Sequence record: OR062943.1
DNA length: 64,000 nucleotides
Source of the DNA: Escherichia phage 241Ecol014PP
Strand: one strand, 5' to 3'
In this document: positions 1 through 64,000 of the stretch, in pieces
Layout: each line of letters opens with the position of its first letter
How positions within the stretch are numbered: the stretch's first letter is position 1
Notes under the pieces: generated by a model
Told to the model about the DNA's origin: nothing
The model's database searches: none
Seen by the model: the letters and a program-made list of their open reading frames with translations, nothing else
Translations under genes and position numbers: made by a program

Positions 1-37
1 TGAAAGATTCTATCGTTGTTGATGTCTGGAGGTATTA

Positions 38-3000
38 ATGCCAATTGCAATGATTGATAACATCGTTGCTTCTGCAAGATCTTCAAGTTATGACTGGAAC
101 GCATCCAAGGCAGCTCTGGCTGACAGCCTGAACACTGTTACCACCAGAACTCTGGATAAGATTTTTGAGGGCAACAAATCTTACAGAAGTCAGCAAGATA
201 GACAAAAGCTTCTCAGATCTTCTGCTGCACCTTGCTCTGTAGTGTATGGGAAGACACGCACATCCGGATTGCTTGCGTTTTTGGAGCAGGATAGCGACAG
301 AACCCTCCATTGTGCTATTGTTCTTGCTAATCATCCTCTGGAAGGTATAGAAGACATACTCATCGACGGTAATCCTATTTCCTCGTATGGAGATCTGGTA
401 TCGTGGGAGCTACATAACGACAGAAAAACATCTGATCCTTTCATGGGTACACACTGCCCATCATGGTCACCTGACATGATAGGTAGAGGGATTAGTTGGC
501 TACGTGCCAGTTTCAAGTTTGACCCTAACAAGTTTCCTTTTGGGTTGCCAAACGTTACACTCGTTAAGGTTGGTAAAAAATGCTATGATCCTCGTATCAG
601 TAAAGAGGTGTACACCAATAACGCAGCCTTGGTGATCCTAGACTATTTAAGAACGTACCTTAAATGTCCTGACGAAACCATCAACTGGGAGTCCTTTAAG
701 GAGGCTGCCAACATATGCGACGAAGCGGTAAAAAACGCTGACGGAACCAGTGAGCGACGTTACACCATTAACGGTGAGTTCGACATGGATGAGGCTCCAG
801 CAAGTATTATGGCAGAAATGTTGAAAGCTTGTGGTGCAGATCTCAGTTATGTAGCTGGTAAGTATGGTTTGCTGGTTGGTGCATACTATGGCCCGGCAAC
901 AATGACACTGAGTGAGGACTGTGTCTGCGGTGAGGTCAAGATCTATCCGGAAGCCTCGTTTGACAAAAGATCCAACACAATAACTGGCAGATTCACTAGT
1001 CCGACCAAAGGGTATTCTGAAACAGATTTTCCATCAGTGTTTGTCCCAGAGTGGATAGAGAAGGATGGAGAAAGAAAGATAATCGATATAGACTATCGCT
1101 TTGTTACCAGCCCTTATCAAGCTCAGCGTGTTTCTGCAATCTTCTTAAGACGTGCTAGAGCTGGCAGGATTATTGAAGTCACCTGCAATATGCGAGGTTT
1201 TAAATTTAAGCCTGGTCGTTATGTTACAATGGACCTCCCAAGTATTGGTATAGTGGGCCAAGAAATGAGGGTTCTTGAATGGGAGTTCACCAAAAAGGGC
1301 GGTGTCAAGGTAAAACTTCGTCAAGATGCTAAAGAGTGGAATGATGCCACAGGGCAACTTCCGGATTCCGGTGATGTAGATATTCCGATATCCCCGTCCG
1401 GTGTAGCTCAGCCGCAAAACTTCAGATACTCCGTTCTCCAAGCTGGGGAAGTAACTCACGGTGTTTTGGCTTGGGACAACGTTGGGACTTACGCTCAAAA
1501 TATTGTGCAAGTAAGAAAGAACGGAGAGATTGTTTGGACAGCACAGACAGTTGAGCAGTTTGTCAGAGTAGAAGGTTTGACCAAAGGGTCATACACAGCA
1601 ACCGTGGTTGCAACATCTTATAAAGGTGGTGTATCTCCAGAAGCGTACTGTGAGTTTAACATTCAGGCACCTGAAGCTCCGGTTTCTGTAGAGGTTAAGC
1701 AAGGATACTTTGCTATCACCTTGATTCCGCATAGTAGGGATTTAGCAAGTGTTAGCACCCAGTATGACTTTTGGACATCTGGTATGACAAGGTTGCCCGA
1801 CACCAGTGATGCAACCGTTACTTCAAACGCCACCCGTATGGGTGTTGGTTCAACTTGGACATCTGAAGGCCTGCAGAACGATAAGGTTTATTATTGGTAT
1901 ATTCGAACCACAAACGCTTTTGGTAGTTCTCAGTTTGTAGAATGCGCTGCACGTTGCTACACCTCTATTGAGGATTTGATGCCTCAGATAGATGCTGAAT
2001 TCAAAAAGACAGAAACTTATAAAGAGTTGATGAGCACTTTGGATTCCTCTATTGAAGAGGTTGAAAATCGTGTCACAGAACTTAACAGGTACATGGATGG
2101 TAGGGTAGATGAAGCGTTCCAGCAACTTGGGGACAGAATAGGTGCGGTAGTTACAGAAACAACTCAGAAGTTTGAAGATGTCAATGGTAACATTACAGCG
2201 CTGGATAGGAAACTTGTTGCTGCACAGAACAAGTTCACCAACGATCTGAACACTGAAAGTGGAAGATTGGCATCCCTGATTGAGACAACCAATAAAGCAA
2301 CTACTGATCTTCTGAACAAAAAGACAGAGGCTTTAGATGAGAAATTGGTTGCCGCCAAAGGTGAGCTGGTAGAGCAGATAGAGGGAGTTGAGAGCGGGTA
2401 TTTAGCCGGAGATAAAACTCTGGATGGTAAGATCAATACCCAGAGAACAGAACTTGACGCAAGCATCTTGAGCACTAACCAGGCCACTGTGGATCTTTTG
2501 AACAGGACATCTGAAACTCTGGATCAAAAGATCAGTCAGACAAACGCGACGGTATCTAAAAACTATACCACCCTGGATGGCAAGATAACCACCGCAAAAA
2601 CTGACCTCAACACCTTGATTGCCAATACCAACAAGACCACCACTGACTTGTTGAATCAGAAAACATCTGCACTGTCAGAGCAAATAACTTCTGCACGTGG
2701 GGAGATCTCTACCAACAAGCAAGCGATTGATGCTTTGGATGGAAAACTGACCTCCACAAAAACAGCGCTGGATGCTACAATTTCCGATACCAACAAGGCC
2801 ACTGTGGACCTTATCAACGGCACAGCGTCAGCTATTCGTCAAGAACTTGCTGTTGCTAAGCAGGAGATCATTGATGATGTTGGAGATGTGTCCGAGATCA
2901 GGGCTGCAGTAGCTACAACATCTAAGGCTGTGACCGACTTAGAGGGTAAAGTAAATGCTCAGTGGGGCACAAAAATACAGGTAGACTCCGCAGGGAATAA

Positions 3001-3877
3001 ATATGTTGCAGGTATCCAGTTGGGGATGGAAGGGTCTGGGGGCCAAGTTCAATCCTACTTCATGGTTAGTGCAAACAATTTTGCGGTATACAACCCCGGC
3101 AATGGAACAGCAACCCTTGCTTTCGCAATCAAGAACAACCAAGCATTCTTGAAAGACGCTTTTATAGAGAATGGCACGATCTCCTCTGCCAAGATCGCAC
3201 AAGAAATTTCGTCAAACAACTACGATGGCAACGGGTACCATAAATACGGTTGGTATATTAACAAGAACGGGCACGCCCAATTTATGGATGTGTGGGTGAA
3301 AGGCAACATCAACGCTAGTTCTGGTAACTTCACAGGGGCAGTTAACGCCACTAGTGGTACCTTCCGTGGAGATGTTTATGCCAATAATGGTAGCTTCAGG
3401 GGCACCATAGATGCAACCGGAGGTACCTTCCGTGGGCGTGTAGAAGCTTCTGTTATTCGTGCCAACCAGTTTGAAGGTGCAATTGTTGCACACAGGACTT
3501 ACGGGGATTGTGCACCAGTATACAACTCCCGGCAGAGGGTTTGCCGTTGGAGGTGGAGATACGTAGATAACGTTTCAGGTCAGGGTAAGAACGTAACATT
3601 CTTCTTTAAACTGAACGGTACTCGTGCCAACTCCCAACTAAATGCGTGGATAGCTGGTCATCAACTCCTTGCTGGCAAGAAGTACGGAAACGACAACGAT
3701 GGCATGTGTGCAGTTGGGATAACAGGTCTAGGTGAACAAACTATAGACATTATTATTGAAATCTACACCCCGTGGTCAACGTCAAACGTGACAGGTATTA
3801 CAATATCCTGTCCTACTGTGGTTGTTAGTCGTTCTAACTCCAGCTTCCAGGGACCTTGGAACGAGTCTCACGACTAA
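38..3877 (+). CDS. large tail/baseplate-associated fibre protein (host-specificity-like)
   Basis: 1279-aa ORF, GGAGG RBS upstream of ATG; central ~35-aa coiled-coil tandem repeats (LDGKITT..TDLLN), C-terminal TFRG/GxF beta repeats; terminator follows. Confidence 0.6.
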   Translation: MPIAMIDNIVASARSSSYDWNASKAALADSLNTVTTRTLDKIFEGNKSYRSQQDRQKLLRSSAAPCSVVYGKTRTSGLLAFLEQDSDRTLHCAIVLANHPLEGIEDILIDGNPISSYGDLVSWELHNDRKTSDPFMGTHCPSWSPDMIGRGISWLRASFKFDPNKFPFGLPNVTLVKVGKKCYDPRISKEVYTNNAALVILDYLRTYLKCPDETINWESFKEAANICDEAVKNADGTSERRYTINGEFDMDEAPASIMAEMLKACGADLSYVAGKYGLLVGAYYGPATMTLSEDCVCGEVKIYPEASFDKRSNTITGRFTSPTKGYSETDFPSVFVPEWIEKDGERKIIDIDYRFVTSPYQAQRVSAIFLRRARAGRIIEVTCNMRGFKFKPGRYVTMDLPSIGIVGQEMRVLEWEFTKKGGVKVKLRQDAKEWNDATGQLPDSGDVDIPISPSGVAQPQNFRYSVLQAGEVTHGVLAWDNVGTYAQNIVQVRKNGEIVWTAQTVEQFVRVEGLTKGSYTATVVATSYKGGVSPEAYCEFNIQAPEAPVSVEVKQGYFAITLIPHSRDLASVSTQYDFWTSGMTRLPDTSDATVTSNATRMGVGSTWTSEGLQNDKVYYWYIRTTNAFGSSQFVECAARCYTSIEDLMPQIDAEFKKTETYKELMSTLDSSIEEVENRVTELNRYMDGRVDEAFQQLGDRIGAVVTETTQKFEDVNGNITALDRKLVAAQNKFTNDLNTESGRLASLIETTNKATTDLLNKKTEALDEKLVAAKGELVEQIEGVESGYLAGDKTLDGKINTQRTELDASILSTNQATVDLLNRTSETLDQKISQTNATVSKNYTTLDGKITTAKTDLNTLIANTNKTTTDLLNQKTSALSEQITSARGEISTNKQAIDALDGKLTSTKTALDATISDTNKATVDLINGTASAIRQELAVAKQEIIDDVGDVSEIRAAVATTSKAVTDLEGKVNAQWGTKIQVDSAGNKYVAGIQLGMEGSGGQVQSYFMVSANNFAVYNPGNGTATLAFAIKNNQAFLKDAFIENGTISSAKIAQEISSNNYDGNGYHKYGWYINKNGHAQFMDVWVKGNINASSGNFTGAVNATSGTFRGDVYANNGSFRGTIDATGGTFRGRVEASVIRANQFEGAIVAHRTYGDCAPVYNSRQRVCRWRWRYVDNVSGQGKNVTFFFKLNGTRANSQLNAWIAGHQLLAGKKYGNDNDGMCAVGITGLGEQTIDIIIEIYTPWSTSNVTGITISCPTVVVSRSNSSFQGPWNESHD

Positions 3878-3885
3878 CCTTTAAA

Positions 3886-3912
3886 GCCCCGCTTCGGCGG
3901 GGTTTATTTTTA
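3886..3912 (+). terminator. rho-independent terminator
   Basis: hairpin CCCCGC-TTCG-GCGGGG followed by TTTATTTTT, 9 nt after stop. Confidence 0.75.
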
Positions 3913-3920
3913 TGCTCAGA

Positions 3921-3949
3921 TTGACTATTGTTACAAAATTTGGTAAAAT
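3921..3949 (+). promoter_or_regulatory. sigma70-like promoter
   Basis: TTGACT, 17-nt spacer, TAAAAT; upstream of GTG start at 3983. Confidence 0.5.
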
Positions 3950-3982
3950 ACCTTGTAGAGATTTTCATACCGGAGGAGTGAC

Positions 3983-5473
3983 GTGGCTAAGTATGGATTG
4001 ACAGAGGCTGGTTTCGTTATACCAACCCTAAATGACCTAATCGTTGAAACTAAGCAAAGCCTGATCCGTGCTTTTGGCGAAAACTTCAACGTACAGAGTA
4101 ACTCCGTTGCAGATAAGCTGACCACTATCTTCAACGAGCGAGAGTATCAACTTATTCTTATGGCAGCATCTGTATACGCATCACAGACGCTGTATGGGGC
4201 AGAAGGTATTTACCTAGATGAGCTTCTTGGAAGACAGGGTATTTACCGAAGAGGCCGTTCTAAATCATCAGGTACCTGCCAGTTGACAATCAACACAACT
4301 GTGCCGTACAATATGATTTATGATTCCAAAACTTATACGCTGGACAGTGGCAACTTTGTTCTTAGTAATGATGTGCAAGTAGCAGGGAATCTTATTGCTC
4401 ACAGAATAAATGCTCCAGACCTAAGGATTGGGAAATACAACTTCCAAATTACCAACCAAACAGACGGAAGTATCAAAACAAAAAGCCTGGTTTTAACAGA
4501 TAAGTCTCTGGACTCTTCTGATTTGCCAAGCTTTTACGGAGAGATTAAGCAATTCATTGTCGATAATACAACCCTGTTGAACGACGATTTGATTCAGATC
4601 GATATGTTGACAGGAACGTTGTGGATAGGGTACAATTCGAATCTTGATCAAGTTGGGCTTAACAGCAGGGTAGATTTCAGAGTATCCCCGATTGTAGGGG
4701 AAAGAACTATCACACTGGATGTTATCGCTAACGAGGCTGGTGAGCTGTCAAGAGAGGCAGAAACCGTGACAACAATGTCACCTACTCCCAGTGGATTCAT
4801 CAAGCTTACCAACCGAGAAAGATTCAATGAGGGCAGGGATGTTGAGAAAGACTCAGAGTATCGCTTAAGAGCTTCCAGCACAAAACAGTTAACATCTAAG
4901 GCTACCCGTCCTGCAATCCTTAGCGCTGTAAGCGAGGTGAAAGGTGTTGAGAAAGTGAGAGTGTTCTCCAACAACACCGATAAAACTGATGCTAAAGGTA
5001 TACCTCCTTACAAGTTCCAAGTGGTTGTGTTTGGTGGTGCAACGGAGGACATTTGCCAAGCACTTTACCAAACTATAGCCTGTACGAACAGGACTTATGG
5101 TAATATTTTCTACGATGTAACTACATCTGACGGTCAAACTGAAAGAATTTATTACTCCAAGGCAAATACCTACCGCCTAGATGTAAGAATTACCTACTCC
5201 GGTGCCGCACTTTCCACAACAGAAAAAGATGCCATTGTAGAGGCTCTTTTGCAGGTTGTTAACGGACTGGATGTTGCAGATACGTTGTATAATATCCAAT
5301 TGGTCGGTGCTGCATCTGCTGCTGTGTCAATAGGCAGATTTAATAGACTGGTAATTCAAGTTAAGCCAGTAGGAGCTTCTGATGAAGCTTACACTACAAA
5401 CGATATTGTTGCGAACATGACCGAGGTGTTTGACCTCGACGAAAGTAATATAACTTTCCAACAAACTATTTAA
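3983..5473 (+). CDS. baseplate wedge protein (Baseplate_J / gp6-like)
   Basis: 496-aa ORF, GTG start 5 nt after GGAGG; N-terminal region resembles baseplate J family as recalled; position in tail module. Confidence 0.45.
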   Translation: MAKYGLTEAGFVIPTLNDLIVETKQSLIRAFGENFNVQSNSVADKLTTIFNEREYQLILMAASVYASQTLYGAEGIYLDELLGRQGIYRRGRSKSSGTCQLTINTTVPYNMIYDSKTYTLDSGNFVLSNDVQVAGNLIAHRINAPDLRIGKYNFQITNQTDGSIKTKSLVLTDKSLDSSDLPSFYGEIKQFIVDNTTLLNDDLIQIDMLTGTLWIGYNSNLDQVGLNSRVDFRVSPIVGERTITLDVIANEAGELSREAETVTTMSPTPSGFIKLTNRERFNEGRDVEKDSEYRLRASSTKQLTSKATRPAILSAVSEVKGVEKVRVFSNNTDKTDAKGIPPYKFQVVVFGGATEDICQALYQTIACTNRTYGNIFYDVTTSDGQTERIYYSKANTYRLDVRITYSGAALSTTEKDAIVEALLQVVNGLDVADTLYNIQLVGAASAAVSIGRFNRLVIQVKPVGASDEAYTTNDIVANMTEVFDLDESNITFQQTI

Positions 5474-5484
5474 GGCGGCGAGAT

Positions 5485-6171
5485 ATGGCAGAGATTAAGT
5501 CGGATGTTAACCACATCCACACTCTGCCAGATTTTGTTCAGGGGGGTCTTGACTACCTACCTGGAGATTTTCTGGCTGAGAAGGTTAATTTAGTCACATT
5601 CTTAACCGTATACCTTAAAAGGTTGGAGGATGTTGATAAGATGCTGGTAGGTTTGGCTGAAGGAAGATTGCTTAACAATGCCAGCGGAAGATACCTTGAC
5701 GAAGTTGGTAATCAACTTGGTATTCTTAGGAATGGACTTTCAGATGCTGATTTTCGTGCCACACTAATTATTCAGCAGGCCGCAGCATCAAGGGGCGGGA
5801 CTCGCGAAGATGTCATCTCCACCTTGCGACAATTGTTCGGAAGAGACAATTTCGATACGTGGAAAGGAGACAACTTCAGGTTTGACATAAATATTAGAAA
5901 AACTTGCTTTGACATATTGCAGTCTATCGATCAGATCTTAGATATGCTACCATTGCCTTGTCATTTGCGTCTTACAGAATCGCAAGGGCAAGCTTTTGGT
6001 TTTGAAGGGGACTCTACAGCTCTGGGCTTCGGATCAGTGTGGGAAGAAAACCAATTCGGAGTTGGTGGGCTGGCTACTTTGCTGTATGTTCCTGACGTAA
6101 GACCTGATTGGGACACCACAACCATTTATTGTGAAAGTATTACAGTAAACGCAACTAGACAGGAGGGTTAA
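5485..6171 (+). CDS. baseplate/tail protein (P2 gpI-like, DUF2313-like)
   Basis: 228-aa ORF directly after baseplate J-like gene; synteny-based call, weak motif support. Confidence 0.35.
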   Translation: MAEIKSDVNHIHTLPDFVQGGLDYLPGDFLAEKVNLVTFLTVYLKRLEDVDKMLVGLAEGRLLNNASGRYLDEVGNQLGILRNGLSDADFRATLIIQQAAASRGGTREDVISTLRQLFGRDNFDTWKGDNFRFDINIRKTCFDILQSIDQILDMLPLPCHLRLTESQGQAFGFEGDSTALGFGSVWEENQFGVGGLATLLYVPDVRPDWDTTTIYCESITVNATRQEG

Positions 6172-8243
6172 TGGCAACAGCTGTTTTTAAACCTTACCGT
6201 GATTACTCTACAATGGCTGCACAGTTTCATTACCGAACAGTTCAGGATACTGCCGTTCCTGGTAGAGATTATAATCATGTTGAGGGCGATGTAACTATCC
6301 CAATTGGGGCAACCAGTATTGAGATCCCCGTGGAAATTGTTGACAAATTACCCAACAGGTTGCCAAGAAGCTTCTTTATGGAGTTTTCATCAAAATCTCA
6401 AGGGGTAATGATTGGAACACAAAGGGCGAAATGTACAATAGTTTCAGATGAGAATCTCGACAGGATATCTTGGGATACTGTTGAGGAGAGAATGTTCCAC
6501 CCAAGATATTGGGTTACAACTACTCAGCAGACTGAAAGTACCTGTATTGTTGCAGATAACAACTGTTGTATTAACCGTTTAGTGTCAAGAACATATGGAG
6601 GTATGGCTGGGTGCATTTGGGAAACAGTTGACAAGTATGACCATTTCGGCATTGGGTTTGATGATCATTATGAGATGAGAAACACCAAGCTATGGTTCAG
6701 AATGTCAATAACCAACGCCAGCAACTTCTCCACTCCTGAAAAGATGATTATGACTGTAGACCTTGTTGATGGCACAATCATCTATGTTCCTTTAGCTCAA
6801 TATGCTGTCAGCATCTCAGAGGATAAGAATGTTGCAGAAATTCATATTGATTTTGAGGACTGCGTCGGGATGGACCAGAACAACAACATGATGGGTGTTG
6901 ATCCTCGGCAGGTGAGAAGGATTTTAATACCACTTATGCCTAAAGACTGGGTAAGTAACAGCACAGACCCGAGAACGGAAAACGTAGAGTGTGAGTTGCG
7001 CCTAGATCTGCTTCAGCCAGACACAGGCTGGAAAATGATGCAACTTAATAATATCCAGGTGAAAGAACACGACGTTGGAATCTGCACAGCATATGACGAT
7101 ATGTGGAACGTATCCCCTTTAAGGGTGTTGAACAATATCAAACGTCTGGGCTATACCGGAACCATAAACCATTATGTTGGTATGAGTCATTATTATGACT
7201 ACACATGGTCAGGAACCCAATGGTCTATAAACAAAACAGGAGCGCTAAACGCTGCAGCTTATAAATGGCATGATGATTTTATGTACAATGCCAAACGACA
7301 TAACTTCGACGTTATGCAATCTGTAAGTTTTGAGCTTTTCAGTGATGCCTGCCCGTTGGAATGGACCCAAAGAGACTGGAACGATAACTACGCTAAAACA
7401 GGGTATACACCTTGTAGTTACCTCCTGTCTCCAACCATTGAAGAGGGTATGAATTTTCTTACTGCAGTATTTAAGAATTTTGCATCAGCCGCTATGAGAA
7501 ACAATCTGCCAGTGATTATGCAGGTTGGTGAACCATGGTGGTGGTACAATACCGATACTCGTAGACCTTGTATTTATGATTACCCTACAAAGCAGGCGTT
7601 TTATGATGAGACAGGTGAGTATGCATTAGATATTGGGACTATTGACGATCCTAAAACTGGCGGTGTTTACGATAAGTATGTAGCATTTTGTCGTGGTAAG
7701 CTTGGCGCTCGTATTGCAGCTATTTCAAAGGCAATAAAGGCACACGCTGCATCAGCTCAGATGACAGCTTTGCTGTTTTTCCCAACCATCATGGAAACCG
7801 AGCTTACACAAAAGCTGAACCTTGCTGACCAATATAAAAAGGAAGCAGGTGCTCTTGATTTCTTCTGTACCGAGTGCTACGATTGGGTGATGCAGGGAGG
7901 TATTGAAAAGGCAAAAGAGTCTGTAAACATACCTATCGTTAAGTTAGGCTGGCAACCGTCTGAAATACAATACCTTGCAGGGTTCGTTCCTAGTAAAGAG
8001 CTTGCTCCGGTATATGGCTACGACCCAACTAGGAATTACCAAGAATTTTTATGGAGATGTATTTGCGGAAACATGGCAACTATAGAGTATAGATACCCTG
8101 AGGTAAAACAGTATGTGTGGGCATACCCGCAAGTAATGTCTGACAGCATCACTGTTACCGCTAGAGATTCTACCGTGCTTCATATGGGGCAGGTTGCTCT
8201 GAAAGGGTATGTAGAAGATGTTGTCCCGCCAGACTTCTCATAA
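6171..8243 (+). CDS. tail-associated protein with N-terminal Calx-beta-like domain
   Basis: 690-aa ORF, start overlaps upstream stop (TAATGG); N-terminal AVPGRDY..GDVTIPIGATSIEIPVEIVD fits Calx-beta pattern; rest unassigned. Confidence 0.35.
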   Translation: MATAVFKPYRDYSTMAAQFHYRTVQDTAVPGRDYNHVEGDVTIPIGATSIEIPVEIVDKLPNRLPRSFFMEFSSKSQGVMIGTQRAKCTIVSDENLDRISWDTVEERMFHPRYWVTTTQQTESTCIVADNNCCINRLVSRTYGGMAGCIWETVDKYDHFGIGFDDHYEMRNTKLWFRMSITNASNFSTPEKMIMTVDLVDGTIIYVPLAQYAVSISEDKNVAEIHIDFEDCVGMDQNNNMMGVDPRQVRRILIPLMPKDWVSNSTDPRTENVECELRLDLLQPDTGWKMMQLNNIQVKEHDVGICTAYDDMWNVSPLRVLNNIKRLGYTGTINHYVGMSHYYDYTWSGTQWSINKTGALNAAAYKWHDDFMYNAKRHNFDVMQSVSFELFSDACPLEWTQRDWNDNYAKTGYTPCSYLLSPTIEEGMNFLTAVFKNFASAAMRNNLPVIMQVGEPWWWYNTDTRRPCIYDYPTKQAFYDETGEYALDIGTIDDPKTGGVYDKYVAFCRGKLGARIAAISKAIKAHAASAQMTALLFFPTIMETELTQKLNLADQYKKEAGALDFFCTECYDWVMQGGIEKAKESVNIPIVKLGWQPSEIQYLAGFVPSKELAPVYGYDPTRNYQEFLWRCICGNMATIEYRYPEVKQYVWAYPQVMSDSITVTARDSTVLHMGQVALKGYVEDVVPPDFS

Positions 8244-8255
8244 TCAGGAGATAAA

Positions 8256-9296
8256 ATGTCAAAACCTAGTTTTCCATTAGAGATTTGGGCAGAGGAGGAT
8301 CAGGTTCTGCCTAACACCCACAGACAGAACAGGCTACGCCCGATTGATGATTTGTGGAGAAAAGGTTGGGATCTTGGTCAAAAGCCCTCATGTGAAGAAC
8401 TTAACTATATTTTCAATATGCTCGGGACTTGGGCAAAATACATTGCTGACGAGCAGATCCCCGCTCAAGAAGGCCGTTATCTGGTACGTGATAATAACTT
8501 GAGTGATCTTTTGAACATTCCTGTTGCCCGTAGAAACCTTGGGATTATTACTAAGGAAGAGGCAGACGCCAGGTATGTAAAAGTTACAGGTGATACAATG
8601 ACAGGCCCACTGGGTTTGCAACGTATCAACTTTAAAGCTGCCGAGACAGATAAGGCTTGGATAGAGACAACTATTGGCCCAGATAAGACAACTCTCGACT
8701 TTGGGTTAAGTGATAATATTGGGTCGTTTGATGATGGTGGCACATCTACAATAGATGCGTTTCGTTGGAGATTCCAGCCAACTCAGCCGGATATTAATCC
8801 AGAGTTCACTTTGATGTACCTTAACGCGATCACGGCTAACCGTGCGCTGTTGAAAGTGGTCGGCAATGTTGAAGTTGTCGATAACATGAGGTGCAATAAC
8901 CTTACTATCAGCAATACAGCAACATTCACCAACTGTAATGTGGCTAGTCAGTTGACGGCTGGGTCAGTATATGTTAATGGTGGTGCAAGTTGTGACAGTA
9001 TGGTTGTAAGAAGCCAGCACTGTGTTGTAGGTAACAGAAATGTGGTTCGCTCTGTGAACGGAGTGACGGCTAACGGTAACGGTGATGTAACGATCACTAT
9101 CCCGCAGACGGGTGTGCAAGACATCAGAATCGGTGCAAGACTTGTGGACGGCGTTTCTGAATCTCCAATCCGCAACGGCTACGTTGTCACAGGCTGGCAT
9201 TTCGGTGACAAAAAAGAGATGCGTGGTTCAACTTACTGGGCAGGACCTTTACAAAAACTTGTAAATGGTCAATGGATCACTGTTAATTATGCATAG
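8256..9296 (+). CDS. tail fibre protein, paralogue A
   Basis: 346 aa; N-terminus PLEIWA..LPN and C-terminus QKLVNGQWITVNYA shared with ORF 10308-11354; Gly/Asn/Thr-rich beta-type centre. Confidence 0.55.
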   Translation: MSKPSFPLEIWAEEDQVLPNTHRQNRLRPIDDLWRKGWDLGQKPSCEELNYIFNMLGTWAKYIADEQIPAQEGRYLVRDNNLSDLLNIPVARRNLGIITKEEADARYVKVTGDTMTGPLGLQRINFKAAETDKAWIETTIGPDKTTLDFGLSDNIGSFDDGGTSTIDAFRWRFQPTQPDINPEFTLMYLNAITANRALLKVVGNVEVVDNMRCNNLTISNTATFTNCNVASQLTAGSVYVNGGASCDSMVVRSQHCVVGNRNVVRSVNGVTANGNGDVTITIPQTGVQDIRIGARLVDGVSESPIRNGYVVTGWHFGDKKEMRGSTYWAGPLQKLVNGQWITVNYA

Positions 9297-9310
9297 ATCG
9301 GAGGACTAGC

Positions 9311-9895
9311 ATGAAAATACTTCAAGAGTTTAAACTTTACCAACCGGGATCTGGCGAATACCACGCCAACAAGGAAACCAAAGAGCTGACCCCTCAAGAG
9401 GTCGAGGATTACACCGCATACACTGGGTATTTTTTACGTAATGATGATGGTGATTGGTATGTGCAGTCACGAACATTACGACAAGAAAATCCAGGGTGTA
9501 TCTTCCTACTTGTTGACGAGAAGGGAATTCTTAAGACATCTACAGAAGAACCTGATGCCTTATGGCCTGCTCCAGGTCTTCGTGTGGTTATCGCCAAAAA
9601 AGAAGAGGTACCAGAAAACATTATGCTTCACCACGACGATTTGCGTTTAGTTGGTGATGAATTTGTCACAGACAATGAATTCTTTGTTCAACAGGCAGAG
9701 GGTGTCATAGAGACAGAACTTGCTTGGGCTACTGCTAGAATTGGTGCCTATCAAGACATGATTGACCTTGAATATGATCTTACTGATGACCAGAAACGTA
9801 ACATCAGAGATTTGAAAATGTACAGGGTAAAACTTCTTGAAATAGATACATCTAAAGCCCCTGACATTTTCTTCCCGGAGCGACCTACCCTCTAA
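9311..9895 (+). CDS. hypothetical protein (possible tail-fibre chaperone by position)
   Basis: 194-aa ORF between the two fibre paralogues; no motif recognised. Confidence 0.35.
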   Translation: MKILQEFKLYQPGSGEYHANKETKELTPQEVEDYTAYTGYFLRNDDGDWYVQSRTLRQENPGCIFLLVDEKGILKTSTEEPDALWPAPGLRVVIAKKEEVPENIMLHHDDLRLVGDEFVTDNEFFVQQAEGVIETELAWATARIGAYQDMIDLEYDLTDDQKRNIRDLKMYRVKLLEIDTSKAPDIFFPERPTL

Positions 9896-9906
9896 GAGGA
9901 GGTGTT

Positions 9907-10221
9907 GTGGAGTTGGATTTGGCGGCATTGTACGGTATCTGCATGGGTACCGTTGTCCCGATCTGTGTATGGGCTTTCAACCAGTGGCACACCAAATGGA
10001 AAGGCATTTCCAAGAGGTTGGAAGAGCTGGAGAAAGACCTCATCTTAGTGAAAAACAGTATGGTTACAAAAGATAAACTTGATTCCGTTATAGAGACCCG
10101 GTTAAGCAAGCTAGAGGCCGATATTAACGACCTTAAGCAGGATGTCAGGACAGATGTCTCCGGCATCAGAGCCGATGTACAAAAGATTTTGCACATGCTC
10201 GTAGAGCATAGTAAAAGGTAA
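9907..10221 (+). CDS. membrane-anchored coiled-coil protein
   Basis: GTG start after GGAGG; one N-terminal hydrophobic helix then heptad-like LEELEKDL..LSKLEADINDLKQD. Confidence 0.35.
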   Translation: MELDLAALYGICMGTVVPICVWAFNQWHTKWKGISKRLEELEKDLILVKNSMVTKDKLDSVIETRLSKLEADINDLKQDVRTDVSGIRADVQKILHMLVEHSKR

Positions 10222-10230
10222 ACAAAGGTC

Positions 10231-10263
10231 AGAACGGAAAGGACTCCGTTCTTGCATTTTGTT
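10231..10263 (+). terminator. rho-independent terminator
   Basis: hairpin AGAACGGA-AAGGAC-TCCGTTCT then TGCATTTTGTT. Confidence 0.5.
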
Positions 10264-10307
10264 CCCTAAAGTGTTAAAATAGTCCTAAGGAATTTTCTCA
10301 GGAGAAC

Positions 10308-11354
10308 GTGATGACTAAACCAGTTATCCCTCTTGATATTTGGGCCAATCAGGATGTTGTGCTTGAAAATACGGGAGAGTTGAATAAGTCTCAACCAAAA
10401 AAAGAAGAGAGATTGAAAGGTTGGGATATGACACAAAGAGTGGCATGTGAAGTTGTTAACTTTGAACTTCACATGCTTTCTGCGTGGTTAAAGCATTTAA
10501 CAGAAGATGTTGTCCCAGGATGGGATAATAGATTCTTAAGGGTCACTAATAATCTAGCAGACGTTCCAGACAAAGCTGCTGCACGTCAAGTTCTCAATGT
10601 ATACTCGCCTGAAGAAATGGACGATCTGTATGTTGACAAGTCTGGAGACATAATGACTCAGACTCAAACTTTAGGCCTTCAAAGAATCGAGTTTGCATCT
10701 GCGTCAACAGACAATGCGGCAATATATACCACCATAACTCCAGACAAGACGACGATGGACTTCTGGATTATGGACAACATCGGTGGTGCTGACGGCACAG
10801 ACCTTGATGATCCTTCTCACCAAATAGACGGGTTCCGTTGGAGATTTCAACCTTCTGGTGGGCAGCCTGTGTTTTCGGCTATGAAGCTCAATGCTATAAC
10901 TGCCAACCGTGCAAGACTGGCTATCCAAGGAAATCTTGAATGCAACGATGCAAAAAGTTCCTCTGCAAATGCCAATGCGGTCACGATACCAAGAGCCACT
11001 GTTAACGGACAACAATCCTGCGGAAGCGCTCAAATAGGTGGAAGAGTTGATTGTAACGATGAAACCGTTAGAGGCCAATATGCAACCGTTGGTGGAAGAA
11101 ACGTGGTCCGCAGGGTAAACGGTAACAGCGCAGACGGTAGTGGTAACCTTACTGTCCCTATGCCCAGTAGAGGGGTTGACGATGTAAGGATAGCGAACCG
11201 TTTCAAAACCACCTACAGAGAGTCAAGAGTCTACCCTGGACATGTGATGTGCTCTGGTAACTACGCTTATAAACACCCTTATCAAGGTGATTACTGGACA
11301 GGTGCTATCCAAAAACTTGTAAACGGTCAATGGATCACTATATCTTATGCTTAA
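10308..11354 (+). CDS. tail fibre protein, paralogue B
   Basis: 348 aa; likely ATG at 10311 after AGGAGAA; homologous end-to-end with 8256-9296, identical C-terminal QKLVNGQWIT motif. Confidence 0.55.
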   Translation: MMTKPVIPLDIWANQDVVLENTGELNKSQPKKEERLKGWDMTQRVACEVVNFELHMLSAWLKHLTEDVVPGWDNRFLRVTNNLADVPDKAAARQVLNVYSPEEMDDLYVDKSGDIMTQTQTLGLQRIEFASASTDNAAIYTTITPDKTTMDFWIMDNIGGADGTDLDDPSHQIDGFRWRFQPSGGQPVFSAMKLNAITANRARLAIQGNLECNDAKSSSANANAVTIPRATVNGQQSCGSAQIGGRVDCNDETVRGQYATVGGRNVVRRVNGNSADGSGNLTVPMPSRGVDDVRIANRFKTTYRESRVYPGHVMCSGNYAYKHPYQGDYWTGAIQKLVNGQWITISYA

Positions 11355-11365
11355 AAAGAGGGTAA

Positions 11366-11632
11366 ATGAAACTAACTCAGTTTTTATGGGGACTGGTTGC
11401 GGCATCTGATGACCCTACGAAAGTATCCCAATCTAAGCTATGGTCGAACATAGGCATGGCGGTGATGACTGGGGTGTTTATTCATATGGGGTATAATGAT
11501 ACGCTTCCTGAATGGTATGCGTGGATATATGCACCTTCAGTAGCCTGCCCCCAGCTTATTAGCAAATTCATCTCGCTCCGGTGGGGTTGCCAGCACCCTG
11601 ACCACGTTAAAAACGAAGAGCAAAAAGCTTAA
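11366..11632 (+). CDS. small membrane protein
   Basis: 88 aa with two hydrophobic segments; RBS GAGGG present. Confidence 0.35.
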   Translation: MKLTQFLWGLVAASDDPTKVSQSKLWSNIGMAVMTGVFIHMGYNDTLPEWYAWIYAPSVACPQLISKFISLRWGCQHPDHVKNEEQKA

Positions 11633-11641
11633 GGAGAAATC

Positions 11642-13387
11642 ATGGCGCAAGACATGACAAGCTTCGAGCAGGCGGTAGATCAAGTAATTGTTGATTCTGA
11701 ACGTTTGCACTTGATTGTCAACGGTAACGCTGTGGATGAAGTTGTCGTAGAGGATGGGACCACTATCCCTACGGTACGAAAAGCCATGCTTGACACCCTT
11801 TATTTTAAAACGCCACCAATCCCTTGGGCGTATGGTGCATCCACAACAGTTTTTAACCAGTTGTATGAGTTTAAAGGGGATACAGGCACTCAGTGGTGGT
11901 ACGCCCCAGCAGCATCAAAATCTAACCCGGTTAGAATGCCAGCAGATCCTTCACAATCTCCAAACTGGAGATTATACACCGACTCTGCAGTAATGGCAAA
12001 ATACTACGCAAAACTTAACAGCCCAAGGTTCGAAGGTGACCCGCGAGTACCTACACCTCCAATGGACGATAAGTCAGAGTCCATAGCAAACACAGAGTTT
12101 GTTGTTGACTATGTTGATAGCATATTTAAAGCCATGGAGGGGATGAAAGTTACTGTAGGATCTTTGGTGGTAAAAGGTCTTACAGAACTCGCTAACACTA
12201 TAGTTGGTGGCACCCTTACCTTACATGGACCTGTTAATGGGGCAGATTCTACTGCACGCTTTAGGAATCTAATCCTCACGGCAAATACTTCTACACTTAC
12301 TTTTGCGTGGAGCGATCCTAAGCATGCAGACTGGAGAAGTACAGAGCTGCAACCTCATGAAGTGTCCACCCACAGGGTTATAGCTGACACTATAACTTCT
12401 GGGAAACCAGTGGCTAATAATAACGATGTGCATTTTGATGGTCTGGGTAATAACTTTTTTGACTACGTGTACATTCGTGGTAATGCCATGAAGGCAGCAA
12501 CCGAGCCGACATTGCAGGTCGATGGGACCGCCAGGGTTAAGAACCTTGAGGTGACAGGCACCGTTACAGGGATAACATACTCTGTCGATGGCACCATGAT
12601 CTACCCTAGCTATATTGAAAGCACGGGTGATGCATTGATAAATGGCGATTTGGAGGTTGGCGGATCTGTAGTTATTCGAGGTACAGCCTCTATCCAAAAC
12701 ATAGCTCTGAATACCCTAAGAGTCAATGAGCGTGCAACTTTTGAAGGGGAAGGACTTACAGCCAACAAAGGTGTAATTACCGAGCTGACAACCACTACTT
12801 TAACTGCAACAACTGCAAACTCTGAAAACTGCAACGTTACCAGAAACTTGCAGGTAAATGGAGATGTTAGTTTAAACGCAGCAGGGACGGGCACCACCTA
12901 CCTTCACAACCTTGAAATATCCGGCACAGTGACTGGGTGGCTGCCAGACTTCTCTAATGTCAACTTTGTTTGTAATGGCATTAACTCCAGTGGCAAGATA
13001 ACCACCTCTCAAGAAATTGAGGCGGGTAAAACCATTACTGCCCCTACTTTCCACGCAGGAAAGGTAGATTTTGATTTAGAGGAGGTTGACGCGTCCAGTG
13101 GGACATGGACACCTAACGGGCAGGCCAGTATGTATGTTGTCCACGCGAAAGGGGATTTTACAATAGGACAATGGCCTGGGACATCAGCGGAAGATAAACC
13201 TTATCCATTCACTGCAGTTATCTATGTCATTCAGGATGCTGTAGGTCACAACGTGACTTTGCACGATAAGTATGCTATCCTGTCGGCAACACCTGTTATT
13301 AACAACAAGGCTAACAGTGTTACCTTGCTGCAATTAACGTATTGTGGTGTTGGTGATATTGTAGACGTAGTAATTGCACAACGTTAA
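11642..13387 (+). CDS. tail fibre / tail spike-like protein
   Basis: 581 aa, Thr/Gly/Asn-rich beta-helix-like repeats (LTATTANSEN.., GTGTTYLHNLEISGTVTG). Confidence 0.45.
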   Translation: MAQDMTSFEQAVDQVIVDSERLHLIVNGNAVDEVVVEDGTTIPTVRKAMLDTLYFKTPPIPWAYGASTTVFNQLYEFKGDTGTQWWYAPAASKSNPVRMPADPSQSPNWRLYTDSAVMAKYYAKLNSPRFEGDPRVPTPPMDDKSESIANTEFVVDYVDSIFKAMEGMKVTVGSLVVKGLTELANTIVGGTLTLHGPVNGADSTARFRNLILTANTSTLTFAWSDPKHADWRSTELQPHEVSTHRVIADTITSGKPVANNNDVHFDGLGNNFFDYVYIRGNAMKAATEPTLQVDGTARVKNLEVTGTVTGITYSVDGTMIYPSYIESTGDALINGDLEVGGSVVIRGTASIQNIALNTLRVNERATFEGEGLTANKGVITELTTTTLTATTANSENCNVTRNLQVNGDVSLNAAGTGTTYLHNLEISGTVTGWLPDFSNVNFVCNGINSSGKITTSQEIEAGKTITAPTFHAGKVDFDLEEVDASSGTWTPNGQASMYVVHAKGDFTIGQWPGTSAEDKPYPFTAVIYVIQDAVGHNVTLHDKYAILSATPVINNKANSVTLLQLTYCGVGDIVDVVIAQR

Positions 13388-13396
13388 TATATCTAA

Positions 13397-13421
13397 CCGC
13401 TCCTGACGGGGCGGTTTTCTT
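13397..13421 (+). terminator. rho-independent terminator
   Basis: hairpin CCGCTCC-TGAC-GGGGCGG then TTTTCTT. Confidence 0.55.
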
Positions 13422-13435
13422 ATCTGGAGAACACA

Positions 13436-16400
13436 ATGCTTCCAATCCCTTTGCTAAAACTTGGTCGTCATTTCCTCGATAAGAGGGGTGGAATTAAGGA
13501 ACTTGCTGTTCTGTCATACCCAATAGACAACAGTGATGGTACAAGCAACACAGTATCCTATGTAAATAGCTTAGCTATACTTTTTGATGATGGTCAGCTT
13601 AATATTACTGGCTATAATAGGTTCGGAGAGTGTCGGACTGGAGATCTTGATACAATAAACTATCCTAATGAGGCTGCCTGGAACGTTGATCATGTGTGGA
13701 GAGCAGACCGTGCGTTTGTGATCCGAACTTTTGATAACCAGTTTTTCTACATCGGCTGCACTGCAGGGCTTATTGGGTCTGATGCTGCAGGCGGTAATGA
13801 TGTTTGTGTAAGAGAGTGGACACCTCTTCCTGAACAGATCGTTAAAGGGTTGCACCTTGACACCCACCCAGAGCGCCTTATTGAGGTGATGGGTGGTATT
13901 AACAACACTGTCTGGGTTATTGCAGAGGCAGAAGGCACTGGCATACTTAACCTGTATGGATCTGGTAACAACACCTACGGATCTTTGCATGTAGATAAAA
14001 ACCAGCATGCAACCCCTGTAAAGATTGGTGAGACATCGGAAAATCCTGAAACAGGCCCTTGGAAAAACCCAAGCATCAACTGTGAGGTGCATGACAACTC
14101 TGTTATTTTCGGTGGTCCTAGGGGTTTCTGGATTGCTGGATACGACTTTCTAAGAAATAACAGTAGAAACGACCTTGTTTGGCCTCCTGTGCAGATTACT
14201 CGTAACGATTTGAGAGGCATTCCTGCAGATGAGGAGTGGAAAGGGTTTATGTGCGGTCCTAACGGGGCAATAATTGCCACACAGAGGATGCACACACCTA
14301 ATGACCAGCAGCTTGTTAACGTATTCTACGGGCAAGACGTTTGGGGAGATGACACATGGCGTTCCTTAAATATCACCTACACCCATGAGGTGATAATGGC
14401 TCGTGGATACGGCACAAGTGGCATTTTCTTCAATAATGGCACTAAACAGTATCGTGGATTCTCTCGCAACTTGTGTAATGATATTGGTGCACAATCTGCA
14501 AACAATAGCCCTAGGGCTAATTTTATCCACTATCAGGCTCTTGCTACAGCTAAATATGTTGAGCAACGCCTGCCAGTTAGCTGGACAGAGAGTGTTTATT
14601 TCCAAGGCATCCACAGGGAAGGTTTCTTAGGAACCTTTACTGTTGTTAATGGCAAACTTTGGTGGTCAGGCATCCCAAGGGGAAGTTTTGCAGGCTCTAA
14701 CAACCTGTTTGGCGGCAGACTTAATAGCCAGGGGTTCACAGAGGTTCCTGAGAATTGGTATAAAAATGTCCCGGTAGATAGTTGGGGTGTTGATGATATT
14801 TTCGACGTTAACGGTGTTAGCAGCGTTAGCAATATTTACATTGGTGACACGGTCAAGATGAAATTGAAGCCTCAGCCAGAGGGGGCTACGTTCATTATTG
14901 ACAAGATTGAACTGGTAAATGCTGCAGGCACGGTTGTTACAGATGCAAATTACCAATTCTCCACCAACTGGAACCACGGCGGGGCCAACGAAGTTGTTGT
15001 TACCCAATATAACAGAAATGTTAACAGACGTGGACTGTACTCTGTAAAAATAACCTATCATGACAAACATGGCACAGGCAGAACCCACACAACAAGGACT
15101 TTGAACTGGAACACTATCGTCCCAGCGTACCCGTCTGATGGTAAATGGCATACTGTCGGTAGAAACAAACAGTTCCATGTTAATGATACTGTATACTTTG
15201 GGCTGAATGCGGCTCAGCCTGCAGTAGAAGGGGATACATCGTATATGGTCAGACTCCACAGAATGGATGCTGGATCAGTAACTTATGATGTTACCCAAGA
15301 GATTTATAATCAGCGACGAAATACCTATGATAACTTGGTGCAGACACAGGCCTTATGGGAGTTCAACCCAAACGGCAGAGGTGGTAAAATGTTGCAGGTC
15401 AATGAACAAAACGGGACATCGTTGACTGTCCATGAACATCCAAATCCTTGGCCTGATCCTGGAAAACCTAACTCTGGTGCTCGTACACTGAAAATTGTTA
15501 GCCATGATGCAGGATATTTCGGAATACGCTGGGAAGCCACAGTAAGATATGCCGACGGGACAACAAACAATATAGGGATCACCCTTGGTGGCACTAGTGA
15601 GGATAACTCACTGAAAATTGCCTACACCCCTAGAGGCATCTCTATTGACAATATGGATGTTGTTCGCAACGGTTACGGCGATGTGAATGTCAAAGTTACT
15701 CTTGGCGAACATCTTGGTGGGGAAAGGATCATCATGTATGCCTTTGATCATGATCCGCGCACCAATGGGACTTATGCAAATCAGGCATGGAGTTATCTGA
15801 TAAATGCACCTGAGCCGAATACTAAAGAGTTCTACTACGGTATGAAGCGAGATGTGTGCAAGAAAACAGGAACACATGACTGGATTGCTATCTGCGTTAA
15901 AGATGAGCGCACAGCTTGGGATGAGCCTGTTAACAGATGGTTCATAGGTATTCCTACCAGAAGTGATAAGTATGTCGCAGAATATATTGTATGCATGGGC
16001 GGTACCAACCTAAACATGTGTTGGAACGAAGATGTAAACAAATACTCTGATTATGACTATATGAGGGATTACTCTTGTAATTTGTGGTTTAACCAAACTA
16101 CAGGTTACCCTCCGCGTCAGGCAAGGGTAAATCCTGCAATCTTTACAGATACGCAGGTTTTCTTGACAAAACAGGCCAACGAGGTCCAGACCTTCAAGAA
16201 CAAATACGACCCTAATAAGTGGTTCTATAACTGCTATGGGGCATTTTTCTGGGGACCTGGAGAATTACCTGGTGGTGGCTCTTGTTTTGAGGCTGCAACT
16301 TACGCCAGTGACAGATTTATGGGCCAGGTCAAGAAATACAAGATAATTCCAGGGCCTGAAACTTTAGGCAACGCTGTCGACCCCTATATCATCATGAGTG

Positions 16401-19072
16401 ATCTAAGATCGAACATGGATGGAACATCCATATCTATGCAAGTTCCGGTAACAAACGGATACAAGCGTGTTGTGATGATCATTAAGTGCGATCTGATAGG
16501 TAAGCAAGTTCTTGCAGAGAACGGAACTTCCACCCACCTATTTGAGACTGCTCTGCACTATCAGTTTGCTGATTCACCTTTTGCAGGGGATAAGAGAATA
16601 TCTGACACAGACGCTGTGCGATGCAAGAAATTTATGCTAGGTGGTGGGTGGTGGTGGTATGAATTTGACTTAACAGACAAATTCACCGACACGTCTAAAG
16701 TAGTGACGGGGCTTCGTCTAGACCTTGGCGAAAACATGCACAAAAGTGTTTGTGATGGCACCTACGGTGACCCAACAATCTACTTAAAGTATGTCTCTTT
16801 TGAGCACCCAGAGGATGTTGTTTATGGTCCAAAACTGAGACTGTTTGGCAATTGGATTGCTAAAGACAGGGTAGGTATGGGCAAGAAGGTAAGAGGCTTC
16901 TTAATGGATGCCGGTACAGAGGACATGCTAGTCAATGCAGTGTGGCCTGAATTACCTGGGACTCAGTGGAACAACTCAGCCAAATCTATAAACTGGTTCA
17001 ATATCCACAGGGCTATGTGGACAACCAACTGTTACCTGTGGAAAGAGCTGAATGACGGCGCTTTCGGGTTCACAGGCGGCAGAAGAATGGCAATCATTTG
17101 CTGGACAACGTTGCAAAGATGTTATGACCATGACTACGAGATTGGAGGTAGGGCATGGAAAAATATTAGGGATAGAATCATAACCAACTTTGCAGATCCT
17201 AACGGTGGTGGAGCGTATGGCTTCGACTGCAGCAGGCTCATCCATTTGAACGGATCCTCTGCCTACAAGAAAGAAGGTTACTCTGGGTCTATGATAGAAT
17301 GGGGCCTGGTGAAAGATGCTCGCGTGCTGATGGGTCAACAACTTGCTGCTGCAATAGGTCCTAATGCAGTGCAATCTGTTAAACCTGCGTGGTTTGATAT
17401 CCCATTGTGGTCATCCGGTACACCAGGAACTGCTGCAATCAACCCTACCACGGGGGATCTGGAAATCTCTTGGGAGGACTTGAAGCAGGTTGGAGGCTGG
17501 GATAAAACAGGGTATCAGGTCCAGTGGTGGAGGGCTGATGGATCTTTAGCCGCTGATGAGTTTGTTAAGGACAATTTCTACACCATGTCCTCTGCAAAAG
17601 CACAGCAATTATTTGGTCAGGCCACTCCGTCAACGATCACCATGTCTATGTGCTGTAAAGACAACAGGACTGGAGCTTTGGGGCCAAGGGTTGCTAAGGT
17701 TTTCTCAGGTATTAAATGGAATCTCCCTGTTCAAAGTGTTTCATGGAAGCAAATAGGTGATAACAAGCTGCTGGTTACCCCTGCCTGTCAGTTCAACGCA
17801 ACTCTTAACGTTGATCCTGCTGTTGCGGCAAACTCAGCTAAAGCTTCTGACTTCTCTGTGTCTAACACTGCTATGGCAGATGTGAGGAAGATTGACACAC
17901 TGAACGCCAGAATTACCTGTAAAAACACTTATGGCACATTCCAAATCATCAACAACTTCACAGATGCTGATTCTAAGGTAGTAAGGACAGCAAGCCAGAC
18001 TCTGAGTTTAGGGACTCTAGCCTATGCGGCCATGATCACCGAACAGTCGGCAACACTCCAAGGAGGCGGTGTAGGCAAGTCCATTGCAACACCTGTGTGG
18101 AAGCCGAATGAGTGGGTTGTGTTTGATTTGACTGTGGACTTCTCCAGTGATAATAACTGGACATGGGTAAGGAATTGTTTGTCACAGTTGATGGGCGGTC
18201 CAAGCTCCATTAGCGATAGTCACGACTCTACTGACCCGAGCGTGTTCCAGGTGGGTAAAACTCACCCAGAGACTGGAGAAACGTTGCCTGACAGGAAGTA
18301 TGCTTTGGTTTGCATCTCTTACGGGAAGGCAGATGTCACCTTCTCAGGGACACACACTTATAACGGAACCTACAACTTCTCAAGGAAGTATAGTCTCAAA
18401 GCAGGGAACATTGTAGACGAGGTTGGTGTGCTGTATAATCCAGGTAACGGCATAGGGATTGTGGGTGGTAAACTGCAGATGCAGGAACCTTCTATTACCC
18501 CTTCCAACGTATCCGGTATTAGAAAGACTTGGGAAAGTAGTAATACCAACATTGCAACAGTGGATGCTGCCACAGGGCTGGTAACATTTAAAGCTACTGG
18601 GAATGTCACCATAAAGTTTGTAGTTACTGATGATGCAGGGCGCAAAACGTCTTCAACATCTTTTACTGTCAAACAGATGGCACCACAGTGGAGAATGTGG
18701 ATAGGTACAGCAACAAACGGGGCATACCCTAATCCGGCAGGTACTTCTGGTATGAAGACTTTCTCTACAAGCAAACCGATGGAGTACGGCAGCGGTCCTA
18801 AGGTAGGGCAGATGGTGTACTTTGGTGCGTATATTCCTGAAATTATAGGGCTTCCTAGAAGTCAGCTTCAGTTGCTGTTTGGGGCTGGTGTTGACGATCT
18901 TGCCACTTTCGGGTATAGCGACAACATCGAGGCTGCAAGGAGTTCAGGATGGGTAGGGTTCAGAATGGAGTCTGGAAAGGAAGGCAGGATTCTAGGGACA
19001 GCCTCTATAGGTGTTATGTTCCCTGGTGACCAGCAGTATCGTCTAGAAGCCTACGCAACCTTTTCTCGTTAA
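13436..19072 (+). CDS. giant virion-associated adhesin-like protein with Big_2 Ig-like domain
   Basis: 1878-aa ORF; near C-terminus ITPSNVSGIRKTW..TGLVTFKATGNVTIKFVVTDDAGRKTSSTSFTVKQ fits bacterial Ig-like group 2 pattern. Confidence 0.5.
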   Translation: MLPIPLLKLGRHFLDKRGGIKELAVLSYPIDNSDGTSNTVSYVNSLAILFDDGQLNITGYNRFGECRTGDLDTINYPNEAAWNVDHVWRADRAFVIRTFDNQFFYIGCTAGLIGSDAAGGNDVCVREWTPLPEQIVKGLHLDTHPERLIEVMGGINNTVWVIAEAEGTGILNLYGSGNNTYGSLHVDKNQHATPVKIGETSENPETGPWKNPSINCEVHDNSVIFGGPRGFWIAGYDFLRNNSRNDLVWPPVQITRNDLRGIPADEEWKGFMCGPNGAIIATQRMHTPNDQQLVNVFYGQDVWGDDTWRSLNITYTHEVIMARGYGTSGIFFNNGTKQYRGFSRNLCNDIGAQSANNSPRANFIHYQALATAKYVEQRLPVSWTESVYFQGIHREGFLGTFTVVNGKLWWSGIPRGSFAGSNNLFGGRLNSQGFTEVPENWYKNVPVDSWGVDDIFDVNGVSSVSNIYIGDTVKMKLKPQPEGATFIIDKIELVNAAGTVVTDANYQFSTNWNHGGANEVVVTQYNRNVNRRGLYSVKITYHDKHGTGRTHTTRTLNWNTIVPAYPSDGKWHTVGRNKQFHVNDTVYFGLNAAQPAVEGDTSYMVRLHRMDAGSVTYDVTQEIYNQRRNTYDNLVQTQALWEFNPNGRGGKMLQVNEQNGTSLTVHEHPNPWPDPGKPNSGARTLKIVSHDAGYFGIRWEATVRYADGTTNNIGITLGGTSEDNSLKIAYTPRGISIDNMDVVRNGYGDVNVKVTLGEHLGGERIIMYAFDHDPRTNGTYANQAWSYLINAPEPNTKEFYYGMKRDVCKKTGTHDWIAICVKDERTAWDEPVNRWFIGIPTRSDKYVAEYIVCMGGTNLNMCWNEDVNKYSDYDYMRDYSCNLWFNQTTGYPPRQARVNPAIFTDTQVFLTKQANEVQTFKNKYDPNKWFYNCYGAFFWGPGELPGGGSCFEAATYASDRFMGQVKKYKIIPGPETLGNAVDPYIIMSDLRSNMDGTSISMQVPVTNGYKRVVMIIKCDLIGKQVLAENGTSTHLFETALHYQFADSPFAGDKRISDTDAVRCKKFMLGGGWWWYEFDLTDKFTDTSKVVTGLRLDLGENMHKSVCDGTYGDPTIYLKYVSFEHPEDVVYGPKLRLFGNWIAKDRVGMGKKVRGFLMDAGTEDMLVNAVWPELPGTQWNNSAKSINWFNIHRAMWTTNCYLWKELNDGAFGFTGGRRMAIICWTTLQRCYDHDYEIGGRAWKNIRDRIITNFADPNGGGAYGFDCSRLIHLNGSSAYKKEGYSGSMIEWGLVKDARVLMGQQLAAAIGPNAVQSVKPAWFDIPLWSSGTPGTAAINPTTGDLEISWEDLKQVGGWDKTGYQVQWWRADGSLAADEFVKDNFYTMSSAKAQQLFGQATPSTITMSMCCKDNRTGALGPRVAKVFSGIKWNLPVQSVSWKQIGDNKLLVTPACQFNATLNVDPAVAANSAKASDFSVSNTAMADVRKIDTLNARITCKNTYGTFQIINNFTDADSKVVRTASQTLSLGTLAYAAMITEQSATLQGGGVGKSIATPVWKPNEWVVFDLTVDFSSDNNWTWVRNCLSQLMGGPSSISDSHDSTDPSVFQVGKTHPETGETLPDRKYALVCISYGKADVTFSGTHTYNGTYNFSRKYSLKAGNIVDEVGVLYNPGNGIGIVGGKLQMQEPSITPSNVSGIRKTWESSNTNIATVDAATGLVTFKATGNVTIKFVVTDDAGRKTSSTSFTVKQMAPQWRMWIGTATNGAYPNPAGTSGMKTFSTSKPMEYGSGPKVGQMVYFGAYIPEIIGLPRSQLQLLFGAGVDDLATFGYSDNIEAARSSGWVGFRMESGKEGRILGTASIGVMFPGDQQYRLEAYATFSR

Positions 19073-19083
19073 CAAGGGGGTAA

Positions 19084-19116
19084 ATAAAAAAGGGGCCGTT
19101 TGGCCCCTTTCTTTTT
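19084..19116. terminator. bidirectional rho-independent terminator
   Basis: AAAAAA-AGGGGCC-GTTT-GGCCCCT-TTCTTTTT between convergent genes ending at 19072 (+) and 19121 (-). Confidence 0.75.
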
Positions 19117-19120
19117 ATAG

Positions 19121-19321
19121 TTAGTAATACTCCCAACATGCCCCATCTTCAGACGGCTTGACGCGCTTACCTTTATGGTCAACATAGGTATAGCCACAAC
19201 CTTCACAAATAACAGGTGCTGCATAGCCTTCCTTCCACTGATCCTCAGTGATCAGACCTTCCAAATCTTTGCAGTCAAAGCCAAACAACTCTTCAGAACA
19301 GTCTTTACAAAAATCAGCCAT
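19121..19321 (-). CDS. small Cys-rich putative zinc-binding protein
   Basis: 66 aa with CxxC...CxxC pairs. Confidence 0.4.
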   Translation of the reverse strand: MADFCKDCSEELFGFDCKDLEGLITEDQWKEGYAAPVICEGCGYTYVDHKGKRVKPSEDGACWEYY

Positions 19322-19390
19322 CTCTATCAGTCTCCATATTTAACCAATCTATATTACATATTGCCGAAGAAACAGTATTTCATTTCATCA

Positions 19391-19609
19391 TCACAGATCT
19401 CCAACAACTTCCCAAATACCCCAGTGAGCATCTATATCCTTGATAAAGTATCTTTCTCCACGGTTTGTCCACACACCTATCCCAACTTTACCATCTATCC
19501 CATTGTATACATCTGCCTCATACTCTTTGCCCGGTGTAAAGTGTACACCCATCATAAGGGCTGTTATTCCATTAGGATTTTTAAATTTAACAAATTTTAC
19601 TTTGCTCAT
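19391..19609 (-). CDS. hypothetical protein
   Basis: 72-aa ORF in co-directional minus-strand block. Confidence 0.4.
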   Translation of the reverse strand: MSKVKFVKFKNPNGITALMMGVHFTPGKEYEADVYNGIDGKVGIGVWTNRGERYFIKDIDAHWGIWEVVGDL

Positions 19610-19610
19610 A

Positions 19611-19940
19611 TTACTTAATCCTTGCAGTTACAGTAGCGCTATACCCCATGTAGTTATGAGACATAAAGAATGTAAGCCCTTTAAGTTCAGGATTCTTTCT
19701 AAGAAATCGTTTCAATTTTCGAATGCAATTAACACCATGATCATAGTTTGAGAAATTAAATTTAATACCCTGCTCCATCATAGTGCACACTTCTTCATGG
19801 GTATGCCATTGTCTATCGTGGTCACAAAACCAGTAACCAATACCTTCTTTTTCTTGGATATGCAATCCCCAAAATACTTTATGCATTGGATATTTTGGTT
19901 TTCTACCATGATAATGTAGTTTAATATTCACATGTGCCAT
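19611..19940 (-). CDS. hypothetical protein
   Basis: 109-aa ORF, stop-start coupled with downstream gene. Confidence 0.4.
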   Translation of the reverse strand: MAHVNIKLHYHGRKPKYPMHKVFWGLHIQEKEGIGYWFCDHDRQWHTHEEVCTMMEQGIKFNFSNYDHGVNCIRKLKRFLRKNPELKGLTFFMSHNYMGYSATVTARIK

Positions 19941-20111
19941 TTTTTTTTGTTACTCCGTTCTGTATCTGTGATAATGAGAATAGCAAACTGGGGTGTGTGC
20001 TGTCAACAACATTTTTAAGCGTTTTGGGGAAGTTTTTTGAAAGGTGGGTGTAATCACAAGAGAGGGTGGAGTTATTGAAGGCACAGGCCTCTTTTGAGGC
20101 CTTAAAATCGA

Positions 20112-20492
20112 TTATGACACTTTGACGTAGCGCTCTGACAGAGCTGGAAAGCCAAAAGCAGTACCTATACTACCGTATGCTACCCACCATTGAAGTTCAT
20201 CGTGACACCATTTTCCGATCAGGAAGGTGCTGGGGTAGCGGGTCAGTATTTTGGCATAAGCTTTAGGGTCTGCATCTTCTGGGATAATGATACTTGGAAC
20301 ATCTTTGTTATGGCCACAGCAGCAGTTTAGAGTTTTCAATCCTGCCGCCCATAGACTCATGATAGGCTTAGCCATGCACTTATCAAGGCACACACGTTTT
20401 TTGCCGTCACGGAGCTTTTTAGGCACATCAACGATAACATTTTGATGCTTGGCACCTTTCACTTTCCAATTATAGGATTTACACTTGCACAT
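20112..20492 (-). CDS. hypothetical Cys-rich protein
   Basis: 126-aa ORF. Confidence 0.4.
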   Translation of the reverse strand: MCKCKSYNWKVKGAKHQNVIVDVPKKLRDGKKRVCLDKCMAKPIMSLWAAGLKTLNCCCGHNKDVPSIIIPEDADPKAYAKILTRYPSTFLIGKWCHDELQWWVAYGSIGTAFGFPALSERYVKVS

Positions 20493-20522
20493 TTAATCAG
20501 TCTCCATCTAGAAAGTAATACT

Positions 20523-20693
20523 TTACTTAAAATCTTTGTCACCTATTACGATTGCACGAATCCACTCATTGTGATGTTCAATGGCGGTAAGGTGTAACAT
20601 AATGCAGTGATTGTCATTACCAAACACGGTGCGGTAAGCTTTAGCAGCACCATGATATAACTTCCACATCAGGTAATGATATCTTCGCCTCAT
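20523..20693 (-). CDS. small hypothetical protein (56 aa)
   Basis: ATG preceded by GGAG on minus strand; below the 60-aa track cutoff; found by eye. Confidence 0.25.
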   Translation of the reverse strand: MRRRYHYLMWKLYHGAAKAYRTVFGNDNHCIMLHLTAIEHHNEWIRAIVIGDKDFK

Positions 20694-20698
20694 GGCTC

Positions 20699-21169
20699 TT
20701 ACTCCGGTTCAGGATCTGGGTAATCTTCAATAATAAAGGGCCATCCGTTCCGCTTAGCCTCAGACTTATACTCGATCTCCTTCATTGCAAACTCTAACTG
20801 ATTCTTAGCCGGAATACATGCCGGAGAATCATCAATCCAGATATCTGGGTAGATATCAAACTGCGCCAGATAGGCTGCCTTCTGAACACCACCAGTATAA
20901 AACACACCAACATCGAGCTCCTTGCGCCAATACTCAATGTCTACATTGTCTTGAGTAATGAATCGGAAAGTTACAAGGTAGACTGTCCACCCCTCATTCT
21001 TTAGATCCCTGATCAGGCGGGAGAAGATGAAAGGGCTCGCATTAAACGTTCCATCAAAGTCAATGGCAATGATGTGCGTGCCGTGGCGAGTCTCATATGG
21101 ATTGCTAGTGGTAAGATTGCTGTAGTTAAAAGGAACTTCTTCCCCGCAGTAGCTGTAGTCCATATTCAC
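20699..21169 (-). CDS. HAD-superfamily phosphatase (nucleotidase-like)
   Basis: motif I IIAIDFDGT and acidic WIDDSP motif. Confidence 0.5.
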   Translation of the reverse strand: MNMDYSYCGEEVPFNYSNLTTSNPYETRHGTHIIAIDFDGTFNASPFIFSRLIRDLKNEGWTVYLVTFRFITQDNVDIEYWRKELDVGVFYTGGVQKAAYLAQFDIYPDIWIDDSPACIPAKNQLEFAMKEIEYKSEAKRNGWPFIIEDYPDPEPE

Positions 21170-21441
21170 ACCTTCTCGTTGATAAATTTACGGGCGGTTT
21201 GGTGAGTTGTTTCTGCTGTCTTCAGAATGATATTAATTTTATTGTCAAGATCATTCATCTCTGCAGTTAATTCAGGAATCTCTCCGGCATGCATAGTGAA
21301 ATCATACATAGACATTCCCAGAATCTCATTGATGCGGCGGTTGCATTCTGCAGCACGCTGGTTCATTTTCCAAGCTAACACCAAAGCCTCCTGCGTAGCC
21401 TCTAGTGCAAAATCTAATACGTCGGCCTCTTCTTTCGTCAT
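21166..21441 (-). CDS. hypothetical protein
   Basis: 91-aa ORF overlapping neighbour by 4 nt. Confidence 0.4.
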   Translation of the reverse strand: MTKEEADVLDFALEATQEALVLAWKMNQRAAECNRRINEILGMSMYDFTMHAGEIPELTAEMNDLDNKINIILKTAETTHQTARKFINEKV

Positions 21442-21498
21442 GTCAGTCTCTCCTGTTGTATTGTTGGTAGGTGTATGAATACCTTATAACTCACCTTT

Positions 21499-22065
21499 TT
21501 ATTCAAACTGCAATAGTAAATCCACCACCGCGCTAGGTCTGTCAACAAATTCCCCTGGCCCACATGCCCATAAAGGGTATCCGTCTACATACCGCCAAAT
21601 CCAACCTGCAGTGTGGAGTTCGAGCAGGGCAGTACCGTCCTTGCTGTCAACCACTCTTTCCCACAGTGTTGGGCAGCGAAGCTTGAGAATCGGATCACCT
21701 CCCTTATACCCATCCATGTAGATACCCATTGCAAAGTTCAGCATCATCTTTTTGTGCACCGATCTCTTACTGAGGGTGCTCATCACTTCCTCTTTGTGAA
21801 TGTTTGTAAGCCTCTCCTTGGCTACCCGCAGATCGTTGCAACCATTGTTCAGCAGATCTTCCAGACACTTGATCCGAAGGTCGTGAATGTCTTTGTCGTG
21901 TACCGTTGGCACAGGGTCGTAGCGGTATAGCACTGTTGATACAAGGTTGCTCGGGTGTGGGTCTGACAGCAACCCATAACCCCAATACTCTTCTGTATCT
22001 GAAAGGACAAGACACCCAATGTCTCTGTCAAGCTTTCCTGTGTTGTAAGCCACATTGACCGCCAT
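21499..22065 (-). CDS. hypothetical protein
   Basis: 188-aa ORF. Confidence 0.4.
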   Translation of the reverse strand: MAVNVAYNTGKLDRDIGCLVLSDTEEYWGYGLLSDPHPSNLVSTVLYRYDPVPTVHDKDIHDLRIKCLEDLLNNGCNDLRVAKERLTNIHKEEVMSTLSKRSVHKKMMLNFAMGIYMDGYKGGDPILKLRCPTLWERVVDSKDGTALLELHTAGWIWRYVDGYPLWACGPGEFVDRPSAVVDLLLQFE

Positions 22066-22067
22066 GA

Positions 22068-22313
22068 CTATAGCTCCACTAGCAAAGTGCTTTCAAAGTG
22101 CCGTTCATGCAGACCGTTGTAAGGAACCACTTCTACAACGCCATCACGGACATATGAGGCCATCATGGTGGTATAATCTCCAAACGGGTTGGTATTGTCA
22201 CTAACCACAACCACCTTCTGCCCTTCCTTGGCAGAGTGCCAAATAGATCTGCACTTCATCAGGTGTTCGAGAGCTCCAGGTAAAATTTTGTTACGTTCTT
22301 TACGGGTCTTCAT
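22068..22313 (-). CDS. hypothetical protein
   Basis: 81-aa ORF. Confidence 0.4.
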   Translation of the reverse strand: MKTRKERNKILPGALEHLMKCRSIWHSAKEGQKVVVVSDNTNPFGDYTTMMASYVRDGVVEVVPYNGLHERHFESTLLVEL

Positions 22314-22759
22314 AACAGATATAGCTCCTTATGAAAGTGGTCTTTTAATTTCTCACTGAGAAACTTCTTGATACCTTCCTCTAAAGTGTTTTCGATGTAG
22401 TCCAGCTTAACTGCTTCGATGGACATATCATAGATCGCCAGCTCTAAGCTGTCAAGTCCCATCATAGCATGAACCATAAGATTTTCATCTTCAGATACAT
22501 TTAGGGGACTTCCTATAACATCTGGAGGCAGAATAGTTTCCCAATTATTCTGGGTGGTAGTTCTCCCTCCCTCTACTTTACGGCGCAGTTCGAATGTGTT
22601 CTTAGTGTAGAACACTTCATAAGAAACGATACGACTGTCGCTCTCATAATAAACGAAGTTCAGGTAGGAGCCTAGCCGCAGTCGGCAAACTTCCACCCCA
22701 AACCATTGTTTCTTATAAGAATTCAGGCTAATGCTGTCGCATTCACGTTTGCTCAACAC
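22310..22759 (-). CDS. hypothetical protein
   Basis: 149-aa ORF. Confidence 0.4.
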   Translation of the reverse strand: MLSKRECDSISLNSYKKQWFGVEVCRLRLGSYLNFVYYESDSRIVSYEVFYTKNTFELRRKVEGGRTTTQNNWETILPPDVIGSPLNVSEDENLMVHAMMGLDSLELAIYDMSIEAVKLDYIENTLEEGIKKFLSEKLKDHFHKELYLL

Positions 22760-22775
22760 GGCTCTCTCCTTTTTG

Positions 22776-23009
22776 TTAATCTTCGTAAATCAGGATTTCT
22801 GCTTTAGGTTTTCGTGCTTTCAGGTCCAGCTCTATCCAGTGCACCATAGCTGTTTCAAGAAAAACAGCTTGGATGCATCCGTCCTCAGCGTGCCCCACCA
22901 ACATAACAAGATCTTCACCTTCGTCATCTGCATCACGAACATACAGAATCTCTCCAGATTCAAAGTCTTTCACAACCTGATTGTTGGATAATTTACGAAT
23001 TTTTGCCAT
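22776..23009 (-). CDS. hypothetical protein
   Basis: 77-aa ORF. Confidence 0.4.
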   Translation of the reverse strand: MAKIRKLSNNQVVKDFESGEILYVRDADDEGEDLVMLVGHAEDGCIQAVFLETAMVHWIELDLKARKPKAEILIYED

Positions 23010-23010
23010 A

Positions 23011-23274
23011 TCAGAAACCCTCTAAAAAGCTCTTGTAGAAAACAATCTCAGTATCAACACCAGTAACGATCTTGTCGTTCCTGATTTCATCCGTAAGGTA
23101 GGTGTCAAAACGCAGAACCTGTGTGGTATTGTCACACATCCACTCAGCTGTGACCATAGCGAAAATCTTAGCATCTTCATTATCTGGTGTGAATGTTACC
23201 ACCTCGCCGCATTTAAACTTTTCGATGGGTTGAGTGTTAGCTTTCGGTTCTGCAATGGTGATTTTCGTGGTCAT
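23011..23274 (-). CDS. hypothetical protein
   Basis: 87-aa ORF. Confidence 0.4.
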   Translation of the reverse strand: MTTKITIAEPKANTQPIEKFKCGEVVTFTPDNEDAKIFAMVTAEWMCDNTTQVLRFDTYLTDEIRNDKIVTGVDTEIVFYKSFLEGF

Positions 23275-23534
23275 TACTCTTCCTCCATAGTTTCACCAAA
23301 TACTTCGATACGAGCATCGAGCTCGGTTGCTTTCAGCTCTCCAACAAAATCTTTTAGTTCTTTCTCGTCCAGATCGTAAGCCCACACACAAGAGGAACAT
23401 GCAGATTTCACAATCAGCAGCGTAGATACACGGCCTGACTCTGTGATCATGCTCACAATGGTTCCCACAGGGAACGTGTTGATAGCTTTTTTTTTAACTG
23501 GGCGTTCAGATTTGATTACTACTTCTGTTGCCAT
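23274..23534 (-). CDS. hypothetical protein
   Basis: 86-aa ORF. Confidence 0.4.
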   Translation of the reverse strand: MATEVVIKSERPVKKKAINTFPVGTIVSMITESGRVSTLLIVKSACSSCVWAYDLDEKELKDFVGELKATELDARIEVFGETMEEE

Positions 23535-23549
23535 AAATAACGTCCTCTC

Positions 23550-25031
23550 TTACTTGGCGTACTCGATTAATTCCACAGTTTTCCCAAAGCTAGGGATATA
23601 ATTTTTATTATACCCTTCAGTGAGAACCCATAAAGTATCGTACTTTTTCCACTTATTGTCAACAGCCTTTTGTTCAAAGTTATGCTCAAAGTATAGGTCG
23701 GTCAGGACGATGACATCTTTTGCATTCGGTATGTTGGCATCCAGATACTCGAACACGCAAGCAGCTGTTGTGCCCCATGTTGAGTGGACCTCATAGTTGA
23801 TCATCTCATCTATGTTACCGCGAGTGTATACTTTGACCTCTCCAACCTCGGTTGACCAACAGAACATCGTAACCTTAAACTCTTTATACAGATTGCACAA
23901 TCCGGTGATTTCATTGAACATTTTCTTTAAAGTTCTTTGAGATATCGAGCCAGAAACGTCTAAAGCTACAACAATATCTATAGTGTTTTCAGGATTACGA
24001 CCGGGAACAATAACGTGCTGGTTCTTGTTTATAGCCCCAACTTTTCGCATTGTGCTGGTCAAAGAACCAGATCGGCGACCAGGTTTTCTGTAGGTCAGTT
24101 CAGCCTTTCGTTTAGACAACATGCGTTGCTTAATAATGTCTATATAGTTGATTACAGGCTTACCTCTGTTCTTGACAAACTCACGCACCGCCTCAGGGCA
24201 ACGACCTCCGGAAGCTTGCATTGCTGCCTCCAGCATGTCACCAGAGTCCTGCATGGCCTGATCTTTATCAGATTGGCTGATTACAGGTTGTGGCTGATCA
24301 TATCCCAGAGCCTTTCCAAGATCATCACTGGTGCCACCGTTCCCACTCATGTGATCATCGGTTTGTCGCTTATCCCCTTGAGAGTTCTCACCTTTACCGC
24401 TCTTACTTTTACCGTTATTCTGATCTCTTTGCTTATCAAGAACTGCATAGACGTTCTCAGCAATCCACCCATGAAACTTCATGTCGCAGTAGCAGCTGGC
24501 TAAGAAGCCAAAAGGCTTACCTTTCACAAACGTAGTGCTTTTCCCCTTCGGGAAGAAAACACAAGGGGGCTTGCTAAAGTCAACCACAAGACCTGTGTTG
24601 ATAACGTGATCACAAGCAATATTGAACAGTTCCGGCTCAAAGCTTTTGCCACGGACCAGGTGATCACAGATAATATGCCCCACCTCATGTGACAGAAGGA
24701 AAGCCACCTCTTTCACAGATTTGGGGGAATAGAAAACTTCAGCCATCTCAAACTGCTCGCCAGTTAGAGAGGCCTTAAGAATAGCCTTGCGTTCATCAGC
24801 CAACCCCATAATGAACTCAGGACTGTAATAGATGCGTTTATGGTCGGTTGCCATGGTGGAGCACCATGTGTGGTTTTCTACGAACTGTAACCCTGACAGC
24901 AGTGTGCCATAAAACGGCAGCTTTTCAAGGAGATACATACGTGCAGCCTGTAACATTCTCAGGGCATCATCTTTCTGTGAGGCAATGATTTCTGAACTTC
25001 TGCTATCCATTAAAACTCCAGAAGGGGCCAT
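23550..25031 (-). CDS. vWA-domain protein with N-terminal HExxH metallopeptidase-like motif
   Basis: 493 aa; LSHEVGHIICDH (HExxH) in N-half; C-half VVALDVSGSISQ MIDAS-type motif. Confidence 0.55.
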   Translation of the reverse strand: MAPSGVLMDSRSSEIIASQKDDALRMLQAARMYLLEKLPFYGTLLSGLQFVENHTWCSTMATDHKRIYYSPEFIMGLADERKAILKASLTGEQFEMAEVFYSPKSVKEVAFLLSHEVGHIICDHLVRGKSFEPELFNIACDHVINTGLVVDFSKPPCVFFPKGKSTTFVKGKPFGFLASCYCDMKFHGWIAENVYAVLDKQRDQNNGKSKSGKGENSQGDKRQTDDHMSGNGGTSDDLGKALGYDQPQPVISQSDKDQAMQDSGDMLEAAMQASGGRCPEAVREFVKNRGKPVINYIDIIKQRMLSKRKAELTYRKPGRRSGSLTSTMRKVGAINKNQHVIVPGRNPENTIDIVVALDVSGSISQRTLKKMFNEITGLCNLYKEFKVTMFCWSTEVGEVKVYTRGNIDEMINYEVHSTWGTTAACVFEYLDANIPNAKDVIVLTDLYFEHNFEQKAVDNKWKKYDTLWVLTEGYNKNYIPSFGKTVELIEYAK

Positions 25032-25043
25032 TGGCCCCTGTTA

Positions 25044-26087
25044 TTATTTAACGTGTTTGAAAATACCTGCCAACTCGGTCATTGTCATGCGGGTGGTCTT
25101 CATAAGATCTGTCATAGCTTTCTCCATAATTGGGGATACTACCATAAAGTTTCCTTTAGTGAAACCTTTATTCCAGTCGGTCACTAACAGGGGTTTAAGT
25201 CCAGCTCCGAGACGTTCACCAGTTAAAGCACAGCATTTGCGAATATACAAACTCTTAAATTGGCTGAACGACAGATCAACCTTCATACCTGCATCGTAGA
25301 ACGTTTGACAATAGAAAGTGTAAGCCTTAGCAACCTCAACATCATCAGGCAGTGCAGGAACCTCTTCTGCAATCTCCTCTTCGACCTCCTGAGGCTCTTT
25401 TTCCTCTTCAGAGTTCTGTTCTTCAATTTCTTCTGTCACAGTTTCGTTTACGATGTCTGAAATGTGTTTGTTGGCTGCACGATCAGCCATGAAATTTTTA
25501 AAGTCCTGCATTGGTGACATATCTTCTTCCTCTTCGTCAAAAAGTGCTAGTTTATCTTCTTCTGTCCCGTATTGCAAGATGAAATCTTCAAAAGTATAAT
25601 CACCTTTCAATTTCTCCATACGCTCTTCGCTCAGGTGGAGCATCATCTGCTGGACAATTTTTCGATCAGTTTCGTCTTTAATCAAGACTGCAGTCTTTTT
25701 ATCTACCAGACAGTCCTTCAGAGCGTTGCACCTCAACCCTACCACACAACAATTATCAATTGCGTAAGGACCTTCATCATCTATCCGCTCCAGAGATGGG
25801 TAGAAAGGATTTCCCAGTCCGTTTTCATCTGTGTGCGTGTCGAAAGGTATAAGGGTATAGTCGCATACCCCTTCTCCTAAAAGTTTTTTACCAAATAGGA
25901 GGTATTCTTCCCACGACAGTTCGAACTCTATATCTCGTTTCCGTGCATTATTCTTTTTGCGTCTATATTTTTTGAGCAGGCGCTCTAACTCTTCTGTTGT
26001 ATAATATTTTTCAAGATTCATGAGTTGTCTCTCGTGCTCTGTAAGTGAAGAAATCGTATCAATTGTCTCAACAGATGTCAACATCAA
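25044..26087 (-). CDS. HNH_3-like nuclease-domain protein (two tandem modules, acidic linker)
   Basis: 347 aa; PSLERIDDEGPYAIDNC..CN motif and a weaker second copy; Glu-rich linker; likely ATG at 26084. Confidence 0.35.
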   Translation of the reverse strand: MMLTSVETIDTISSLTEHERQLMNLEKYYTTEELERLLKKYRRKKNNARKRDIEFELSWEEYLLFGKKLLGEGVCDYTLIPFDTHTDENGLGNPFYPSLERIDDEGPYAIDNCCVVGLRCNALKDCLVDKKTAVLIKDETDRKIVQQMMLHLSEERMEKLKGDYTFEDFILQYGTEEDKLALFDEEEEDMSPMQDFKNFMADRAANKHISDIVNETVTEEIEEQNSEEEKEPQEVEEEIAEEVPALPDDVEVAKAYTFYCQTFYDAGMKVDLSFSQFKSLYIRKCCALTGERLGAGLKPLLVTDWNKGFTKGNFMVVSPIMEKAMTDLMKTTRMTMTELAGIFKHVK

Positions 26088-26094
26088 GAACGTG

Positions 26095-26123
26095 TTGACT
26101 TTACTCTAAATCTCCGATATAGT
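26095..26123 (+). promoter_or_regulatory. sigma70-like promoter in divergent intergenic region
   Basis: TTGACT, 17-nt spacer, TATAGT; 40 nt upstream of ATG at 26164. Confidence 0.5.
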
Positions 26124-26163
26124 GCACCCATTCGAAAGAAAACCAACATAGGAGCACTCACTC

Positions 26164-27063
26164 ATGGCAAATCTTAACAGTTTTAGTACTCGGTGGCAAC
26201 AGGATATAACAACCAATCTCTCGGCTGGAGACATTCTTTCTGCAATTTACGAGGCTTTAGATGCTAAAGCTACTTCAAAAGCGGTTTGTACCAACCCCCT
26301 AATCCCTGTAGTGATGAAGGTGATTGAGCGTAGATTGGTATCTGGGTCTGATAAGTGGACATATTTAGATAATGAAGGACACACCTATTCCAATGGGTAT
26401 GTCGATATAAAAGTAGAATACGCGGTATCATACCGCCGGAGCGGTTCTGTAACTTTCAACTTCTCTGGAGGTTTTCGATCTCTGGCTACCTCACCTTTTG
26501 TTTCCTCAGAGGAGAAGTATGAGCTGCCATTTCTTTGGATGATGGCTAACGCGACAGGAAAAACCCCCGTTAGCATCCGAGTAGAATACAACTACAACGG
26601 ATCTAGTAAGATCTATGCCGAAAGTGTCTCAGCAAGTTTTTATTTTGTGATGGGGGATGGAATCCTCAAACATATAAAGATGTGTGATATGCATGATGTT
26701 ATAAATGAAGTGACTGATAAGAATGTTCTAGTGAAAGACCTCAACAATTTTTATACACCCGGAGACTATTACGTCAGCCGTCCACTGTGCATCTTTAATG
26801 CCGCACATCCTCTAGGTGAGTATTTGATCGCCAATAGCGATATTGCCAATAACCGCTTCGAGGTAGCAAGAGTTCAGAATGAGGTATTGACATCTTGTAA
26901 GAGCGGTGATAAGTTTACCGAAGAAGAGATGGGTGTTTTAGAAATGATGGGATATAAGTGTAGCCTTTGGGTAGATGAGGTGTTCAATGATTGCATCTAT
27001 GGACAGGATATTTACCCATTAAAGAAGTATACTGATTCCAGTTTAATTTACGCGGAGATTTGA
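26164..27063 (+). CDS. hypothetical protein
   Basis: 299-aa ORF, first gene of + strand block. Confidence 0.45.
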   Translation: MANLNSFSTRWQQDITTNLSAGDILSAIYEALDAKATSKAVCTNPLIPVVMKVIERRLVSGSDKWTYLDNEGHTYSNGYVDIKVEYAVSYRRSGSVTFNFSGGFRSLATSPFVSSEEKYELPFLWMMANATGKTPVSIRVEYNYNGSSKIYAESVSASFYFVMGDGILKHIKMCDMHDVINEVTDKNVLVKDLNNFYTPGDYYVSRPLCIFNAAHPLGEYLIANSDIANNRFEVARVQNEVLTSCKSGDKFTEEEMGVLEMMGYKCSLWVDEVFNDCIYGQDIYPLKKYTDSSLIYAEI

Positions 27064-27338
27064 CTATGATGAAGTCATGTGGTAGTGTATATTATGTTGG
27101 TGAGAATGTTCAGGCAGATAGTGTGTGGAAATCCATTAAGTCCACCACCGATGATGCCTTTCTGAGCGGGTTATGTTTTCCCAGCCCAGGGGACACTCTC
27201 CCTTACCCTGGAGATTTTGTTGTCAACAAGATGGACGGTTATACCGTGTGCCTGATGGTTGAAAAAATCTTTTTAGACACTAGACACAATCACCGTCTTG
27301 TGTTAAAATTTCAAGAATGTAAAATGACAATTGCCTAA
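27060..27338 (+). CDS. hypothetical protein
   Basis: 92-aa ORF, 4-nt overlap with upstream gene. Confidence 0.35.
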   Translation: MTMMKSCGSVYYVGENVQADSVWKSIKSTTDDAFLSGLCFPSPGDTLPYPGDFVVNKMDGYTVCLMVEKIFLDTRHNHRLVLKFQECKMTIA

Positions 27339-27351
27339 GGAGACCTTGCCG

Positions 27352-27708
27352 ATGTCTAAAGTTACTTATCGTGCAGCTATTTACTGCAATGAACACCCAA
27401 TCAATAATGATGGTCACTGCCTTTTTAAAGAAAATCAATTGGGCTGTATTGTCCTCCCTGATGAAGGGGAAGGTTATCTGATTGCATTGACAGGGTTTGA
27501 ACCTGAGGCTCTGGAAGCCAATCTGGACTACCTGGTAGAAGAGGGTGCTGCAGACCTGGTTGCCAATGGCCTCTCCATAAGCCTTGACGAAGTGGAGCGC
27601 TTCATGGGTAATTACCGTGTAGTGCGTGAGTTTACTATCGAGGTTGAAACTCCAGAGTGGGGCAGCCCTGAAACTAATGTCGAAGAAAAAGAAGAGGAGG
27701 TAGAATAA
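27352..27708 (+). CDS. hypothetical acidic protein
   Basis: ATG at 27352, 8 nt after AGGAGA; track ORF begins earlier at TTG 27331. Confidence 0.4.
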   Translation: MSKVTYRAAIYCNEHPINNDGHCLFKENQLGCIVLPDEGEGYLIALTGFEPEALEANLDYLVEEGAADLVANGLSISLDEVERFMGNYRVVREFTIEVETPEWGSPETNVEEKEEEVE

Positions 27709-27965
27709 TGAAAGTGCAGATCTTGACTAATGCCGAGAAGATGTTTATTGAAGATACACCTTTTGAAGCTGGTGAGCTACAGTTCGTTTATTTTGTTGAC
27801 TTAGATAAGGTGTTTCCTGCACTGAATCTAGGTTTTGATGAAGTTCCTCATAAGGTTTTGTGCCAAGTTGTTCGTGCCTTAGCGGCAGAGGGGGAGTTCC
27901 GCACCCTTCAAGATGTCCAGACCTACGGGTACCTTGAACTACAACGAGAAGAAGAGGTGGACTGA
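27708..27965 (+). CDS. hypothetical protein
   Basis: 85-aa ORF with GAGGAGG RBS. Confidence 0.4.
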   Translation: MKVQILTNAEKMFIEDTPFEAGELQFVYFVDLDKVFPALNLGFDEVPHKVLCQVVRALAAEGEFRTLQDVQTYGYLELQREEEVD

Positions 27966-27967
27966 TA

Positions 27968-28348
27968 ATGGCTCAGTGGAAGACAACAGTTGACCTTCAT
28001 GATCAGTGGTTAGGACGCATCACTGAAGACGGGAAGCTAGTGGAGTGGGACAATAAGCATGTTAGCGAGTTGGCAAGTATTGTGGCTGGTAAGTTACGCT
28101 CCAAGTTCCCTGAACAACTGGATCCTGATAGTTCAAAGTTCGATCCTGAGTTGGAGGATGTTGTATACTACTTCGATACCGTGGATGACTACGATGCGTG
28201 GTTTGCAGCACGGGAGCTTTACCCACAAGGCTCTGCTATGCGCCAGATGGAAGAAGATTATCCTCCGTGTGAGCAATTCAATAGTGCAATGACTTGCCTC
28301 TATGATTGGGCAGATAAGAACCTTGTCTGGATTCGGACTGCATTTTAG
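27968..28348 (+). CDS. hypothetical protein
   Basis: 126-aa ORF. Confidence 0.4.
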   Translation: MAQWKTTVDLHDQWLGRITEDGKLVEWDNKHVSELASIVAGKLRSKFPEQLDPDSSKFDPELEDVVYYFDTVDDYDAWFAARELYPQGSAMRQMEEDYPPCEQFNSAMTCLYDWADKNLVWIRTAF

Positions 28349-28392
28349 TGGGCAGGAATGGCGGCAAGGATGCTGCTTAAGGAGTAGTAGAG

Positions 28393-28662
28393 ATGTTATA
28401 CCAGCAATATGAACTTCGTGCAGAAAAAGAGTTAAATTTTGACAAAGATATTCACAGATATTATTATGGGAAAGTTAGAGGGCAAGCAAGAAAGTGTACT
28501 CCAACACTCTTTTATGCCAGCAGACGACTAGCGCCAGAAGAGGCAACAGCAGAAAGGGTTGCGTTCAACTGGAAAGTCACGTATGATATTGACAGATCCG
28601 ATGTGATATCTGTTTTGGAAAACTTTGAAAACACTTACACACAAGTAGAGGACTTTTACTAA
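28393..28662 (+). CDS. hypothetical protein
   Basis: 89-aa ORF, AGGAG RBS. Confidence 0.4.
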   Translation: MLYQQYELRAEKELNFDKDIHRYYYGKVRGQARKCTPTLFYASRRLAPEEATAERVAFNWKVTYDIDRSDVISVLENFENTYTQVEDFY

Positions 28663-29846
28663 TGTCAAGAAACGTATTCGAAAGTGGTCAAATCACTGTC
28701 CGTGAGTTGCCAGCTATTATTCAGTTTGCCCAACGTCATAGCCGATCTGTCCTAATTTTGGGACCAATGGGTGTGGGTAAAAGCCAGGTGATGAAGCAGA
28801 TCGCTGATAATATGTTCGGTGAGCGAGATGACAACCTTATTGACGTGCGACTGTCAGATAAAGATCCTGCCGACTTATCTGGGCTACCTATCCCTGTAGA
28901 AGCGGATGGAACTACACGTACAGTGTTTGCAATTCCAGAATTTTGGCCTGCGGATCCTGACTGGAGCGGAATTATCTTTCTGGATGAGCTCACTCATGCA
29001 GATAACTACCTGCAAAAGGTTGCAATGCAAATTATGCTTGACCACAAGTGCGGCACCTATGCATTCCCTAAGGGTTCTGTTTTTGTGGCTGCGGGTAACC
29101 GTTCTACAGATGGTGCGGTTCTTTCGGCGCTCGAAGCCCCTCTGGCTAACCGTTTTATCATTGTAGAGGTTACAAGCAATGCAGAGGTGTTTATTGAGGA
29201 CTACGCATTCCTTAATGGGGTGCATTCCTCTGTAATTGGATATTTGAAAAGAGTTCCCTCAGCTATCGATAATTATGAGGCCATGGCTGAGATTAATTGT
29301 CCATCTTTTGCCACACCGCGATCTTGGGTTGCTGCATCTGATATCTTGCACGATTTTGACAGCGGTATTATTTCTGACGCTATGGCCCGTGTTCTTCTGC
29401 AAGGTGCTATTGGTCACACTGCAGCGGTAGAGATCTGGACCTACCACACCAAGAAGCGCAACTTACCGGAAATTGGTCGGATTATGGCAGGGGGTTGCAA
29501 AGAATACGTCGGTCCTAAACAGCCAGACATCTTGTGGATTCTTGGATCTGAAGGTTGTATCGCTATTCGTAATATGATGGAAAATGCAAGTATCTCAGAC
29601 GAAGATCTTGTCAGCTGCGTGGCAAACTTCCTTGATTTCCTTTGGGAAAACTTCAAGGACGAGAACCGAGATTTTGTATTCTCAGTCTTTATGGCGATGA
29701 TGAAACCTAATGCCTTAGGAAATGCCTTGCTTATCGGTAAAGGGCGTGACAAGATCGTTGCTCAACTGATCAAAGCGTATCCAAACCTGATGAAGATTGT
29801 AAAAGAGTTTGGTGAAGAGTTTAGCGCCATTTTAGCTAAAGCTTGA
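28662..29846 (+). CDS. MoxR-like AAA+ ATPase
   Basis: Walker A GPMGVGKS, Walker B IIFLDELTHA, 394 aa. Confidence 0.6.
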   Translation: MSRNVFESGQITVRELPAIIQFAQRHSRSVLILGPMGVGKSQVMKQIADNMFGERDDNLIDVRLSDKDPADLSGLPIPVEADGTTRTVFAIPEFWPADPDWSGIIFLDELTHADNYLQKVAMQIMLDHKCGTYAFPKGSVFVAAGNRSTDGAVLSALEAPLANRFIIVEVTSNAEVFIEDYAFLNGVHSSVIGYLKRVPSAIDNYEAMAEINCPSFATPRSWVAASDILHDFDSGIISDAMARVLLQGAIGHTAAVEIWTYHTKKRNLPEIGRIMAGGCKEYVGPKQPDILWILGSEGCIAIRNMMENASISDEDLVSCVANFLDFLWENFKDENRDFVFSVFMAMMKPNALGNALLIGKGRDKIVAQLIKAYPNLMKIVKEFGEEFSAILAKA

Positions 29847-29855
29847 GGAGGTTGT

Positions 29856-30236
29856 ATGGCTAAAGTAGGTAAGCGGGGAAACTACTTGGTAGTATTGACC
29901 GAGGAGCCGGAGAAGGAGTACGAATGCAGCTCCACTTGCGTGATCGATATCCGAGAAAAAGATGTAGATGAAATCTGGTTTGAAATATTAGACGCTTGCG
30001 ACAGCAGTGATTATTTCTTCATCTATGTCAACGATAAGGCTGGGTTCTTCCATGACGACGGAGAGTTGCCATATGAAATCTATGAACTTGTAGAGGCTTG
30101 CCATCGTGGAGATGCAGAGTTGTTTGGCCTACGGCTGAAAAGTGGTAAATTCTTCTATCAAGATGAGTGCATGAATCTTCATAACTTTGTAGAGGGAACT
30201 TGCAACGATGGAGAGATTTTGGCACACTACGATTAA
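29856..30236 (+). CDS. hypothetical protein
   Basis: 126-aa ORF, GAGGAGG RBS. Confidence 0.4.
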   Translation: MAKVGKRGNYLVVLTEEPEKEYECSSTCVIDIREKDVDEIWFEILDACDSSDYFFIYVNDKAGFFHDDGELPYEIYELVEACHRGDAELFGLRLKSGKFFYQDECMNLHNFVEGTCNDGEILAHYD

Positions 30237-30247
30237 TTTCTAAGACA

Positions 30248-30275
30248 CCCCCGCTTCGGCGGGGATTTTCTATTT
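30248..30275 (+). terminator. rho-independent terminator
   Basis: CCCCGC-TTCG-GCGGGG hairpin (same stem-loop as at 3886) then ATTTTCTATTT. Confidence 0.7.
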
Positions 30276-30284
30276 GGAGTTATT

Positions 30285-30785
30285 GTGAAAATTAAGATCT
30301 TTGCTATTATTTTGAGCGCATTTTTATCGCTGCCTGTTGTTGCAGCACCAAAACAAAAAGTATATCATACTTGCAAGCCCTCAGATACTAAGGAAAACAT
30401 TCTGGCATGCAATATCTACAGGGAAGCTAGAGGAGATGGCACGATGGGTATGCTGGCATCTGGGTTTGCCACACTGAACAGGAAATCCCACCCTAAATAC
30501 CCAGACACTATAAGAAAGATTGTCTACCAACCTAACCAATTTTCGTGGACAAACCACGGCAAAACTTTTAAGGTGACAGAAAAAGATTCATGGGATCACG
30601 CTAAAAGTCTTGCAAAGATGCTTCTAAAGGTTTATAATAACAACCATGTTGCATACATGGCTATGGATATAACAGGTGGAGCAACACACTACCATACAAC
30701 CAAAGTACGACCGAAATGGGCAAAAAAGATGCAGAGGACAGCTCAATTCGGGAACCATATCTACTACAAGGAGCGCAATAAATGA
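30285..30785 (+). CDS. SleB-like cell-wall hydrolase (putative endolysin) with signal peptide
   Basis: GTG start after GGAG; N-terminal MKIKIFAIILSAFLSLPVVAAP signal-like segment; NIYREARGDG region fits SleB/Hydrolase_2 pattern. Confidence 0.55.
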   Translation: MKIKIFAIILSAFLSLPVVAAPKQKVYHTCKPSDTKENILACNIYREARGDGTMGMLASGFATLNRKSHPKYPDTIRKIVYQPNQFSWTNHGKTFKVTEKDSWDHAKSLAKMLLKVYNNNHVAYMAMDITGGATHYHTTKVRPKWAKKMQRTAQFGNHIYYKERNK

Positions 30786-32764
30786 TTGTAAACAGTAATG
30801 AAACTAAAGCAGTGCTAACCGGAAATATGGAGGTCACCAGGGGCTCAATTTCTCTGAACAAAGAGACTTTTGGGCTAATCATTAAAGGGATTTACGAAGA
30901 TAAGGTGCTGGCAAGCTGCCGTGAACCAATCTTCAATGCTGTAGACTCCCATGTTGAGTCTGGACGGGGTGATGTACCGATCATCATTCACTCCCCTACA
31001 GACCTTGAACCATACTTCTTTGTGCAGGACGTTGGATTGGGCATGTCAGAAGAGATGGTCCGCAACACGTTCATGAACCTTGGAGAGTCAACCAAGCGCA
31101 ACAGCAACGCTCTGGTAGGTAATAAAGGTGTTGGTTCAAAGGCTCCGTTCAGCATGGTGGACACTTTCGATGTTATCAGTGTGCACAATGGTGTTGAAAG
31201 CACATATCTATTGTTCTTGGATCAGGGTATCCCAAACGTTACCAAGATCCGCGAGCGGAAGACTAAAGAGCACAACGGGGTAAAAGTTCAGTTTCATGTT
31301 AAGAAAGAGCATGTCCTGAAATATCGCACTGCTATTGCATCGTGCTTACGCTACGCGAAGTTTCCGTTCACCGTCACCGATCCCATGACCAGTAAGATGC
31401 TGGAAGGTGACAAGGTTGAGGCGCAGTATCAATACGAGAAAGATGGTTGGAAAATGACCATCCTGAAAGGTTATACCAGCTCTGACGAGAGTCGCGTGGT
31501 AATGGGTCACCAACCTTACCGCTCCAAGTTCCTGGAAACATTAACCGATTATCCTGCGATCTGTGTAGAAATCCCTATCGGGGATTGCAATATTAACCCT
31601 GGGCGCGAATGGACCATAGAGGGTCACGACGATGGTGGATTCCAAGAGCGTTTGGAGGCTTTTGTCAAAGAAGGTATCCGTCTTCGTGGGGCAGAAGTTG
31701 TTGCAGAACTGGAGACGGCAAAAACCTCCGCAGAAGCACGTGAAATGATGAAGAATAGTGGAGTGTTCGGACACATCTTCGGCAAAAACTTTATGTGGAA
31801 CCGTTGGGAAGAAACAGGGCTTGGCGACTTAGGCGATTGTGAAATTTTCGCTGGCGGCTTAAATAAAGGCCGCATAGGCTATGCTCGTTACGGAAAGTCG
31901 GAGTTCTTACGGGGGGTCTACTTAGTATTTAACGACGGAGACGGCAAATATAACCGAAATAAGTGTAACTACTTAAGCGAGATCACCGGACGCAACGTTT
32001 TCTATTGCCGTAACACGGATCTGGTGGAAGAGTTTAAAGAAGCGGCACACCACCCGTTCTTTGCAGATACGGTCAAATTGTTATCAGAGCTCCCTCGCCG
32101 ACCTGTAAAGAAAGGTGAAACAAAAACTCACTATGAGCCAGGGTATTGGGTTAAAAAACTTGAGAAAGACGGTTACTTCCGTCGTGAGCGTATTACTAAG
32201 GCAGAGTTCAAGAAGATTAAGCACTGCATTCCTTATGAGGGTGATATCCAACGTGGAAGTTGTTGGCTGGGACAGCTAAGTAACATCTACCAGCAAAATT
32301 ATGACCGTGTGCGTGCGGCACTCCAGATTCCTGAAGGGGAAGATCTGTACCTGGTATCAGAATCTCGTCTGCTTTGGACTGATCCTGATTGCCAGTATGT
32401 TACAGAGAAGAATGTGGAACATTTGTTGAAAGAGGATGCTTGGAAATTCTTACTAACTCGCGCAGCAAATGAAACTTCATATGACAGCCTGTATAGACAA
32501 TTAGGGAAAATTATCCCCATGCAAGATTTTGGAAATTATCAGCCACATTTCCACAAGTGGGAAGGTAACACCACGTGGAAGCACAGTGAGCTAAATCATC
32601 GTGCCAAAATCTTAATCGCCAACCGAGTCAAGTGCGGGAAGGCCTATATTGCAAGATTGGAAAAGAAATACCCACTTTTGAAGCATGTAGGCTTGAAATA
32701 TTGGGACACCCCTGCTATGATTGAATACCGTGAACTGATTGACACAAAGAATAACACCAACTAA
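30782..32764 (+). CDS. rIIA: rIIA-like protein (N-terminal GHKL ATPase fold)
   Basis: 660 aa; ETKAVLTGNMEV N-terminus, NAVD / DVGLGMSEE / GNKGVGSKAPF boxes typical of HATPase_c as in T4 rIIA; rIIB-like gene follows. Confidence 0.55.
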   Translation: MIVNSNETKAVLTGNMEVTRGSISLNKETFGLIIKGIYEDKVLASCREPIFNAVDSHVESGRGDVPIIIHSPTDLEPYFFVQDVGLGMSEEMVRNTFMNLGESTKRNSNALVGNKGVGSKAPFSMVDTFDVISVHNGVESTYLLFLDQGIPNVTKIRERKTKEHNGVKVQFHVKKEHVLKYRTAIASCLRYAKFPFTVTDPMTSKMLEGDKVEAQYQYEKDGWKMTILKGYTSSDESRVVMGHQPYRSKFLETLTDYPAICVEIPIGDCNINPGREWTIEGHDDGGFQERLEAFVKEGIRLRGAEVVAELETAKTSAEAREMMKNSGVFGHIFGKNFMWNRWEETGLGDLGDCEIFAGGLNKGRIGYARYGKSEFLRGVYLVFNDGDGKYNRNKCNYLSEITGRNVFYCRNTDLVEEFKEAAHHPFFADTVKLLSELPRRPVKKGETKTHYEPGYWVKKLEKDGYFRRERITKAEFKKIKHCIPYEGDIQRGSCWLGQLSNIYQQNYDRVRAALQIPEGEDLYLVSESRLLWTDPDCQYVTEKNVEHLLKEDAWKFLLTRAANETSYDSLYRQLGKIIPMQDFGNYQPHFHKWEGNTTWKHSELNHRAKILIANRVKCGKAYIARLEKKYPLLKHVGLKYWDTPAMIEYRELIDTKNNTN

Positions 32765-32774
32765 GGAGACCAAG

Positions 32775-33980
32775 ATGATTTTCATCTACGAACATTTCAA
32801 AACTCGTAAAGAAGCACGCGACCGCCGTGCAGAACTTGAGAGGAAGGGTTTCACATGTGCCATTGAGAAAGGTAACACAACCTGGACACTGGCAGTGGGT
32901 GCCCCAGAGGTGTTCGATCCTGACCGTGACAGCGTCTGCTACACCCGTGAGGATTTTGAAACCCGTGAAGAGGCCCGTTTATTCCGCTATGGACTGGAAG
33001 ACAACGGTAAGTACGCCATGATCTTAGACTTAGGTGAGGGTTCCGTTAAACGTTGGGGTGTGGTATACCCACTGTGTGTTGTTCACGGTGTGGGGTTCAC
33101 TGGGGTGGCAATCAAGTCAGAAGAACCTTTAGTAGAAGTCAAAGATCCGGTGCTGGAGGTGGTGAGCAGTGTGTCTCAGCAACAGACTCGAAGCATCGAG
33201 CCTTTAGTGGTTATTTGCGGGGAACTCCTCCAGATCACCTGCAACGAAGGCATTTTTGAAATTCGCCGCAGTGAAAGTGAGGAAGTTTACCAGAAAGTCT
33301 TCGACCATATCTCTGTTCAGGAATATGACGAGGCAATTGGTGAAATCCTTGTCTGGTTGGAACGCAAGAATGAGTTCACCACACTTGCAGACAACCTGAT
33401 CATGAAGGATGGTAAGCTCTACTACTACGGTGTAGAGATGCGATCCACCATTGCAAAGAAAATTGAGAAAGATTATGCAGACGGAACACTGGATGACCGC
33501 TATGTGAAATTCTTAGTTCGCCTGCTACGCAATCCTTCTGCAAAATCTGTAAACATGCTCTACGATTTTATGCAGGCCAATGATATTCAGATTGCAGAAG
33601 ATGGTCGAATCATTTGCTACAAAGGGGTTCAGTTTAACGGAAGCAAGTGGGTGGACTGGCACAGTGGTAAAGTTCCACAATACCAGGGTGCTTTTGTATC
33701 CATGCCTCGTAACTTTGTAGAGGATGATCCGGAAGCTGCGTGCTCCTATGGCTTACACTGCGCCAGCAAAGAGTATGCAAAGAGCTACGGTACTGTAATG
33801 ACTGTCATGGTTGATCCTGCAGATGTGGTTAGTGTGCCATACCAACACAATAGCGCCAAGTGCCGTGCATGCCGATATGAGATTGTGGTAGCTCCGGAAG
33901 CACGCAAGGACGGAGACCCGATTGAATACGTGGTTGACCGAGACGGCAACACTATCGACATTCTTTACGAGGAGGCGTAA
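32775..33980 (+). CDS. rIIB: rIIB-like protein
   Basis: ATG 32775 after AAGGAGA; C-terminal blocks LYDFMQANDIQIAEDG, SYGLHCASKEY, VDPADVVSVPY..CRYEIV resemble T4 rIIB as recalled; follows rIIA. Confidence 0.45.
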   Translation: MIFIYEHFKTRKEARDRRAELERKGFTCAIEKGNTTWTLAVGAPEVFDPDRDSVCYTREDFETREEARLFRYGLEDNGKYAMILDLGEGSVKRWGVVYPLCVVHGVGFTGVAIKSEEPLVEVKDPVLEVVSSVSQQQTRSIEPLVVICGELLQITCNEGIFEIRRSESEEVYQKVFDHISVQEYDEAIGEILVWLERKNEFTTLADNLIMKDGKLYYYGVEMRSTIAKKIEKDYADGTLDDRYVKFLVRLLRNPSAKSVNMLYDFMQANDIQIAEDGRIICYKGVQFNGSKWVDWHSGKVPQYQGAFVSMPRNFVEDDPEAACSYGLHCASKEYAKSYGTVMTVMVDPADVVSVPYQHNSAKCRACRYEIVVAPEARKDGDPIEYVVDRDGNTIDILYEEA

Positions 33981-35350
33981 TGGAAAAAGGGCAGTATGAT
34001 GTAGGCACAGATGCTGCCCTCGTTGCAATCATGAGCGGTGAGAATGTCTTCGTTTCAGGACCTGCAGGTTGTGGGAAGACGTACCTCATCAACATGATCC
34101 AGTCAATGTATGGGGACTCTTGCATAACGGTTGCCCCGACAGGGGTAGCCGCTTTAAACGTTAATGGAGCAACAGCACACCGAACCTTCGATCTTGCAGC
34201 AGGTGTGAGCATGGAGTCAGACTGGACCGCAATAAGGGCAAAAACAGCAAAGCCTTTGAAAAGCAAGGCATTTACCATCCTAATTATCGATGAAATCTCT
34301 ATGATCCGTGCTGATAAGTTTATAGAGATGGATAGGAAACTTCGCTTCCTTCGAAAAAATGACAAACCTTTCGGAGGCATACAGGTCATATTGTTTGGCG
34401 ATTTTTACCAGGCACCTCCTGTTGTCTCTTCTATGGAGAAGGAGGCCTACTTCAACTTCTACCATACAGACCTGTGTTGCTATACCGAATCTTGGAAAGA
34501 GCTTGACCTCCACAACATAGCCCTAATAGATCAGTTCCGACAGGAGTCTATTCGATTTGCCACAATGCTCAACTGTGTTCGTGAGGGTCGTCGCATAAAA
34601 GAGGTTGTAGCAGAGCTTAATGCTCGCTGTTACAAAGGTGGTGTACCAACAGACGCTCTCACAATTTGCGCCACCAACAAACAAGCAGAGGAAGTGAACA
34701 GAAGGTTCTATGATGCCATCAACGCCCCAGAGAAGGTATACACTGGTGAAATGAAGGGTAAGTTTCCCTCCACCCTGCCAGTTGAGCAGGAGATGAAGTT
34801 GAAAATTGGCATGAAAGTTATGATAACCGCCAACGATGTTGACCCGACGCACAAAGTACCTTATTATGTTAACGGAACACGTGCCACAATTGTTAAATTT
34901 AAGAACAAGGCGGTGGTGGTAGAGCTTGAAGATGGAACACAGGTTGACATAGAGCAGAGGTTATGGGAGAATAACGAGTATAAGCCATCTCAGAGATACA
35001 ACATTGCAGAAAGGAAGATGGAGAAGTTTATAGAGAGGGTAGTGATTGGGTCATACAAGCAACTTCCTCTGAAATCTGGGTACGCCGTAACATCTCATAA
35101 AAGTCAAGGACTTACGCTAGATTGTTACAACCTAGACCTTGGAAAGAACGGAGCTTTCTCTCCTGGGATGACATATGTCGCTTTGAGTAGAGTTAAGACA
35201 ATACAAGGAATAAACTTGTTGCGTCCACTAAGAGAAGTTGACATTATTGTTGACCCGCGAGTCGTAGAGTTTTACAATACAACATTCCCTGACTTAGACA
35301 AAATTGTCAGGAAAGATTTTGAAACCAGAGCCGAAGAGGGGGACGTATGA
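33980..35350 (+). CDS. Dda/RecD/Pif1-like SF1B DNA helicase
   Basis: Walker A GPAGCGKTY, Walker B IIDEISM, C-terminal VTSHKSQGLT motif; 456 aa. Confidence 0.65.
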   Translation: MEKGQYDVGTDAALVAIMSGENVFVSGPAGCGKTYLINMIQSMYGDSCITVAPTGVAALNVNGATAHRTFDLAAGVSMESDWTAIRAKTAKPLKSKAFTILIIDEISMIRADKFIEMDRKLRFLRKNDKPFGGIQVILFGDFYQAPPVVSSMEKEAYFNFYHTDLCCYTESWKELDLHNIALIDQFRQESIRFATMLNCVREGRRIKEVVAELNARCYKGGVPTDALTICATNKQAEEVNRRFYDAINAPEKVYTGEMKGKFPSTLPVEQEMKLKIGMKVMITANDVDPTHKVPYYVNGTRATIVKFKNKAVVVELEDGTQVDIEQRLWENNEYKPSQRYNIAERKMEKFIERVVIGSYKQLPLKSGYAVTSHKSQGLTLDCYNLDLGKNGAFSPGMTYVALSRVKTIQGINLLRPLREVDIIVDPRVVEFYNTTFPDLDKIVRKDFETRAEEGDV

Positions 35351-35688
35351 GTTTGTGGAGAAATATAGTTAACTACGTGTGTGGCAATCCAACTCCTGAA
35401 GAGAAGGATGTTGTGATTCACGATTTTACTAAAAGATCTCGTGAAAAAGATCTACTGCTAACAAAGGTGACTGATAAAGATCCTGCAGTAGGGGACTGGG
35501 CAGGTTTTGCGTTCACATCGGACAAATACACCTTTAACAAAGGTGACTACCTTGTTGTGGATTTTAACGAGGACATCGAGGGTGCTGAACCTTACTATCA
35601 GACCCTTATCGTTGCAGGGTGTGTTAATCTCTCTGCAGGTGTGCACAGTTTGATTCTTTTTGAGCTTGACTCTGAAGACCTCCAGTAG
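35347..35688 (+). CDS. hypothetical protein
   Basis: 113-aa ORF. Confidence 0.4.
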   Translation: MSLWRNIVNYVCGNPTPEEKDVVIHDFTKRSREKDLLLTKVTDKDPAVGDWAGFAFTSDKYTFNKGDYLVVDFNEDIEGAEPYYQTLIVAGCVNLSAGVHSLILFELDSEDLQ

Positions 35689-35748
35689 TAAGATGTGAGT
35701 ATAAAGGGGAGGCACTCCTCCCCACAAAAACTAAGGAAGCACTGAACG

Positions 35749-36051
35749 ATGAAACGTTATAAACCATACACTTTTGAAATCGATTTCGAACTTGACGATA
35801 TGTTCACTGTAGAAGCTCAGGCAGTTGTCCAGTTGCCAGACCCGGAGTGCCGTGATTCTGATGTTGACTATTACGGATTTAGACAAATTACCGATGTGCA
35901 TGTTTACCACAACGGTGAAGAGGTGGACTTCCACAAACTGCCAAACGATATGCGCCACTCAATTTACAAACGTGCAGCCCGTGAACTAGAGTCCTATCTG
36001 GATGCAGCGACGACAGCAGCTGCATTTGCTGAAGAAGTGGGAGGTTTCTGA
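35749..36051 (+). CDS. hypothetical protein
   Basis: 100-aa ORF with AAGGAAG RBS. Confidence 0.4.
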   Translation: MKRYKPYTFEIDFELDDMFTVEAQAVVQLPDPECRDSDVDYYGFRQITDVHVYHNGEEVDFHKLPNDMRHSIYKRAARELESYLDAATTAAAFAEEVGGF

Positions 36052-36446
36052 TGATTACAGGTGTGAAGGTTATCCAATACCACTTAACCAAATTGGAAGA
36101 TGCTGAAAAAGAGCTTGCAGAAGTTCTGAATAGTGGATATACTTTGCTATCATGCGCCTGCTCAGACACCTACGTTGTGTGGACACTTATCCGGAAGGAA
36201 GAGCCTGCAGGGATCTTGGTGCCAAACCATAAGATTATTAGTGAGGTGGATGACTACTCTCAGGACGGACTGCCGGAAGTATGGGAAGTATGGGAAGGTG
36301 GTGAAAATCCTGCACCAGGTAAGTGGGTAAAATACAAACTACGTAGCGGTGCACAGTACGCTGACTACTCTGATGACCTAGACTGGAGTCATTCTTCACC
36401 AGGATCATCTGCAAGTTCATATGATATCATAGCTTTTCAGGAATAA
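36051..36446 (+). CDS. hypothetical protein
   Basis: 131-aa ORF, start overlaps upstream stop. Confidence 0.4.
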   Translation: MITGVKVIQYHLTKLEDAEKELAEVLNSGYTLLSCACSDTYVVWTLIRKEEPAGILVPNHKIISEVDDYSQDGLPEVWEVWEGGENPAPGKWVKYKLRSGAQYADYSDDLDWSHSSPGSSASSYDIIAFQE

Positions 36447-36458
36447 GGAGAAGAAGGT

Positions 36459-36941
36459 ATGTCAGATTTTATGTGGAAAGTAGGTTACGCAACCCCTGAA
36501 ATGTGTGAGGCTTGCTTTGTTAAAATAGGCCGCGAGGATATCGACAAAGTGATCCTTAAGTTTCGTGATGTGGCTGTGATCGGCAACCGAGTGCTTAAGC
36601 ACTTAAAGAATCTGAAGCTCACCAAAAAGAAGTTCTTCGGACTTTTCGAAGAGAAGGTTGATGCTTGGACTCATTGCATTCAGGAAGCCAAATCTCACTA
36701 CAGTGCCATCGTTACTCCAGAACGGGTAGCAAAGATGGAAGGATTCATCAACAGCACAGAATTTGAGTGCCTAAAGGCTGCCCTTGATAGCTATCCAAAG
36801 TGCCTCAAACACCTTGACAAGTATGCAGAAAAGGATGGTGAAATGTATCTCACCCTGGACGCATATTATGAGATGCAAGAAATTTTAAATTTAGATTTGA
36901 CATTGGTATCCACCGAGTATACAATAGGTATCCGGGTTTAA
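36459..36941 (+). CDS. hypothetical protein
   Basis: 160-aa ORF, AAGGAGAAG RBS. Confidence 0.4.
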   Translation: MSDFMWKVGYATPEMCEACFVKIGREDIDKVILKFRDVAVIGNRVLKHLKNLKLTKKKFFGLFEEKVDAWTHCIQEAKSHYSAIVTPERVAKMEGFINSTEFECLKAALDSYPKCLKHLDKYAEKDGEMYLTLDAYYEMQEILNLDLTLVSTEYTIGIRV

Positions 36942-36947
36942 CACTAG

Positions 36948-36974
36948 GCCCTGCCCGAAAGGGTGGGGCTTTTT
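36948..36974 (+). terminator. rho-independent terminator
   Basis: GCCCTGCCC-GAAA-GGGTGGGGC with GAAA tetraloop then TTTTT; same hairpin recurs at 49592. Confidence 0.65.
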
Positions 36975-36992
36975 GCATTAGGAGACAGCAAA

Positions 36993-37757
36993 TTGAAATT
37001 TATCTACAAAGAACACTACCACAAAGGTGTTGTGTGGAGTCTATTTGACGGATCTGGTGGTGCAGTCATTGACTGGGCAAAAGCTGGGTACCTGTGCCTG
37101 TGCTTTAATGCAGAAGGTGCTGATCACGGCAGTTATGCAGAGGTGATAACCGATCATCACAACATTCACTATGTGGATTATTGGATTGACCCATGGTTCC
37201 CTCAGGAAACTTTTTGCATGTACCCAGCTCCAGACTTTATTCTTGCATTTCCTCCGTGCACGCATTTAGCGGTATCGGGTGCTGCACATTTTAAGAAAAA
37301 GCTGGCTAAGGACCCCATGATCCAAATTAATGCTGTAAAGGATGCTCGGGTTGCGGAAGAGCTGGGAGAGATTTACGATTGCCCGTGGCATGTAGAGAAT
37401 CCTGTTGGTGTTATGTCCACACTGTGGCGCAAACCTGATTACCGTTTTCATCCTTCTGACTATGGCGGGTATTTACCGGAGGATGATGTAAACCCCTGGT
37501 TTCCTGAATTTATAGCTCCACGTGATGCCTATCCAAAAATAACTTGCGGCTGGATAGGTAATGGATTTATAATCCCGGCCACAAAACCTGTCCCGCAAAT
37601 AGTTGACGCGGTTAGTGGGTATTCAATGCAACACGCCAAGCTGGGTGGAAAGAGTGCAAGAACGAAGATGATTCGAAGCCTCACACCACGTGGCTGGGCA
37701 AAAGCCGTATTCTTAGCAAACGAGCCTGCAGTAAGGAGCAGAATTAATGGGAAGTAA
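36993..37757 (+). CDS. C5-cytosine methyltransferase-like protein (compact, no obvious target-recognition domain)
   Basis: TTG 36993 after AGGAGA (track ORF starts inside the terminator); motif I LFDGSGGA, motif IV-like FPPCTHLAVSG, motif VI-like HVENPVG. Confidence 0.4.
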   Translation: MKFIYKEHYHKGVVWSLFDGSGGAVIDWAKAGYLCLCFNAEGADHGSYAEVITDHHNIHYVDYWIDPWFPQETFCMYPAPDFILAFPPCTHLAVSGAAHFKKKLAKDPMIQINAVKDARVAEELGEIYDCPWHVENPVGVMSTLWRKPDYRFHPSDYGGYLPEDDVNPWFPEFIAPRDAYPKITCGWIGNGFIIPATKPVPQIVDAVSGYSMQHAKLGGKSARTKMIRSLTPRGWAKAVFLANEPAVRSRINGK

Positions 37758-39825
37758 ATTTATGGCATCTGCATACAACCGTTTCGGTGAGCCAAACCCG
37801 GTTGCAACAAGATACAAAAGTGGGGGTAGTATGAAACGAGACTATCGTGATGAAAAAGAGGTTGAAACTGTAGAGACTGTTTTAGAAAATACTAAAATTG
37901 TCCCTGTCCCACAACAAAATATCGGTCTGATGGCTGCACAATATTTTGGTGTGCGATCAGCATTGTCCCAAGAAGACGGTGTGACAGTCACTGCAACATA
38001 TTTCCCATATTACGACCGCTACGGGAATCTGTCCGGTTTCAAAAAGCGTGACTGGACTAAGCCGAAAGAGCAGAAAGGACACTGGTCTGTAGTAGGCATC
38101 GTAAAGGCCAACTCCCAGATGTTTGGTCAAAAGTTGTGTGCATCTTCCAACAACCGTAAGCAGATTAACGTTTGTGAGGGGGAAGGCGATGTTATTGCAG
38201 CATGGCAGGCTGCATATCAGATACAGGTAAAAGGGATTCTCACCAACGCTAAAGCTCCGGCAAAGGTGAAGCAGTGGGCTAAAGAGGTCCAGGACGGGAT
38301 CGACGCAGTTATCAACGGTGGTGATCTGGCAGGAAAACCCTGCCTGCCTTTTGTTGGAATTAACTGTGGATGTGCAAACGCAGTAGATACTTTTGCAAAC
38401 AATGAGAAGTTTATCCGTAGCTATGGAACAGTTGTGCTGGCAATGGATAACGATGCAGCTAACGAGGTAGAAAAGCAAAAACACGTCATTAAAGGTGTTG
38501 AGGCAACTCACAATATCGCAGCATTTTTGATGGCTGATAACGTTTACCACGTAGAATATCCCGGTGAGGTAAACGATCCTGACGGTGTAAAAGATATCCG
38601 TGACATGCTGAAGGCTAAAAAGCTAGAAGATATTGTCAACATGTTCCGGCATCCTGTTAAATATGTACCTGATGCTGTGTCGGATTTAGAAGACTTCTCT
38701 ATCGAGTCTTTGCGGAAAAAGACTTCCAACGGGGTGGATATCAGCGCAGAGTTCCCAAAACTGCAAAAAATGCTAAAAGGCTTGCACAAAGGGACACTCG
38801 TAATGCTTACAGGTCCATCGGGGGGCGGTAAAACAACTATAGCTAAAAAACTGGAACACTGTATTGCAAGATACCTAATGGACCCAACATGCCCGAAGGC
38901 TGATGACTACGAGGAGGATGATCGTCTATGCATGATCCATCTTGAGGAGGACCCAGAGGAAGCAATTAACTCCTTGTATGCAAACCAGTTGGGGTTCGAT
39001 GTTAAAGAGTTTGTTGAAGATCCTAGCCGGTTTTTAACTGATCAGGAACACGCAGAGATTCACCAATCATGGGCAAAAGCCGGAAAAATCAAAGTGTTCA
39101 AACATTTCGGGTCTATTCCGGTGGACGAGTTGATTACCAAGCTTAAGCAAATGGTTTGCCTGTACCATTGCCGTTATATTGTGCTGGATCACCTGTCCAT
39201 GGTAATTTCAGGGCTTAATGTTAAGGATGAGCGAAAAGAACTGGACATGGCTATGACCCAACTGGCTGCGTTTTGTAAGCAGTTTAATGTGTTTATCTTG
39301 GTGATCGCTCACCTCAAACGTACAGAGATTGTGCCCCCTAAGGACAAGGATGGTAACCCGTTACCTTTCTGGTATCCTGTGCGAAAAGAGAATTTGCGAG
39401 GATCGGCTGGGCTTGAGCAGTTGAGTTGGGTAGTCATAGGTGTCGAGGCCGAAGAAATGGTGGATCGTTCTCGTGGGCGTGTCCGTCTGGTAAGTCTTAA
39501 AAACCGTCCAGCAAAAACTTTAGGTATTGCTGACACTTTAGTTATGGACCCGCACACAGGTAAGTTCCATGATGCCAGTAATTGGTACTGGGACAAAGAA
39601 ATGCAGATGTTTACAGACGGAGAAGGTGGGGAGGTTGTTTGGAGACCTCAGGCTATGTTTGAGGATCAGGAGCATGCAGTTGTAGAAACACCTGTTGGCA
39701 AGGTTGTGGCTGATAAGGTTGTAACTTCTACTGTTAAACCTGTTGACACGCAGGAAGACCTCCAGTACGATGATCCATCCTCTGACCCTGTCCCTGGTTT
39801 TGAGGATGATGAAACGCCTTTTTAA
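37747..39825 (+). CDS. primase-helicase (T7 gp4-like: TOPRIM + DnaB-type helicase)
   Basis: TOPRIM CEGEGDVIAAW and LAMDNDAAN; Walker A GPSGGGKTT; 692 aa; no N-terminal Cys4 zinc ribbon. Confidence 0.7.
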   Translation: MGSKFMASAYNRFGEPNPVATRYKSGGSMKRDYRDEKEVETVETVLENTKIVPVPQQNIGLMAAQYFGVRSALSQEDGVTVTATYFPYYDRYGNLSGFKKRDWTKPKEQKGHWSVVGIVKANSQMFGQKLCASSNNRKQINVCEGEGDVIAAWQAAYQIQVKGILTNAKAPAKVKQWAKEVQDGIDAVINGGDLAGKPCLPFVGINCGCANAVDTFANNEKFIRSYGTVVLAMDNDAANEVEKQKHVIKGVEATHNIAAFLMADNVYHVEYPGEVNDPDGVKDIRDMLKAKKLEDIVNMFRHPVKYVPDAVSDLEDFSIESLRKKTSNGVDISAEFPKLQKMLKGLHKGTLVMLTGPSGGGKTTIAKKLEHCIARYLMDPTCPKADDYEEDDRLCMIHLEEDPEEAINSLYANQLGFDVKEFVEDPSRFLTDQEHAEIHQSWAKAGKIKVFKHFGSIPVDELITKLKQMVCLYHCRYIVLDHLSMVISGLNVKDERKELDMAMTQLAAFCKQFNVFILVIAHLKRTEIVPPKDKDGNPLPFWYPVRKENLRGSAGLEQLSWVVIGVEAEEMVDRSRGRVRLVSLKNRPAKTLGIADTLVMDPHTGKFHDASNWYWDKEMQMFTDGEGGEVVWRPQAMFEDQEHAVVETPVGKVVADKVVTSTVKPVDTQEDLQYDDPSSDPVPGFEDDETPF

Positions 39826-39883
39826 TGTTTAACCAAGAGTGGGAGGGGTAGTACAACCGCCTCCCCTTTAAGGAGAACACTTT

Positions 39884-42800
39884 ATGAGCATGTATAGCTT
39901 CGATTTTGAGGCCTCCGGGCTTTTGGAAGACCCAGATCTTTATTACCACTGCGGCCTGTTTAAAGAGCTGAATAAGAACCGTTTTATGCTGTTCCTCCCT
40001 CTAAATGACCGCACACACTACTCCGAGGAGGATATAGAGAAGGCTAAGAACTTCATTCTGGCAAAGAAAACTCTTTATAAAGATTTTGAAGTTCGCATAG
40101 CAGATTTTTCGGAGTTGGAAGGTTGGCTTACAGGCAATTCCGACTGGTCACCAACAGCTTTGAACTGCCATAACTGCTACAGTTATGACTTTATGCTGAT
40201 GGAGAAATTATCCGGTATTCATTTTGATATGTTCCGTGATCCTAAATGCATGGGTACTATCAACGATCACCAGGTTAACCTGTTCGATACGTTGGCGATG
40301 AGCCGAATCTTGTGGCCTGATCGCCCTTTACCAAAAGGTTGTCCGGACTCTGTATTCAACCCGGTTACTAAGAAAATGCAGCCTGTTGGTGCCCACGGCC
40401 TTATGGCATGGGGCTACGCCCTTGGTAACCAGAAAGTTCAAATTGATGACTGGCGTGATCTTCCGTTGTGGAAGTATGTGGATCGTGTATTCGAGGACGT
40501 TATCATCCAGGAGCTGCTCTGGAAAGAGCTGGTAGCGGAATCAAAAGGTGTATTCTACGGCAAATCTGACATGCAGAACTTTATGTACGATCCTGCCAAA
40601 GAGAAGCCGAAAGGGTTCAAGAAGATCACCTGGAAGAACGCATTACGCCGGGGTATGCTGCAGCACTTCCTGATGGAGCTGCAGGCCCGTCAGGGTGTAT
40701 ACTTCGACATAGATGGAGCTATTGCTTTACGTGACCGTTGCGATGCGTGGATGAAAGAGATCGCTGATCGTGTTGAACCTCAACTTCCTTTAAAAGAGTT
40801 GTCAATGTCTCAGCGGCCCAAGTTCCCTGAAAAGCCGTTTAACCAAGATGGGACAATCTCCAATAATGGTTGGAAATGGTTAAAAGATAAGCTTGGCTAT
40901 CCTGTGGACATGAGTGCTTTAGAGTTCAAAGCCCCGCCTAAGCGAGCATTTACCTCCACAGGAGATGTCAGCAAGATGGGGATAAAATGGTGTGAAGAGA
41001 TGGGCTGCAAAGACCCCGATAAGATGGCTGATTTCTTGAGAGGCTATATTAAGGGCACTTCCACACCACACCCTTTACCTAAAGAGCTGATGGATCAGGC
41101 GATAAGTGATCTACAGCAGAAGCGAATGCCGGACTGCAAGATACCTATGAAAATCAGCAATCAGGACGACATTAAGCGATACCTGATCAGTGCTGGTTGG
41201 CTTCCGACAATGTGGAGAACTAAGGATGTAACTAAAGACAGCAAGAAGAAAGCTCTACCTGATGCAGATGTTGATGCACGAGTATATGCATATATGGACG
41301 AGCTTTTAGAGTCAGAGTATTGTGATCTGATTATCAACTTCTGGAACAAAACTGATGCTAAGTTCCAGACAACCGTGCACAAGTTCCGAAGCTTTCCTAA
41401 CTCCGAAAGGATTAAAAAGGAAGTGTTCGGGAAAATACGTAGAAAAGCCAGAGCACTTATTACTTCTCCGCAGCTGAAAGATACGTTTGGACACCTATGC
41501 CCAAATCTTGAAAAATTGAACGGAGAGATGGCTAAAGATATCGTCTTGTGGTTATCATTGCGAAACCGCAGATCGGTCCTTGATCCAATCAAGGAGGATA
41601 AGGTTGATACTGGTCTTCTTAATCACCCACGTTTGAAGATTGACCATAAGCTTCCTGCTAAAAGTTCTGGGTTAACAAACACTTCCCGACAGAAACACAG
41701 TATTTGTGCAAACATGCCTAAACCATCTCCTAAAGTGGTTATGGGTAAAGAGATGCGTAGTCTGTGGGGTGTTCCTCCAGGATACTTTGAGATCGGTATT
41801 GACGGGTCCAACTTAGAGCAGCTTATCGGGGCTTGGGGTGCCTTTGAGTTCGACAACGGCCTGTATTATGATGTTGTAAGTAACGGCGATGCACACTGTT
41901 ATTCAGGAGATACACAAATTCTCACGGAGAAAGGGTGGGTGAGGTTTGAAGATCTTGATCCGGGAACACAAGTGTTCCAGTACGATCACAACACCTCGTC
42001 GATGAACCTTGTTACTCCATTAAATTACGTTAAGCGTAGTTATTGTGGGGATATGTATCATTTCCACAACAGCAGTGTGGATTTTATGGTTACAGATCAA
42101 CACAGGATGCTGACCGTGGATCACAGAAGCAATAAATTGTTTGAAGATTTGGCAAAAGACCTGAAAGCAGGTAAAGGGTCTAATTCAGGAAGAAGGTTTA
42201 TCCATGCGGCAGAGTTTTATGGGAATACAACCTTATCTCCTGCCCAGATTAATTTGCTTATTGCTATTCACGATGATGGGCACTTGCATACAAATAAGGA
42301 CGGCAGCATCGTGTGCAGGATTCAGGTCGGGAAGGGCAGAAAAGTTGCAACGCTTTTAGATACTTTTTCTGCTCTAAGCCTTAGTTATGTAGAGCAGAGC
42401 GGGAAAACCACAAAAGGGGGCTTACTGGCGAGAAGGTTCCAATTCCACGTTCCGTCCTGGGTATTTGAGTTTTTGGACAGCAATAAGGATTTCACCTACA
42501 ACCTGATGGACCTTGATAAAGAATCTAAAAACCTGTTTATAGCTTCTTTATCTAACTGGGACGGATGGGTATCTTCCGAAGGTGGAAAAGTTGCCTACTA
42601 CTCTCAGTCCGAGTGCAGGAAGAAATCTGTAGAGGTTGTGTCTGCGCTGGCTACTCAGTGTGGTTTACGGAATAATACGGTGGCGATTCACAAAAAAGGT
42701 CGTTCCGTACAGCACAGAATCACGATTGGTAGCAAACAGAGAGCAGGGTTGCTGACACTATCTAAAGAGTCTGTCGAGGTGAGTGGTTCTTTGGTTTATT

Positions 42801-43276
42801 GCGTTACCGTCCCTTCTGGAGCAATCATTGTGAGAAGGAATGGTAAAGTGGCAGTGTGCGGTAACTGTAATAACGCCAAAGCTTACTCTTCTGTAGCAGG
42901 CAAGGAGATTTCCCGTAACGATGGTAAGCCTGTCACGTATGGGGTTATGTACGGGGCACAAAAAGATAAAGTTGCAGATATGCTGGATATCTCCCCAGAG
43001 TTGGGGCAAAGGGTGATCGATGCACTTTGGGATGCCAACCCCGGTCTTAAGGGGCGCAAAGAGGATCTGGAGAAATTCTGGGAAGCAACAGGTAAGAAGT
43101 TTATCTACTCTTTTGATGGTCATGCTATCTGGACTCGATCTAAACACTCTTTACTTAATGCATACCAACAAAATGGTGGTGCATCGCTGTGTGACTTAGT
43201 TGGGATACTCATGCACCACCAAATGGTGAAGCGTGGGTGGTACGATGAAGGTGTTCGTCGTATTATTTATTACCAT
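39884..43276 (+). CDS. family-A DNA polymerase, exon 1 (contains intein)
   Basis: Exo I FDFEASGL; motif A-like IDGSNLEQL; motif B-like RNDGKPVTYGVMYGA; ORF stops 2 codons after the His expected to begin motif C (HDE). Confidence 0.7.
41897..42865 (+). mobile_element. intein (323 aa) within DNA polymerase, putative LAGLIDADG endonuclease core
   Basis: in-frame insert between motifs A and B: starts CYSGDTQILTEKG, block B-like VTDQHRM, ends VYCVTV..NGKVAVCGN with +1 Cys; LLIAIHDDGHL and FIASLSNWDGW candidate LAGLIDADG motifs. Confidence 0.65.
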
Positions 43277-43552
43277 AAATAACATTGTGGCTTCATAGAG
43301 TAATCTATGTCGAATAACCTCTTTAACTGCGGGAAGCCTAAACCTTATGGCAAGGTAATCCGCAACGAAGCGCTCAAAAGAGCGAACGCTCAGAGGCCAT
43401 TCCGAAAGGAAGTAGACCAGCAAGTGCGGTCGAAATGGGAGGATTCCTGTGGTTGCTTATCATAGGAATATGAGATGGTCCGATCCTACGTGAAAACGTA
43501 TGGCTATGCACGTAATGGTGCGGGGTAGCTTAACGACCTACCTGAACTATTG
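43277..43552 (+). mobile_element. group I self-splicing intron (ORF-less) in DNA polymerase gene
   Basis: 276 nt; exon 1 ends ..CCAU pairing with GUGG guide at 43287-43290; P-like CTGCGGGAAG 43327, Q-like AATCCGCAAC 43357, P7 AGACCA 43414 / TGGTC 43476; last nt G; joins H|DE of motif C. Confidence 0.6.
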
Positions 43553-43906
43553 GATGAGTACCAAATTCAAGTCCCTGACACGCCTAAGTATAAGACTGTG
43601 TACACCTTCGACACAATTGAAGAACTGGAAGCATTTAAGGCAGAGCAGGAGGCCAAACTTCATGTGTTTGACGGTCATAAGTACAAAAAGGCACGCAAGG
43701 ATGAGAACGGAAACGAAGTGGTTGACAGAGACGGAAACACGGTGTACGATCCTATCCTGAACGATGACGGAAAGCTTGAACTTATCTGGAGCCCTGTGGG
43801 TGAAATGGTGGTGCATTGCTTCTGGCAAGCTTCTAAAATGATGGGCGTCCCGTTCCAGATCACAGGTGAATACTTGTGTGGGGCTAATTGGGGTAGTTGC
43901 CATTGA
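43553..43906 (+). CDS. family-A DNA polymerase, exon 2 (C-terminal part)
   Basis: begins DEYQIQV (motif C DE), ends GANWGSCH resembling the family-A C-terminus; no RBS or ATG of its own. Confidence 0.6.
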   Translation, partial: DEYQIQVPDTPKYKTVYTFDTIEELEAFKAEQEAKLHVFDGHKYKKARKDENGNEVVDRDGNTVYDPILNDDGKLELIWSPVGEMVVHCFWQASKMMGVPFQITGEYLCGANWGSCH

Positions 43907-43926
43907 TCTGATAAGAGATATTTGCT

Positions 43927-44574
43927 ATGGAAGAATGGAGAAAACTGGTTGGCAGGGAGGCCAACTATGAAGTTAGCAGTAAAGGAAGGATTAAAAGGCT
44001 GTCTTACCTGAGGAAGTACAGTAACCAAACAGGTAAAGTTACTTTCAAAGCTGTCCCTGACAGGATTTTAAAAGGTAGCGTAGACAGTAGCGGTTACATT
44101 CAAGTAAATGTAGATGGAAGATCGGAATTGCTTCACAGGTTAATTGCCGAGACCTTTCTAGAGCCTCCTTCAAAAGAGCTTGTAGAGGAATGTAAGGCAG
44201 CAGGGCTGGACTATGTGCCGATCAATCATAAAGACCATAACCGCCTAAACAATGCTGCTGACAACCTTGAATGGGCCTCGCCTTCAAAAAATGCACAAGA
44301 TGTGGACTACGACTACCATAAAACAAGAGGGGAAAGTTCATACTGTGCAAAACTTAAAGAGCGAGATGTTGACGAAATATTAAAGCTTTCCAAAACAGGT
44401 ATGTCACAGCAAGCTATAGCAGATCTTTTCGGTGTTAATCAGATAACCATTTCCAATATCTTGACAGGTAGGAGTTGGGCATGGTACACTGGGATACCTA
44501 AAACCGCAAGGTGTAAAAACAAAAGGGGGAGATCCCCGAAAAGCATGTCTGAGCAAAATTTCTCTGTAAGCTGA
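43927..44574 (+). CDS. HNH homing endonuclease (NUMOD4-like N-term, HTH C-term)
   Basis: EEWRKLVG..YEVSSKGRIKR N-terminus; INHKDHNRLNN..NLEW HNH core; C-terminal MSQQAIADLFGVNQITISNIL helix-turn-helix. Confidence 0.6.
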   Translation: MEEWRKLVGREANYEVSSKGRIKRLSYLRKYSNQTGKVTFKAVPDRILKGSVDSSGYIQVNVDGRSELLHRLIAETFLEPPSKELVEECKAAGLDYVPINHKDHNRLNNAADNLEWASPSKNAQDVDYDYHKTRGESSYCAKLKERDVDEILKLSKTGMSQQAIADLFGVNQITISNILTGRSWAWYTGIPKTARCKNKRGRSPKSMSEQNFSVS

Positions 44575-44633
44575 TTGTCACTAATGTAAACTATCAACAC
44601 ATGGAAGTGTTGTTGAGCAAAGAGGAGACTTTT

Positions 44634-44918
44634 ATGGTAGTAGAACCAACAAAAACATTTACATCTATGACTATCCCTGTTATTATGCAGGTGGAGTGTG
44701 TTCAGGTATCTCAAGTGTGGCCTGGCACCAAAATCCCAACAGGGCCTGATTTCTTTCAGGTTGGCAAAGTGTACAATGTCTGGAAGGCACCAGATTGTTA
44801 CCCTTTCATTAAAGATGACCGTGGGATGCTGTGGTATCTTGGAAATGATTTGACACTGCACCTTGGGAATGCTATTATTGCAGTATTCAGACTTAACAAG
44901 AAGGAGACCGATCAATGA
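44634..44918 (+). CDS. hypothetical protein
   Basis: ATG 44634 after AGAGGAGA; track ORF begins at 44601. Confidence 0.35.
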   Translation: MVVEPTKTFTSMTIPVIMQVECVQVSQVWPGTKIPTGPDFFQVGKVYNVWKAPDCYPFIKDDRGMLWYLGNDLTLHLGNAIIAVFRLNKKETDQ

Positions 44919-45142
44919 CAACTTTGGTTAAAGCTACTTTTGTAGAAGAAAAGATGACAGACCTGTCCTTCTTTAAAGAAGGAAAGACCTACGAGGTTTA
45001 TTACGATAAAGATCGTGCAAACAAGATGATTAAAGACGAGGAAGGGATTGCCTGGTTTATCTCCCATCTGGCAAACGGTGAGTATCATATCTACGGAACC
45101 ACCCTGCTTGCCAAGTTTGTAGCTGTCGAAGAGGACCTATGA
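44915..45142 (+). CDS. hypothetical protein
   Basis: 75-aa ORF, AAGGAGA RBS. Confidence 0.4.
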   Translation: MTTLVKATFVEEKMTDLSFFKEGKTYEVYYDKDRANKMIKDEEGIAWFISHLANGEYHIYGTTLLAKFVAVEEDL

Positions 45143-45333
45143 AAGTAAAGTATCTGGCTGAGGGCATGAGCAGGTATTTTACCCTTGGTGAAGAATATTG
45201 GCCCTTTACAAACAACGGTGATGTCTACGTGAAAGATAATTTCGGCACGCCGTGGTTTCTGCACTCTAATGGGCTGGGATACTCCATTTACTGCGGTGCA
45301 GTGAACAACACAACTCTTGCAGAGTTCGTTTAG
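45139..45333 (+). CDS. hypothetical protein
   Basis: 64-aa ORF. Confidence 0.4.
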   Translation: MKVKYLAEGMSRYFTLGEEYWPFTNNGDVYVKDNFGTPWFLHSNGLGYSIYCGAVNNTTLAEFV

Positions 45334-45343
45334 AGGAGGTAGG

Positions 45344-45715
45344 ATGTTAGTAAAAGGTACCCACACAGTCAAACAACGTATTGAAGTTGAGATTGATGAT
45401 TGTGAGCTGAAGCATATTTTACGGTCATGCTCCAACGTTTTGCTCCTTAGTATTCTTCAGGAGCGAGCGGAGAACGAGTTCTTAAATGCACTGGCAGGCC
45501 GTCCTGGTGACTTCTGTGTGCGTAAGCGTGGTGACAACAAGTCATGGCTGTGGGAAATCGATGCCGACTGGGATTACCACAAAAATGAGGGTATAGATGA
45601 GCCTATTCGTGAACTGACGGACAAAGAGGTTCAGATGTACAATGAAGTTTGTCAGTGGGCAAAAAGTCAACAAACTTATCTTGATCCTTGGTGGATGATC
45701 GAAAATAGTCGTTGA
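45344..45715 (+). CDS. hypothetical protein
   Basis: ATG 45344 after GAGGAGG; track ORF starts at 45317. Confidence 0.4.
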   Translation: MLVKGTHTVKQRIEVEIDDCELKHILRSCSNVLLLSILQERAENEFLNALAGRPGDFCVRKRGDNKSWLWEIDADWDYHKNEGIDEPIRELTDKEVQMYNEVCQWAKSQQTYLDPWWMIENSR

Positions 45716-45738
45716 CAGGAAGTAAGATTAGATATAAG
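45712..45738 (+). promoter_or_regulatory. sigma70-like promoter (weaker spacing)
   Basis: TTGACA overlapping stop codon, 15-nt spacer, TATAAG. Confidence 0.35.
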
Positions 45739-45791
45739 ATGCTTCACACAAACAGAGCGTTGATTGTTTAACACTTAAGGAGACCGCTAAG

Positions 45792-46046
45792 ATGAAAATC
45801 ATGTTGAAACCAGAGTGCGTTGCAAATGACCGAGCTTTTAAAGATTGCACGCTTGGTGCTATTTATGAAGCCGAGTTTTGTGATAACCCTCTGGTAAAAG
45901 CTCTCCTGGAAGAGGGTGCCCCTTTATCTCAAGAAGAGATTGATGAACTGGAAAACTCAGCCCAGTGCCTTACCTTTAAAGATGATGAAGGAGATTCTGT
46001 CTGGTGCACCGTTAACGAAGTGGTTTTTGTAAAACCTGAACATTAA
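45792..46046 (+). CDS. hypothetical small protein (paralogue of 46110-46370)
   Basis: 84 aa; KPECVANDRAFKDCT and DDEGDSVWCT blocks shared with next gene. Confidence 0.4.
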   Translation: MKIMLKPECVANDRAFKDCTLGAIYEAEFCDNPLVKALLEEGAPLSQEEIDELENSAQCLTFKDDEGDSVWCTVNEVVFVKPEH

Positions 46047-46049
46047 TAC

Positions 46050-46078
46050 TTGACAAGAAAGATGGGACCTATTATAAT
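46050..46078 (+). promoter_or_regulatory. sigma70 promoter, consensus hexamers
   Basis: TTGACA, 17-nt spacer, TATAAT. Confidence 0.65.
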
Positions 46079-46109
46079 GGCCCTATCAAAACGAAAGGGG
46101 ACCACAGTA

Positions 46110-46370
46110 ATGACCAAACAATATCAACGAATTAAAGCCAAGGTTAAGCCAGACTATCTGGAGAAGGACTCTGCTTTTCGGGACTGCACAGCCGACAAAG
46201 TTTACACAGGAGCTGTCCTGTTGAACGATAAACTTGAAGTAGATGTGCTGGGTAAAGAGGCCGTTATCGAGGATGACAACGGTGACTGTGTTTTCTGCAC
46301 CACACGGGAGCTGGAAGTCTTAGAATACTTCGGTGAAATCTTCAACTCCTTAGACGACGAGGAAGCGTGA
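46110..46370 (+). CDS. hypothetical small protein (paralogue of 45792-46046)
   Basis: ATG 46110 downstream of the promoter; track ORF starts at 46050 inside the promoter. Confidence 0.4.
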   Translation: MTKQYQRIKAKVKPDYLEKDSAFRDCTADKVYTGAVLLNDKLEVDVLGKEAVIEDDNGDCVFCTTRELEVLEYFGEIFNSLDDEEA

Positions 46371-46759
46371 TGAAAAATATTTGGGATATTGATATCTTTG
46401 AAGCCTCTAAGCTTGACGGTGCTGATGGAGTTATTATGGTGTCTGATGGCAAGGCAACACTAACTTCTGGAGATATCATCTATGCCTTGGACGAGCTGGC
46501 GCTTCTGAAATCTACCGGTAACACTTTAGAGGAGCGTCTTCAAGGCTTCGCCTTCAAAGAAGGCACAAATACCGCCATGATGTGCACCACACGGACAGTT
46601 CAGGTTGGTAACGGTGTCTATATGATCATTGCTGTGTGTCCTAAATTCAGCAACGTCAATAAAGATGATGCTGACGCTGTCAACGATGGGGTTGTTCTCT
46701 TCGTGGGTGACGCTATGGCAGATCTGATGAATGCAGGAGAAGCAGCAAATGAAGACTGA
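46367..46759 (+). CDS. hypothetical protein
   Basis: 130-aa ORF, start overlaps upstream stop. Confidence 0.4.
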   Translation: MMKNIWDIDIFEASKLDGADGVIMVSDGKATLTSGDIIYALDELALLKSTGNTLEERLQGFAFKEGTNTAMMCTTRTVQVGNGVYMIIAVCPKFSNVNKDDADAVNDGVVLFVGDAMADLMNAGEAANED

Positions 46760-47051
46760 AAACATCACCCCAGCAGGGTTTTTAAAAGTATACCGTGAAC
46801 TGCTATATACTACAGAGGACAGTGTTCTAGAGTATCCAGAATATCTTTTGCTGTATAAGTATCTGCAGGAGGCTGGTGAAAATCTGCCAGTTAGTGCAGA
46901 AGGTGGTCCGAACTGGATATACAGCGCATGGAGAAAGGTTGACATTCTCCCAGATCCAGGTAAAGATATGGTAGTTTGGCAGCTTATCAACAACATCGGG
47001 ATTCCAATCTTTGATGAAGCTGTTAAAATCTATTTTGAACTTGACGATTAA
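46749..47051 (+). CDS. hypothetical protein
   Basis: ATG 46749 after AGGAGAAG; track ORF begins at 46731. Confidence 0.4.
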   Translation: MKTENITPAGFLKVYRELLYTTEDSVLEYPEYLLLYKYLQEAGENLPVSAEGGPNWIYSAWRKVDILPDPGKDMVVWQLINNIGIPIFDEAVKIYFELDD

Positions 47052-47068
47052 TATCAGGAGACCTTAAG

Positions 47069-47314
47069 ATGACTGAAGTAGTTGCTCGCGCAGGACAGAA
47101 AGTACGTTGTGTTGAAGTAGGTTTTGGTGGCAAAGGGTGTCAAAACTTGACTCAAGGTAAGGAATACGCTGTTATTTCTGGTGGTGGCGACGAAAGTATT
47201 GTGTTCGAGGGCCACATCCTGGATGCTGAAAACTTTGAAATCTTTGACGACGATGGGGATCCGATCACCTGCCTGCTGGACGGGAATTGGGGAACTTTCG
47301 AAGTGATTGGCTAA
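47069..47314 (+). CDS. hypothetical protein
   Basis: 81-aa ORF, AGGAGA RBS. Confidence 0.4.
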   Translation: MTEVVARAGQKVRCVEVGFGGKGCQNLTQGKEYAVISGGGDESIVFEGHILDAENFEIFDDDGDPITCLLDGNWGTFEVIG

Positions 47315-47324
47315 CAAATACCTA

Positions 47325-47353
47325 TTGTAATTTACAGAAGGGGATGCTAAAAT
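47325..47353 (+). promoter_or_regulatory. sigma70-like promoter
   Basis: TTGTAA, 17-nt spacer, TAAAAT. Confidence 0.45.
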
Positions 47354-47397
47354 AGTGTCTCCTTCTATGTTGTTCAAATAAAATCGGAGATTCCATA

Positions 47398-47763
47398 ATG
47401 GAACAAATGAACGATCAAGCGTCGGTTGCGATGAACGAGCAAGAACAACCTCAAGAATTTTTCTTAGGGTTAAGTAAAGATCAAGTGTCTCTTTTGCTAG
47501 TGCTTTCTTCTTTCATGGGAAGACTTCAGGAGCTCACACAACAGCCGGAGGCTGAACAATTATTTCAGGCTCTGCGTGAAGAAGAAAAATATCGTCGTTT
47601 GGACTATGCCTTAGGTTGGGTAGCTCAACAACGAGATATGCTGATGGCCCTCTCTGGGACCACAAGTTTTGCAATGGGCCTGTTGGCTCAAGTTCAGGAC
47701 AAATTAATTCAAGCAGGGTTTGCACACACGGCAAACACTAACGAAGAACAAGGAGACAAATAA
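47398..47763 (+). CDS. hypothetical Gln/Glu-rich protein
   Basis: 121-aa ORF; codon choice CTG/CGT-rich. Confidence 0.4.
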   Translation: MEQMNDQASVAMNEQEQPQEFFLGLSKDQVSLLLVLSSFMGRLQELTQQPEAEQLFQALREEEKYRRLDYALGWVAQQRDMLMALSGTTSFAMGLLAQVQDKLIQAGFAHTANTNEEQGDK

Positions 47764-48989
47764 TGAGCGTTATTCAACAATTCGCTAACCCGATGAATCC
47801 GCGTGAAACTGTTTTACTGGCTCACGGCATGATTAAACGCGTCAGCATCAAGCCTATCAAAGGTGCTGATCCTACAACAGGTATTAAAACCACTGTGTGG
47901 CAAGGTAAGAAAATTGAGTCCAGCCACACCATCTCTTTACTGATTTCTGAACTGGATTCCTCTGATAACCTGCTTCAAGGTGGTGAAGAAGTCTGGATCA
48001 GCATGGGTGATAAACTGCTTAAACCGGGTCATCAAGACTCTGTCTCTGTTAAAATTGATGACAAGTGGGAAACCGTAACACCGGGATGGATCGTAAATAT
48101 TCCTTTGAAGGCAAACGAGCATAACGGTAAGACCTATTACAAAGGCTCACTGGCTAAGATGGTCAAGCTGGGTGCAGGAGAGGCTCCAGCAGCGACTCAG
48201 CAGCAAAAACAGCAACAAGGTGCACAATCACAAGGCCAGAAGCAGAAACCTCAGCAGAATGCCAATCAGGACGTTTTACGCATCTACGGTGATGTGACTC
48301 AGATTGTTGGCAACGTGGTTACTGTTAATGACCACAAGATTGGCGAAGGTGCTATGGTTGTCACTGATGAGCAGCTTAAAGACCTGGTGGTGGGTGGTCG
48401 TGTTGCCGCCATTGTTGACAAAGACACCGGAAACATTATCAGTGGTTTCAAAGCCTATCCACCTAAGGCAGAGAACGGCACTCAAGGCTCTGGTGGCAAG
48501 CGTAAATCATCTTACGACCCTATCGGTGTGGAAACGGGGCATAGCATCAATGCGTTGCAGATCATCCTGGATCGCGGGTTTAAGGTAGACGACCCACTGG
48601 GCGTGGCTAAAACACTGCACGTAGTCACCATTGAGCTTAAGAAAGAGTATGCTCAAGCCACCAACCGAACTGAAGATGAAGTAGGTGCCAGTGTCGGTAA
48701 TGCGGTGTTGAACGCTTGTCGCCGTATTGACAAGAAAACGAAAGTTGATGATTTTGCAGCGGCAATTACTGCAGAAGCAAAAGATGTCTTGACTAATCTG
48801 GCTGAACCGTTGTACGATTGGATCAAGAACGGTGCTGGGTCAACCGACCATCAAGAACCTCAGGCTGCCAAACAGGAAGCAGCTCCACAGCAAAACACTG
48901 TAGACGCTCCTCCTGTAAATGATGAGGGAGATGACCCGATGGATCAGAATCCAGCACAGTATGAGTTCGATGACTCGATCCCTTTCTGA
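47763..48989 (+). CDS. SSB-like single-stranded DNA-binding protein with acidic C-terminal tip
   Basis: 408 aa; Gln-rich linker; C-terminus DDPMDQNPAQYEFDDSIPF resembles the bacterial SSB ...DDDIPF tail. Confidence 0.45.
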   Translation: MSVIQQFANPMNPRETVLLAHGMIKRVSIKPIKGADPTTGIKTTVWQGKKIESSHTISLLISELDSSDNLLQGGEEVWISMGDKLLKPGHQDSVSVKIDDKWETVTPGWIVNIPLKANEHNGKTYYKGSLAKMVKLGAGEAPAATQQQKQQQGAQSQGQKQKPQQNANQDVLRIYGDVTQIVGNVVTVNDHKIGEGAMVVTDEQLKDLVVGGRVAAIVDKDTGNIISGFKAYPPKAENGTQGSGGKRKSSYDPIGVETGHSINALQIILDRGFKVDDPLGVAKTLHVVTIELKKEYAQATNRTEDEVGASVGNAVLNACRRIDKKTKVDDFAAAITAEAKDVLTNLAEPLYDWIKNGAGSTDHQEPQAAKQEAAPQQNTVDAPPVNDEGDDPMDQNPAQYEFDDSIPF

Positions 48990-48997
48990 GGTCAGTT

Positions 48998-49576
48998 ATG
49001 AAATGCAAACGTTGTGGAGAGGACAAGGAGGCCTCCGACTTCTACACCAGTAACAAATCAACGTGCAAAGAGTGTTGCAAGAAGGCCAGCAGGGAGGCTG
49101 ACCAATTTGCTAAAGACTCTTCAGAAAAAGGTGTAATACGCGTGCTGTACAAGTCTCAAAAGTGCAACAGCAAGCAAAGAGGTCACCCTCCTCCGACTTA
49201 CACCAAAAAAGAGTTTAAGGAGTGGCTATACCTGAACGGTTACAAAGAGTTGTATGATCAGTGGGTAGCCAGCGGATACGACAAAAGGAAAAAGCCTTCT
49301 TGTGACAGGATAGATGATTTCAAAGGGTACTCTTTTGATAATATCCGTTTAACGACTTGGGGAGAAAATAAAGACAAGCAGACAGAAGATATTCTGTTAC
49401 ATAGAAGCACCAGCGGTAGACGGTGCAAAAATGTAAGGAGGTTGGACATGAATGGTAACGTTCTTAAAGAATGGGTATCCCACAACTCTTGTAGCAGAGA
49501 AACCGGAATATATATTGGTTACTACATTCATGAAAAAATTCCAGCTCCAGATGGATACTTCTATGAATACTTTTAG
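48998..49576 (+). CDS. HNH_3-type endonuclease with N-terminal Cys-rich zinc finger
   Basis: CKRCG..CKECC pairs; PSCDRIDDFKGYSFDNIRLTTWGEN HNH_3-like core. Confidence 0.5.
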   Translation: MKCKRCGEDKEASDFYTSNKSTCKECCKKASREADQFAKDSSEKGVIRVLYKSQKCNSKQRGHPPPTYTKKEFKEWLYLNGYKELYDQWVASGYDKRKKPSCDRIDDFKGYSFDNIRLTTWGENKDKQTEDILLHRSTSGRRCKNVRRLDMNGNVLKEWVSHNSCSRETGIYIGYYIHEKIPAPDGYFYEYF

Positions 49577-49591
49577 CACCTAACTGACATA

Positions 49592-49620
49592 GCCCTGCCC
49601 GAAAGGGTGGGGCATTTTTG
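49592..49620 (+). terminator. rho-independent terminator
   Basis: GCCCTGCCC-GAAA-GGGTGGGGC then ATTTTTG; same hairpin as at 36948. Confidence 0.65.
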
Positions 49621-49638
49621 TATAAGGAGATCTGAAAA

Positions 49639-50055
49639 ATGACATTAGAAGATATCATTGTTAAGCCTGAGAACTATGACCAATACAACCTGTCAACTCA
49701 ATCTGTAGACCTCGGATGCGCCACAGTCAGTGCATGGCTGGTTAACGGAAAAGAGCTTGACGAGTGCCTGGAAGCACACATGTCGGTGAATAAATTCCTT
49801 GATGAAAATACCCACTGGCTAGAGGGTGCAGGAGTATATGCTTCATGGTTGGAGAGTATGGGATTCAACTACCAATCTGAAGAGGGGTGGTGGAGCTATT
49901 TAGCTATCTGCCCAGAGACGCTGCAATGCTTCATGAAATATTCTGAAGATTTGGAGTACCGGGCGGTGGTTGATAGTGCTATTGCCCGTTATAGCCGTAA
50001 ACCTTTTTCCCACGACATTAAAACTGTGGAAGAATTTGTTGAAGTTTTCTGTTGA
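49639..50055 (+). CDS. hypothetical protein
   Basis: 138-aa ORF, AAGGAGA RBS. Confidence 0.4.
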   Translation: MTLEDIIVKPENYDQYNLSTQSVDLGCATVSAWLVNGKELDECLEAHMSVNKFLDENTHWLEGAGVYASWLESMGFNYQSEEGWWSYLAICPETLQCFMKYSEDLEYRAVVDSAIARYSRKPFSHDIKTVEEFVEVFC

Positions 50056-50080
50056 CACAGGTTGAAAGGTGTGCAATTAT
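50052..50080 (+). promoter_or_regulatory. sigma70-like promoter (weak -10)
   Basis: TTGACA overlapping stop codon, 17-nt spacer, AATTAT. Confidence 0.35.
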
Positions 50081-50151
50081 AACTTCATAGAACGGGAGGA
50101 CGTGATGAACGAAGAAAACTGGGATGTATAACTAACAGGAGGCCACTGCCC

Positions 50152-50349
50152 ATGATTTATCGAATCCGTGTAAGAGAAGATGCACCAGGCTGTTACTTTG
50201 ACTGGCGTGGGTGGTGGTTTCTCCACCCGATGGATGGACTCACAGATAGAATGCTGGATGCTGCCCTTTATACAGATACCGATATAGAATATAATCTCTA
50301 TCTGAAGGACGGTATAGATAACGGCCTATTTGAAGCAATTCCTGTGTAA
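50152..50349 (+). CDS. hypothetical protein
   Basis: 65-aa ORF with AGGAGG RBS. Confidence 0.4.
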   Translation: MIYRIRVREDAPGCYFDWRGWWFLHPMDGLTDRMLDAALYTDTDIEYNLYLKDGIDNGLFEAIPV

Positions 50350-50417
50350 GAGACTGTGATAGCTATGTTTTATGATCTTCCTGTAGCGCCACCACCTGTT
50401 GAACCCGGAGAACTAAG

Positions 50418-50843
50418 ATGATCTATGAAATGCCAAAACTGATTCGTGACGATGCCCAAAACGCTCACACCATTATTATGGGCAAACGCATGGATATTAT
50501 TTGTCATAAAGATTTCTGGGAAGGAAGTTACTTCACAGAGTATTTTGGTAAACTGGACAATGGTCTGCTGATCCAGTTCTACACCGATGCGGAAAACAAC
50601 ATTCCCTGGGAGTTCGAAACTGAAGATGTCAATAAACTTTTCACCTTCCTCGGTATTAAGGTTAAGGCCAAGTTTGAAGAAGGTGAGTGCGACGATTGTG
50701 GATTTTATGAGGTAACAGATTTCTACCTTCCTAGCGGTAAGAACCTTTACTATGAAAGCCACTTCGGTAACTCCAATATGCCACAGTGCTGGACTGAGTT
50801 TTTTGAAATTGCGGAAGAGGAGCTGGCTTACCGTGATTATTGA
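50418..50843 (+). CDS. hypothetical protein
   Basis: 141-aa ORF; ends 11 nt inside the macro-domain gene. Confidence 0.4.
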   Translation: MIYEMPKLIRDDAQNAHTIIMGKRMDIICHKDFWEGSYFTEYFGKLDNGLLIQFYTDAENNIPWEFETEDVNKLFTFLGIKVKAKFEEGECDDCGFYEVTDFYLPSGKNLYYESHFGNSNMPQCWTEFFEIAEEELAYRDY

Positions 50844-51291
50844 TACTGTAGAGGGAGATTTAATCTCCCTTTTTAAGAGCGGTGCTGGTCACCTGATCCA
50901 CGGTTGTAACTGCTTCCACACAATGGGCAAGGGTATAGCAAAACAGATTGCCCGTGAGTTTCCTCAAGCACTGTCAGCCGACAAAGAGACTAGATACGGT
51001 TGCCTAAGTAAACTGGGTGCGTTCTCCCGATGGGAGCACTTATCTCCGATAGGTATTGTCTACGGAATCAATCTATATACCCAGTTCTACCCAGGACCTA
51101 ATGCTGAGTATTTCTCAATCCTGAAAGGCTTTGAGCTAGTCAATGAAGTATTCAGCGGATCGACTTTACCATTCTACATCCCTAAGATCGGGTGCGGCAT
51201 AGGCGGTTTGAAGTGGGAACACGTAGAGGACGTTATTAACCTTGCCACTTTCGACATAGATATTGTCGTGGTGGAGTACAAAAAGTGTTGA
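50833..51291 (+). CDS. macro-domain protein (ADP-ribose binding/hydrolase fold)
   Basis: GTG 50833 after GAGGAG; GDLISLFKSGAGHLIHGCNCFHTMGKGIAKQI and IPKIGCGIGGLKWEHV fit macro-domain signature. Confidence 0.55.
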   Translation: MIIDTVEGDLISLFKSGAGHLIHGCNCFHTMGKGIAKQIAREFPQALSADKETRYGCLSKLGAFSRWEHLSPIGIVYGINLYTQFYPGPNAEYFSILKGFELVNEVFSGSTLPFYIPKIGCGIGGLKWEHVEDVINLATFDIDIVVVEYKKC

Positions 51292-51316
51292 CGACCATCT
51301 TCTGAGGTGATATAGT
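51288..51316 (+). promoter_or_regulatory. sigma70-like promoter
   Basis: TTGACG overlapping stop codon, 17-nt spacer, TATAGT. Confidence 0.5.
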
Positions 51317-51345
51317 TTCCACGACAACTAAGAGAGGAGAGCACT

Positions 51346-51516
51346 GTGGAGACTAAAATCTTAATTCTTGCTGTGGTAGATACAACCGAAGGAGCTATAT
51401 TCGAATCTGCAGGAGGGTATTTCTACCTACCATACGGAAAAAGAACTTCCGAGCCAAGTAAAGATTCAATCCTCAAAGTGTTCCCGTGTGCTTTCTGGCT
51501 GGAGATTTTGGTATAA
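51346..51516 (+). CDS. small hypothetical protein (56 aa)
   Basis: GTG after AGAGAGGAGAG, downstream of the 51288 promoter; below track cutoff. Confidence 0.3.
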   Translation: METKILILAVVDTTEGAIFESAGGYFYLPYGKRTSEPSKDSILKVFPCAFWLEILV

Positions 51517-51542
51517 GATTGCAGAGGATTTGGGAGAGAATT

Positions 51543-51737
51543 ATGAGAAACAAGAAAGAACTTTACTCCGGTGAGTGGATCAACGATCAACAGGTGGGAG
51601 AGGTAACCTGCTTCCGATGTTTTACCAGGTACAATCTTAAAACTGCACCAAAAAGTGTTCCAAAGACTGACGGTTACTACATAAAAGAACCTCATTGCCC
51701 AAAATGTAAATGCCGATTGTACTGGAGCAATCTATAA
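51543..51737 (+). CDS. zinc-ribbon protein
   Basis: ATG 51543; CFRC..(24 aa)..CPKCKC pattern; track ORF starts at GTG 51486. Confidence 0.4.
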   Translation: MRNKKELYSGEWINDQQVGEVTCFRCFTRYNLKTAPKSVPKTDGYYIKEPHCPKCKCRLYWSNL

Positions 51738-51741
51738 GAGG

Positions 51742-51769
51742 TTGACATCTGAAAACTGCAGTGTATAGT
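51742..51769 (+). promoter_or_regulatory. sigma70-like promoter
   Basis: TTGACA, 16-nt spacer, TATAGT. Confidence 0.5.
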
Positions 51770-51800
51770 ATACGCATAAACTAACAGAGAGCGATGTATT

Positions 51801-51992
51801 ATGGTAATTTTTAACCGGGATGGTATCATAGTTAGACAGCACCCGTTCCTTGAATACTATCAAATTGAGCAATGGTGCTACGGGGATTGCAGTCACTCCT
51901 ATGGGCAAAGTTGGGGATATCGTACAGTTTTTGAATCAACAGACCTTGACAAAGTAAGACAGAAAGTTTTAGAACTTATTAACAACAAGTGA
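51801..51992 (+). CDS. hypothetical protein
   Basis: 63-aa ORF. Confidence 0.35.
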   Translation: MVIFNRDGIIVRQHPFLEYYQIEQWCYGDCSHSYGQSWGYRTVFESTDLDKVRQKVLELINNK

Positions 51993-52001
51993 GTATGATA
52001 T

Positions 52002-52334
52002 ATGGTAACATTAGAAAGACGTAAAGCTATCGCCGCCACACTGGCAGACATCTTTTGGGATTGCAACTTAAAAGATACCCGAAATTGTGGCGCATCTGTA
52101 GATGTATTATTCCCACGGCCCACCATTGTTGCAATGGGAAACCTGTTAAACGTAGTGTACGGAGCATGGGACAAAGAAGGTGGATTCTATGTCTGGCAAC
52201 CTGACTACGGAGCCTGGAAAGAGGTAAGGGGTGCGGATGACTTTGGGCCTACAGTTGCTAAGATGGATGGCTGGCAAATTTATGTTGGAAACGACATGGA
52301 ACTGAAAGGCGAAATTGTTTACTGGTTACCTTAA
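52002..52334 (+). CDS. hypothetical protein
   Basis: 110-aa ORF. Confidence 0.4.
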   Translation: MVTLERRKAIAATLADIFWDCNLKDTRNCGASVDVLFPRPTIVAMGNLLNVVYGAWDKEGGFYVWQPDYGAWKEVRGADDFGPTVAKMDGWQIYVGNDMELKGEIVYWLP

Positions 52335-52354
52335 GAAAGTGCAGGAGATAAAGC

Positions 52355-52600
52355 ATGAACAAAGAATGGACATTAGTAGACGGCGTTAAAAACATGCCTC
52401 TCGGAAAGTATATCGTAGCCATGACGGATGAGAATGGCAATGTGGATTTCGGAGCTTGCGAGGTTGTTCTTGCAGGATCTGGTAACTACGTGGACAAAAC
52501 TGGGATAATTAACGGTCAGTTCTACTTTGATCACAACCCTGTTGTAGCGTATATGGCTATGCCAGAGTTCAAGCTACCAAAGGAGTGCGCTAATGTTTAA
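52355..52600 (+). CDS. hypothetical protein
   Basis: 81-aa ORF with GCAGGAGA RBS. Confidence 0.4.
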   Translation: MNKEWTLVDGVKNMPLGKYIVAMTDENGNVDFGACEVVLAGSGNYVDKTGIINGQFYFDHNPVVAYMAMPEFKLPKECANV

Positions 52601-52790
52601 GCTAAAATCCGCATGGAACATTGCTGTAGGAGATGAGATCCGCATCCCAGGCGGGAAGACCATTATGAAGATATCTCGTATTGAGTACGAAGGTGACCGT
52701 GTATTCCACATCTTTGCAGAAGATGGTCGAGAAATTTATGTGCAGGCAGGCTCTCACATCTATATCCGTAAGAAAGGAGATGACAAATGA
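52593..52790 (+). CDS. hypothetical protein
   Basis: 65-aa ORF. Confidence 0.4.
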   Translation: MFKLKSAWNIAVGDEIRIPGGKTIMKISRIEYEGDRVFHIFAEDGREIYVQAGSHIYIRKKGDDK

Positions 52791-53113
52791 CAGAGATCAT
52801 CATTTCAACTGCAGGGTATGTATTCCTGACAATCCTTGCGCTGACTATTTTGGTGGTGGTATATGGGATTGTTATTCTCCCTATTCTTGAGACAATTAGT
52901 TTGTGTCGGTGTTGGAGAAAGGCTTACGGTCCACAGCCGTGGAAGGACTGGCCCCACCTGGTGCACATAGCGTTCTCTTATGCCTACGATCACTCTAGCA
53001 GTGCATGCATAACCGGATACCACGCCCACAATTGGAGATGGGAAGGGTTGAGGAAGTGGAATGTTACAAAGACTATACCTCTGCGCATGTACAAAGGAAA
53101 AAGGAGGGATTGA
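52787..53113 (+). CDS. membrane protein
   Basis: 108 aa; long N-terminal hydrophobic segment YVFLTILALTILVVVYGIVILPIL. Confidence 0.4.
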   Translation: MTEIIISTAGYVFLTILALTILVVVYGIVILPILETISLCRCWRKAYGPQPWKDWPHLVHIAFSYAYDHSSSACITGYHAHNWRWEGLRKWNVTKTIPLRMYKGKRRD

Positions 53114-53757
53114 TGGGAATACCTGTTAAAGACAGAAAAATATGTGGTCGTGGAGTAAACGATTTAAAAGACAAAGTCCCAATGTACCAATCTGTTAATG
53201 GTAAGAGAGTACCAGAACCTCACTATGCTACATGGAAAGCATTATTCCAGAGGTGCTACGGCGATAACTCAAAGTACCATACAGGTTGTGAAGTTGTAGA
53301 AGATTGGTGGTTGTTCTCAGAATTCTGGAAATGGATGGATACACAAGAGTGGAAAAGAAACGCTAAGAAGTTCACTCTTGACAAAGATCTGAAAATCCCC
53401 GGAAACAGAATATACTCCCCAGAAACATGTATGTTTGCTCCACCACAAATAAACACCTTATTTGGCATAAGACAGGCAGCACGAGGGGATTTACCTTTGG
53501 GTGTGACACTTAGAAAAGATGTAAACAAGTACCTCGTGCATTGTCATCAAGATGGAAAAATTGTTCATGGTGGTCATTTCGCTGATCCGCAGATAGCACA
53601 CAAGGTGTGGCAAGAAATGAAACTTGAGGAGATGAAGCTTCAAGCTATTAAAAACAAAGATGAGATTTGGCTGTTCGCCATTAAACGTGCAATAACTATC
53701 CTTGAGAATGATTTGAAAAATAATAAGGAGACTATAACATTGGTGAAATTTATTTAA
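53113..53757 (+). CDS. HNH_3-type endonuclease
   Basis: ATG 53113 after AAGGAGGG; Trp-rich region then TLDKDLKIPGNRIYSPETCMFAPPQIN core; track ORF begins at 53005. Confidence 0.5.
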   Translation: MGIPVKDRKICGRGVNDLKDKVPMYQSVNGKRVPEPHYATWKALFQRCYGDNSKYHTGCEVVEDWWLFSEFWKWMDTQEWKRNAKKFTLDKDLKIPGNRIYSPETCMFAPPQINTLFGIRQAARGDLPLGVTLRKDVNKYLVHCHQDGKIVHGGHFADPQIAHKVWQEMKLEEMKLQAIKNKDEIWLFAIKRAITILENDLKNNKETITLVKFI

Positions 53758-54085
53758 GATATTTATGGTAGTATTTATTTTAAAATTATAAAAATTTTAG
53801 GTGATGAGGGAAAATATGTAATGGATTTTCCCTTATTTATCAGATATTTGCAGATATTTGGAAATCCTTAGAAAATCAGAAAATGGATCGAAAACTAAAA
53901 TGGATTTTTCAGGGTAGACACGATGAGCTGAACCACTCATCCTATCGTTTGCGGCATATTCCGGACTACCATTCCAGATTTTCCGCGTATGCTCACATCC
54001 TCCTACTAGAACTTCCCCCACTTATCCTTGACCTTTTATGGTAATAATATAACCACTATCTTGAAGTTGCGGTGCAGCTTTCCAG

Positions 54086-54173
54086 GTACTCGATCTGTTT
54101 TTCGTTTCAAAGATTGAATTTTCTGAAAATTTTTCTCGATAAATTTCTTAGTACTCGATCTGTTTTTCGTTTT
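54086..54173. repeat. 22-bp direct repeat pair (GTACTCGATCTGTTTTTCGTTT) within ORF-free region
   Basis: copies at 54086-54107 and 54151-54173; surrounded by further short repeats (AAATGGAT x3, CAGATATTTG x2). Confidence 0.6.
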
Positions 54174-54377
54174 CTGAATCAGATTTTCTGGAAATCGTTC
54201 CGGCGCTCGACCTAAAATTTTTGGGGGCGAAATCGATTTTTCGTTTTCAGAAATGGATTTTTAAAATTTATATATGGGGATATTTTATGGGATATTGTTT
54301 TATAGGAAATTGTTACGGAGGATAATTAGCATGCTAATTAAATTTATTAAATGTGAGGAGTTCTCATTTAGAATTTT

Positions 54378-54392
54378 GAATGATAATCATTC
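54378..54392. promoter_or_regulatory. 15-bp palindrome GAATGATAATCATTC (operator-like)
   Basis: near-perfect dyad symmetry directly upstream of first GC-rich element copy. Confidence 0.35.
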
Positions 54393-54409
54393 TCGTTTGC
54401 AGAATAACG

Positions 54410-54432
54410 GGCAGGCCCGGTGATTGTCTCCC
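54410..54432. repeat. GC-rich element, copy 1 (direct)
   Basis: GGCAGGCCCGGTGATTGTCTCCC; 22/23 match to reverse complement of 62071-62093. Confidence 0.6.
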
Positions 54433-54548
54433 GGCCCCTGTTGCCCCGGCTTGTTATTATAGTATCACACAGGACAAAGAAGGCAAGGATTTTTTGCATA
54501 AATTTTTAAATGATAATGATAACCGTTCTCATTTTATGCAGCGCCCAT

Positions 54549-54586
54549 CTCCGGTGGTTGTCTCCCCCGTCACCGGTGCCTGCCGT
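54549..54586. repeat. GC-rich element, copy 2 (direct, longer)
   Basis: CTCCGGTGGTTGTCTCCCCCGTCACCGGTGCCTGCC; matches reverse complement of 62051-62093 with few mismatches. Confidence 0.6.
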
Positions 54587-54755
54587 CCTTTCGATAGGTA
54601 TATTGTGCCACCTGGCGGGGCCGCTGTCAACACTTTTCAAAAAATTTTTCTAACCTGGTGCGCTAACCGTTGCAACCTGGCGGGGCCAGCCTGGCAGGGG
54701 GGTGAAAGCTTGCAAACCTGGTAGTAGGGTAAACAATTGAAGAGGAGGTACAAAA

Positions 54756-54914
54756 ATGAAAGGTAATGCTACTCACCTGGAAAATGTAGCGATTAATGAC
54801 GCTGAGGCTATCGCCCTGGTTGAAAAGGCTATGGCGGGAGCGTTGGAACATAAAGAAGAGTACGAAAAAATGGTGGTTAACCTGGAGGGGGGCGGCAGGT
54901 GGATTCTATCATAA
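54756..54914 (+). CDS. small hypothetical protein (52 aa)
   Basis: ATG 7 nt after GAGGAGG; below track cutoff. Confidence 0.4.
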   Translation: MKGNATHLENVAINDAEAIALVEKAMAGALEHKEEYEKMVVNLEGGGRWILS

Positions 54915-54933
54915 AAATAATTTAAAATAGTCG

Positions 54934-54961
54934 TTGACAACAAGGTTAATCATGGTATTAT
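54934..54961 (+). promoter_or_regulatory. sigma70-like promoter
   Basis: TTGACA, 16-nt spacer, TATTAT. Confidence 0.5.
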
Positions 54962-55011
54962 TACCCTACAAGGTGAACAACACCGCACTAACCAGTAAAG
55001 AGGATAAATTT

Positions 55012-55209
55012 ATGAACGCATACGGGATCAAAGTACGTCGCAACACTCGCCAGGTGGTCACCAATCAAGTGATTTGCCGGGTGGATGTAACCATCAACAA
55101 CGGGCAAGGCCTTTATAAATTTCGTCGCGGTCATAGCTATACTCTGCAACAGCTTAATCGTTGCGCCCTGACAAAAGGTCAGATCAACCACTGGTTTAAT
55201 AAAAAATAA
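55012..55209 (+). CDS. hypothetical basic protein
   Basis: ATG 55012 after AAAGAGGA; track ORF begins inside the promoter at 54934. Confidence 0.4.
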   Translation: MNAYGIKVRRNTRQVVTNQVICRVDVTINNGQGLYKFRRGHSYTLQQLNRCALTKGQINHWFNKK

Positions 55210-55212
55210 ATA

Positions 55213-55241
55213 TTGACATGTAGTCTGAAACAAAATATACT
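55213..55241 (+). promoter_or_regulatory. sigma70-like promoter
   Basis: TTGACA, 17-nt spacer, TATACT. Confidence 0.6.
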
Positions 55242-55273
55242 GAAAGCACAAAAGACACTAAGAGGATAAAATC

Positions 55274-55672
55274 ATGAAAACCACAACCTTTAATTTTGAC
55301 AATGCTGACTTCTCTTTTTCTGATGTTAAAAGCTGCCGCCGTGATCGCGGATTCTACAAGGCCTATAATCTGGTTGGCCTGGACGATGATAATAATTTGC
55401 ACGAAGTAGCGGAGATCCGGTACTATGCCGCCGCCAGCGGTAACACTCACTACTGTGTATTTTGGATTCACGACAACAAGAACAATAAGTACGGTTATAC
55501 TGGCGGCAAGGCGAGCGGTCACGGTTATGATAAAGCCAACGCTGCACTTGAAAGCGCATTAAGTGCCATGGGAATCACTGCCGACGGCTGGATCTATGAA
55601 GAAGAGTTTTTGGCGGCACTTGCTAACCACCTAGGCTATAAAAAGCACATTGTAACATGCGCCCACGAATAA
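55274..55672 (+). CDS. hypothetical protein
   Basis: 132-aa ORF, AAGAGGA RBS; CTG/GGC/CGC-rich codon choice. Confidence 0.45.
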   Translation: MKTTTFNFDNADFSFSDVKSCRRDRGFYKAYNLVGLDDDNNLHEVAEIRYYAAASGNTHYCVFWIHDNKNNKYGYTGGKASGHGYDKANAALESALSAMGITADGWIYEEEFLAALANHLGYKKHIVTCAHE

Positions 55673-55682
55673 AAAAAAATTA

Positions 55683-55710
55683 TTGACACGCTGCAAAATT
55701 AAAGTAAACT
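55683..55710 (+). promoter_or_regulatory. sigma70-like promoter
   Basis: TTGACA, 16-nt spacer, TAAACT. Confidence 0.55.
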
Positions 55711-55720
55711 AGACACAAAA

Positions 55721-55739
55721 GGCGGGAATGTTTCCCGCC
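55721..55739 (+). promoter_or_regulatory. conserved 5' leader hairpin GGCGGGAA-TGT-TTCCCGCC
   Basis: perfect 8-bp stem downstream of promoter, upstream of RBS; near-identical hairpin at 57922. Confidence 0.5.
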
Positions 55740-55758
55740 AGCACAAAGGAAAAAGATC

Positions 55759-56163
55759 ATGAATAAGAACGTACGCCGCATCATGAACGAACTGGCAAAC
55801 GATGAAAAAATTATTGATATGCATTTGGTCAACATTTGCCGCCGTTGTGTAACATACAACAACCGAGCCGCAAAAGCGCGTGAGATGAACGCAAAAGGCA
55901 CCTTAAAGCCATTCCAGGTGGTGGTAAAGGCCATTAAAGATGTAACTAATACGGCAAACCAGGTACAGGGGAACACCAACGAGAGTACCAATATTGATCC
56001 GGCTTACATCATGAAACGGATCCGGACCTGCAAGAACAAAGAGCAAGTGTATAATGTTATAGACTGGTTGGATTCTATGGGCGATGTGGTTTACAATAGG
56101 TTTTCTGCAGCTATTGAGATCCAGCTTGACAGGTTGGACGGTAAAGTACTGAAAACTTACTGA
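55759..56163 (+). CDS. hypothetical protein
   Basis: 134-aa ORF. Confidence 0.45.
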   Translation: MNKNVRRIMNELANDEKIIDMHLVNICRRCVTYNNRAAKAREMNAKGTLKPFQVVVKAIKDVTNTANQVQGNTNESTNIDPAYIMKRIRTCKNKEQVYNVIDWLDSMGDVVYNRFSAAIEIQLDRLDGKVLKTY

Positions 56164-56164
56164 G

Positions 56165-56205
56165 TTTATTTTTAGATGGCCTTGACACCAGGGCCATCAA
56201 TAAAG
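56165..56205 (+). repeat. 41-bp promoter/palindrome cassette, copy 1
   Basis: TTTATTTTTAGATGGCCTTGACACCAGGGCCATCAATAAAG; dyad GATGGCC..GGCCATC surrounds TTGACA. Confidence 0.65.
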
Positions 56206-56243
56206 TAAACTAATCTCAACTAAGCGAAAAAGGGGGCTTTAAG

Positions 56244-56363
56244 ATGAGCGCTACACGCCAATACACAAAGGTAACTATTATCGTTTGCGTTGTCGGTTAC
56301 ATCCTGGCGCAAATGTTAATGAGTAGCGCTAACAGTTTTGCAAAATTTTTCTTAAATTTTTAA
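56244..56363 (+). CDS. small hydrophobic peptide (39 aa)
   Basis: ATG after AAAGGGGG; single transmembrane-like segment; below track cutoff. Confidence 0.3.
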   Translation: MSATRQYTKVTIIVCVVGYILAQMLMSSANSFAKFFLNF

Positions 56364-56391
56364 TTGACAAACTAACTTAGATCAATATACT
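56364..56391 (+). promoter_or_regulatory. sigma70-like promoter
   Basis: TTGACA, 16-nt spacer, TATACT; followed by leader hairpin GGGAAAACTTCCC at 56405. Confidence 0.55.
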
Positions 56392-56442
56392 TAAACACGT
56401 AAACGGGAAAACTTCCCAGAGCACACAAAAGGAGAAAACACC

Positions 56443-56784
56443 ATGACTACTATGACCGCCGAAGAAAAAGCCCTGCAGATCGCCGCTCTGAAAAAACAGA
56501 TTGCAGAACTTGAAGACAAGATCGACAATTTTGAAATCGACGAAGACAAACACGACGATAAATATGATGAATGGTTAGACGAGATCTACGGCGAAATCAT
56601 GATCGGAAACATTTCTTTTCTTCCGTCGCGTATCCTCAAGGAGCTAGATCCTATCGCTTACCGCTGCGGATTTAGCGACTACATCGACAGCCTGGATATT
56701 GAGGACGATGAAGAATACCAAGAATTACAGACAGAGCTTGAAGAAGTGAAAGAAGAGCTTGCAGAACTGGAAGAAAACGAGTAA
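56443..56784 (+). CDS. highly acidic protein (candidate DNA mimic)
   Basis: 113 aa with roughly one third Asp/Glu and few basic residues; AAAGGAGAA RBS. Confidence 0.45.
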   Translation: MTTMTAEEKALQIAALKKQIAELEDKIDNFEIDEDKHDDKYDEWLDEIYGEIMIGNISFLPSRILKELDPIAYRCGFSDYIDSLDIEDDEEYQELQTELEEVKEELAELEENE

Positions 56785-56826
56785 ATTTATTTTTAGATGG
56801 CCTTGACACCAGGGCCATCAATAAAG
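56785..56826 (+). repeat. promoter/palindrome cassette, copy 2
   Basis: ATTTATTTTTAGATGGCCTTGACACCAGGGCCATCAATAAAG. Confidence 0.65.
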
Positions 56827-56859
56827 ATAATTTATTAACACCATGAAAGGAGAAAGTAC

Positions 56860-57213
56860 ATGATCAGCGGGGCTAGTTTTATTATTGGCGCTATTGCTAC
56901 GGCTTTAATTGTAAACAAGATCCAATCTAAAAACGAAAAAGATAGCAACGCGCTCACAGAATACCCATTTTGGGTATTCAACGACAACGAAGACTACATA
57001 ATCAAGTACAAGAATGAGAAGGGCGACCAGGTAACACCGCGACCGATCCCGGCTTACAAAATGCAAGAAACACTATACCGCCTAAAGGCTGGAGGCGCAA
57101 AAATCGTAGACTTTTGGGGATATGATTGCAAGGATCAGGAGGTTATAAAACGGCGTATCCGGGCGATTCAGGCAAATATTGAGATCAGTAAGGGGGGAAG
57201 TTATGAAAATTAA
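56860..57213 (+). CDS. membrane-anchored protein
   Basis: 117 aa; N-terminal hydrophobic helix ISGASFIIGAIATALIV. Confidence 0.45.
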   Translation: MISGASFIIGAIATALIVNKIQSKNEKDSNALTEYPFWVFNDNEDYIIKYKNEKGDQVTPRPIPAYKMQETLYRLKAGGAKIVDFWGYDCKDQEVIKRRIRAIQANIEISKGGSYEN

Positions 57214-57400
57214 TTTCGAAAAAATTGTAAAGCGCCCCCACGATTCCGAAGAGCTGCCGGAACGCCGCCAGCGCAACAATAAACTGAATAAACCGAAAAG
57301 ATTTGGGAAGATCTGGCGGAATCATTATGATCGTAAACTGCCTGTCCTACTTTTGGAACGTGAACGACAGGCGGAACGATACCGCCACAAAGGCAAATAA
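57203..57400 (+). CDS. small basic protein
   Basis: ATG 57203 after AGGGGGGAAG; Arg/Lys-rich; overlaps end of upstream gene. Confidence 0.35.
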   Translation: MKINFEKIVKRPHDSEELPERRQRNNKLNKPKRFGKIWRNHYDRKLPVLLLERERQAERYRHKGK

Positions 57401-57408
57401 CAACCAAC

Positions 57409-57438
57409 GCCCCGCCATTGTGCGGGGCTTTTTATTTC
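57409..57438 (+). terminator. rho-independent terminator
   Basis: GCCCCGC-CATTGT-GCGGGGC then TTTTTATTTC. Confidence 0.7.
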
Positions 57439-57570
57439 TATCCTACGAATAGCGCCCCTGGTTGGCCCTACAAACGCCACAAAAGCCCCTACCTATGCAA
57501 TCCCCTTTCTTAGCCTGAAAACATCACCCAGGGCCGTTTTATGGTGTTAAAAATATCTTTTATTTAAAGC

Positions 57571-57598
57571 TTGACACCTTGGAATCGCCTGATATACT
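57571..57598 (+). promoter_or_regulatory. sigma70-like promoter
   Basis: TTGACA, 16-nt spacer, TATACT. Confidence 0.55.
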
Positions 57599-57633
57599 AA
57601 CCACATCAAAGCAAGAAGGAAGGAGTAAACGCC

Positions 57634-57894
57634 ATGCGTAAATTAAAAAATTTTGATAAAGTCGATGTTGTCCTGAATAATTTTTACTACTGCAACAACA
57701 AGGCCATTTGGTGGCGTGATAGTTCCACCGATAAAGTCAAGGCGCGCTTTCTCCAGGGGCACTGGCAAGGCCGCCCAGTGATTAAAATCATGGGGCAATT
57801 GGTAGCGTTTAAAAATTGCCGCCGTGTTGATGACGTTGAAGAGATTCTAAACATTTTACGCCACAATAATTTAAAAAATAGTGTTGACAAGTAA
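57634..57894 (+). CDS. hypothetical protein
   Basis: 86-aa ORF with AGGAAGGAG RBS. Confidence 0.45.
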   Translation: MRKLKNFDKVDVVLNNFYYCNNKAIWWRDSSTDKVKARFLQGHWQGRPVIKIMGQLVAFKNCRRVDDVEEILNILRHNNLKNSVDK

Positions 57895-57911
57895 GCCTCA
57901 ATAAGTATACT
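57884..57911 (+). promoter_or_regulatory. sigma70-like promoter
   Basis: TTGACA overlapping stop codon, 16-nt spacer, TATACT. Confidence 0.55.
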
Positions 57912-57921
57912 TAAACACGCA

Positions 57922-57940
57922 GGCGGGAAAACTTCCCGCC
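57922..57940 (+). promoter_or_regulatory. conserved 5' leader hairpin GGCGGGAA-AAC-TTCCCGCC
   Basis: same stem as 55721-55739, located between promoter and RBS. Confidence 0.5.
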
Positions 57941-57968
57941 ACTAACAAAGAAAATAGGAGAAAATATC

Positions 57969-58592
57969 ATGACCACCGTTAACATTACTACAGGTTACAA
58001 TTTATCTTTCGACGTGCTGACCGACGAACAAAAAGAAAAAGCCGTTGAAATGGTCCGCGAAAGAGAAGAACACAGCGGGGATAACTTTTTTGCAGAAAGT
58101 GTAATTGAAGACTATAAAGAATATGTCTTTCCAGAGTATGGCCTTGAAGATACCAAGGTACATTGGTCCGGCTTTTGGTGCCAGGGTGACGGCGCGTCAA
58201 TCAGTGCGGAAAACGTGGATTTAGAAAAATTCTTGCGTAAAGTAAAGGCCCTGACCAAGTTCCGATCAATTCGTCACTTGTTCGGCACAATGCACGATGG
58301 CGAGCTATCCGCAAGTGTTGAGCGTGATCCATATAGCCGCTATAGTCACGAAAACACTGTAAGCGGGTACATCGATACTACATGGCTAGACCTGACCGCC
58401 AAACAAGAAAATAAAGTGGAAGATCTGGAAGAGCTGATCACCGAGACGGTACGGGAGCTATCCCGCAAGGTTTACGTAGACCTGGAGGGGGCCTATCTTG
58501 AACAATTCACTACCGAAAACCTGATCGGCCTTATCAAGGCCAATGATTGGCGGTTTGATGTGGATGAAGATGGCGAGATGACTTTTTCATAA
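57969..58592 (+). CDS. hypothetical protein
   Basis: 207-aa ORF, acidic. Confidence 0.45.
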   Translation: MTTVNITTGYNLSFDVLTDEQKEKAVEMVREREEHSGDNFFAESVIEDYKEYVFPEYGLEDTKVHWSGFWCQGDGASISAENVDLEKFLRKVKALTKFRSIRHLFGTMHDGELSASVERDPYSRYSHENTVSGYIDTTWLDLTAKQENKVEDLEELITETVRELSRKVYVDLEGAYLEQFTTENLIGLIKANDWRFDVDEDGEMTFS

Positions 58593-58682
58593 ATAAAGTG
58601 TTGCAATAACCTAAAAACCTGCTATATTAAAACTCAAGGGGGCAAGACGTTTGCCCCCACACAAAACAAAGAGGAAAACATC

Positions 58683-59063
58683 ATGAAAAACACTACTAAA
58701 GCTATTGACACCGTTATGTTTAACCTGGTTACCTTTCGCGAGGATATGAAAGATCTTCCACGTGAAACAGTGTGCGATCACATTGAAAACTATCGCAAAC
58801 TAATCAAAGAGTTGCCTTTAAAACGTGATCAGTATGCGGCTAACGCCATGCTTAATGCCATGATCAAAAAGATGATCCAGTGTGATTTAACTCTAGCCTA
58901 TGATTATGCGGGTGGTCGTTTTGCAGTATACAATCAGCCCGTGCCTGGTATGAGCACCACAGAAGAATTGCACGCGTTAAATCTAAAACAAGACGTGTGG
59001 GATAGTATGCCCCGCGTGGTGGTATGGGTAGAAAGCGGGAAGATTTACGGCGATAATTTTTAA
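58683..59063 (+). CDS. hypothetical protein
   Basis: 126-aa ORF with AAGAGGAAA RBS. Confidence 0.45.
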   Translation: MKNTTKAIDTVMFNLVTFREDMKDLPRETVCDHIENYRKLIKELPLKRDQYAANAMLNAMIKKMIQCDLTLAYDYAGGRFAVYNQPVPGMSTTEELHALNLKQDVWDSMPRVVVWVESGKIYGDNF

Positions 59064-59073
59064 TCAGGTAACA

Positions 59074-59102
59074 GGCGGCGGCATATTTGCCGCCTTATTG
59101 TT
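59074..59102 (+). terminator. rho-independent terminator
   Basis: GGCGGCA-TATT-TGCCGCC then TTATTGTT. Confidence 0.6.
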
Positions 59103-59130
59103 AAACAGAACTGCAAAAGAGGTACATAGA

Positions 59131-59502
59131 ATGGAATTTATTATTTTGGCTGTATTGGTTGCCTTGTTTAACGCCTGGATCGCTGGCAAGATGGGCAGAT
59201 CCGCCTTTTTATGGTTTATTATATCTATTTTCCTGGGGGTGGTTGCAACTATTGTATTGGTTATCCTTGCAATTGTTGACAAGGGGAATAATAGAAAGGG
59301 TAAAGTATTTTCAGACCTGTACGACGCTCAAACGTTTGTCAACGCATATTATAGTGATCTCCCAGTCTCCCTACGCTGCAGCCTGGCACAACAAGTTTTC
59401 GATGAGGCTAAAACCAGAGATCAAGCCCATGAGATATGTTTAACTGAGGCGGATCGCCTATTTGAGAGGAATAGAAAATATGTGGGCCAACCGTTTAAAT
59501 AA
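59131..59502 (+). CDS. two-helix membrane protein
   Basis: ATG 59131 after AAAGAGG; two hydrophobic segments in first 60 aa; track ORF starts at TTG 59098. Confidence 0.45.
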   Translation: MEFIILAVLVALFNAWIAGKMGRSAFLWFIISIFLGVVATIVLVILAIVDKGNNRKGKVFSDLYDAQTFVNAYYSDLPVSLRCSLAQQVFDEAKTRDQAHEICLTEADRLFERNRKYVGQPFK

Positions 59503-59725
59503 TGCCACGTTAATTAATCCCTTTAGTGAAGATTTGAAGCCAGCCGCCTGGCGTGATGGATTCAATACCGAACGCTTTATTTTCAGGCCTGATCTTGAGG
59601 AATTTTATAACAATGGATCGAACAACGACAGAGATAATTTTTCTTGTGATGTGCGTAGTGATGGTACTCCTGGGGGCCATTGTAAACCACGTCACTACTA
59701 CCAGGAGGAAAGGTGGAGACGATGA
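59480..59725 (+). CDS. hypothetical protein (uncertain)
   Basis: ATG 59480; overlaps both neighbours; weak RBS. Confidence 0.25.
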   Translation: MWANRLNNATLINPFSEDLKPAAWRDGFNTERFIFRPDLEEFYNNGSNNDRDNFSCDVRSDGTPGGHCKPRHYYQEERWRR

Positions 59726-59841
59726 CACCCAAGGATAAGCCACGCACCGATAAGGCGCGCCGTGTTATGGTGTGGCTGGAGATCATCGCCCTTGAAATAT
59801 TGTTAGGCGTAGGGATGTACTTTATCGCTATAAGTAACTAA
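59722..59841 (+). CDS. small membrane peptide (39 aa)
   Basis: ATG after AGGAGGAAAGGTGGAG; C-terminal hydrophobic helix; terminator follows. Confidence 0.35.
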   Translation: MTPKDKPRTDKARRVMVWLEIIALEILLGVGMYFIAISN

Positions 59842-59846
59842 GAACG

Positions 59847-59876
59847 GCCCCCGATCATGGGGGCTTATCTTTTTAA
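59847..59876 (+). terminator. rho-independent terminator
   Basis: GCCCCC-GATCAT-GGGGGC then TTATCTTTTT. Confidence 0.7.
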
Positions 59877-59980
59877 AAAATTTTTCTTCTAGGGTGTTGC
59901 AATCCGGTCCGGAATGTGGATAATGACAATCAACGGGGAGCTAATCCCCACCAACACAAAAACCAGAAAGGAGAAACAAA

Positions 59981-60181
59981 ATGAGCAACAATATCCGCGT
60001 TATTAACTTCAAAAAAGAAGAAAAAATTGCCGTGCTGATTGACGGTCAAGAAATCTTCAAGGGCGATTATGAAGATCATCAAACGGCGATTAGTATCACT
60101 CGCGTGATCGGTTACCATAATTTCTACCCCCAAGGCGCTGAGGCAGCAGTTAAACGAATCAAAGAGATTGTAGGCCTGTAA
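59981..60181 (+). CDS. hypothetical protein
   Basis: 66-aa ORF, AAAGGAGAA RBS. Confidence 0.4.
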   Translation: MSNNIRVINFKKEEKIAVLIDGQEIFKGDYEDHQTAISITRVIGYHNFYPQGAEAAVKRIKEIVGL

Positions 60182-60182
60182 A

Positions 60183-60224
60183 ATTTATTTTTAGATGGCC
60201 TTGACCCCAGGGCCATCAATAAAG
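60183..60224 (+). repeat. promoter/palindrome cassette, copy 3 (TTGACC variant)
   Basis: ATTTATTTTTAGATGGCCTTGACCCCAGGGCCATCAATAAAG. Confidence 0.65.
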
Positions 60225-60272
60225 TAAATTTAAACCCTGTTAAAATAATCAGTACAAAAAGGAGTAATGATC

Positions 60273-60572
60273 ATGTTTATACCCGCCAATAATCTTTATT
60301 TCTTTGATGGTCAGATCGTAGACGGTGTGGAAGTGGAGATCACCGGGTGCCCTGGCGGTCAGGCTATGACTTTTCGGAATAATGCCTTTGATGATTCTCA
60401 TATCGTTATGAGAATGGAAGTTACGAAGCTGGACGACAAGAAAACACTTATTGACTATTCTGTGAAAGATCATCCAGACTACCGCATGATCCATGGCGAT
60501 TTGTGCATTGTTGACCGTGACAAGGTGGGCGGCATTGTGATCGCTATTGTGAACGATGTTTTCTCAAACTAA
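60273..60572 (+). CDS. hypothetical protein
   Basis: ATG 60273 is 8 nt after GGAG; track start 60267 is too close to the RBS. Confidence 0.4.
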   Translation: MFIPANNLYFFDGQIVDGVEVEITGCPGGQAMTFRNNAFDDSHIVMRMEVTKLDDKKTLIDYSVKDHPDYRMIHGDLCIVDRDKVGGIVIAIVNDVFSN

Positions 60573-60589
60573 TTTCAGCAGGTGATTTT

Positions 60590-60940
60590 ATGAAAGTTAA
60601 ACTATATTACCTTAATGAGCTTAACCCCCTTGCCCAGGTCCGCGCCCTGGCTAATACCTTGATTTGTGAGAAATCTGCATATTGTGTTGAGCTTAACGCC
60701 ATGCGTGAACGTCTTAAAGGGGGTTACTTTGACATCCATGCTGCAATCAACGGCCTGAATATGGAATTTATACGCTTACGTAACAGCCGCCGGAATCTGG
60801 TAAGAATGGAACAAGATCCGGCCCACCTTCGTAAGCTGGTTATTGAAAACCATCTGATGTTTAATGCCGAGGGTGATTATTACCATTTTCACCGCAAACG
60901 TTGGTACCGTGGCGGCAATACAAGCAAGAATGCAAAATAA
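60590..60940 (+). CDS. hypothetical basic protein
   Basis: 116-aa ORF. Confidence 0.4.
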   Translation: MKVKLYYLNELNPLAQVRALANTLICEKSAYCVELNAMRERLKGGYFDIHAAINGLNMEFIRLRNSRRNLVRMEQDPAHLRKLVIENHLMFNAEGDYYHFHRKRWYRGGNTSKNAK

Positions 60941-61143
60941 GGCCCCTAGCAGGGCCTGCAGCTATATAATCACATAAAGGCTATGCGGTTGCATGGCCTT
61001 TATTATTTTAGCGTTACAGCGACCCCCCAAGGCGCTTAAAAAATTTTTTAAAGAAGTACTTGCATCATTCCCGACAATATGGATAATAAGAGTTATCGAG
61101 GGGGCGGCCCCAATCATTAACCAGATAGATAGGAGTTAAAACC

Positions 61144-61428
61144 ATGGCTATTGTTACCGCTGGTGATGTAGTAGAAATGGAAGCAAAATACTTAAAAGCT
61201 GGTATGCATATCATCCGCAATGATCTTGAACTGGTCCTCACTATGGTTGATTATAACCCTGGTCAAGATTATCCAAGTGTTGACTACTTTTTCCAGTATG
61301 TTGATGAAGAATTAAAAGAGGATGAGGCTTATCAGGGTGAATTTTGTAATTTCTTTTGCCCTGATGAGGTTGTAAAAGTTATTTATCGACCTGGCGTACC
61401 TTTCCCACTGCACGCTATCAATAAATAA
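61144..61428 (+). CDS. hypothetical protein
   Basis: 94-aa ORF with AGGAG RBS. Confidence 0.4.
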   Translation: MAIVTAGDVVEMEAKYLKAGMHIIRNDLELVLTMVDYNPGQDYPSVDYFFQYVDEELKEDEAYQGEFCNFFCPDEVVKVIYRPGVPFPLHAINK

Positions 61429-61485
61429 ACCTGGAGGGGCCGAAAAGGCCCCCCCAATTATGAAAATAAAGAGGGGCAAATCATC

Positions 61486-61719
61486 ATGATGGAACAAATT
61501 AAACGCGCTGAGGCTATTAATGGCAATGTGATCTATTTTGTCAGCAATAACGAAAAAGGCGTACCATATGCGGCGGTAATAGTACAGCCTGACGGCAATT
61601 ATTGGTTTACTGTATACGGATCTTATTCTTTCGGGCGTCCGGTGCATGATAGAATTTTGAAAGTAGCGAACCCCACCGGGAAGAATATCACGGCAGAAAA
61701 ATTTTTTGAAAATAATTGA
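61486..61719 (+). CDS. hypothetical protein
   Basis: 77-aa ORF. Confidence 0.4.
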   Translation: MMEQIKRAEAINGNVIYFVSNNEKGVPYAAVIVQPDGNYWFTVYGSYSFGRPVHDRILKVANPTGKNITAEKFFENN

Positions 61720-61743
61720 CAACGTTTTAAATTAGTTTAAGAT
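61716..61743 (+). promoter_or_regulatory. sigma70-like promoter
   Basis: TTGACA overlapping stop codon, 16-nt spacer, TAAGAT. Confidence 0.4.
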
Positions 61744-61793
61744 GTATCACGTAGGGCGGCAATGGTGCCGCTCACAACTGGAAGGAAAACACC

Positions 61794-61997
61794 ATGACTA
61801 CAGCTAACCGCCTGATCGCCGTCCTGAACAAAGCAAAGGCTAACCGCCTGGATGTTCAAATCAAAGAGCAAGCAAATGGCGAGATCCTTGCTACGGTGTC
61901 CGATGGCGGTTATGTATCGGAATCATTTTTATCAGGGAGCTTAGATCATCTTGTTTGGAAATTAGAAATTATCGTGGAGGATATGCAGATCATCTAA
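61794..61997 (+). CDS. hypothetical protein
   Basis: 67-aa ORF with GGAAGGAAA RBS. Confidence 0.4.
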   Translation: MTTANRLIAVLNKAKANRLDVQIKEQANGEILATVSDGGYVSESFLSGSLDHLVWKLEIIVEDMQII

Positions 61998-62006
61998 TCT
62001 TTACAA

Positions 62007-62037
62007 AACAGGGCTTGTTTTTGTCCTGTTTTTTGTT
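62007..62037 (+). terminator. rho-independent terminator
   Basis: AACAGGGC..GTCCTGTT stem then TTTTGTT. Confidence 0.55.
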
Positions 62038-62050
62038 ATACTTGTTTCAC

Positions 62051-62093
62051 GGCAGGCACCTGGCGACGGGGGGAGACAATCATCGGGCCTGCC
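62051..62093. repeat. GC-rich element, copy 3 (inverted relative to copies at 54410 and 54549)
   Basis: GGCAGGCACCTGGCGACGGGGGGAGACAATCATCGGGCCTGCC; ends GGCAGGC/GCCTGCC are self-complementary. Confidence 0.6.
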
Positions 62094-62118
62094 TGTCATA
62101 TAAGAACTATAAAAACCG

Positions 62119-62147
62119 TTGACATCTGCCAGGTGGTGGGGTAACAT
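62119..62147 (+). promoter_or_regulatory. sigma70-like promoter
   Basis: TTGACA, 17-nt spacer, TAACAT. Confidence 0.45.
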
Positions 62148-62201
62148 TTATCTTGAAGGGGCAAAAGTGCCCACACAACAACCAGAAGAGAGGAAAACAT
62201 T

Positions 62202-62474
62202 ATGTCAAGCTGGATTAATCAAGAAGTCGAATCACGTTTTAACGCTATTTGGGATCTCATCGAAAAAGAGGACGGAACATCAAGCCCTTATCTCAATAAT
62301 CTTGAATTCCATTTCGTGGAAGCGATGAACGCAGAACATGATCACGAAGGTGGTGCGGATGAATTCGCTAAAGGATATGGCTTCAACAATGCCAACGAAA
62401 TGATCGAGGCGGTTGTACTCCAGGCTGAGGAAGATTATCAATTAAAAACGCTTGAATTCTGCCGCCGTAAGTAA
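62202..62474 (+). CDS. hypothetical acidic protein
   Basis: 90-aa ORF with AGAGAGGAAAA RBS. Confidence 0.4.
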   Translation: MSSWINQEVESRFNAIWDLIEKEDGTSSPYLNNLEFHFVEAMNAEHDHEGGADEFAKGYGFNNANEMIEAVVLQAEEDYQLKTLEFCRRK

Positions 62475-62536
62475 TAAGATAATGACACGGGCCAAAAGGC
62501 CCACTAAACAAAAACCACATAAAGAGGAAAAACATC

Positions 62537-62800
62537 ATGAAACGTCTTGATCAGCTCAAATTAGTTCAATATATGGCTTATCGTGTTCTTGAAGTCCAGA
62601 AAGGTAGCAAAAAAGAGGTTTGCGAGAAAGCTTATAAGATCTTCACTCGCAAAAAAGATGACTGGATGCTGCGCCAGACTAAAAAGGCTGACATCTTGGG
62701 GTACCTGGAAGAAGAGATCCGCCTTGAAGAGCAAGAAGAGATCCGCCGTAGTGAGGCAGATTATCAGGCAGCTTGGGAAAACTGGATGAGCAACAAATAA
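62537..62800 (+). CDS. hypothetical protein
   Basis: 87-aa ORF with AAAGAGGAAAA RBS. Confidence 0.4.
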   Translation: MKRLDQLKLVQYMAYRVLEVQKGSKKEVCEKAYKIFTRKKDDWMLRQTKKADILGYLEEEIRLEEQEEIRRSEADYQAAWENWMSNK

Positions 62801-62819
62801 TACAACAAGGTGCACGGTC

Positions 62820-62845
62820 AGGGGCTTAAAGCCCCTTTCTTTTTG
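62820..62845 (+). terminator. rho-independent terminator
   Basis: AGGGGC-TTAAA-GCCCCT then TTCTTTTTG. Confidence 0.75.
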
Positions 62846-63449
62846 TCCGCTATTCCCTATCACAAACGGCCCCGCCTGACAAGTGGAATAATCAACAAGC
62901 CAGCAATTTCCCACACTGTACAAACATACAGGTAAAATAACTATTGCATAATTTTTCATTGTGTGGTAGCAGGGCCATTTTTACCCGTTTTTCCTCCCAA
63001 AATTGCACGTAATGCCGCTATTGCATAAATTTTAACCTGATGCACATCTTCAATATCTTGTCAACAAATAAAAATTCTTATAAGTCATACACTTACATAA
63101 CCACAAAAGCGCGTTCTACGTGAAAAATCGAGTATAACTATAGCCGCCAGATCTCAGAATTTACGTACGCTCACCATTCTATAGCCTGCTAAGTATTTAT
63201 TCCAACCATAGAATAACGGAATAGTCAATACCTGCATAAAATAATTATTCGTTTAAATTGCATAACATAAATCAGCCAGGGTGTCAACATTTTTCGTAAA
63301 CAGTCCGAAATTATCACTGTGAGTTATCATAAACAGAGAAATCTTTAGTCGTCTAATGTTTACTGTACGTTACTATACTAACCGGAATCATTAGATGACT
63401 AATAGAAAAGATAAGAAATAATCAACAATACAATTATTTTATCTGTAAC

Positions 63450-63680
63450 AATAAGGCAACTATGCAAACGAATGGCATGGCGCGACGGAGTCGCGACATA
63501 ATATAAAAGCAGTAACCATCACCCCCGTGATAGTTTGTCTGCAAACTATTAATCAGATCATAGTTGCCTTGTATTTAGTTAATCATGACATAACAAGCAA
63601 GGCAACTATAGATCTTCTAATAGTTGCCTTGCTTTTATATTATGTCATAAATTATTAACATGCAAACGAATGGCATGGCT
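63450..63680. repeat. operator-like repeat cluster (coordinates approximate)
   Basis: 11-mer AAGGCAACTAT in four alternating-orientation copies; 19-mer TGCAAACGAATGGCATGGC twice; 17-bp inverted pair GACATAATATAAAAGCA / TGCTTTTATATTATGTC. Confidence 0.55.
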
Positions 63681-63714
63681 TATCATTTTTGAGTAAATAG
63701 TCTACACGTGAACA

Positions 63715-63860
63715 GTTAGCTATGTAAACTATTAGTCATGTAAACCGTTAGGCATGTAAACAGTAGAGGGAGTGAATAGTGACAGCGTAAACAGTCAGGC
63801 ATGTCAATTATGTCAATCGTGTCAGTTATGTCACAGTATGTCTAAAGTGTCAGACAAGTT
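63715..63860. repeat. iteron-like periodic repeats (coordinates approximate)
   Basis: ATGTAAAC at 16-bp period (3-4 copies) then six 9-bp-period TGTCA units. Confidence 0.55.
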
Positions 63861-64000
63861 TTTCTCCTCTTTGTCAAGTGCTGCATGAAAAATTTACAAA
63901 CTGGTATGGTAGCATTTTTGCGGCCCTGTTTACATTCAGTAATGTATGTATGACCCTTGTTGTGTGGGCGTTTAGACGTCTAGACGGTTGGAAGTCTACA

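Follow-up and report, generated by a model that had tools for sequence, protein, structure and literature searches.

The family A DNA polymerase gene of Escherichia phage 241Ecol014PP (OR062943.1), which lies within the 64,000-nt window (the whole stretch of DNA analysed here), contains a 323-aa in-frame insert. The locus raises the question of whether this insert is an intein, and if so whether it still splices and spreads, or whether it is an additional domain of the polymerase. Our analyses indicate that the insert is a real, canonical intein of an already known kind and that it is very probably a functional, mobile element in the polymerase of this rV5-like (Vequintavirus) coliphage.

Organization of the interrupted polymerase gene

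The open reading frame at 39884-43282, which has matches to PHROG DNA polymerases, encloses a block of 969 bp (41897-42865) that is translated in frame as 323 codons with zero stops. In the alignment with T7 gp5, the block is preceded by GIDGSNLE (the motif A region with T7 D475) and followed by RNDGKPVTYGVMYG (motif B), and the insertion point lies immediately 3' of the His that aligns with T7 gp5 His506. The translation and this alignment bear out the preliminary description, which had placed a 323-aa in-frame insert between motifs A and B of a family A DNA polymerase. The gene is composed of the following parts:

39884..41896, + strand: N-extein, family A DNA polymerase from the start codon through motif A to ...VVSNGDAH (ORF, PHROG, T7 gp5 alignment)
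41897..42865, + strand: intein, 323 aa, in which a LAGLIDADG homing endonuclease domain divides the HINT splicing domain (comparison, profile, model)
42866..43276, + strand: first part of the C-extein, motif B to ...RRIIYYH, the end of exon 1
43277..43552, + strand: 276-nt group I intron that lacks an ORF and divides motif C between YYH and DE (Rfam RF00028)
43553..43906, + strand: polymerase exon 2, DEYQIQV... to the stop codon, with the T7 alignment continuing through HDE

The group I intron in this gene is real: the RF00028 match (43267-43502) scores 64.7 bits, above the gathering score of 50, the 5' exon ends with U and the intron with G, and removal of 43277..43552 restores YYHDEYQ. One gene therefore does carry both a protein-level and an RNA-level element, as had been proposed. 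A comparable case is the NrdA gene of Pectobacterium phage CB7, a Vequintavirinae relative, which contains a LAGLIDADG intein and a self-splicing intron (PMC7344957); the CB7 DNA polymerase gene also has introns, but the inteins of this phage are found in helicase, NrdA and NrdB rather than in PolA (PMC7344957). No intein in a Vequintavirus PolA was found in the searchable literature.

The HINT splicing domain

The features of the splicing domain are as follows:

41897..42211, + strand: N-terminal HINT lobe, approximately residues 1-105 (Hint_2, 6zgq match, model)
42752..42865, + strand: C-terminal HINT lobe, with block F VYC302VTVP306SG and block G VAVC321-G322-N323
42866..42868, + strand: +1 Cys codon TGT, the C-extein nucleophile (Gln, CAA, in empty alleles)

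The insert begins with CYSGDTQILTEKG, in which the block A Cys1 is encoded at 41897-41899, carries the block B sequence TDQHRM (T66-D-Q-H69-R70-M71, 42092-42109) and ends with NGKVAVCGN (block G at 42857-42865), followed by Cys; the codon of Cys302 is at 42800-42802. The Cys start, the block-B-like TxxH and this ending had all been noted beforehand and stand in the translation. The curated sequence models nevertheless score below their cut-offs (Pfam Hint_2, 23.7 bits versus 28.4; TIGR01445, 14.3 versus 24.5), and the evidence for an intein therefore comes from profiles, transitive matches and structure.

The AlphaFold model of the insert (pLDDT 95.3, pTM 0.92) consists of beta strands only up to residue 102, and its best Foldseek matches are endonuclease-bearing inteins, namely 7qsu (1.3e-15, TM 0.70), PI-SceI (8e-15) and PI-PkoII. 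The HINT part alone retrieves 6zgq, the AceL NrdHF intein, with a target-normalised TM of 0.83, and a profile of the intein family described below matches the same protein with an E value of 1.5e-11. Over the whole chain, the structures that match best are PI-SceI (yeast VMA1), TliVMA / PhoVMA and PI-PkoII (E 1e-15 to 1e-9), with query-normalised TM of 0.62-0.70 and identity of only 10-15%. Like the insert, these inteins have a two-motif LAGLIDADG endonuclease set into the HINT domain, and they share its splicing-plus-homing life style, but they are larger, end in ...HN with a penultimate His and come from eukaryotic or archaeal hosts.

A large intein family in phages

In an exhaustive phmmer search, 7,754 cluster representatives matched the insert family at E<=1e-3, approximately 2,200 relatives being retained at E<=1e-10, whereas a word-index homologue search with the insert returned nothing at E<=1e-5. 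Full-length homologues with 25-30% identity were found in the NrdA, NrdB, NAMPT, PhoH, ThyA/ThyX, RtcB and nucleotidyltransferase genes of unrelated phages, and the polymerase site after the T7 H506 equivalent is also occupied in six other PolA genes (P0007, P0009, P0016, P0060, P0078 and P0110). Inteins of this family abound in phage genes for replication and nucleotide metabolism, and the insert is an ordinary new representative of this large group of phage inteins, part of which has been characterised. The family profile recovers it from the polymerase ORF with 320 bits (E 5e-97) over positions 1-312 of 312, and no second copy was detected with this profile in the six-frame translation of the window. 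Pfam Intein_splicing matches 5 of 43 relatives.

The residues expected at the splice junctions are strongly conserved. Among 139 full-length family copies sampled, residue 1 is Cys in every copy, the +1 residue is Cys, Ser or Thr in every copy, and the last residue is Asn in 88% and Gln in 11% (99% together); Cys302 and H69 are invariant in the family, and G322 and N323 are nearly so. A bacterial intein-like (BIL) domain is ruled out by the 100% conserved +1 nucleophile. The penultimate His (block G:6), which is common but not defining, is absent from the insert, where the residue is Gly322. The preliminary description had identified this Gly correctly but had regarded it as a departure from the usual pattern, and this second part does not hold: Gly occupies the position in 92% of the 139 copies and is therefore a family trait, which makes the seemingly abnormal ending a normal one.

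These comparisons also bear on whether the insert might be a lineage-specific accessory domain that is retained in the mature polymerase. Such a reading would accommodate the scores of the curated Pfam and TIGRFAM intein models under their cut-offs, as well as the GenBank records, in which the entire ORF is labelled "DNA polymerase" or "hypothetical protein" and the intein is unannotated in all six records found. However, the module is found in 10 or more unrelated enzymes, bounded always by Cys1 and by (G)N followed by Cys, Ser or Thr; it splits the fingers subdomain beside the dNTP-binding His; its predicted fold is a high-confidence HINT plus LAGLIDADG structure; and approximately 95% of close relatives function without it. 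The comparative data effectively refute an accessory domain, which we regard as almost inconceivable. That the insert is an intein, as originally suggested, is upheld by the HINT fold, Cys1, TxxH, the terminal Asn, Cys+1 and its precise absence from orthologues.

Relation to characterized inteins and the first nucleophile

Two characterized inteins are particularly informative. The gp51 (RDF / metallophosphoesterase) intein of mycobacteriophage Bethlehem is a full-length homologue of the insert (hhalign 99.8%, E 8e-29, 22% identity), with 317 aa compared to 323 aa. Both have Cys1, TxxH-R, block F V-W/Y-C-x-x-V-P, an ending of ...T/C-G-N, Cys+1 and a two-motif LAGLIDADG insert; they differ in host gene (an actinophage phosphoesterase versus a coliphage PolA), in LAGLIDADG motif 1 (VWGLTDSH versus LLIAIHDDG) and in their low overall identity. 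The Bethlehem intein is a class 1 LAGLIDADG intein whose splicing goes to completion with the native Gly in the penultimate position (Kelley et al. 2016, PMC5050341); the G316H substitution slows its splicing, and its endonuclease is toxic (PMC5050341).

The closest solved HINT domain is that of AceL NrdHF (PDB 6zgq), a naturally split class 3 intein that uses Cys124 at block F:4 (Hoffmann et al. 2020, PMC7891396). It shares with the insert the H-R-M of block B (Arg-Met at B:11/B:12), the F:4 Cys with Pro four residues on, Ser/Thr/Cys at G:5 and the Gly-Asn C terminus with Gly at G:6, and both catalytic His residues of the C-terminal part (F:13 and G:6) are missing in AceL NrdHF as in the insert. 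In AceL NrdHF, G145H abolishes activity, R69A slows the reaction, and Asn cyclisation is supported by Arg69, to which Arg70 of the insert corresponds (PMC7891396). A phmmer search of the C-terminal 43 residues against the PDB gave chance matches only and no residue-level alignment to blocks F and G of 6zgq; the equivalence of C302, P306, G322 and N323 to AceL C124, P128, G145 and N146 is based on spacing, a partial string, the numbering in PMC7891396 and the Foldseek superposition. AceL NrdHF differs from the insert in having Ala1, a proven class 3 mechanism and a free-standing GIY-YIG gene between its two halves, and in lying without a LAGLIDADG domain in an RNR gene, whereas the insert is contiguous, starts with Cys1 and has its own LAGLIDADG domain. 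For inteins of the pattern Cys1...HRM...C(F:4)xxxP...[S/T/C]-G-N we use the term Bethlehem RDF-like / AceL NrdHF-like subfamily, a descriptive label that is coined here and unpublished; the insert shows every feature of this pattern.

Because this closest solved relative initiates splicing through its block F Cys, Cys1 can be designated only a putative first nucleophile. In the alternative, the insert is a real intein in which Cys302 rather than Cys1 attacks the N-terminal junction to give a branched thioester, which is then passed to Cys+1; Cys1 would be conserved for another reason, or would take part in a relay from Cys1 to Cys302 to Cys+1. The likeness to AceL NrdHF argues for this route, as do the invariance of Cys302 and the intein in the RNR gene of Corynebacterium phage Darwin, a full-length family member with Ala1. 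However, a dispensable Cys1 would hardly be expected in all 139 of the sampled copies, the TxxH in block B of the family is typical of class 1, the Trp of the WCT triplet is missing from the family, Cys is the second most common F:4 residue among inteins generally (PMC4031507), and the homologous Bethlehem intein was assigned to class 1 by Kelley et al. (PMC5050341). At the positions of the WCT triplet (B:12, F:4, G:5) the insert has Met71, Cys302 and Cys321, of which the F:4 Cys alone agrees, and this M-C-C resembles the atypical M-C-T of AceL NrdHF. Membership in class 3 is ruled out by Cys1 together with the missing Trp and Thr of this triplet, while splicing by the class 3 mechanism is retained as an alternative that we consider unlikely. 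The class 1 route is the most likely chemistry for this intein.

The family combines an invariant Cys1 and block F Cys with a usual Ser, Thr or Cys at G:5 and the absence of the C-terminal His. On this basis, the family might be a mechanistic intermediate rather than plain class 1, with Cys302 either relaying the N-extein from Cys1 to Cys+1 or acting as the first nucleophile, which we think quite unlikely. If it were true, Ala1 inteins of the class 3 type (AceL NrdHF, Darwin RNR) would arise from this family repeatedly, which would contradict the view of a single class 3 origin. With four cysteines (C1, C302, C321 and C+1) packed into the active site of this copy, the polymerase might, on the same reading, mature in a redox-gated manner.

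The LAGLIDADG endonuclease domain

The middle of the insert is occupied by one further feature:

42212..42751, + strand: LAGLIDADG homing endonuclease domain, approximately residues 106-285 (model, Foldseek, conserved columns, Pfam matches of relatives)

Motif 1, LLIAIHDDG (42254-42280), contains the acidic residue D127, and motif 2, FIASLSNWDG (42536-42565), contains D222, with a spacing of 95 residues between the two. In two-motif LAGLIDADG proteins, the motif helices lie approximately 95-110 residues apart and each closes with an acidic residue followed by Gly. DSSP of the predicted model gives helices and strands in the order H115-127, E128-132, E138-144, H147-159, E164-171 and E177-184 for the first half and H208-220, E223-225, E232-236, H239-254, E258-264 and E272-278 for the second, that is, two alpha-beta-beta-alpha-beta-beta units. 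Foldseek matches this part to I-DmoI and I-SceI (approximately 1e-6), and the predicted fold rules out an HNH or other type of endonuclease. D222 is invariant and D127 nearly invariant across the intein family, and the domain also includes the family-conserved R148/K149 and K197.

At the sequence level, no LAGLIDADG Pfam model matched the insert directly, and the family profile matched the endonuclease region of PI-SceI weakly (E 0.44); PF14528 (LAGLIDADG_3) matches 8 of 43 aligned relatives, with a best E value of 1.3e-5. The two LAGLIDADG-like segments that had been pointed out in the middle of the insert are thus confirmed by the predicted fold and by these relatives.

Distribution, empty alleles and divergence

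The insert is present in only six of approximately 133 phage records and exactly absent from most rV5-like (Vequintavirus) polymerase genes. The occupied allele exceeds the empty allele of phage RudolfGeigy/Bas52 by exactly 969 bp, the empty junction reading DAH/QNNAEAY (Bas52) and the occupied one DAH/C...GN/CNNAKAY. A continuous alignment of polymerase homologues across the segment had been named beforehand as the observation that would speak against an intein; no such alignment was found, and the homologues lack precisely this segment. In the six viable isolates, the intein interrupts the sole phage-encoded family A polymerase gene, which lends splicing indirect support.

The sequence next to the insertion is unusual as well:

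42866..42935, + strand: intein-linked 3' tract, with 24 differences from the Bas52 empty allele in approximately 70 nt

Outside this tract, the occupied allele and Bas52 differ by 1-5 nucleotides per 100 nt. At the protein level, the tract encodes CNNAKAYS in place of QNNAEAYT, and sister-lineage alleles also have CNNAKAYS; its first 27 nt are matched by the six intein-bearing records only. From this linkage we infer that 42866..42935 is a co-conversion tract. Searches of INPHARED and IMG/VR for intein-free alleles with a Cys+1 junction, which would represent an ancestral target or a precise loss, found none. Two IMG/VR contigs carry alleles at the same site with 66-76% identity in which every catalytic residue is kept; blastn of the intein gave no match to these two loci, and tblastn was needed.

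Between the alleles of the window and VB-EcoM-WM, which are old, the intein has a dS of 0.54 and a dN/dS of 0.08, and the endonuclease domain a dN/dS of 0.075 over a dS of 0.62; the catalytic residues are, by these rates, under purifying selection. Between the window and YP-6 and EPFV3, in contrast, the intein dS is 0.014 versus an extein dS of 0.36, approximately 25 times lower, and divergence between intein-bearing alleles drops close to the intein. The intein therefore looks mobile and functional, but the discordant dS could instead stem from ordinary homologous recombination between co-infecting phages, for which endonuclease cleavage is not needed.

These data also address the possibility of a decaying or domesticated intein, which would still splice, as the phage needs its polymerase, but whose inactive endonuclease would leave it to spread by descent and general recombination. 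Its rarity is consistent with such a state, as are the failure to find an intein-free Cys+1 allele and the fact that 15 of the first 27 nt of the empty rV5-type 3' half-site differ from the intein-linked flank. However, the low dN/dS of the endonuclease domain, the absence of frameshifts and deletions, the retention of the acidic LAGLIDADG residues and the family-conserved Lys/Arg even in the alleles of 66-76% identity, and the approximately 25-fold lower intein dS between hosts all argue against decay, which we consider very unlikely. The frequency of 6 in approximately 133 and the 15 of 27 differences suggest that rV5-type empty sites may be poor substrates, a point against a mobile intein.

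Proposed splicing and homing

The following model is proposed for a functional and mobile intein. After transcription, the group I intron would be removed from the RNA, and translation would yield a precursor of approximately 1,248 aa whose fingers subdomain is broken immediately behind the His that contacts the dNTP (equivalent to T7 H506). Self-excision of the HINT domain would then link ...GDAH to CNNAKAY... and release the intein of 323 aa from a polymerase of 925 aa. By the class 1 route, Cys1 would form the first thioester at the N-terminal junction with the assistance of T66 and H69, the N-extein would pass to Cys+1, Asn323 would cyclise, and an S-to-N acyl shift would remake the peptide bond. 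Arg70 (block B:11) probably stands in for the missing penultimate His, by analogy with Arg69 of AceL NrdHF, and Cys302, the invariant block F residue in the active site, may assist or relay.

The excised intein would act as a monomeric two-motif LAGLIDADG endonuclease with D127 and D222 as its acidic residues. In mixed infections, it would cut intein-less polymerase alleles at the insertion site, and repair would copy the intein plus a short flanking tract into the cut allele. For rV5-type targets, the copied tract would have to include the +1 codon, because the resident Gln cannot act as a splicing nucleophile; a successful invasion must therefore co-convert the adjacent codon.

Implications

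The case is less unusual than it was first rated, since the family is abundant in phages and the same site is occupied in several other PolA genes. The 3.4-kb ORF is better annotated as an N-extein, an intein and a C-extein that is joined across an intron. The AceL NrdHF split intein, which is of biotechnological interest, falls inside a very large family whose members mostly have Cys1 and an endonuclease domain, and protein engineers could draw on this family for inteins that lack the His and probably splice fast. Cultures exist of closely related phages that carry or lack the intein, with Bas52 of the BASEL collection as an empty-site partner, and they offer a natural system in which homing can be studied; such an occupied/empty pair is suited to measuring co-conversion and to determining how far a non-nucleophilic +1 residue hinders the spread of inteins.

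An intein in the polymerase active site

The window derives from an rV5-like coliphage of the genus Vequintavirus; some 130 phage records match the region 39884-44600, most of them with 90-99% identity, and the gene order (primase/helicase followed by DNA polymerase) is that of annotated relatives. The features of the locus are as follows:

39884-43282, polymerase ORF (exon 1 plus intein), 1,132 aa
41897-42865, + strand, intein, 323 codons
43277-43552, group I intron, 276 nt, without an ORF (Rfam match 43267-43502)
43553-43906, polymerase exon 2
43927-44574, + strand, free-standing ORF, 215 aa, with NUMOD4, HNH_3 and helix-turn-helix matches

Translation of 41897-42865 reproduced exactly the residues quoted in the preliminary description: the 323-residue insert begins with CYSGDTQILTEKG, contains a block-B-like TxxH (VTDQHRM), carries LLIAIHDDG and FIASLSNWDG in its middle and ends with ...NGKVAVCGN, followed by Cys. 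After in silico removal of the intein and intron, the C-terminal third of the polymerase aligned to T7 gp5 (E 1e-13), matching motif A (GIDGSNLE; T7 GID475ASGLE), motif B (RNDGKPVTYGVMYG; T7 RDNAKTFIYGFLYG) and motif C (YYHDE; T7 WVHDE). This alignment agrees with the placement of the insert between motifs A and B, and locates the insertion point immediately behind the His matching T7 His506 (GDIH/T; slashes mark junctions). Since His506 touches the incoming dNTP in the T7 ternary complex, the fingers subdomain would be disrupted in the unspliced precursor; inteins typically occupy such conserved active-site positions.

Polymerase homologues do not run continuously through this segment. In RudolfGeigy (Bas52), whose allele differs in length from that of the window by exactly 969 bp, the flanks are contiguous (...VVSNGDAH/QNNAEAYTKVAGREVSRNDGKPITYG), while the occupied junctions of the window read ...VVSNGDAH/C(321 aa)N/CNNAKAYSSVAGKEISRNDGKPVTYG. 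Most of the 133 matching records show a gap of that size, and the block is present in only six (Mangalyan, JEP1, NHEP1, YP-6, EPFV3-03/2025 and VB-EcoM-WM). The closest relatives outside Vequintavirus are also located in family A polymerases, at G-D-x-H followed by Thr, Ser or Cys; in these database proteins (P0007, P0009, P0016, P0060, P0078 and P0110) the Pfam DNA_pol_A match restarts at about profile position 204, just past the intein. The four that were included in our alignment of relatives share 32-40% identity with the insert. In many of the relatives at this site the first C-extein residue (+1) is Thr, as in T7 (T507). Inteins of this family occupy the site repeatedly.

Predicted fold and intein family

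An alignment of 42 relatives trimmed to the insert was used as AlphaFold2 input, giving a model with a mean pLDDT of 95.3 and a pTM of 0.92. Up to residue 102 it is all beta strand; there follow two alpha-beta-beta-alpha-beta-beta units, each beginning at one of the two LAGLIDADG-like segments, and beta strands again from about residue 282 to the C-terminus, an arrangement that bears out the LAGLIDADG core originally proposed. The best Foldseek matches in the PDB were endonuclease-bearing inteins, including TliVMA (7qsu; E 1.3e-15, TM 0.70), PI-SceI (8e-15) and PI-PkoII; the AceL NrdHF intein (6zgq) spans the splicing lobe (target-normalised TM 0.83), and the monomeric LAGLIDADG enzymes I-DmoI and I-SceI match the central domain (about 1e-6). 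In the intein and HINT profile search suggested beforehand, the insert scored below the cut-offs of Hint_2 (23.7 against 28.4 bits) and TIGR01445 (14.3 against 24.5 bits), but relatives match Intein_splicing (5 of 43). LAGLIDADG sequence models had no match in the insert itself, and LAGLIDADG_3 was matched by 8 of the 43 relatives; sequence-only libraries perform weakly here.

The intein family is large, with characterised members. A tblastn search of phage genomes recovered full-length relatives (25-30% identity, E down to 6e-25) in unrelated genes, encoding NrdA (T5-like phages), NrdB, PhoH, thymidylate synthases, RtcB, nicotinamide phosphoribosyltransferase (Staphylococcus phages) and a nucleotidyltransferase (cluster C mycobacteriophage). 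An exhaustive phmmer search over 1.84 billion cluster representatives yielded 7,754 matches at E<=1e-3, of which 2,205 reached E<=1e-10; almost every match spans residues 1-323. One metagenomic protein (P0003; 2,020 aa), a family A polymerase fused to a uracil-DNA glycosylase domain, contains two copies of this intein family and another Intein_splicing region with an HNH_3 motif.

Junctions were surveyed in the 139 full-length copies among the top 150 proteins. Residue 1 is always Cys (100%), the last residue is Asn (88%) or Gln (11%), and +1 is Cys, Ser or Thr in all (100%). The penultimate Gly, which had been described as a departure from the usual His, is indeed Gly but is not unusual: it occurs in 92% of these copies and is thus the family rule. 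T66, H69, D127, R148, K149, K197, W221, D222, G223, G256, C302, V305, P306, R313, G322 and N323 are invariant or nearly so in the family, and the window intein retains them all.

Probable splicing chemistry

The intein of mycobacteriophage Bethlehem gp51 (RDF) matches the family profile over its full length (hhalign 99.8%, E 8e-29; BLASTP 1e-11) and, like the window intein, has a penultimate Gly (...LTGN). It spliced completely in an MBP-intein-GFP reporter, whereas precursor builds up in its G316H variant (penultimate Gly to His); its endonuclease is toxic to E. coli, and Kelley et al. regarded it as class 1 (PMC5050341). Among solved HINT domains the nearest is that of AceL NrdHF, a naturally split intein that the family profile matches at E 1.5e-11. 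This intein begins with Ala1, carries M-C-T as an atypical triplet, lacks the F:13 and G:6 His, and uses Cys124 (F:4) as first nucleophile, making it class 3 (Hoffmann et al., PMC7891396). There, Arg69 (B:11) touches the C-terminal scissile carbonyl, R69A slows splicing, and G145H abolishes activity, as His would clash with Arg69 (PMC7891396). H69-R70-M71 of the window intein correspond to the block B residues of AceL NrdHF, C302 and P306 (four residues on) to its C124 and P128, and C321-G322-N323 to its T144-G145-N146.

Class 1 chemistry is most likely: Cys1 would attack first, Cys+1 would trans-thioesterify, and Asn323 would cyclise with the assistance of Arg70, which would replace the absent His. 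We prefer class 1 mainly because Cys1 is absolutely conserved in the sampled family and the TxxH is of the class 1 type. A class 3 or relay route via Cys302 is rather unlikely given these two features, although Cys302 is invariant in the family, the closest relative with a solved structure belongs to class 3, and Ala1 occurs in a full-length member in the RNR gene of Corynebacterium phage Darwin. Cys is, in addition, the second commonest F:4 residue among inteins generally (PMC4031507), which further favours class 1. The Darwin intein (locus L013, NC_042086 52495-53781; junctions ME/AFSGDTELLT ... VISGN/C) resembles AceL NrdHF in its Ala1, which suggests that Ala1 variants arise within this Cys1 family.

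Selection and probable mobility

When the window is compared with VB-EcoM-WM, the intein shows a dS of 0.54 and a dN/dS of 0.08, with 0.075 for the endonuclease domain alone and 0.055 for the N-terminal HINT lobe, indicating that the predicted splicing and endonuclease activities are both under purifying selection. In the comparison with YP-6 or EPFV3, dS is 0.36 for the upstream extein and only 0.014 for the intein; the 5' half of the gene has 5-13 differences per 100-nt bin, and only 0-3 occur around and inside the intein. This discordant divergence therefore indicates recent movement of the intein and its near flanks between diverged polymerase alleles, though general recombination without endonuclease cleavage could yield the same patterns.

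Upstream of the intein, the polymerase gene of the window shows 0-5 differences per 100 nt from the empty Bas52 allele, apart from 13 within the ORF's first 100 nt, while 24 positions differ in the first ~70 nt 3' of the intein, declining across the next ~200 nt. The first 27 nt of this flank are matched only by the six intein-bearing records, and we read the tract as a probable co-conversion tract carried in with the intein. Two large viral contigs of one metagenome (121 and 139 kb; L019, IMGVR_UViG_3300045988_157310, and L020, _140627) hold diverged intein alleles at the same site, with 66% and 76% amino acid identity over the intein plus flanks, flanks of ...VSEGDAH/C...GN/CNNAKAYSKVIGREV and all catalytic residues intact. 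Because the CNNAKAYS of the window matches these alleles and not the rV5-type phages, a sister lineage where the intein resides is the likely donor. The rV5-type alleles carry Gln at +1, which cannot act as a splicing nucleophile; successful invasion would therefore have to co-convert the +1 codon. INPHARED and IMG/VR yielded no empty allele whose junction has Cys at +1.

Other elements and annotation of the locus

The RNA-level element announced for this gene is the group I intron, which splits polymerase motif C (YYH/DEYQ); the last base of the 5' exon is U and that of the intron is G. In Mangalyan (locus L001, 5035-5541) and VB-EcoM-WM (locus L017, 3621-4127) an HNH ORF lies between the polymerase exons, and intron content therefore varies among these phages. 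The 215-aa ORF, which begins 20 nt past the end of exon 2, is a putative third homing element; among the matches listed, similarity extends through it only in phita32.

The polymerase region is also matched by 16 GenBank records (MG065635-MG065677) named 'Campylobacter phage' with host C. jejuni, which look like Vequintavirus sequences bearing another host label; those among the matches listed show ~97% identity and have genomes of 135-141 kb. In YP-6 (locus L003, 1501-4899) and EPFV3-03/2025 (locus L018, 88-3486), the intein-bearing exon 1 is labelled 'hypothetical protein', probably because the intein and intron break up similarity, and exon 2 of YP-6 has no annotation whatever.

In its architecture and its predicted chemistry and life style, the window intein conforms to the canonical LAGLIDADG type, and the combination of an intein and a group I intron in phage genes has precedents that include CB7, a related Pectobacterium phage (PMC7344957), and crAss-like phages (PMC7886860). 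Our literature search found no paper on an intein in a Vequintavirus polymerase, and intein annotation is absent from the six intein-bearing GenBank records found. The finding is useful chiefly in three ways: it corrects this annotation, it offers intein-bearing and intein-free phages as an experimental pair that already exists and includes a Gln+1 barrier, and it places AceL NrdHF in a large family whose members mostly have Cys1.

Follow-up and report, generated by a model that had tools for sequence, protein, structure and literature searches.

A 276-nt group I intron is assigned, with high confidence, to positions 43277-43552 of the window (the whole 64,000-nt stretch of Escherichia phage 241Ecol014PP that was analyzed, record OR062943.1), between the His codon (CAU 43274-43276) and the Asp codon (GAU 43553-43555) of motif C in a DNA polymerase gene, and its splicing would restore the polymerase. 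The gene encodes a T7-type family A DNA polymerase and the source is an rV5-like coliphage (Vequintavirus). This assignment relies on four independent lines of evidence, i.e., (i) the match to the Rfam model of group I introns, (ii) the colinearity of the joined product with T7 DNA polymerase, (iii) the existence of intron-less alleles whose sequence equals the predicted ligated junction, and (iv) covariation across 13 copies of the intron. An intron inside motif C, with splice sites after 43276 and 43552, had been proposed in a first-pass annotation made from the sequence letters, and the same four lines support it.

The interrupted polymerase gene

In the 5′ ORF of the polymerase gene (39884-43282, 1132 codons), the last residues are ...RRIIYYH-K; the His codon CAT occupies 43274-43276 and the stop codon TAA occupies 43280-43282. 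A further frame opens at 43553 with GAT GAG TAC (DEYQIQV) and closes with GANWGSCH and a stop codon ending at 43906. Neither exon contains a partial codon, and fusion of 43276 with 43553 yields YYH/DEYQIQV (here and below, the slash marks the junction). No Shine-Dalgarno sequence was found within 20 nt upstream of the start of exon 2 (43553), and the sole start-like codon before this exon is the terminal UUG of the intron, which lies in frame and begins a TTG-initiated ORF (43550-43906). The first-pass annotation had described an ORF stopping two codons past the His codon, a second frame from DEYQIQV to GANWGSCH devoid of ATG and ribosome-binding site, and a restored H-D-E upon joining. The first two descriptions hold, UUG being the only start-like codon, and the third agrees with both the T7 alignment and the intron-less alleles. 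The gene is organized as follows.

39884-41896, + strand: DNA polymerase exon 1, part before the intein, with the exonuclease domain and motif A 'IGIDGSNLE', ending in ...NGDAH (from the ORF list, the T7 alignment and the match to Murica)
41897-42865, + strand: intein of 323 aa, from Cys1 to Gly-Asn followed by a +1 Cys, in frame between NGDAH and CNNAKAY (absent from relatives; its excision gives a colinear 925-aa polymerase)
42866-43276, + strand: DNA polymerase exon 1, part after the intein, from motif B 'KPVTYGVMYG' to ...RRIIYYH; it ends in U43276, the base of the 5′ splice site
43277-43552, + strand: group I intron of 276 nt, subgroup IA2, without a homing endonuclease gene (from RF00028, the intron-less relatives and covariation)
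43553-43906, + strand: DNA polymerase exon 2, DEYQIQV...GANWGSCH-stop, opening with the catalytic Asp-Glu of motif C

Once joined and freed of the intein, the protein is colinear with T7 DNA polymerase (E 1.4e-13). In this alignment 'iyyhdeyqiq' falls opposite T7 'AWVHDEIQV', which places the junction between the motif C His and the catalytic Asp. Removal of the intron and the intein yields 925 aa that align without gaps, at 98.3% identity, with the 925-aa polymerases of phages Murica and JES2013. Both of these intron-less phages read uninterrupted ...TATTACCAT/GATGAGTAC... at this position; across the site Murica reads TATTACCAT/GATGAGTACC, and in a longer reading ...TATTATTTATTACCAT/GATGAGTACCAA.... 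When the joined exons were used as a 400-nt query, one contiguous 400-nt match at 95-98% identity was obtained in Murica, JES2013, MaxBurger, JeffSchatz and others. The intein is a separate mobile element within the polymerase gene. It was not found in Murica, JES2013, rV5 or phita32, and its +1 residue is Cys in the window and Gln in the intein-less alleles. In searches with the intein region, Hint_2 was matched weakly, the AceL NrdHF intein in the PDB was matched at E 1.8e-4, and intein-bearing PHROG families were also recovered.

Ribozyme architecture and splicing

The Rfam scan that the first-pass annotation had suggested as a check was positive, at 64.7 bits (E 4e-14) where the gathering threshold is 50. 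The match to RF00028 spans model positions 1-253 of 253 and positions 43267-43502 of the window, on the + strand, and the conserved U and G of the model fall on U43276 and G43287. No other Rfam match was obtained anywhere in the window, even with the limit relaxed to an E of 1; further group I introns, for instance in the terminase gene as in rV5, were sought at the same limit and none was found. The 50 nt separating the end of the Rfam match (43502) from the true 3′ end (43552) are accounted for by helices P9.1 and P9.2 (43508-43543), which lie outside the model. The MFE fold of 43265-43565 has a z of –2.7, none of 100 shuffles being equally stable, and displays P1, P2, P3, P4/P5, P6, P7.1, P7.2, P8, P9, P9.1 and P9.2. 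A promoter and terminator scan of 43000-44800 gave the same counts as shuffled sequence.

The structure was then examined in a MAFFT alignment of 13 divergent cores (A1), from which the endonuclease ORFs were cut out and in which 10 nt of each exon were kept. Projection of the structure from window coordinates onto A1 defined 64 pairs and 823 pair cells. Standard pairs occupied 97.4% of these cells, and 31 of the 64 pairs were changed on both sides. When the 3′ partners were slid by 1-3 columns as controls, pairing fell to 34-41%, with at most 11 double-changed pairs. None of 500 shuffles matched the observed pairing, the number of compensatory pairs or the covariation score. Compensatory exchanges were present in all helices except the invariant P1, including P9.1 and P9.2. 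The structural elements are listed below.

43273-43290, + strand: P1, formed by exon CCAU plus intron AA (43273-43278) with UUGUGG (43285-43290); from Rfam, six pairs in 13 of 13 homologues
43294-43309, + strand: P2 hairpin (CAUAG / CUAUG); 5 of 5 pairs compensatory
43318-43323, + strand: P3 5′ strand CCUCUU, with partner GGGAGG at 43437-43442; 100% paired, 3 pairs compensatory
43328-43364, + strand: P4 (UGCGGG 43328-43333 / UCCGCA 43359-43364), enclosing a short P5 (43336-43338 / 43354-43356); from Rfam and A1
43371-43384, + strand: P6 hairpin CGCUC-AAAA-GAGCG; site of the HNH gene in sibling introns
43391-43399, + strand: P7 5′ strand, with C43391, G43393, bulged A43394 and GGCCA (43395-43399), and partner UGGUCCG at 43476-43482; from Rfam, 100% paired, 2 pairs compensatory
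43400-43431, + strand: P7.1 (UUCC-GAAA-GGAA, 43400-43411), GUA linker (43412-43414) and P7.2 (43415-43431); GUA invariant in A1, P7.2 97% paired with 3 compensatory pairs
43443-43469, + strand: P8 hairpin; compensatory in 5 of 6 outer pairs
43485-43543, + strand: P9 (43485-43503, GAAA loop), P9.1 (43508-43521) and P9.2 (43523-43543); compensatory in 5 of 7, 2 of 4 and 3 of 6 pairs, respectively
43552, + strand: terminal guanosine (omega-G), followed by the 3′ splice site; invariant in 13 of 13 copies, boundary from the intron-less alleles

At the 5′ splice site, the U43276·G43287 wobble is U·G in all 13 homologues, and the in-frame stop UAA (43280-43282) sits in the loop of P1. Several elements had been proposed from the letters by the first-pass annotation. 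The pairing of exon CCAU (43273-43276) with GUGG (43287-43290), with U-G at the splice site, coincides with the conserved U and G of Rfam. The P-like and Q-like elements, CUGCGGGAAG (43327-43336) and AAUCCGCAAC (43357-43366), do make P4, and the terminal G is the invariant G43552. P4 is only 82% paired in the MAFFT alignment because the bulged base of some homologues is misaligned, which shifts the register.

The P7 pairing named by the same annotation, AGACCA/UGGUC, had to be replaced. With AGACCA at 43414-43419 and UGGUC at 43476-43480, 80% of the cells pair, covariation is absent, and the fourth pair (C43418-G43477) holds in 2 of the 13 sequences. Instead, the real 5′ strand is GGCCA (43395-43399), which pairs with UGGUC (43476-43480) in all 13 sequences and whose helix shows U-A to C-G and G-C to A-U exchanges in A1. 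AGACCA is the 5′ arm of hairpin P7.2, with compensatory changes of its own. Next to bulged A43394, the pair G43395:C43480 is G-C in 13 of 13 copies, and together they constitute a putative guanosine-binding site. The corresponding site of the Tetrahymena intron is A263/G264:C311.

Subgroup IA2 is defined by two extra hairpins, P7.1 and P7.2, located between P7 and P3′ and connected by a G-U-A linker (PMC3428280). The intron displays this P7.1-GUA-P7.2 signature and is of subgroup IA2. A possible P10 between exon GAUG and intron CAUU (43283-43286) amounts to 4 bp and is devoid of covariation. Compared with its siblings, the window copy is trimmed, with a short P5 and U43501 bulged in P9, and one outer pair of P6 is A·C in this copy and G·U in 11 of the 13 copies.

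That the interval would carry no ORF, as had also been stated from the letters, is literally untrue. A 52-codon ATG ORF (43307-43465) lies within the ribozyme core and corresponds to gp222 in the GenBank record of rV5. It matched no Pfam or PHROG family, hence no homing endonuclease or known family, and it is not conserved in the divergent ORF-less, short copies of the intron. On these two grounds, it is probably non-coding and not a gene. Besides, an 86-codon ORF (43500-43760, gp221 of rV5) spans the 3′ splice site out of frame and matches only phrog_31536, of unknown function; it is likely an annotation artefact.

Reading this anatomy, obtained by sequence analysis, through the established group I pathway, a splicing mechanism can be proposed. 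A single pre-mRNA would be produced, and ribosomes engaged on its unspliced form would halt at the UAA in the loop of P1. The intron would fold into P1-P9.2 with a P3/P7 pseudoknot. An external guanosine held in P7 (A43394 bulge, G43395:C43480) would then attack the phosphodiester following U43276, the U43276·G43287 wobble in P1 presenting the 5′ splice site. Subsequently, G43552 would occupy the guanosine site and the 3′-OH of U43276 would attack after G43552, the second step being possibly assisted by P10. The resulting CAU-GAU ligation would restore ...IIYYH-DEYQIQV..., i.e., motif C with its catalytic Asp. The predicted ligated-exon sequence is ...TATTACCATGATGAGTACC... and the predicted junction peptide is IIYYHDEYQIQVPDTPK.

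Splicing must presumably occur for a functional polymerase to be made, since the catalytic Asp-Glu lies in exon 2, which is without a ribosome-binding site, and since rV5 and about 20 other propagated isolates share the identical intron. It could be argued instead that the insert is a decayed remnant unable to splice, the polymerase being assembled from a 1132-aa polypeptide (...YYHK) and a 118-aa polypeptide started at UUG 43550, like the split NrdA of Aeromonas phage Aeh1. The TTG-initiated ORF exists, several GenBank records give two separate 'DNA polymerase' CDSs, some of them with exon 2 starting from UUG, and the window copy is without an endonuclease gene and part of P5. Moreover, one non-splicing intron-like insert is present in another gene of phage CB7, for which the authors cite Aeh1 (PMC7344957). 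However, in that same study the homologous CB7 intron at the H/DE site does splice (PMC7344957). The UUG at 43550 has no upstream Shine-Dalgarno sequence, and a split at this place would part the catalytic Asp-Glu from the adjoining His within one beta-hairpin. Furthermore, all helices of the ribozyme but P1 show compensatory substitutions that keep the core paired, a pattern that would be unexpected without selection for folding. Altogether, a two-polypeptide polymerase appears very unlikely, and an intron that is spliced from the polymerase transcript is the reading retained here.

Allelic states and mobility of the intron

A 1.9-kb query around the locus matched 131 phage records, mostly Escherichia phages of the genus Vequintavirus. 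Three allelic states were found at the site among Vequintavirus records with 95-98% identical exons, i.e., intron-less, with an ORF-less intron of 276-328 nt, or with an HNH-bearing intron of 842 nt. The ORF-less intron was estimated to be present in about 25 records and the HNH-bearing intron in about 45. The intron-less state was estimated at roughly 50-60 records, a number obtained by subtracting the roughly 25 short-intron records from the pooled matches (74 and 87 records), since matches separated by up to about 500-700 nt are merged in the search, so that intron-less and 276-nt-intron alleles are pooled. The identical 276 nt (100%) occur in about 22 public phage genomes, including that of rV5. 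The same H/DE position is occupied in 16 compared loci, by inserts of 253-919 nt, which include the following.

Vequintavirus, 276 nt: rV5, phita32 and EPFV3
Vequintavirus, 328 nt: HMD-6
Vequintavirus, 842-843 nt with an HNH gene in P6: APECc02 and Mangalyan
Certrevirus: CB7 and CR9
Seunavirus: SSE121 (HNH in P6) and PVP-SE1 (919 nt, LAGLIDADG gene after P7)
Unclassified Vequintavirinae: LTH01 (HNH in P6)
Avunavirus: phage 18-1-2 (317 nt)
Vibrio phages: K470 and 10AMN (253-254 nt)
Pseudomonas Pakpunavirus: SPA01 (792 nt)

Two properties of homing introns can be considered here. Presence/absence polymorphism at one conserved site in close relatives is observed. As for an intron-encoded endonuclease, none is present in the window copy. 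The introns of APECc02, CB7, CR9, SSE121, LTH01 and SPA01 carry HNH genes and that of PVP-SE1 carries a LAGLIDADG gene. The exon flanks of Murica are identical to those of the window over at least 39 nt upstream and at least 12 nt downstream of the site, which indicates that an intact homing site persists in the population. The window copy is devoid of both the endonuclease gene in P6 and the long P5 extension, which in the endonuclease-bearing siblings holds a promoter-like TTGAYA-N17-TAnnnT box. It looks like a streamlined derivative that lost the endonuclease gene and the P5 extension or never had them. The window intron is a minimal passenger, which can spread only passively or with a nuclease acting in trans.

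A candidate for such a nuclease is encoded downstream of the polymerase, outside the intron.

43927-44574, + strand: free-standing HNH homing endonuclease gene, 215 aa, with NUMOD4, HNH_3 and HTH, phrog_59 (from Pfam and PHROG)
44573-44584, + strand: GAT TGT CAC TAA, what is left of the original 3′ end of the polymerase gene, displaced by the HNH cassette (from comparison with Murica)

The insertion point of this cassette falls within the last four codons of the polymerase gene, and the recoded AGT TGC CAT TGA (43895-43906) now ends the gene. The HNH gene is absent from rV5, Murica and EPFV3 and, among Vequintavirus records, is shared only with phita32. Homologues sharing about 50% identity are found at the corresponding place behind the polymerase gene in Klebsiella phage Seu621, which is intron-less, and in K54_rec2, whose polymerase has two introns with their own HNH genes. 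As the homologues follow both kinds of polymerase, the HNH gene would be independent of the intron, and it is read as an independent homing element whose presumed target is the 3′ end of the polymerase gene. Vibrio phage K470 also encodes a 215-aa HNH protein, which was considered as a homologue and discarded, as no BLASTP similarity to that of the window was found; the equal length is a coincidence.

One scenario for the two neighboring elements is 'collaborative homing', a model put forward for cyanophage S-PM2, with its ORF-less psbA intron and F-CphI. According to this scenario, the intron splices and is mobilized by the HNH endonuclease encoded 375 nt downstream, which would cut intron-less alleles near the site, the intron protecting its own genome. 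The ORF-less intron and an I-HmuI-like HNH gene lie side by side in both the window and phita32. The HNH protein is 33% identical to those encoded in the APECc02 and Mangalyan introns, phrog_59 being a family of polymerase-intron endonucleases, and an HNH gene also follows the last polymerase exon directly in Vibrio phage K470 and in CB7. However, the K470 gene is unrelated in sequence, and the homologues in Seu621 and K54_rec2 adjoin an intron-less polymerase and a polymerase with HNH-bearing introns. Besides, insertion within the last four codons suggests that the enzyme targets the 3′ end of the gene, about 350 nt from the intron site. The pairing is seen in only two, probably closely related, genomes, so that this co-occurrence carries no statistical weight. 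Mobilization of the intron by the neighboring endonuclease is therefore judged unlikely. The same low probability is given to the broader proposal that the endonuclease-less intron would still move with help in trans, from the adjacent HNH or from the HNH of a sibling intron during co-infection. If true, intein, intron and free-standing endonuclease gene would share the polymerase gene as three elements, each hitch-hiking on the DNA breaks of the others. The preferred reading remains that of a passenger intron beside an independent HNH element.

Relation to known introns and significance

The intron is real but already known, being an IA2 intron at a previously described insertion site. In the BASEL phages, intron boundaries and inteins were annotated through comparative genomics (PMC8594841). 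One of these phages, Bas52 RudolfGeigy (MZ501102), carries a 100% identical intron, and its polymerase CDS is a two-piece join spanning 3054 nt, i.e., 2778 + 276. Compared with the RudolfGeigy and rV5-type genomes, the phage of the window carries two additional elements, the intein and the HNH cassette located downstream. The publication on the rV5 genome covers only the terminase introns (PMC3606486), and the rV5 GenBank record contains two polymerase CDSs and two small ORFs in the intron. A formal secondary-structure description of the rV5-type polymerase intron may therefore be lacking, which would be a documentation gap and not a discovery.

An experimentally characterized homologue is intron 2 of the polymerase gene of Pectobacterium phage vB_PatM_CB7 (Certrevirus, Vequintavirinae), which is inserted at the same H/DE site and has the same P1 (AAGUAACAUUGUGG). 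Its core is homologous to that of the window, with about 75% identity over the aligned parts. It extends over 687 nt and bears the HNH gene CB7_50 in P6, whereas the window copy has 276 nt and no endonuclease gene. The CB7 intron holding CB7_50 is removed from the mRNA in infected cells, as established by RT-PCR and Sanger sequencing (PMC7344957).

The insertion site itself is shared with more distant phages. T7-like phages phiI and W31 carry IA2 introns at site 881 of E. coli Pol I (PMC3428280). Counting along the Klenow chain (605 residues, His at index 558, offset 323) identifies residue 881 as the His of QVHDE in motif C. The equation of 'site 881' with H/D is based on this numbering check and on the published site (PMC3428280). 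The two phages resemble that of the window in having a T7-type family A polymerase with an IA2 intron at site 881, and their HNH ORF lies in P6a, as in the siblings of the window intron. They differ in being podoviruses and in that their introns carry an endonuclease gene. T7-type polymerases with a group I intron in motif C were reportedly described by Bonocora and Shub in 2004, and since residue 881 is the motif C His, the insertion site had already been described at that time. The introns of phiI and W31 (AY769989 and AY769990) reportedly self-splice in vitro. Other phage family A polymerase genes, namely those of SPO1, SP82, Bastille and Pf-WMP3, contain group I introns with I-HmuI-type HNH genes (PMC3428280; PMC11878797). 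These introns are located at E. coli residue 674, in the fingers subdomain, and carry endonuclease genes, while that of the window lies at 881, in motif C.

With regard to the free-standing endonuclease, cyanophage S-PM2 has an endonuclease-less group I intron in psbA beside the free-standing endonuclease F-CphI. A description of F-CphI is given in PMC6083498. The window resembles it by its ORF-less intron adjoining a free-standing endonuclease gene. Unlike in S-PM2, nothing points to the HNH of the window targeting the intron site, and its homologues adjoin intron-less polymerases.

These results have a practical value for annotation. Many rV5-like GenBank records, that of rV5 included, split the polymerase in two and call 'hypothetical proteins' inside the ribozyme, and phrog_31536 appears to be built from such artefact calls. 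Recognition of the intron and of the upstream intein leads to the correct 925-aa enzyme. In terms of biology, nothing is categorically new, as a homologue from the same phage subfamily has already been shown to splice. The interest of the locus is that three kinds of selfish element are gathered in one essential gene, and that all three states of the intron, i.e., absent, minimal and endonuclease-bearing, are found among phages that are 95-98% identical.

Gene calls and host labels in database records

Two genes of phage rV5, both recorded in GenBank as "hypothetical protein", have counterparts that overlap the intron in the window.

43307-43465 (4415-4573 in the rV5 locus, L002), + strand: gp222, entirely within the ribozyme core
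43500-43760 (4608-4868 in L002), + strand: gp221, out of frame and running across the 3' splice site

Both were probably called as genes in error and then carried over into a protein family, and phrog_31536, a family of unknown function, is a full-length match of gp221. Besides, sixteen "Campylobacter phage" records with C. jejuni given as the host (GenBank MG065635-MG065690; database matches H17-H24, H32-H33 and H42-H45) share 94-100% identity with E. coli rV5-like phages over the polymerase locus, and this host attribution looks doubtful.

Sibling introns, insertion site and related intron sequences

In the sibling introns that bear an endonuclease gene, the P5 extension contains a sigma-70-like TTGAYA-N17-TAnnnT box, located 5' of the endonuclease gene.

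3604-3631 of the CB7 locus (L006): box in an endonuclease-bearing sibling intron
Intron positions ~67-95: box in SSE121 (L009), CR9 (L015), LTH01 (L010), PVP-SE1 (L016) and SPA01 (L013)

In the SSE121, LTH01 and CR9 introns, the endonuclease start codon lies inside the P6 stem. The short intron of the window has neither the box nor an endonuclease start codon in P6.

The insertion site is uninterrupted in ICP1-type Vibrio phages (ICP1 and JSF14 DNA polymerase; matches H195-H198), and the 38 nt across it, GGTGTTCGTCGTATTATTTATTACCAT followed by GATGAGTACCA, are 89.5% identical between the window and the ICP1-type polymerase genes. This stretch is unusually conserved nucleotide sequence, of the kind that homing endonucleases exploit.

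Introns in other genes, and in phages of other groups, contain parts of the window intron, either 3' (P9-P9.2) or 5' (P1-P6), at 73-90% identity.

2501-2584 of L014: nrdB of Vibrio phage 1.161.O
Match H88: terminase of Escherichia phage Av-05
Matches H97-H100: Pseudomonas phiKZ-like phages

The recurrence of these parts suggests movement of a single intron lineage between genes.

Intein and free-standing HNH genes of the polymerase gene

The same polymerase gene carries an intein, and an I-HmuI-like HNH endonuclease gene is inserted within its last four codons (region 43895-44584).

41897-42865, + strand: intein of 323 aa (Cys1 ... Gly-Asn, +1 Cys), between NGDAH and CNNAKAY
43927-44574, + strand: free-standing HNH gene
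43895-43906, + strand: recoded replacement of the last four polymerase codons
44573-44584, + strand: remnant, the original polymerase end GATTGTCACTAA

The intein is present in Mangalyan and EPFV3 and absent from Murica, JES2013, rV5 and phita32; in alleles devoid of it the +1 residue is Gln, with several substitutions close by. Its LAGLIDADG-like motifs (LLIAIHDDGH and FIASLSNWDGW) suggest an embedded endonuclease domain. HNH homologues of ~50% identity occupy the position of the free-standing gene in Klebsiella phages Seu621 (L021 3201-3827) and K54_rec2 (L022 3174-3836). In some relatives, a further free-standing HNH gene lies directly 5' of the polymerase gene (JES2013, L018 1046-1780; CB7_54, L006 1-482). 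Hence, somewhere in the subfamily, selfish elements are found at both ends of this gene and at two or three internal sites.

Follow-up and report, generated by a model that had tools for sequence, protein, structure and literature searches.

The window, the whole 64-kb stretch of DNA analysed here, comes from an rV5-like myophage (Vequintavirus). A sequence-only reading had placed four free-standing HNH-type genes in it, in addition to an intein and an intron, and a direct check of the window found all four open reading frames at their given coordinates: HNH-1 (43927..44574), ORF2 (48998..49576) and HNH-3 (53113..53757) on the plus strand, and ORF4 (25044..26087) on the minus strand. These genes are not equivalent. 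HNH-1 is a genuine HNH gene, ORF2 is PacI-like, HNH-3 consists of an AP2 domain and an uncharacterised domain, and ORF4 is a core gene. Profile searches bore out the HNH assignment for HNH-1, through Pfam NUMOD4 and HNH_3, while for the other three ORFs no Pfam or NCBIfam nuclease match was found, even at E = 10, their HNH or endonuclease VII labels coming only from PHROG families.

HNH-1 and the interrupted polymerase gene

Upstream of HNH-1 lies a family-A DNA polymerase gene on the plus strand. The N-extein part of its first exon (39884..41896; PHROG 17 and 8888, and tblastn with the uninterrupted SPLA5a and PWH3a-P1 polymerases) is followed by an intein of 323 aa (41897..42865), which begins with Cys, ends in GN and has Cys at position +1; its limits were set by comparison with intein-less alleles. 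The intein matches the Hint_2 profile (E 7e-5) and the AceL NrdHF intein (E 1.8e-4), and appears, judged by eye alone, to have LAGLIDADG-like motifs of its own. It occurs in six records in total, being present in YP-6 and Mangalyan and missing in phita32, rV5, HeinrichReichert and WalterGehring. The C-extein part of exon 1 (42866..43276, placed by sequence comparison) opens with 9 codons that are recoded in comparison with intein-less alleles, and ends in ...IIYYH, the first part of motif C. At this point a group I intron without an ORF (43277..43552, plus strand; Rfam RF00028, 64.7 bits, gathering score 50) splits YYH/DE. We took its exact limits from intron-less alleles, in which the spliced query is contiguous, and intron-bearing alleles are longer by exactly 276 nt. 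A version of the intron with a 507-nt HNH ORF inside is found in Mangalyan, HeinrichReichert and WalterGehring. Exon 2 (43553..43906; tblastn and comparison with relatives) ends 20 nt before HNH-1; the polymerase setting proposed for this gene is thus borne out, and the intein and intron are confirmed.

Judged by its sequence, HNH-1 is of the I-HmuI type (PHROG 59), the type of a free-standing homing endonuclease gene. Pfam scores are 34 bits for NUMOD4 and 28.5 bits for HNH_3 (cut-off 24.8), a C-terminal HTH is recognised too, and comparison with I-HmuI (1u3e) gives E 0.004 and the same H..NN..N..N spacing. The HNH_3 motif, this spacing and the NUMOD4 and HTH modules are shared with I-HmuI and MobE, and like T4 mobE (PMC2790892) the gene is free-standing, directly follows a conserved replication gene, lies beside an intron and is insertion-polymorphic. 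Unlike these systems, it follows the 3' end of a family-A polymerase gene and is not in nrd genes, and its identity to I-HmuI is only 20-30%.

Among about 116 related records HNH-1 is found in one other, that of phita32, and five of six comparators lack it. The insertion lies within the last polymerase codons, 12 nt ahead of the ancestral stop, and brings its own substitute gene end. In genomes with the downstream HNH gene, and in no others, the final 9 codons of exon 2 (43880-43906, stop included) are recoded; they differ from rV5 at 9 of 27 nt (GANWGSCH* vs GSNWGDCH*), phita32 being identical. Homology to the genomes without the gene restarts 12 nt short of the stop codon of their polymerase, and the junction alignment identifies what remains of the ancestral polymerase 3' end downstream of the HNH-1 stop codon (GATTGTCACTAA, 44573..44584, plus strand). 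This polymerase 3' end is the sole sequence footprint of the insertion, with none at the intron site. The two carriers share one junction, and do not by themselves demonstrate spread by homing inside the genus.

From its position, HNH-1 had been proposed to promote homing of the intron or the intein in trans. In such a collaboration, HNH-1 would cut intron-less polymerase genes at or near YYH/DE in motif C, the ORF-less intron would protect its carrier, and both would spread together. The layout, in which an intron lacking an ORF is followed closely by a free-standing endonuclease gene, is that of F-CphI/psbA and mobE/I-TevIII (PMC6083498, PMC2790892, PMC3984707), which are precedents for homing in trans (PMC6083498 and PMC2790892, respectively). 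The ORF-less intron is present in both HNH-1 carriers, about half of the relatives have no intron and are potential recipients, and the HNH protein encoded within the ORF-bearing form of the same intron shares 33% identity with HNH-1 (E 1e-13). The data are nevertheless not in favour of this proposal. An identical ORF-less intron is found in about 22 records without HNH-1. Homologues of 48-52% identity lie directly 3' of the polymerase in Klebsiella K54_rec1, Salmonella SPLA5a and Vibrio PWH3a-P1 (as does a 26%-identical one, CB7_48, in Certrevirus CB7); in SPLA5a and PWH3a-P1 the polymerase is uninterrupted and identical in the amino acids of motif C, while the introns of K54_rec1 have their own HNH genes too. 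Furthermore, the window has an intron and an exon 2 of ordinary rV5 type until about 40 nt before the insertion, and these were therefore not imported with HNH-1; two carriers with one common junction give no statistical association. For the intein, the LAGLIDADG-like motifs that it seems by eye to have also speak against a need for HNH-1. HNH-1, like ORF2, also differs from F-CphI in having no DHDH...R...N (PMC6083498), and intron-site targeting is unsupported here. By analogy with the precedents, homing of the intron in trans by HNH-1 is possible, and we judge it unlikely.

Two genes with non-canonical cores

ORF2, a putative endonuclease gene by its family profile and PHROG, encodes an N-terminal Zn ribbon and a PacI-type core (D103 R104 Y111 N124), with Tyr where His is expected. 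The D, R, Y and N are invariant in its family, with PacI spacing. The family profile matches I-HmuI (E 2e-4) and PacI (E 3e-4), and of 39 members 15 match Pfam I-HmuI_NUMOD-like and 11 match NUMOD1, indicative of a DNA-binding tail. In R.PacI (PDB 3ldy/3m7k), of His-Me finger 'group 20', an omega-loop Tyr replaces the catalytic His (PMC4081073, PMC5714182). ORF2 shares with it the N-terminal Cys4 ribbon, the VDRxD..GYS..N..(x8)N core and an identical D-Y-N spacing, a likeness to which an E of about 3e-4 lends modest support. PacI is, however, a restriction enzyme of 142 aa that forms a homodimer and has no NUMOD tail, whereas the tail of ORF2 is of an I-HmuI-like monomer type and its gene behaves as mobile.

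This behaviour is seen at the insertion site. Of about 115 relatives, 51 have ORF2, YP-6 has a clean empty site, and in an even sample of 60 relatives every unoccupied site, 35 in number, was cleanly empty. The flanks of occupied sites are 95-98.5% identical to the window (one record 93.7%) and those of empty sites 88-94.6%, a near-complete split. An intrinsic terminator hairpin (49592..49613, plus strand; hairpin search and empty-site comparison) lies directly 3' of the upstream gene in empty-site genomes, and ORF2 sits between that gene and the terminator.

Such a distribution is difficult to reconcile with the name under which many GenBank records carry this gene. PHROG 1035 is labelled 'endonuclease VII', and through this label ORF2 could be taken for a Holliday-junction resolvase of the T4 endonuclease VII type, needed for packaging or recombination; yet about 56% of close relatives are without it, with a clean empty site. 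The DHDH motif is missing, the D-H-H-R-N residues that define the endonuclease VII family (PMC6083498) are replaced by D-R..Y..N, no match to Pfam Endonuclease_7 was found, and the tail is of the sequence-specific NUMOD1/I-HmuI type. We regard a resolvase as highly improbable, and by its residues the "endonuclease VII" label of ORF2 is a mis-annotation.

HNH-3 is a free-standing gene for a putative nuclease (PHROG 953, 374, 2081 and 3377), whose start overlaps the upstream gene's stop and is preceded by an AGGAGG site. It is found in 3 records, where it takes the place of about 100 nt found in others, and its family numbers 9071 cluster representatives. The C-terminal AP2 is its only solid domain. 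The uncharacterised N-terminal domain, HNH by PHROG alone, has the invariants D90 K91 D92 Y101 C106 N114, and profile comparison with solved nucleases gave no significant match. With its AP2 domain, its free-standing position and its polymorphism, HNH-3 resembles the HNH-AP2 genes bas51_0076 of WalterGehring and bas58_0074 of HeinrichReichert, in the same genus; unlike HNH_3-AP2 genes, it has an N-terminal domain that matches neither HNH_3 nor any Pfam family and bears its own D-K-D..Y..C..N signature. AlphaFold models of HNH-3 and ORF4 (pLDDT 49 and 46) were too poor for use.

ORF4 and the fate of the nuclease fold

ORF4 is an Srd-like conserved early gene (PHROG 3118, 4592 and 1400; hhalign). 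It is laid out as an N-terminal, PacI-like domain of His-Me derivation, joined by an acidic linker to a C-terminal domain, with invariant residues E76 R77 Y84 N97, and it is full length in 117/117 matching records, where it is labelled anti-sigma factor, anti-termination or HNH. By hhalign it matches T4 Srd (92%, E 6.5e-7) and, as remote kin, the nuclease domain of the ORF2 family (92%, E 7e-7). Its N-terminal domain is, by these profile matches, derived from the same nuclease fold as ORF2. The E/R..Y..N of ORF4 and T4 Srd has the same spacing as in PacI. As in T4 Srd, with which the N-terminal 120 residues align, we see an early-region gene conserved in every relative; the differences from T4 Srd are about 100 additional aa in ORF4, a long acidic linker and a C-terminal domain of another kind. 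Its presence in all records, together with the likeness to Srd, rules out a mobile homing endonuclease, and ORF4 stands outside the mobile set.

T4 Srd stimulates host RNase E (PMC4980113) and is annotated as an anti-sigma factor or sigma-70 decoy; ORF4/Srd indicates that the same domain can take on a non-nuclease role. This raises the question of whether ORF2, HNH-3 or both are likewise former nucleases: DNA-binding proteins that have decayed or been domesticated, either as regulators or as remnants of past invasions, and are kept by linkage. Both lack the canonical catalytic His that serves as general base, both are without Pfam nuclease matches, and ORF2, at a frequency of 44%, has reached a stage where endonuclease decay is expected (PMC3984707). 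Against this, D, R/K, Y and N are invariant in 39 and 50 diverse members of the ORF2 and HNH-3 families, respectively, at 31-40% identity, pointing to selection on an active site. The Tyr variant in PacI is catalytically active (PMC4081073, PMC5714182), and the frames of ORF2 and HNH-3 are intact, with good ribosome-binding sites. We therefore consider loss of nuclease function quite unlikely.

Probable intronless homing in the replication module

The general reading of these genes as mobile endonucleases stands, because three of the four (HNH-1, ORF2 and HNH-3) show clean presence/absence at fixed sites; the cluster proposed around the replication module loses ORF4, for which no insertion polymorphism was seen. 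Our view is that three unrelated free-standing genes of homing-endonuclease type have probably settled at gene ends or intergenic sites of the module, and that ordinary intronless homing, a known kind of system, is the best explanation.

What the sequences show is domain content, polymorphism, junction anatomy and synteny; from these we infer mobility, together with the read-through expression, cleavage and target sites that it would entail. No obvious promoter of their own was found for HNH-1, ORF2 or HNH-3; directly upstream of HNH-1 there is no strong promoter, and a single 10-of-12 consensus match about 180 bp upstream, in exon 2, is probably due to chance. Each gene is probably transcribed by read-through from the gene upstream. 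In a mixed infection, the protein would nick or cut the gene-less allele of a related phage near the empty site, and the cut genome would acquire the gene and some flank through recombination-dependent repair. The target of HNH-1 is most likely at the polymerase 3' end, and we propose that carriers are self-immune, since in them the site is interrupted and recoded. At most, co-conversion would allow the ORF-less intron, which lies about 375 bp upstream, to hitch-hike. Presence/absence polymorphism with linked flanks can also be produced by ordinary recombination or deletion, without active homing.

A close parallel is Pectobacterium phage CB7 of the same subfamily (PMC7344957), which has 23 such genes, several of them in or around the polymerase gene, and in which two polymerase introns are accompanied by flanking free-standing HNH genes. 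Introns in the same polymerase gene and an HNH and HTH gene directly 3' of it (CB7_48) are common to both phages; the window differs in having fewer elements, an ORF-less intron, a polymerase intein and two genes that are not canonical HNH. Exclusion of related phages in co-infection, the other role suggested for HNH-1, would plausibly be this mechanism as it affects the losing phage, a local marker exclusion.

Setting and the interrupted polymerase gene

A megablast search with window positions 39000-54000 matched 139 phage records, of which ∼120 are rV5-like E. coli myophages (Vequintavirus) with 91-96% identity, and none of the matched records is fully collinear with the query. Sixteen GenBank records, MG0656xx, are titled 'Campylobacter phage', yet over the entire region they share ∼95% identity with this coliphage-type genome; probably either the host was mislabelled or there was contamination. 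The gene order is primase/helicase (37747-39825), then the family-A DNA polymerase, then a series of small genes, amid which lies a perfect 12/12 match to the sigma-70 promoter consensus (TTGACA, 17 nt, TATAAT; plus strand, 46050-46078).

The polymerase gene carries both an intein and a group I intron. The intein-containing ORF (39884-43282) has 1132 codons. Relatives without the intein and uninterrupted polymerases, used for comparison, place the intein at 41897-42865, giving 323 aa that begin with Cys, end in GN and are followed by a +1 Cys. Matches to Pfam Hint_2 (E 7e-5) and to the AceL NrdHF intein (E 1.8e-4) weakly but specifically suggest a Hint domain. Only six records carry this intein. 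In the nine codons that follow it (42866-42892) the window has CNNAKAYSS, against QNNAEAYTK in intein-less alleles; these 27 recoded nt, which include the +1 Cys required for splicing, are the footprint of the intein at its homing site.

The group I intron scores 64.7 bits with Rfam RF00028, against a gathering score of 50. Its limits were set by searching relatives with a spliced 400-nt query (43077-43276 joined to 43553-43752). Since this query is contiguous in many relatives and is interrupted by exactly 276 extra bases in intron carriers, the intron occupies 43277-43552; it interrupts the motif-C codons YYH|DE and contains no ORF. Of 60 records sampled evenly from the 116, 29 lack the intron, 13 carry the 276-nt ORF-less form, two a 328-nt form and 16 a long form. 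Murica and JES2013 are examples of phages with an intron-less allele. The long form is the same intron, in which a 507-nt HNH ORF takes the place of window positions 43342-43410.

HNH-1 and the end of the polymerase gene

The sequence-only reading described four free-standing HNH-type ORFs around the replication module. All four ORFs exist and three behave as mobile genes, the exception being ORF4, but just one is a canonical HNH gene. This is HNH-1 (43927-44574), which exceeds the Pfam cut-offs for HNH_3 (28.5 bits, cut-off 24.8) and NUMOD4 (34, cut-off 23.4), has a C-terminal HTH and matches PHROG 59 (3.8e-37), whereas ORF2, HNH-3 and ORF4 were unmatched in the profile check even at E = 10. 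Its segment INHKDHNRLNNAADNLEWASPSKN aligns with VDHKDGNKDNNLSTNLRWVTQKIN of I-HmuI (1u3e), and the spacing of the catalytic His...Asn...Asn is identical. HNH-1 is thus assigned as a canonical, I-HmuI-type HNH homing endonuclease gene, with predicted site-specific cleavage of the gene-less allele and predicted super-Mendelian inheritance. A tblastn search of the window with the HNH-1, ORF2, HNH-3 and ORF4 proteins found no further nuclease paralogues.

Among ∼116 relatives, HNH-1 DNA occurs in one other record, phita32 (97.4% identity), with precise junctions, which bears out insertion polymorphism at a fixed site; rV5, YP-6, Mangalyan, HeinrichReichert and WalterGehring all lack the gene. Neither an IMG/VR protein scan nor an exact-protein look-up found more carriers, and the 24-nt recoded junction pattern had zero matches in metagenome and viral contigs. 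Outside the genus, tblastn detected homologues 48-52% identical in protein. In all three of the loci inspected (Klebsiella K54_rec1, Salmonella SPLA5a and Vibrio PWH3a-P1) the homologue immediately follows the 3' end of the polymerase gene, which has two HNH-bearing introns in K54_rec1 and is uninterrupted in SPLA5a and PWH3a-P1. More distantly, CB7_48 of the Certrevirus CB7 is free-standing at the equivalent position and 26% identical to HNH-1, and the HNH protein within the long-form Vequintavirus intron is 33% identical.

Homology to genomes without HNH-1 restarts at 44573 with GATTGTCACTAA, which in those genomes is the last three polymerase codons and the stop codon. The polymerase ORF is thus interrupted by the insertion 12 nt short of its end, and the cassette brings a replacement end, AGT TGC CAT TGA. 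Nine of the final 27 nt of the polymerase gene differ from rV5 (GANWGSCH* vs GSNWGDCH*), in the two HNH-1 carriers only, while exon 2 and the intron are of the ordinary rV5 type before ∼43865. A K54-like donor for this recoded end was considered; compared by eye, 19/27 nt are K54-type and 18/27 rV5-type, a near-equal match from which the donor cannot be named.

Both the splitting and recoding of the polymerase end in carriers and the cross-genus tie of HNH-1 to that end, irrespective of introns, point to a target for HNH-1 at the polymerase 3' end. It had been proposed that HNH-1 might act in trans for intron homing. Mobilisation of the neighbouring intron in trans, as in the mobE (PMC2790892) and F-CphI (PMC6083498) systems, is possible, and the layout fits a collaborative pair, the intron being ORF-less and HNH-1 starting 20 nt past the polymerase stop codon. 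However, the two do not co-occur as such a pair should: the intron is found without HNH-1 in ∼22 records, and HNH-1 homologues are found beside uninterrupted polymerase genes. We favour the polymerase 3' end, rather than the intron, as the putative target.

ORF2 and HNH-3

ORF2 (48998-49576) has no match in Pfam or NCBIfam, and its match to PHROG 1035 (3.4e-32) carries the label 'endonuclease VII'. Our results argue against that label. The endonuclease VII/F-CphI (DHHRN) family has the signature CX2-4C...DHDH...R...CX2C...N (PMC6083498), whereas in the ORF2 family (DRIDD) an invariant R stands in place of the His, and no CX2C follows. Nor does ORF2 behave as a core resolvase. It is present in 51 records and missing from ∼64 of 115 relatives; when an even sample of 60 relatives was searched with a joined-flank query, the gene was missing from 35, each site being cleanly empty.

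An alignment of 39 family members has invariant P100, S101, D103, R104, Y111 and N124. The family profile matches I-HmuI (E 2e-4) over the catalytic core and onward to the DNA-binding region at the C-terminus; Pfam I-HmuI_NUMOD-like and NUMOD1 are found in 15 and 11 of the 39 members, respectively. The profile also matches PacI (E 3.3e-4) over two short stretches, the N-terminal Cys4 ribbon and VDRSD..GYS..N; with the single ORF2 sequence the E value is 0.03. PacI is an active HNH-superfamily enzyme with a loop tyrosine in place of the general-base histidine (PMC4081073, PMC5714182), and its metal is bound by an Asp and Asn113 (N113 as ligand, PMC3996161). We infer that Y100 is the catalytic tyrosine of PacI. 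D103, R104, Y111 and N124 of ORF2 are spaced like D92, R93, Y100 and N113 of PacI, so that ORF2 has what would be the features of the PacI group: a missing catalytic His, a loop Tyr, and Asp and Asn as metal ligands. In the 2017 classification PacI-like His-Me fingers form group 20, a tiny, mainly giant-virus group without a Pfam family (PMC5714182).

The ORF2 empty site is resolved to the base in YP-6. The gene follows the stop codon of a 408-aa gene and precedes the terminator hairpin of that 408-aa gene (49592-49613). Its 200-nt flanks (48775-48974 and 49571-49770) form two haplotypes that follow gene presence or absence almost perfectly, with 95-98.5% identity to the window at occupied sites (one 93.7%) against 88-94.6% at empty ones, a pattern that fits both co-conversion and simple linkage. 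Two ORF2 alleles, told apart at window 48998-49062, occur among relatives. The 579-nt allele of the window has its own start past the upstream stop codon; the 624-nt allele of rV5 and others has a zinc-ribbon loop 7 aa longer and is overlapped by an upstream gene that is itself longer.

For HNH-3 (53113-53757), a mechanically called ORF begins at 53005. Because homology to relatives is lost at about 53096, and because the ATG at 53113 has AGGAGG before it and shares bases with the stop codon of the upstream gene, 53113 is the correct start, as originally called. The full-length gene is found in only three records (YP-6, SYGMH1 and a short EC22.5-2 contig), the remaining relatives having ∼100 nt at the site instead. 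An exhaustive search places HNH-3 in a family of 9071 cluster representatives at E <= 1e-3, and 50 of its members share invariant Y38, W41, R47, W65, F71, W74, D90, K91, D92, Y101, C106, N114, G130 and A162.

HNH-3 itself has no Pfam match. An AP2 domain makes up the C-terminal half (family profile against WRI1, E 9.7e-6; Pfam AP2 in 13 of the 50 members), and hhalign aligns HNH-3 with sister-phage HNH_3-AP2 proteins over the AP2 domains only. No canonical HNH_3 or HNH domain was matched by HNH-3 or by any of the 50 members. For the N-terminal domain, nothing among solved nucleases was significant, the PacI fragment included, and comparison with the ORF2 and ORF4 profiles was non-significant (E 0.01-0.03, probability <5%). 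The motif D-K-D...Y-x12-N has the Y-to-N spacing of PacI and ORF2, and the matches of HNH-3 and ORF2 to phrog_3377 share a register, suggesting, though not proving, a relationship to the PacI/ORF2 core. Every PHROG match of HNH-3 (953 at 1.9e-62, 374, 2081 and 3377) carries the label HNH; on these labels and the shared phrog_3377 match, and no further, we describe its N-terminal fold as putatively HNH. An AlphaFold2 model from a 7-sequence alignment had a mean pLDDT of 49, the AP2 part alone being moderately confident.

ORF4 and T4 Srd

ORF4 (25044-26087, minus strand) is full-length in 117 of 117 matching records. It thereby fails the insertion-polymorphism test that the sequence-only reading had set, and the suggestion that it is a mobile HNH gene must be abandoned. 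It is the leading gene of a leftward block, at a divergent junction, and is named variously in the records as an anti-sigma factor, an anti-termination protein or an HNH endonuclease. It matches PHROG 1400 and 4592; its profile has no nuclease match in the PDB. Its N-terminal domain aligns by hhalign both with the ORF2 catalytic domain (92%, E 7e-7) and with T4 Srd (92%, E 6.5e-7), and its connection to PacI runs through ORF2 alone. AlphaFold2 (9 sequences) gave a mean pLDDT of 46, and neither this model nor that of HNH-3 was good enough to use. ORF4 combines Srd homology with the standing of a conserved core early gene, as expected of the Srd family, and is a core gene built on a nuclease-derived fold, with a probable host-takeover role. 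T4 Srd binds and stimulates host RNase E, a function known, in the account consulted, for T4 Srd only (Qi et al. 2015, in PMC4980113). The T4 srd gene (locus L013, 3040-3786) encodes the motif SLERFD..GY..N, common to ORF4, ORF2 and PacI, and T4 Srd has the look of a PacI-type His-Me finger that was exapted. We found no mention of a PacI-type motif in Srd in the literature cited here.

Four window-specific segments were also considered as nucleases, and none is recognisable as such. The segment 19349-20069, missing in both HeinrichReichert and YP-6, is an accessory insertion with two small minus-strand ORFs (19391-19609 and 19611-19940) that have no Pfam match. Segments 2027-2821 (within the tail-fibre region), 23287-23523 and 61722-62001 (containing a 67-aa ORF, 61794-61997) have no HeinrichReichert counterpart. 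No tRNA genes were found in the window.

Probable intronless homing and a possible spread of the tyrosine variant of the HNH fold

HNH-1, ORF2 and HNH-3 are free-standing genes of endonuclease type that belong to three independent families, each inserted precisely at a gene end. All three have the orientation of their neighbours, no convincing promoter of their own (weak consensus matches nearby only) and strong polymorphism across near-identical genomes. Gene-end insertion, co-orientation, lack of a convincing promoter and polymorphism together make a textbook case for intronless homing (PMC3984707). Within this subfamily it is already on record on a larger scale in CB7, which has 23 elements, several of them in or around the polymerase gene (PMC7344957). 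Sister phages carry extra HNH_3-AP2 genes (loci L006, 2385-3119, and L010, 38132-38803) at positions unoccupied in the window, in the helicase-polymerase gap of WalterGehring and the dcm-helicase gap of HeinrichReichert. With these genes ahead of the helicase and of the polymerase in sister Vequintaviruses, the replication module is a genuine hot spot. The original interpretation thus holds in part, for three mobile endonuclease-type genes around this module but not for ORF4, and we found no support here for homing in trans.

A broader proposal, which we regard as doubtful, is that ORF2, the HNH-3 N-terminal domain and ORF4/T4 Srd are all PacI-type His-Me fingers, with a loop Tyr replacing the catalytic His. 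If true, few catalytic cores would be as common as the PacI type among the free-standing mobile endonucleases of tailed phages, with >9000 cluster representatives in the HNH-3 family alone, and T4 Srd would be an exapted, non-mobile descendant of a PacI-type endonuclease. For ORF2 and HNH-3, such a reading would give a mechanistic assignment to a large unclassified phage protein family. Intronless homing genes of the kind described here are an already documented phenomenon in the subfamily; the less ordinary thread is the PacI-type tyrosine variant of the HNH fold, which has apparently spread through the mobile endonucleases of phages and reached Srd.

Phages of the rV5-like group are widely isolated and in use for therapy and biocontrol, and these results are relevant to their annotation and mosaicism. 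The 'endonuclease VII' label on the rV5 gp208 family, which has been widely propagated, is probably wrong, and the 'HNH endonuclease' label sometimes put on the Srd-like gene masks a conserved, probably host-takeover function. The recoded polymerase 3' end beside HNH-1 provides a concrete candidate target site. Differences in replication-module gene content between rV5-like isolates would mostly reflect the gain and loss of selfish elements, not functional divergence.
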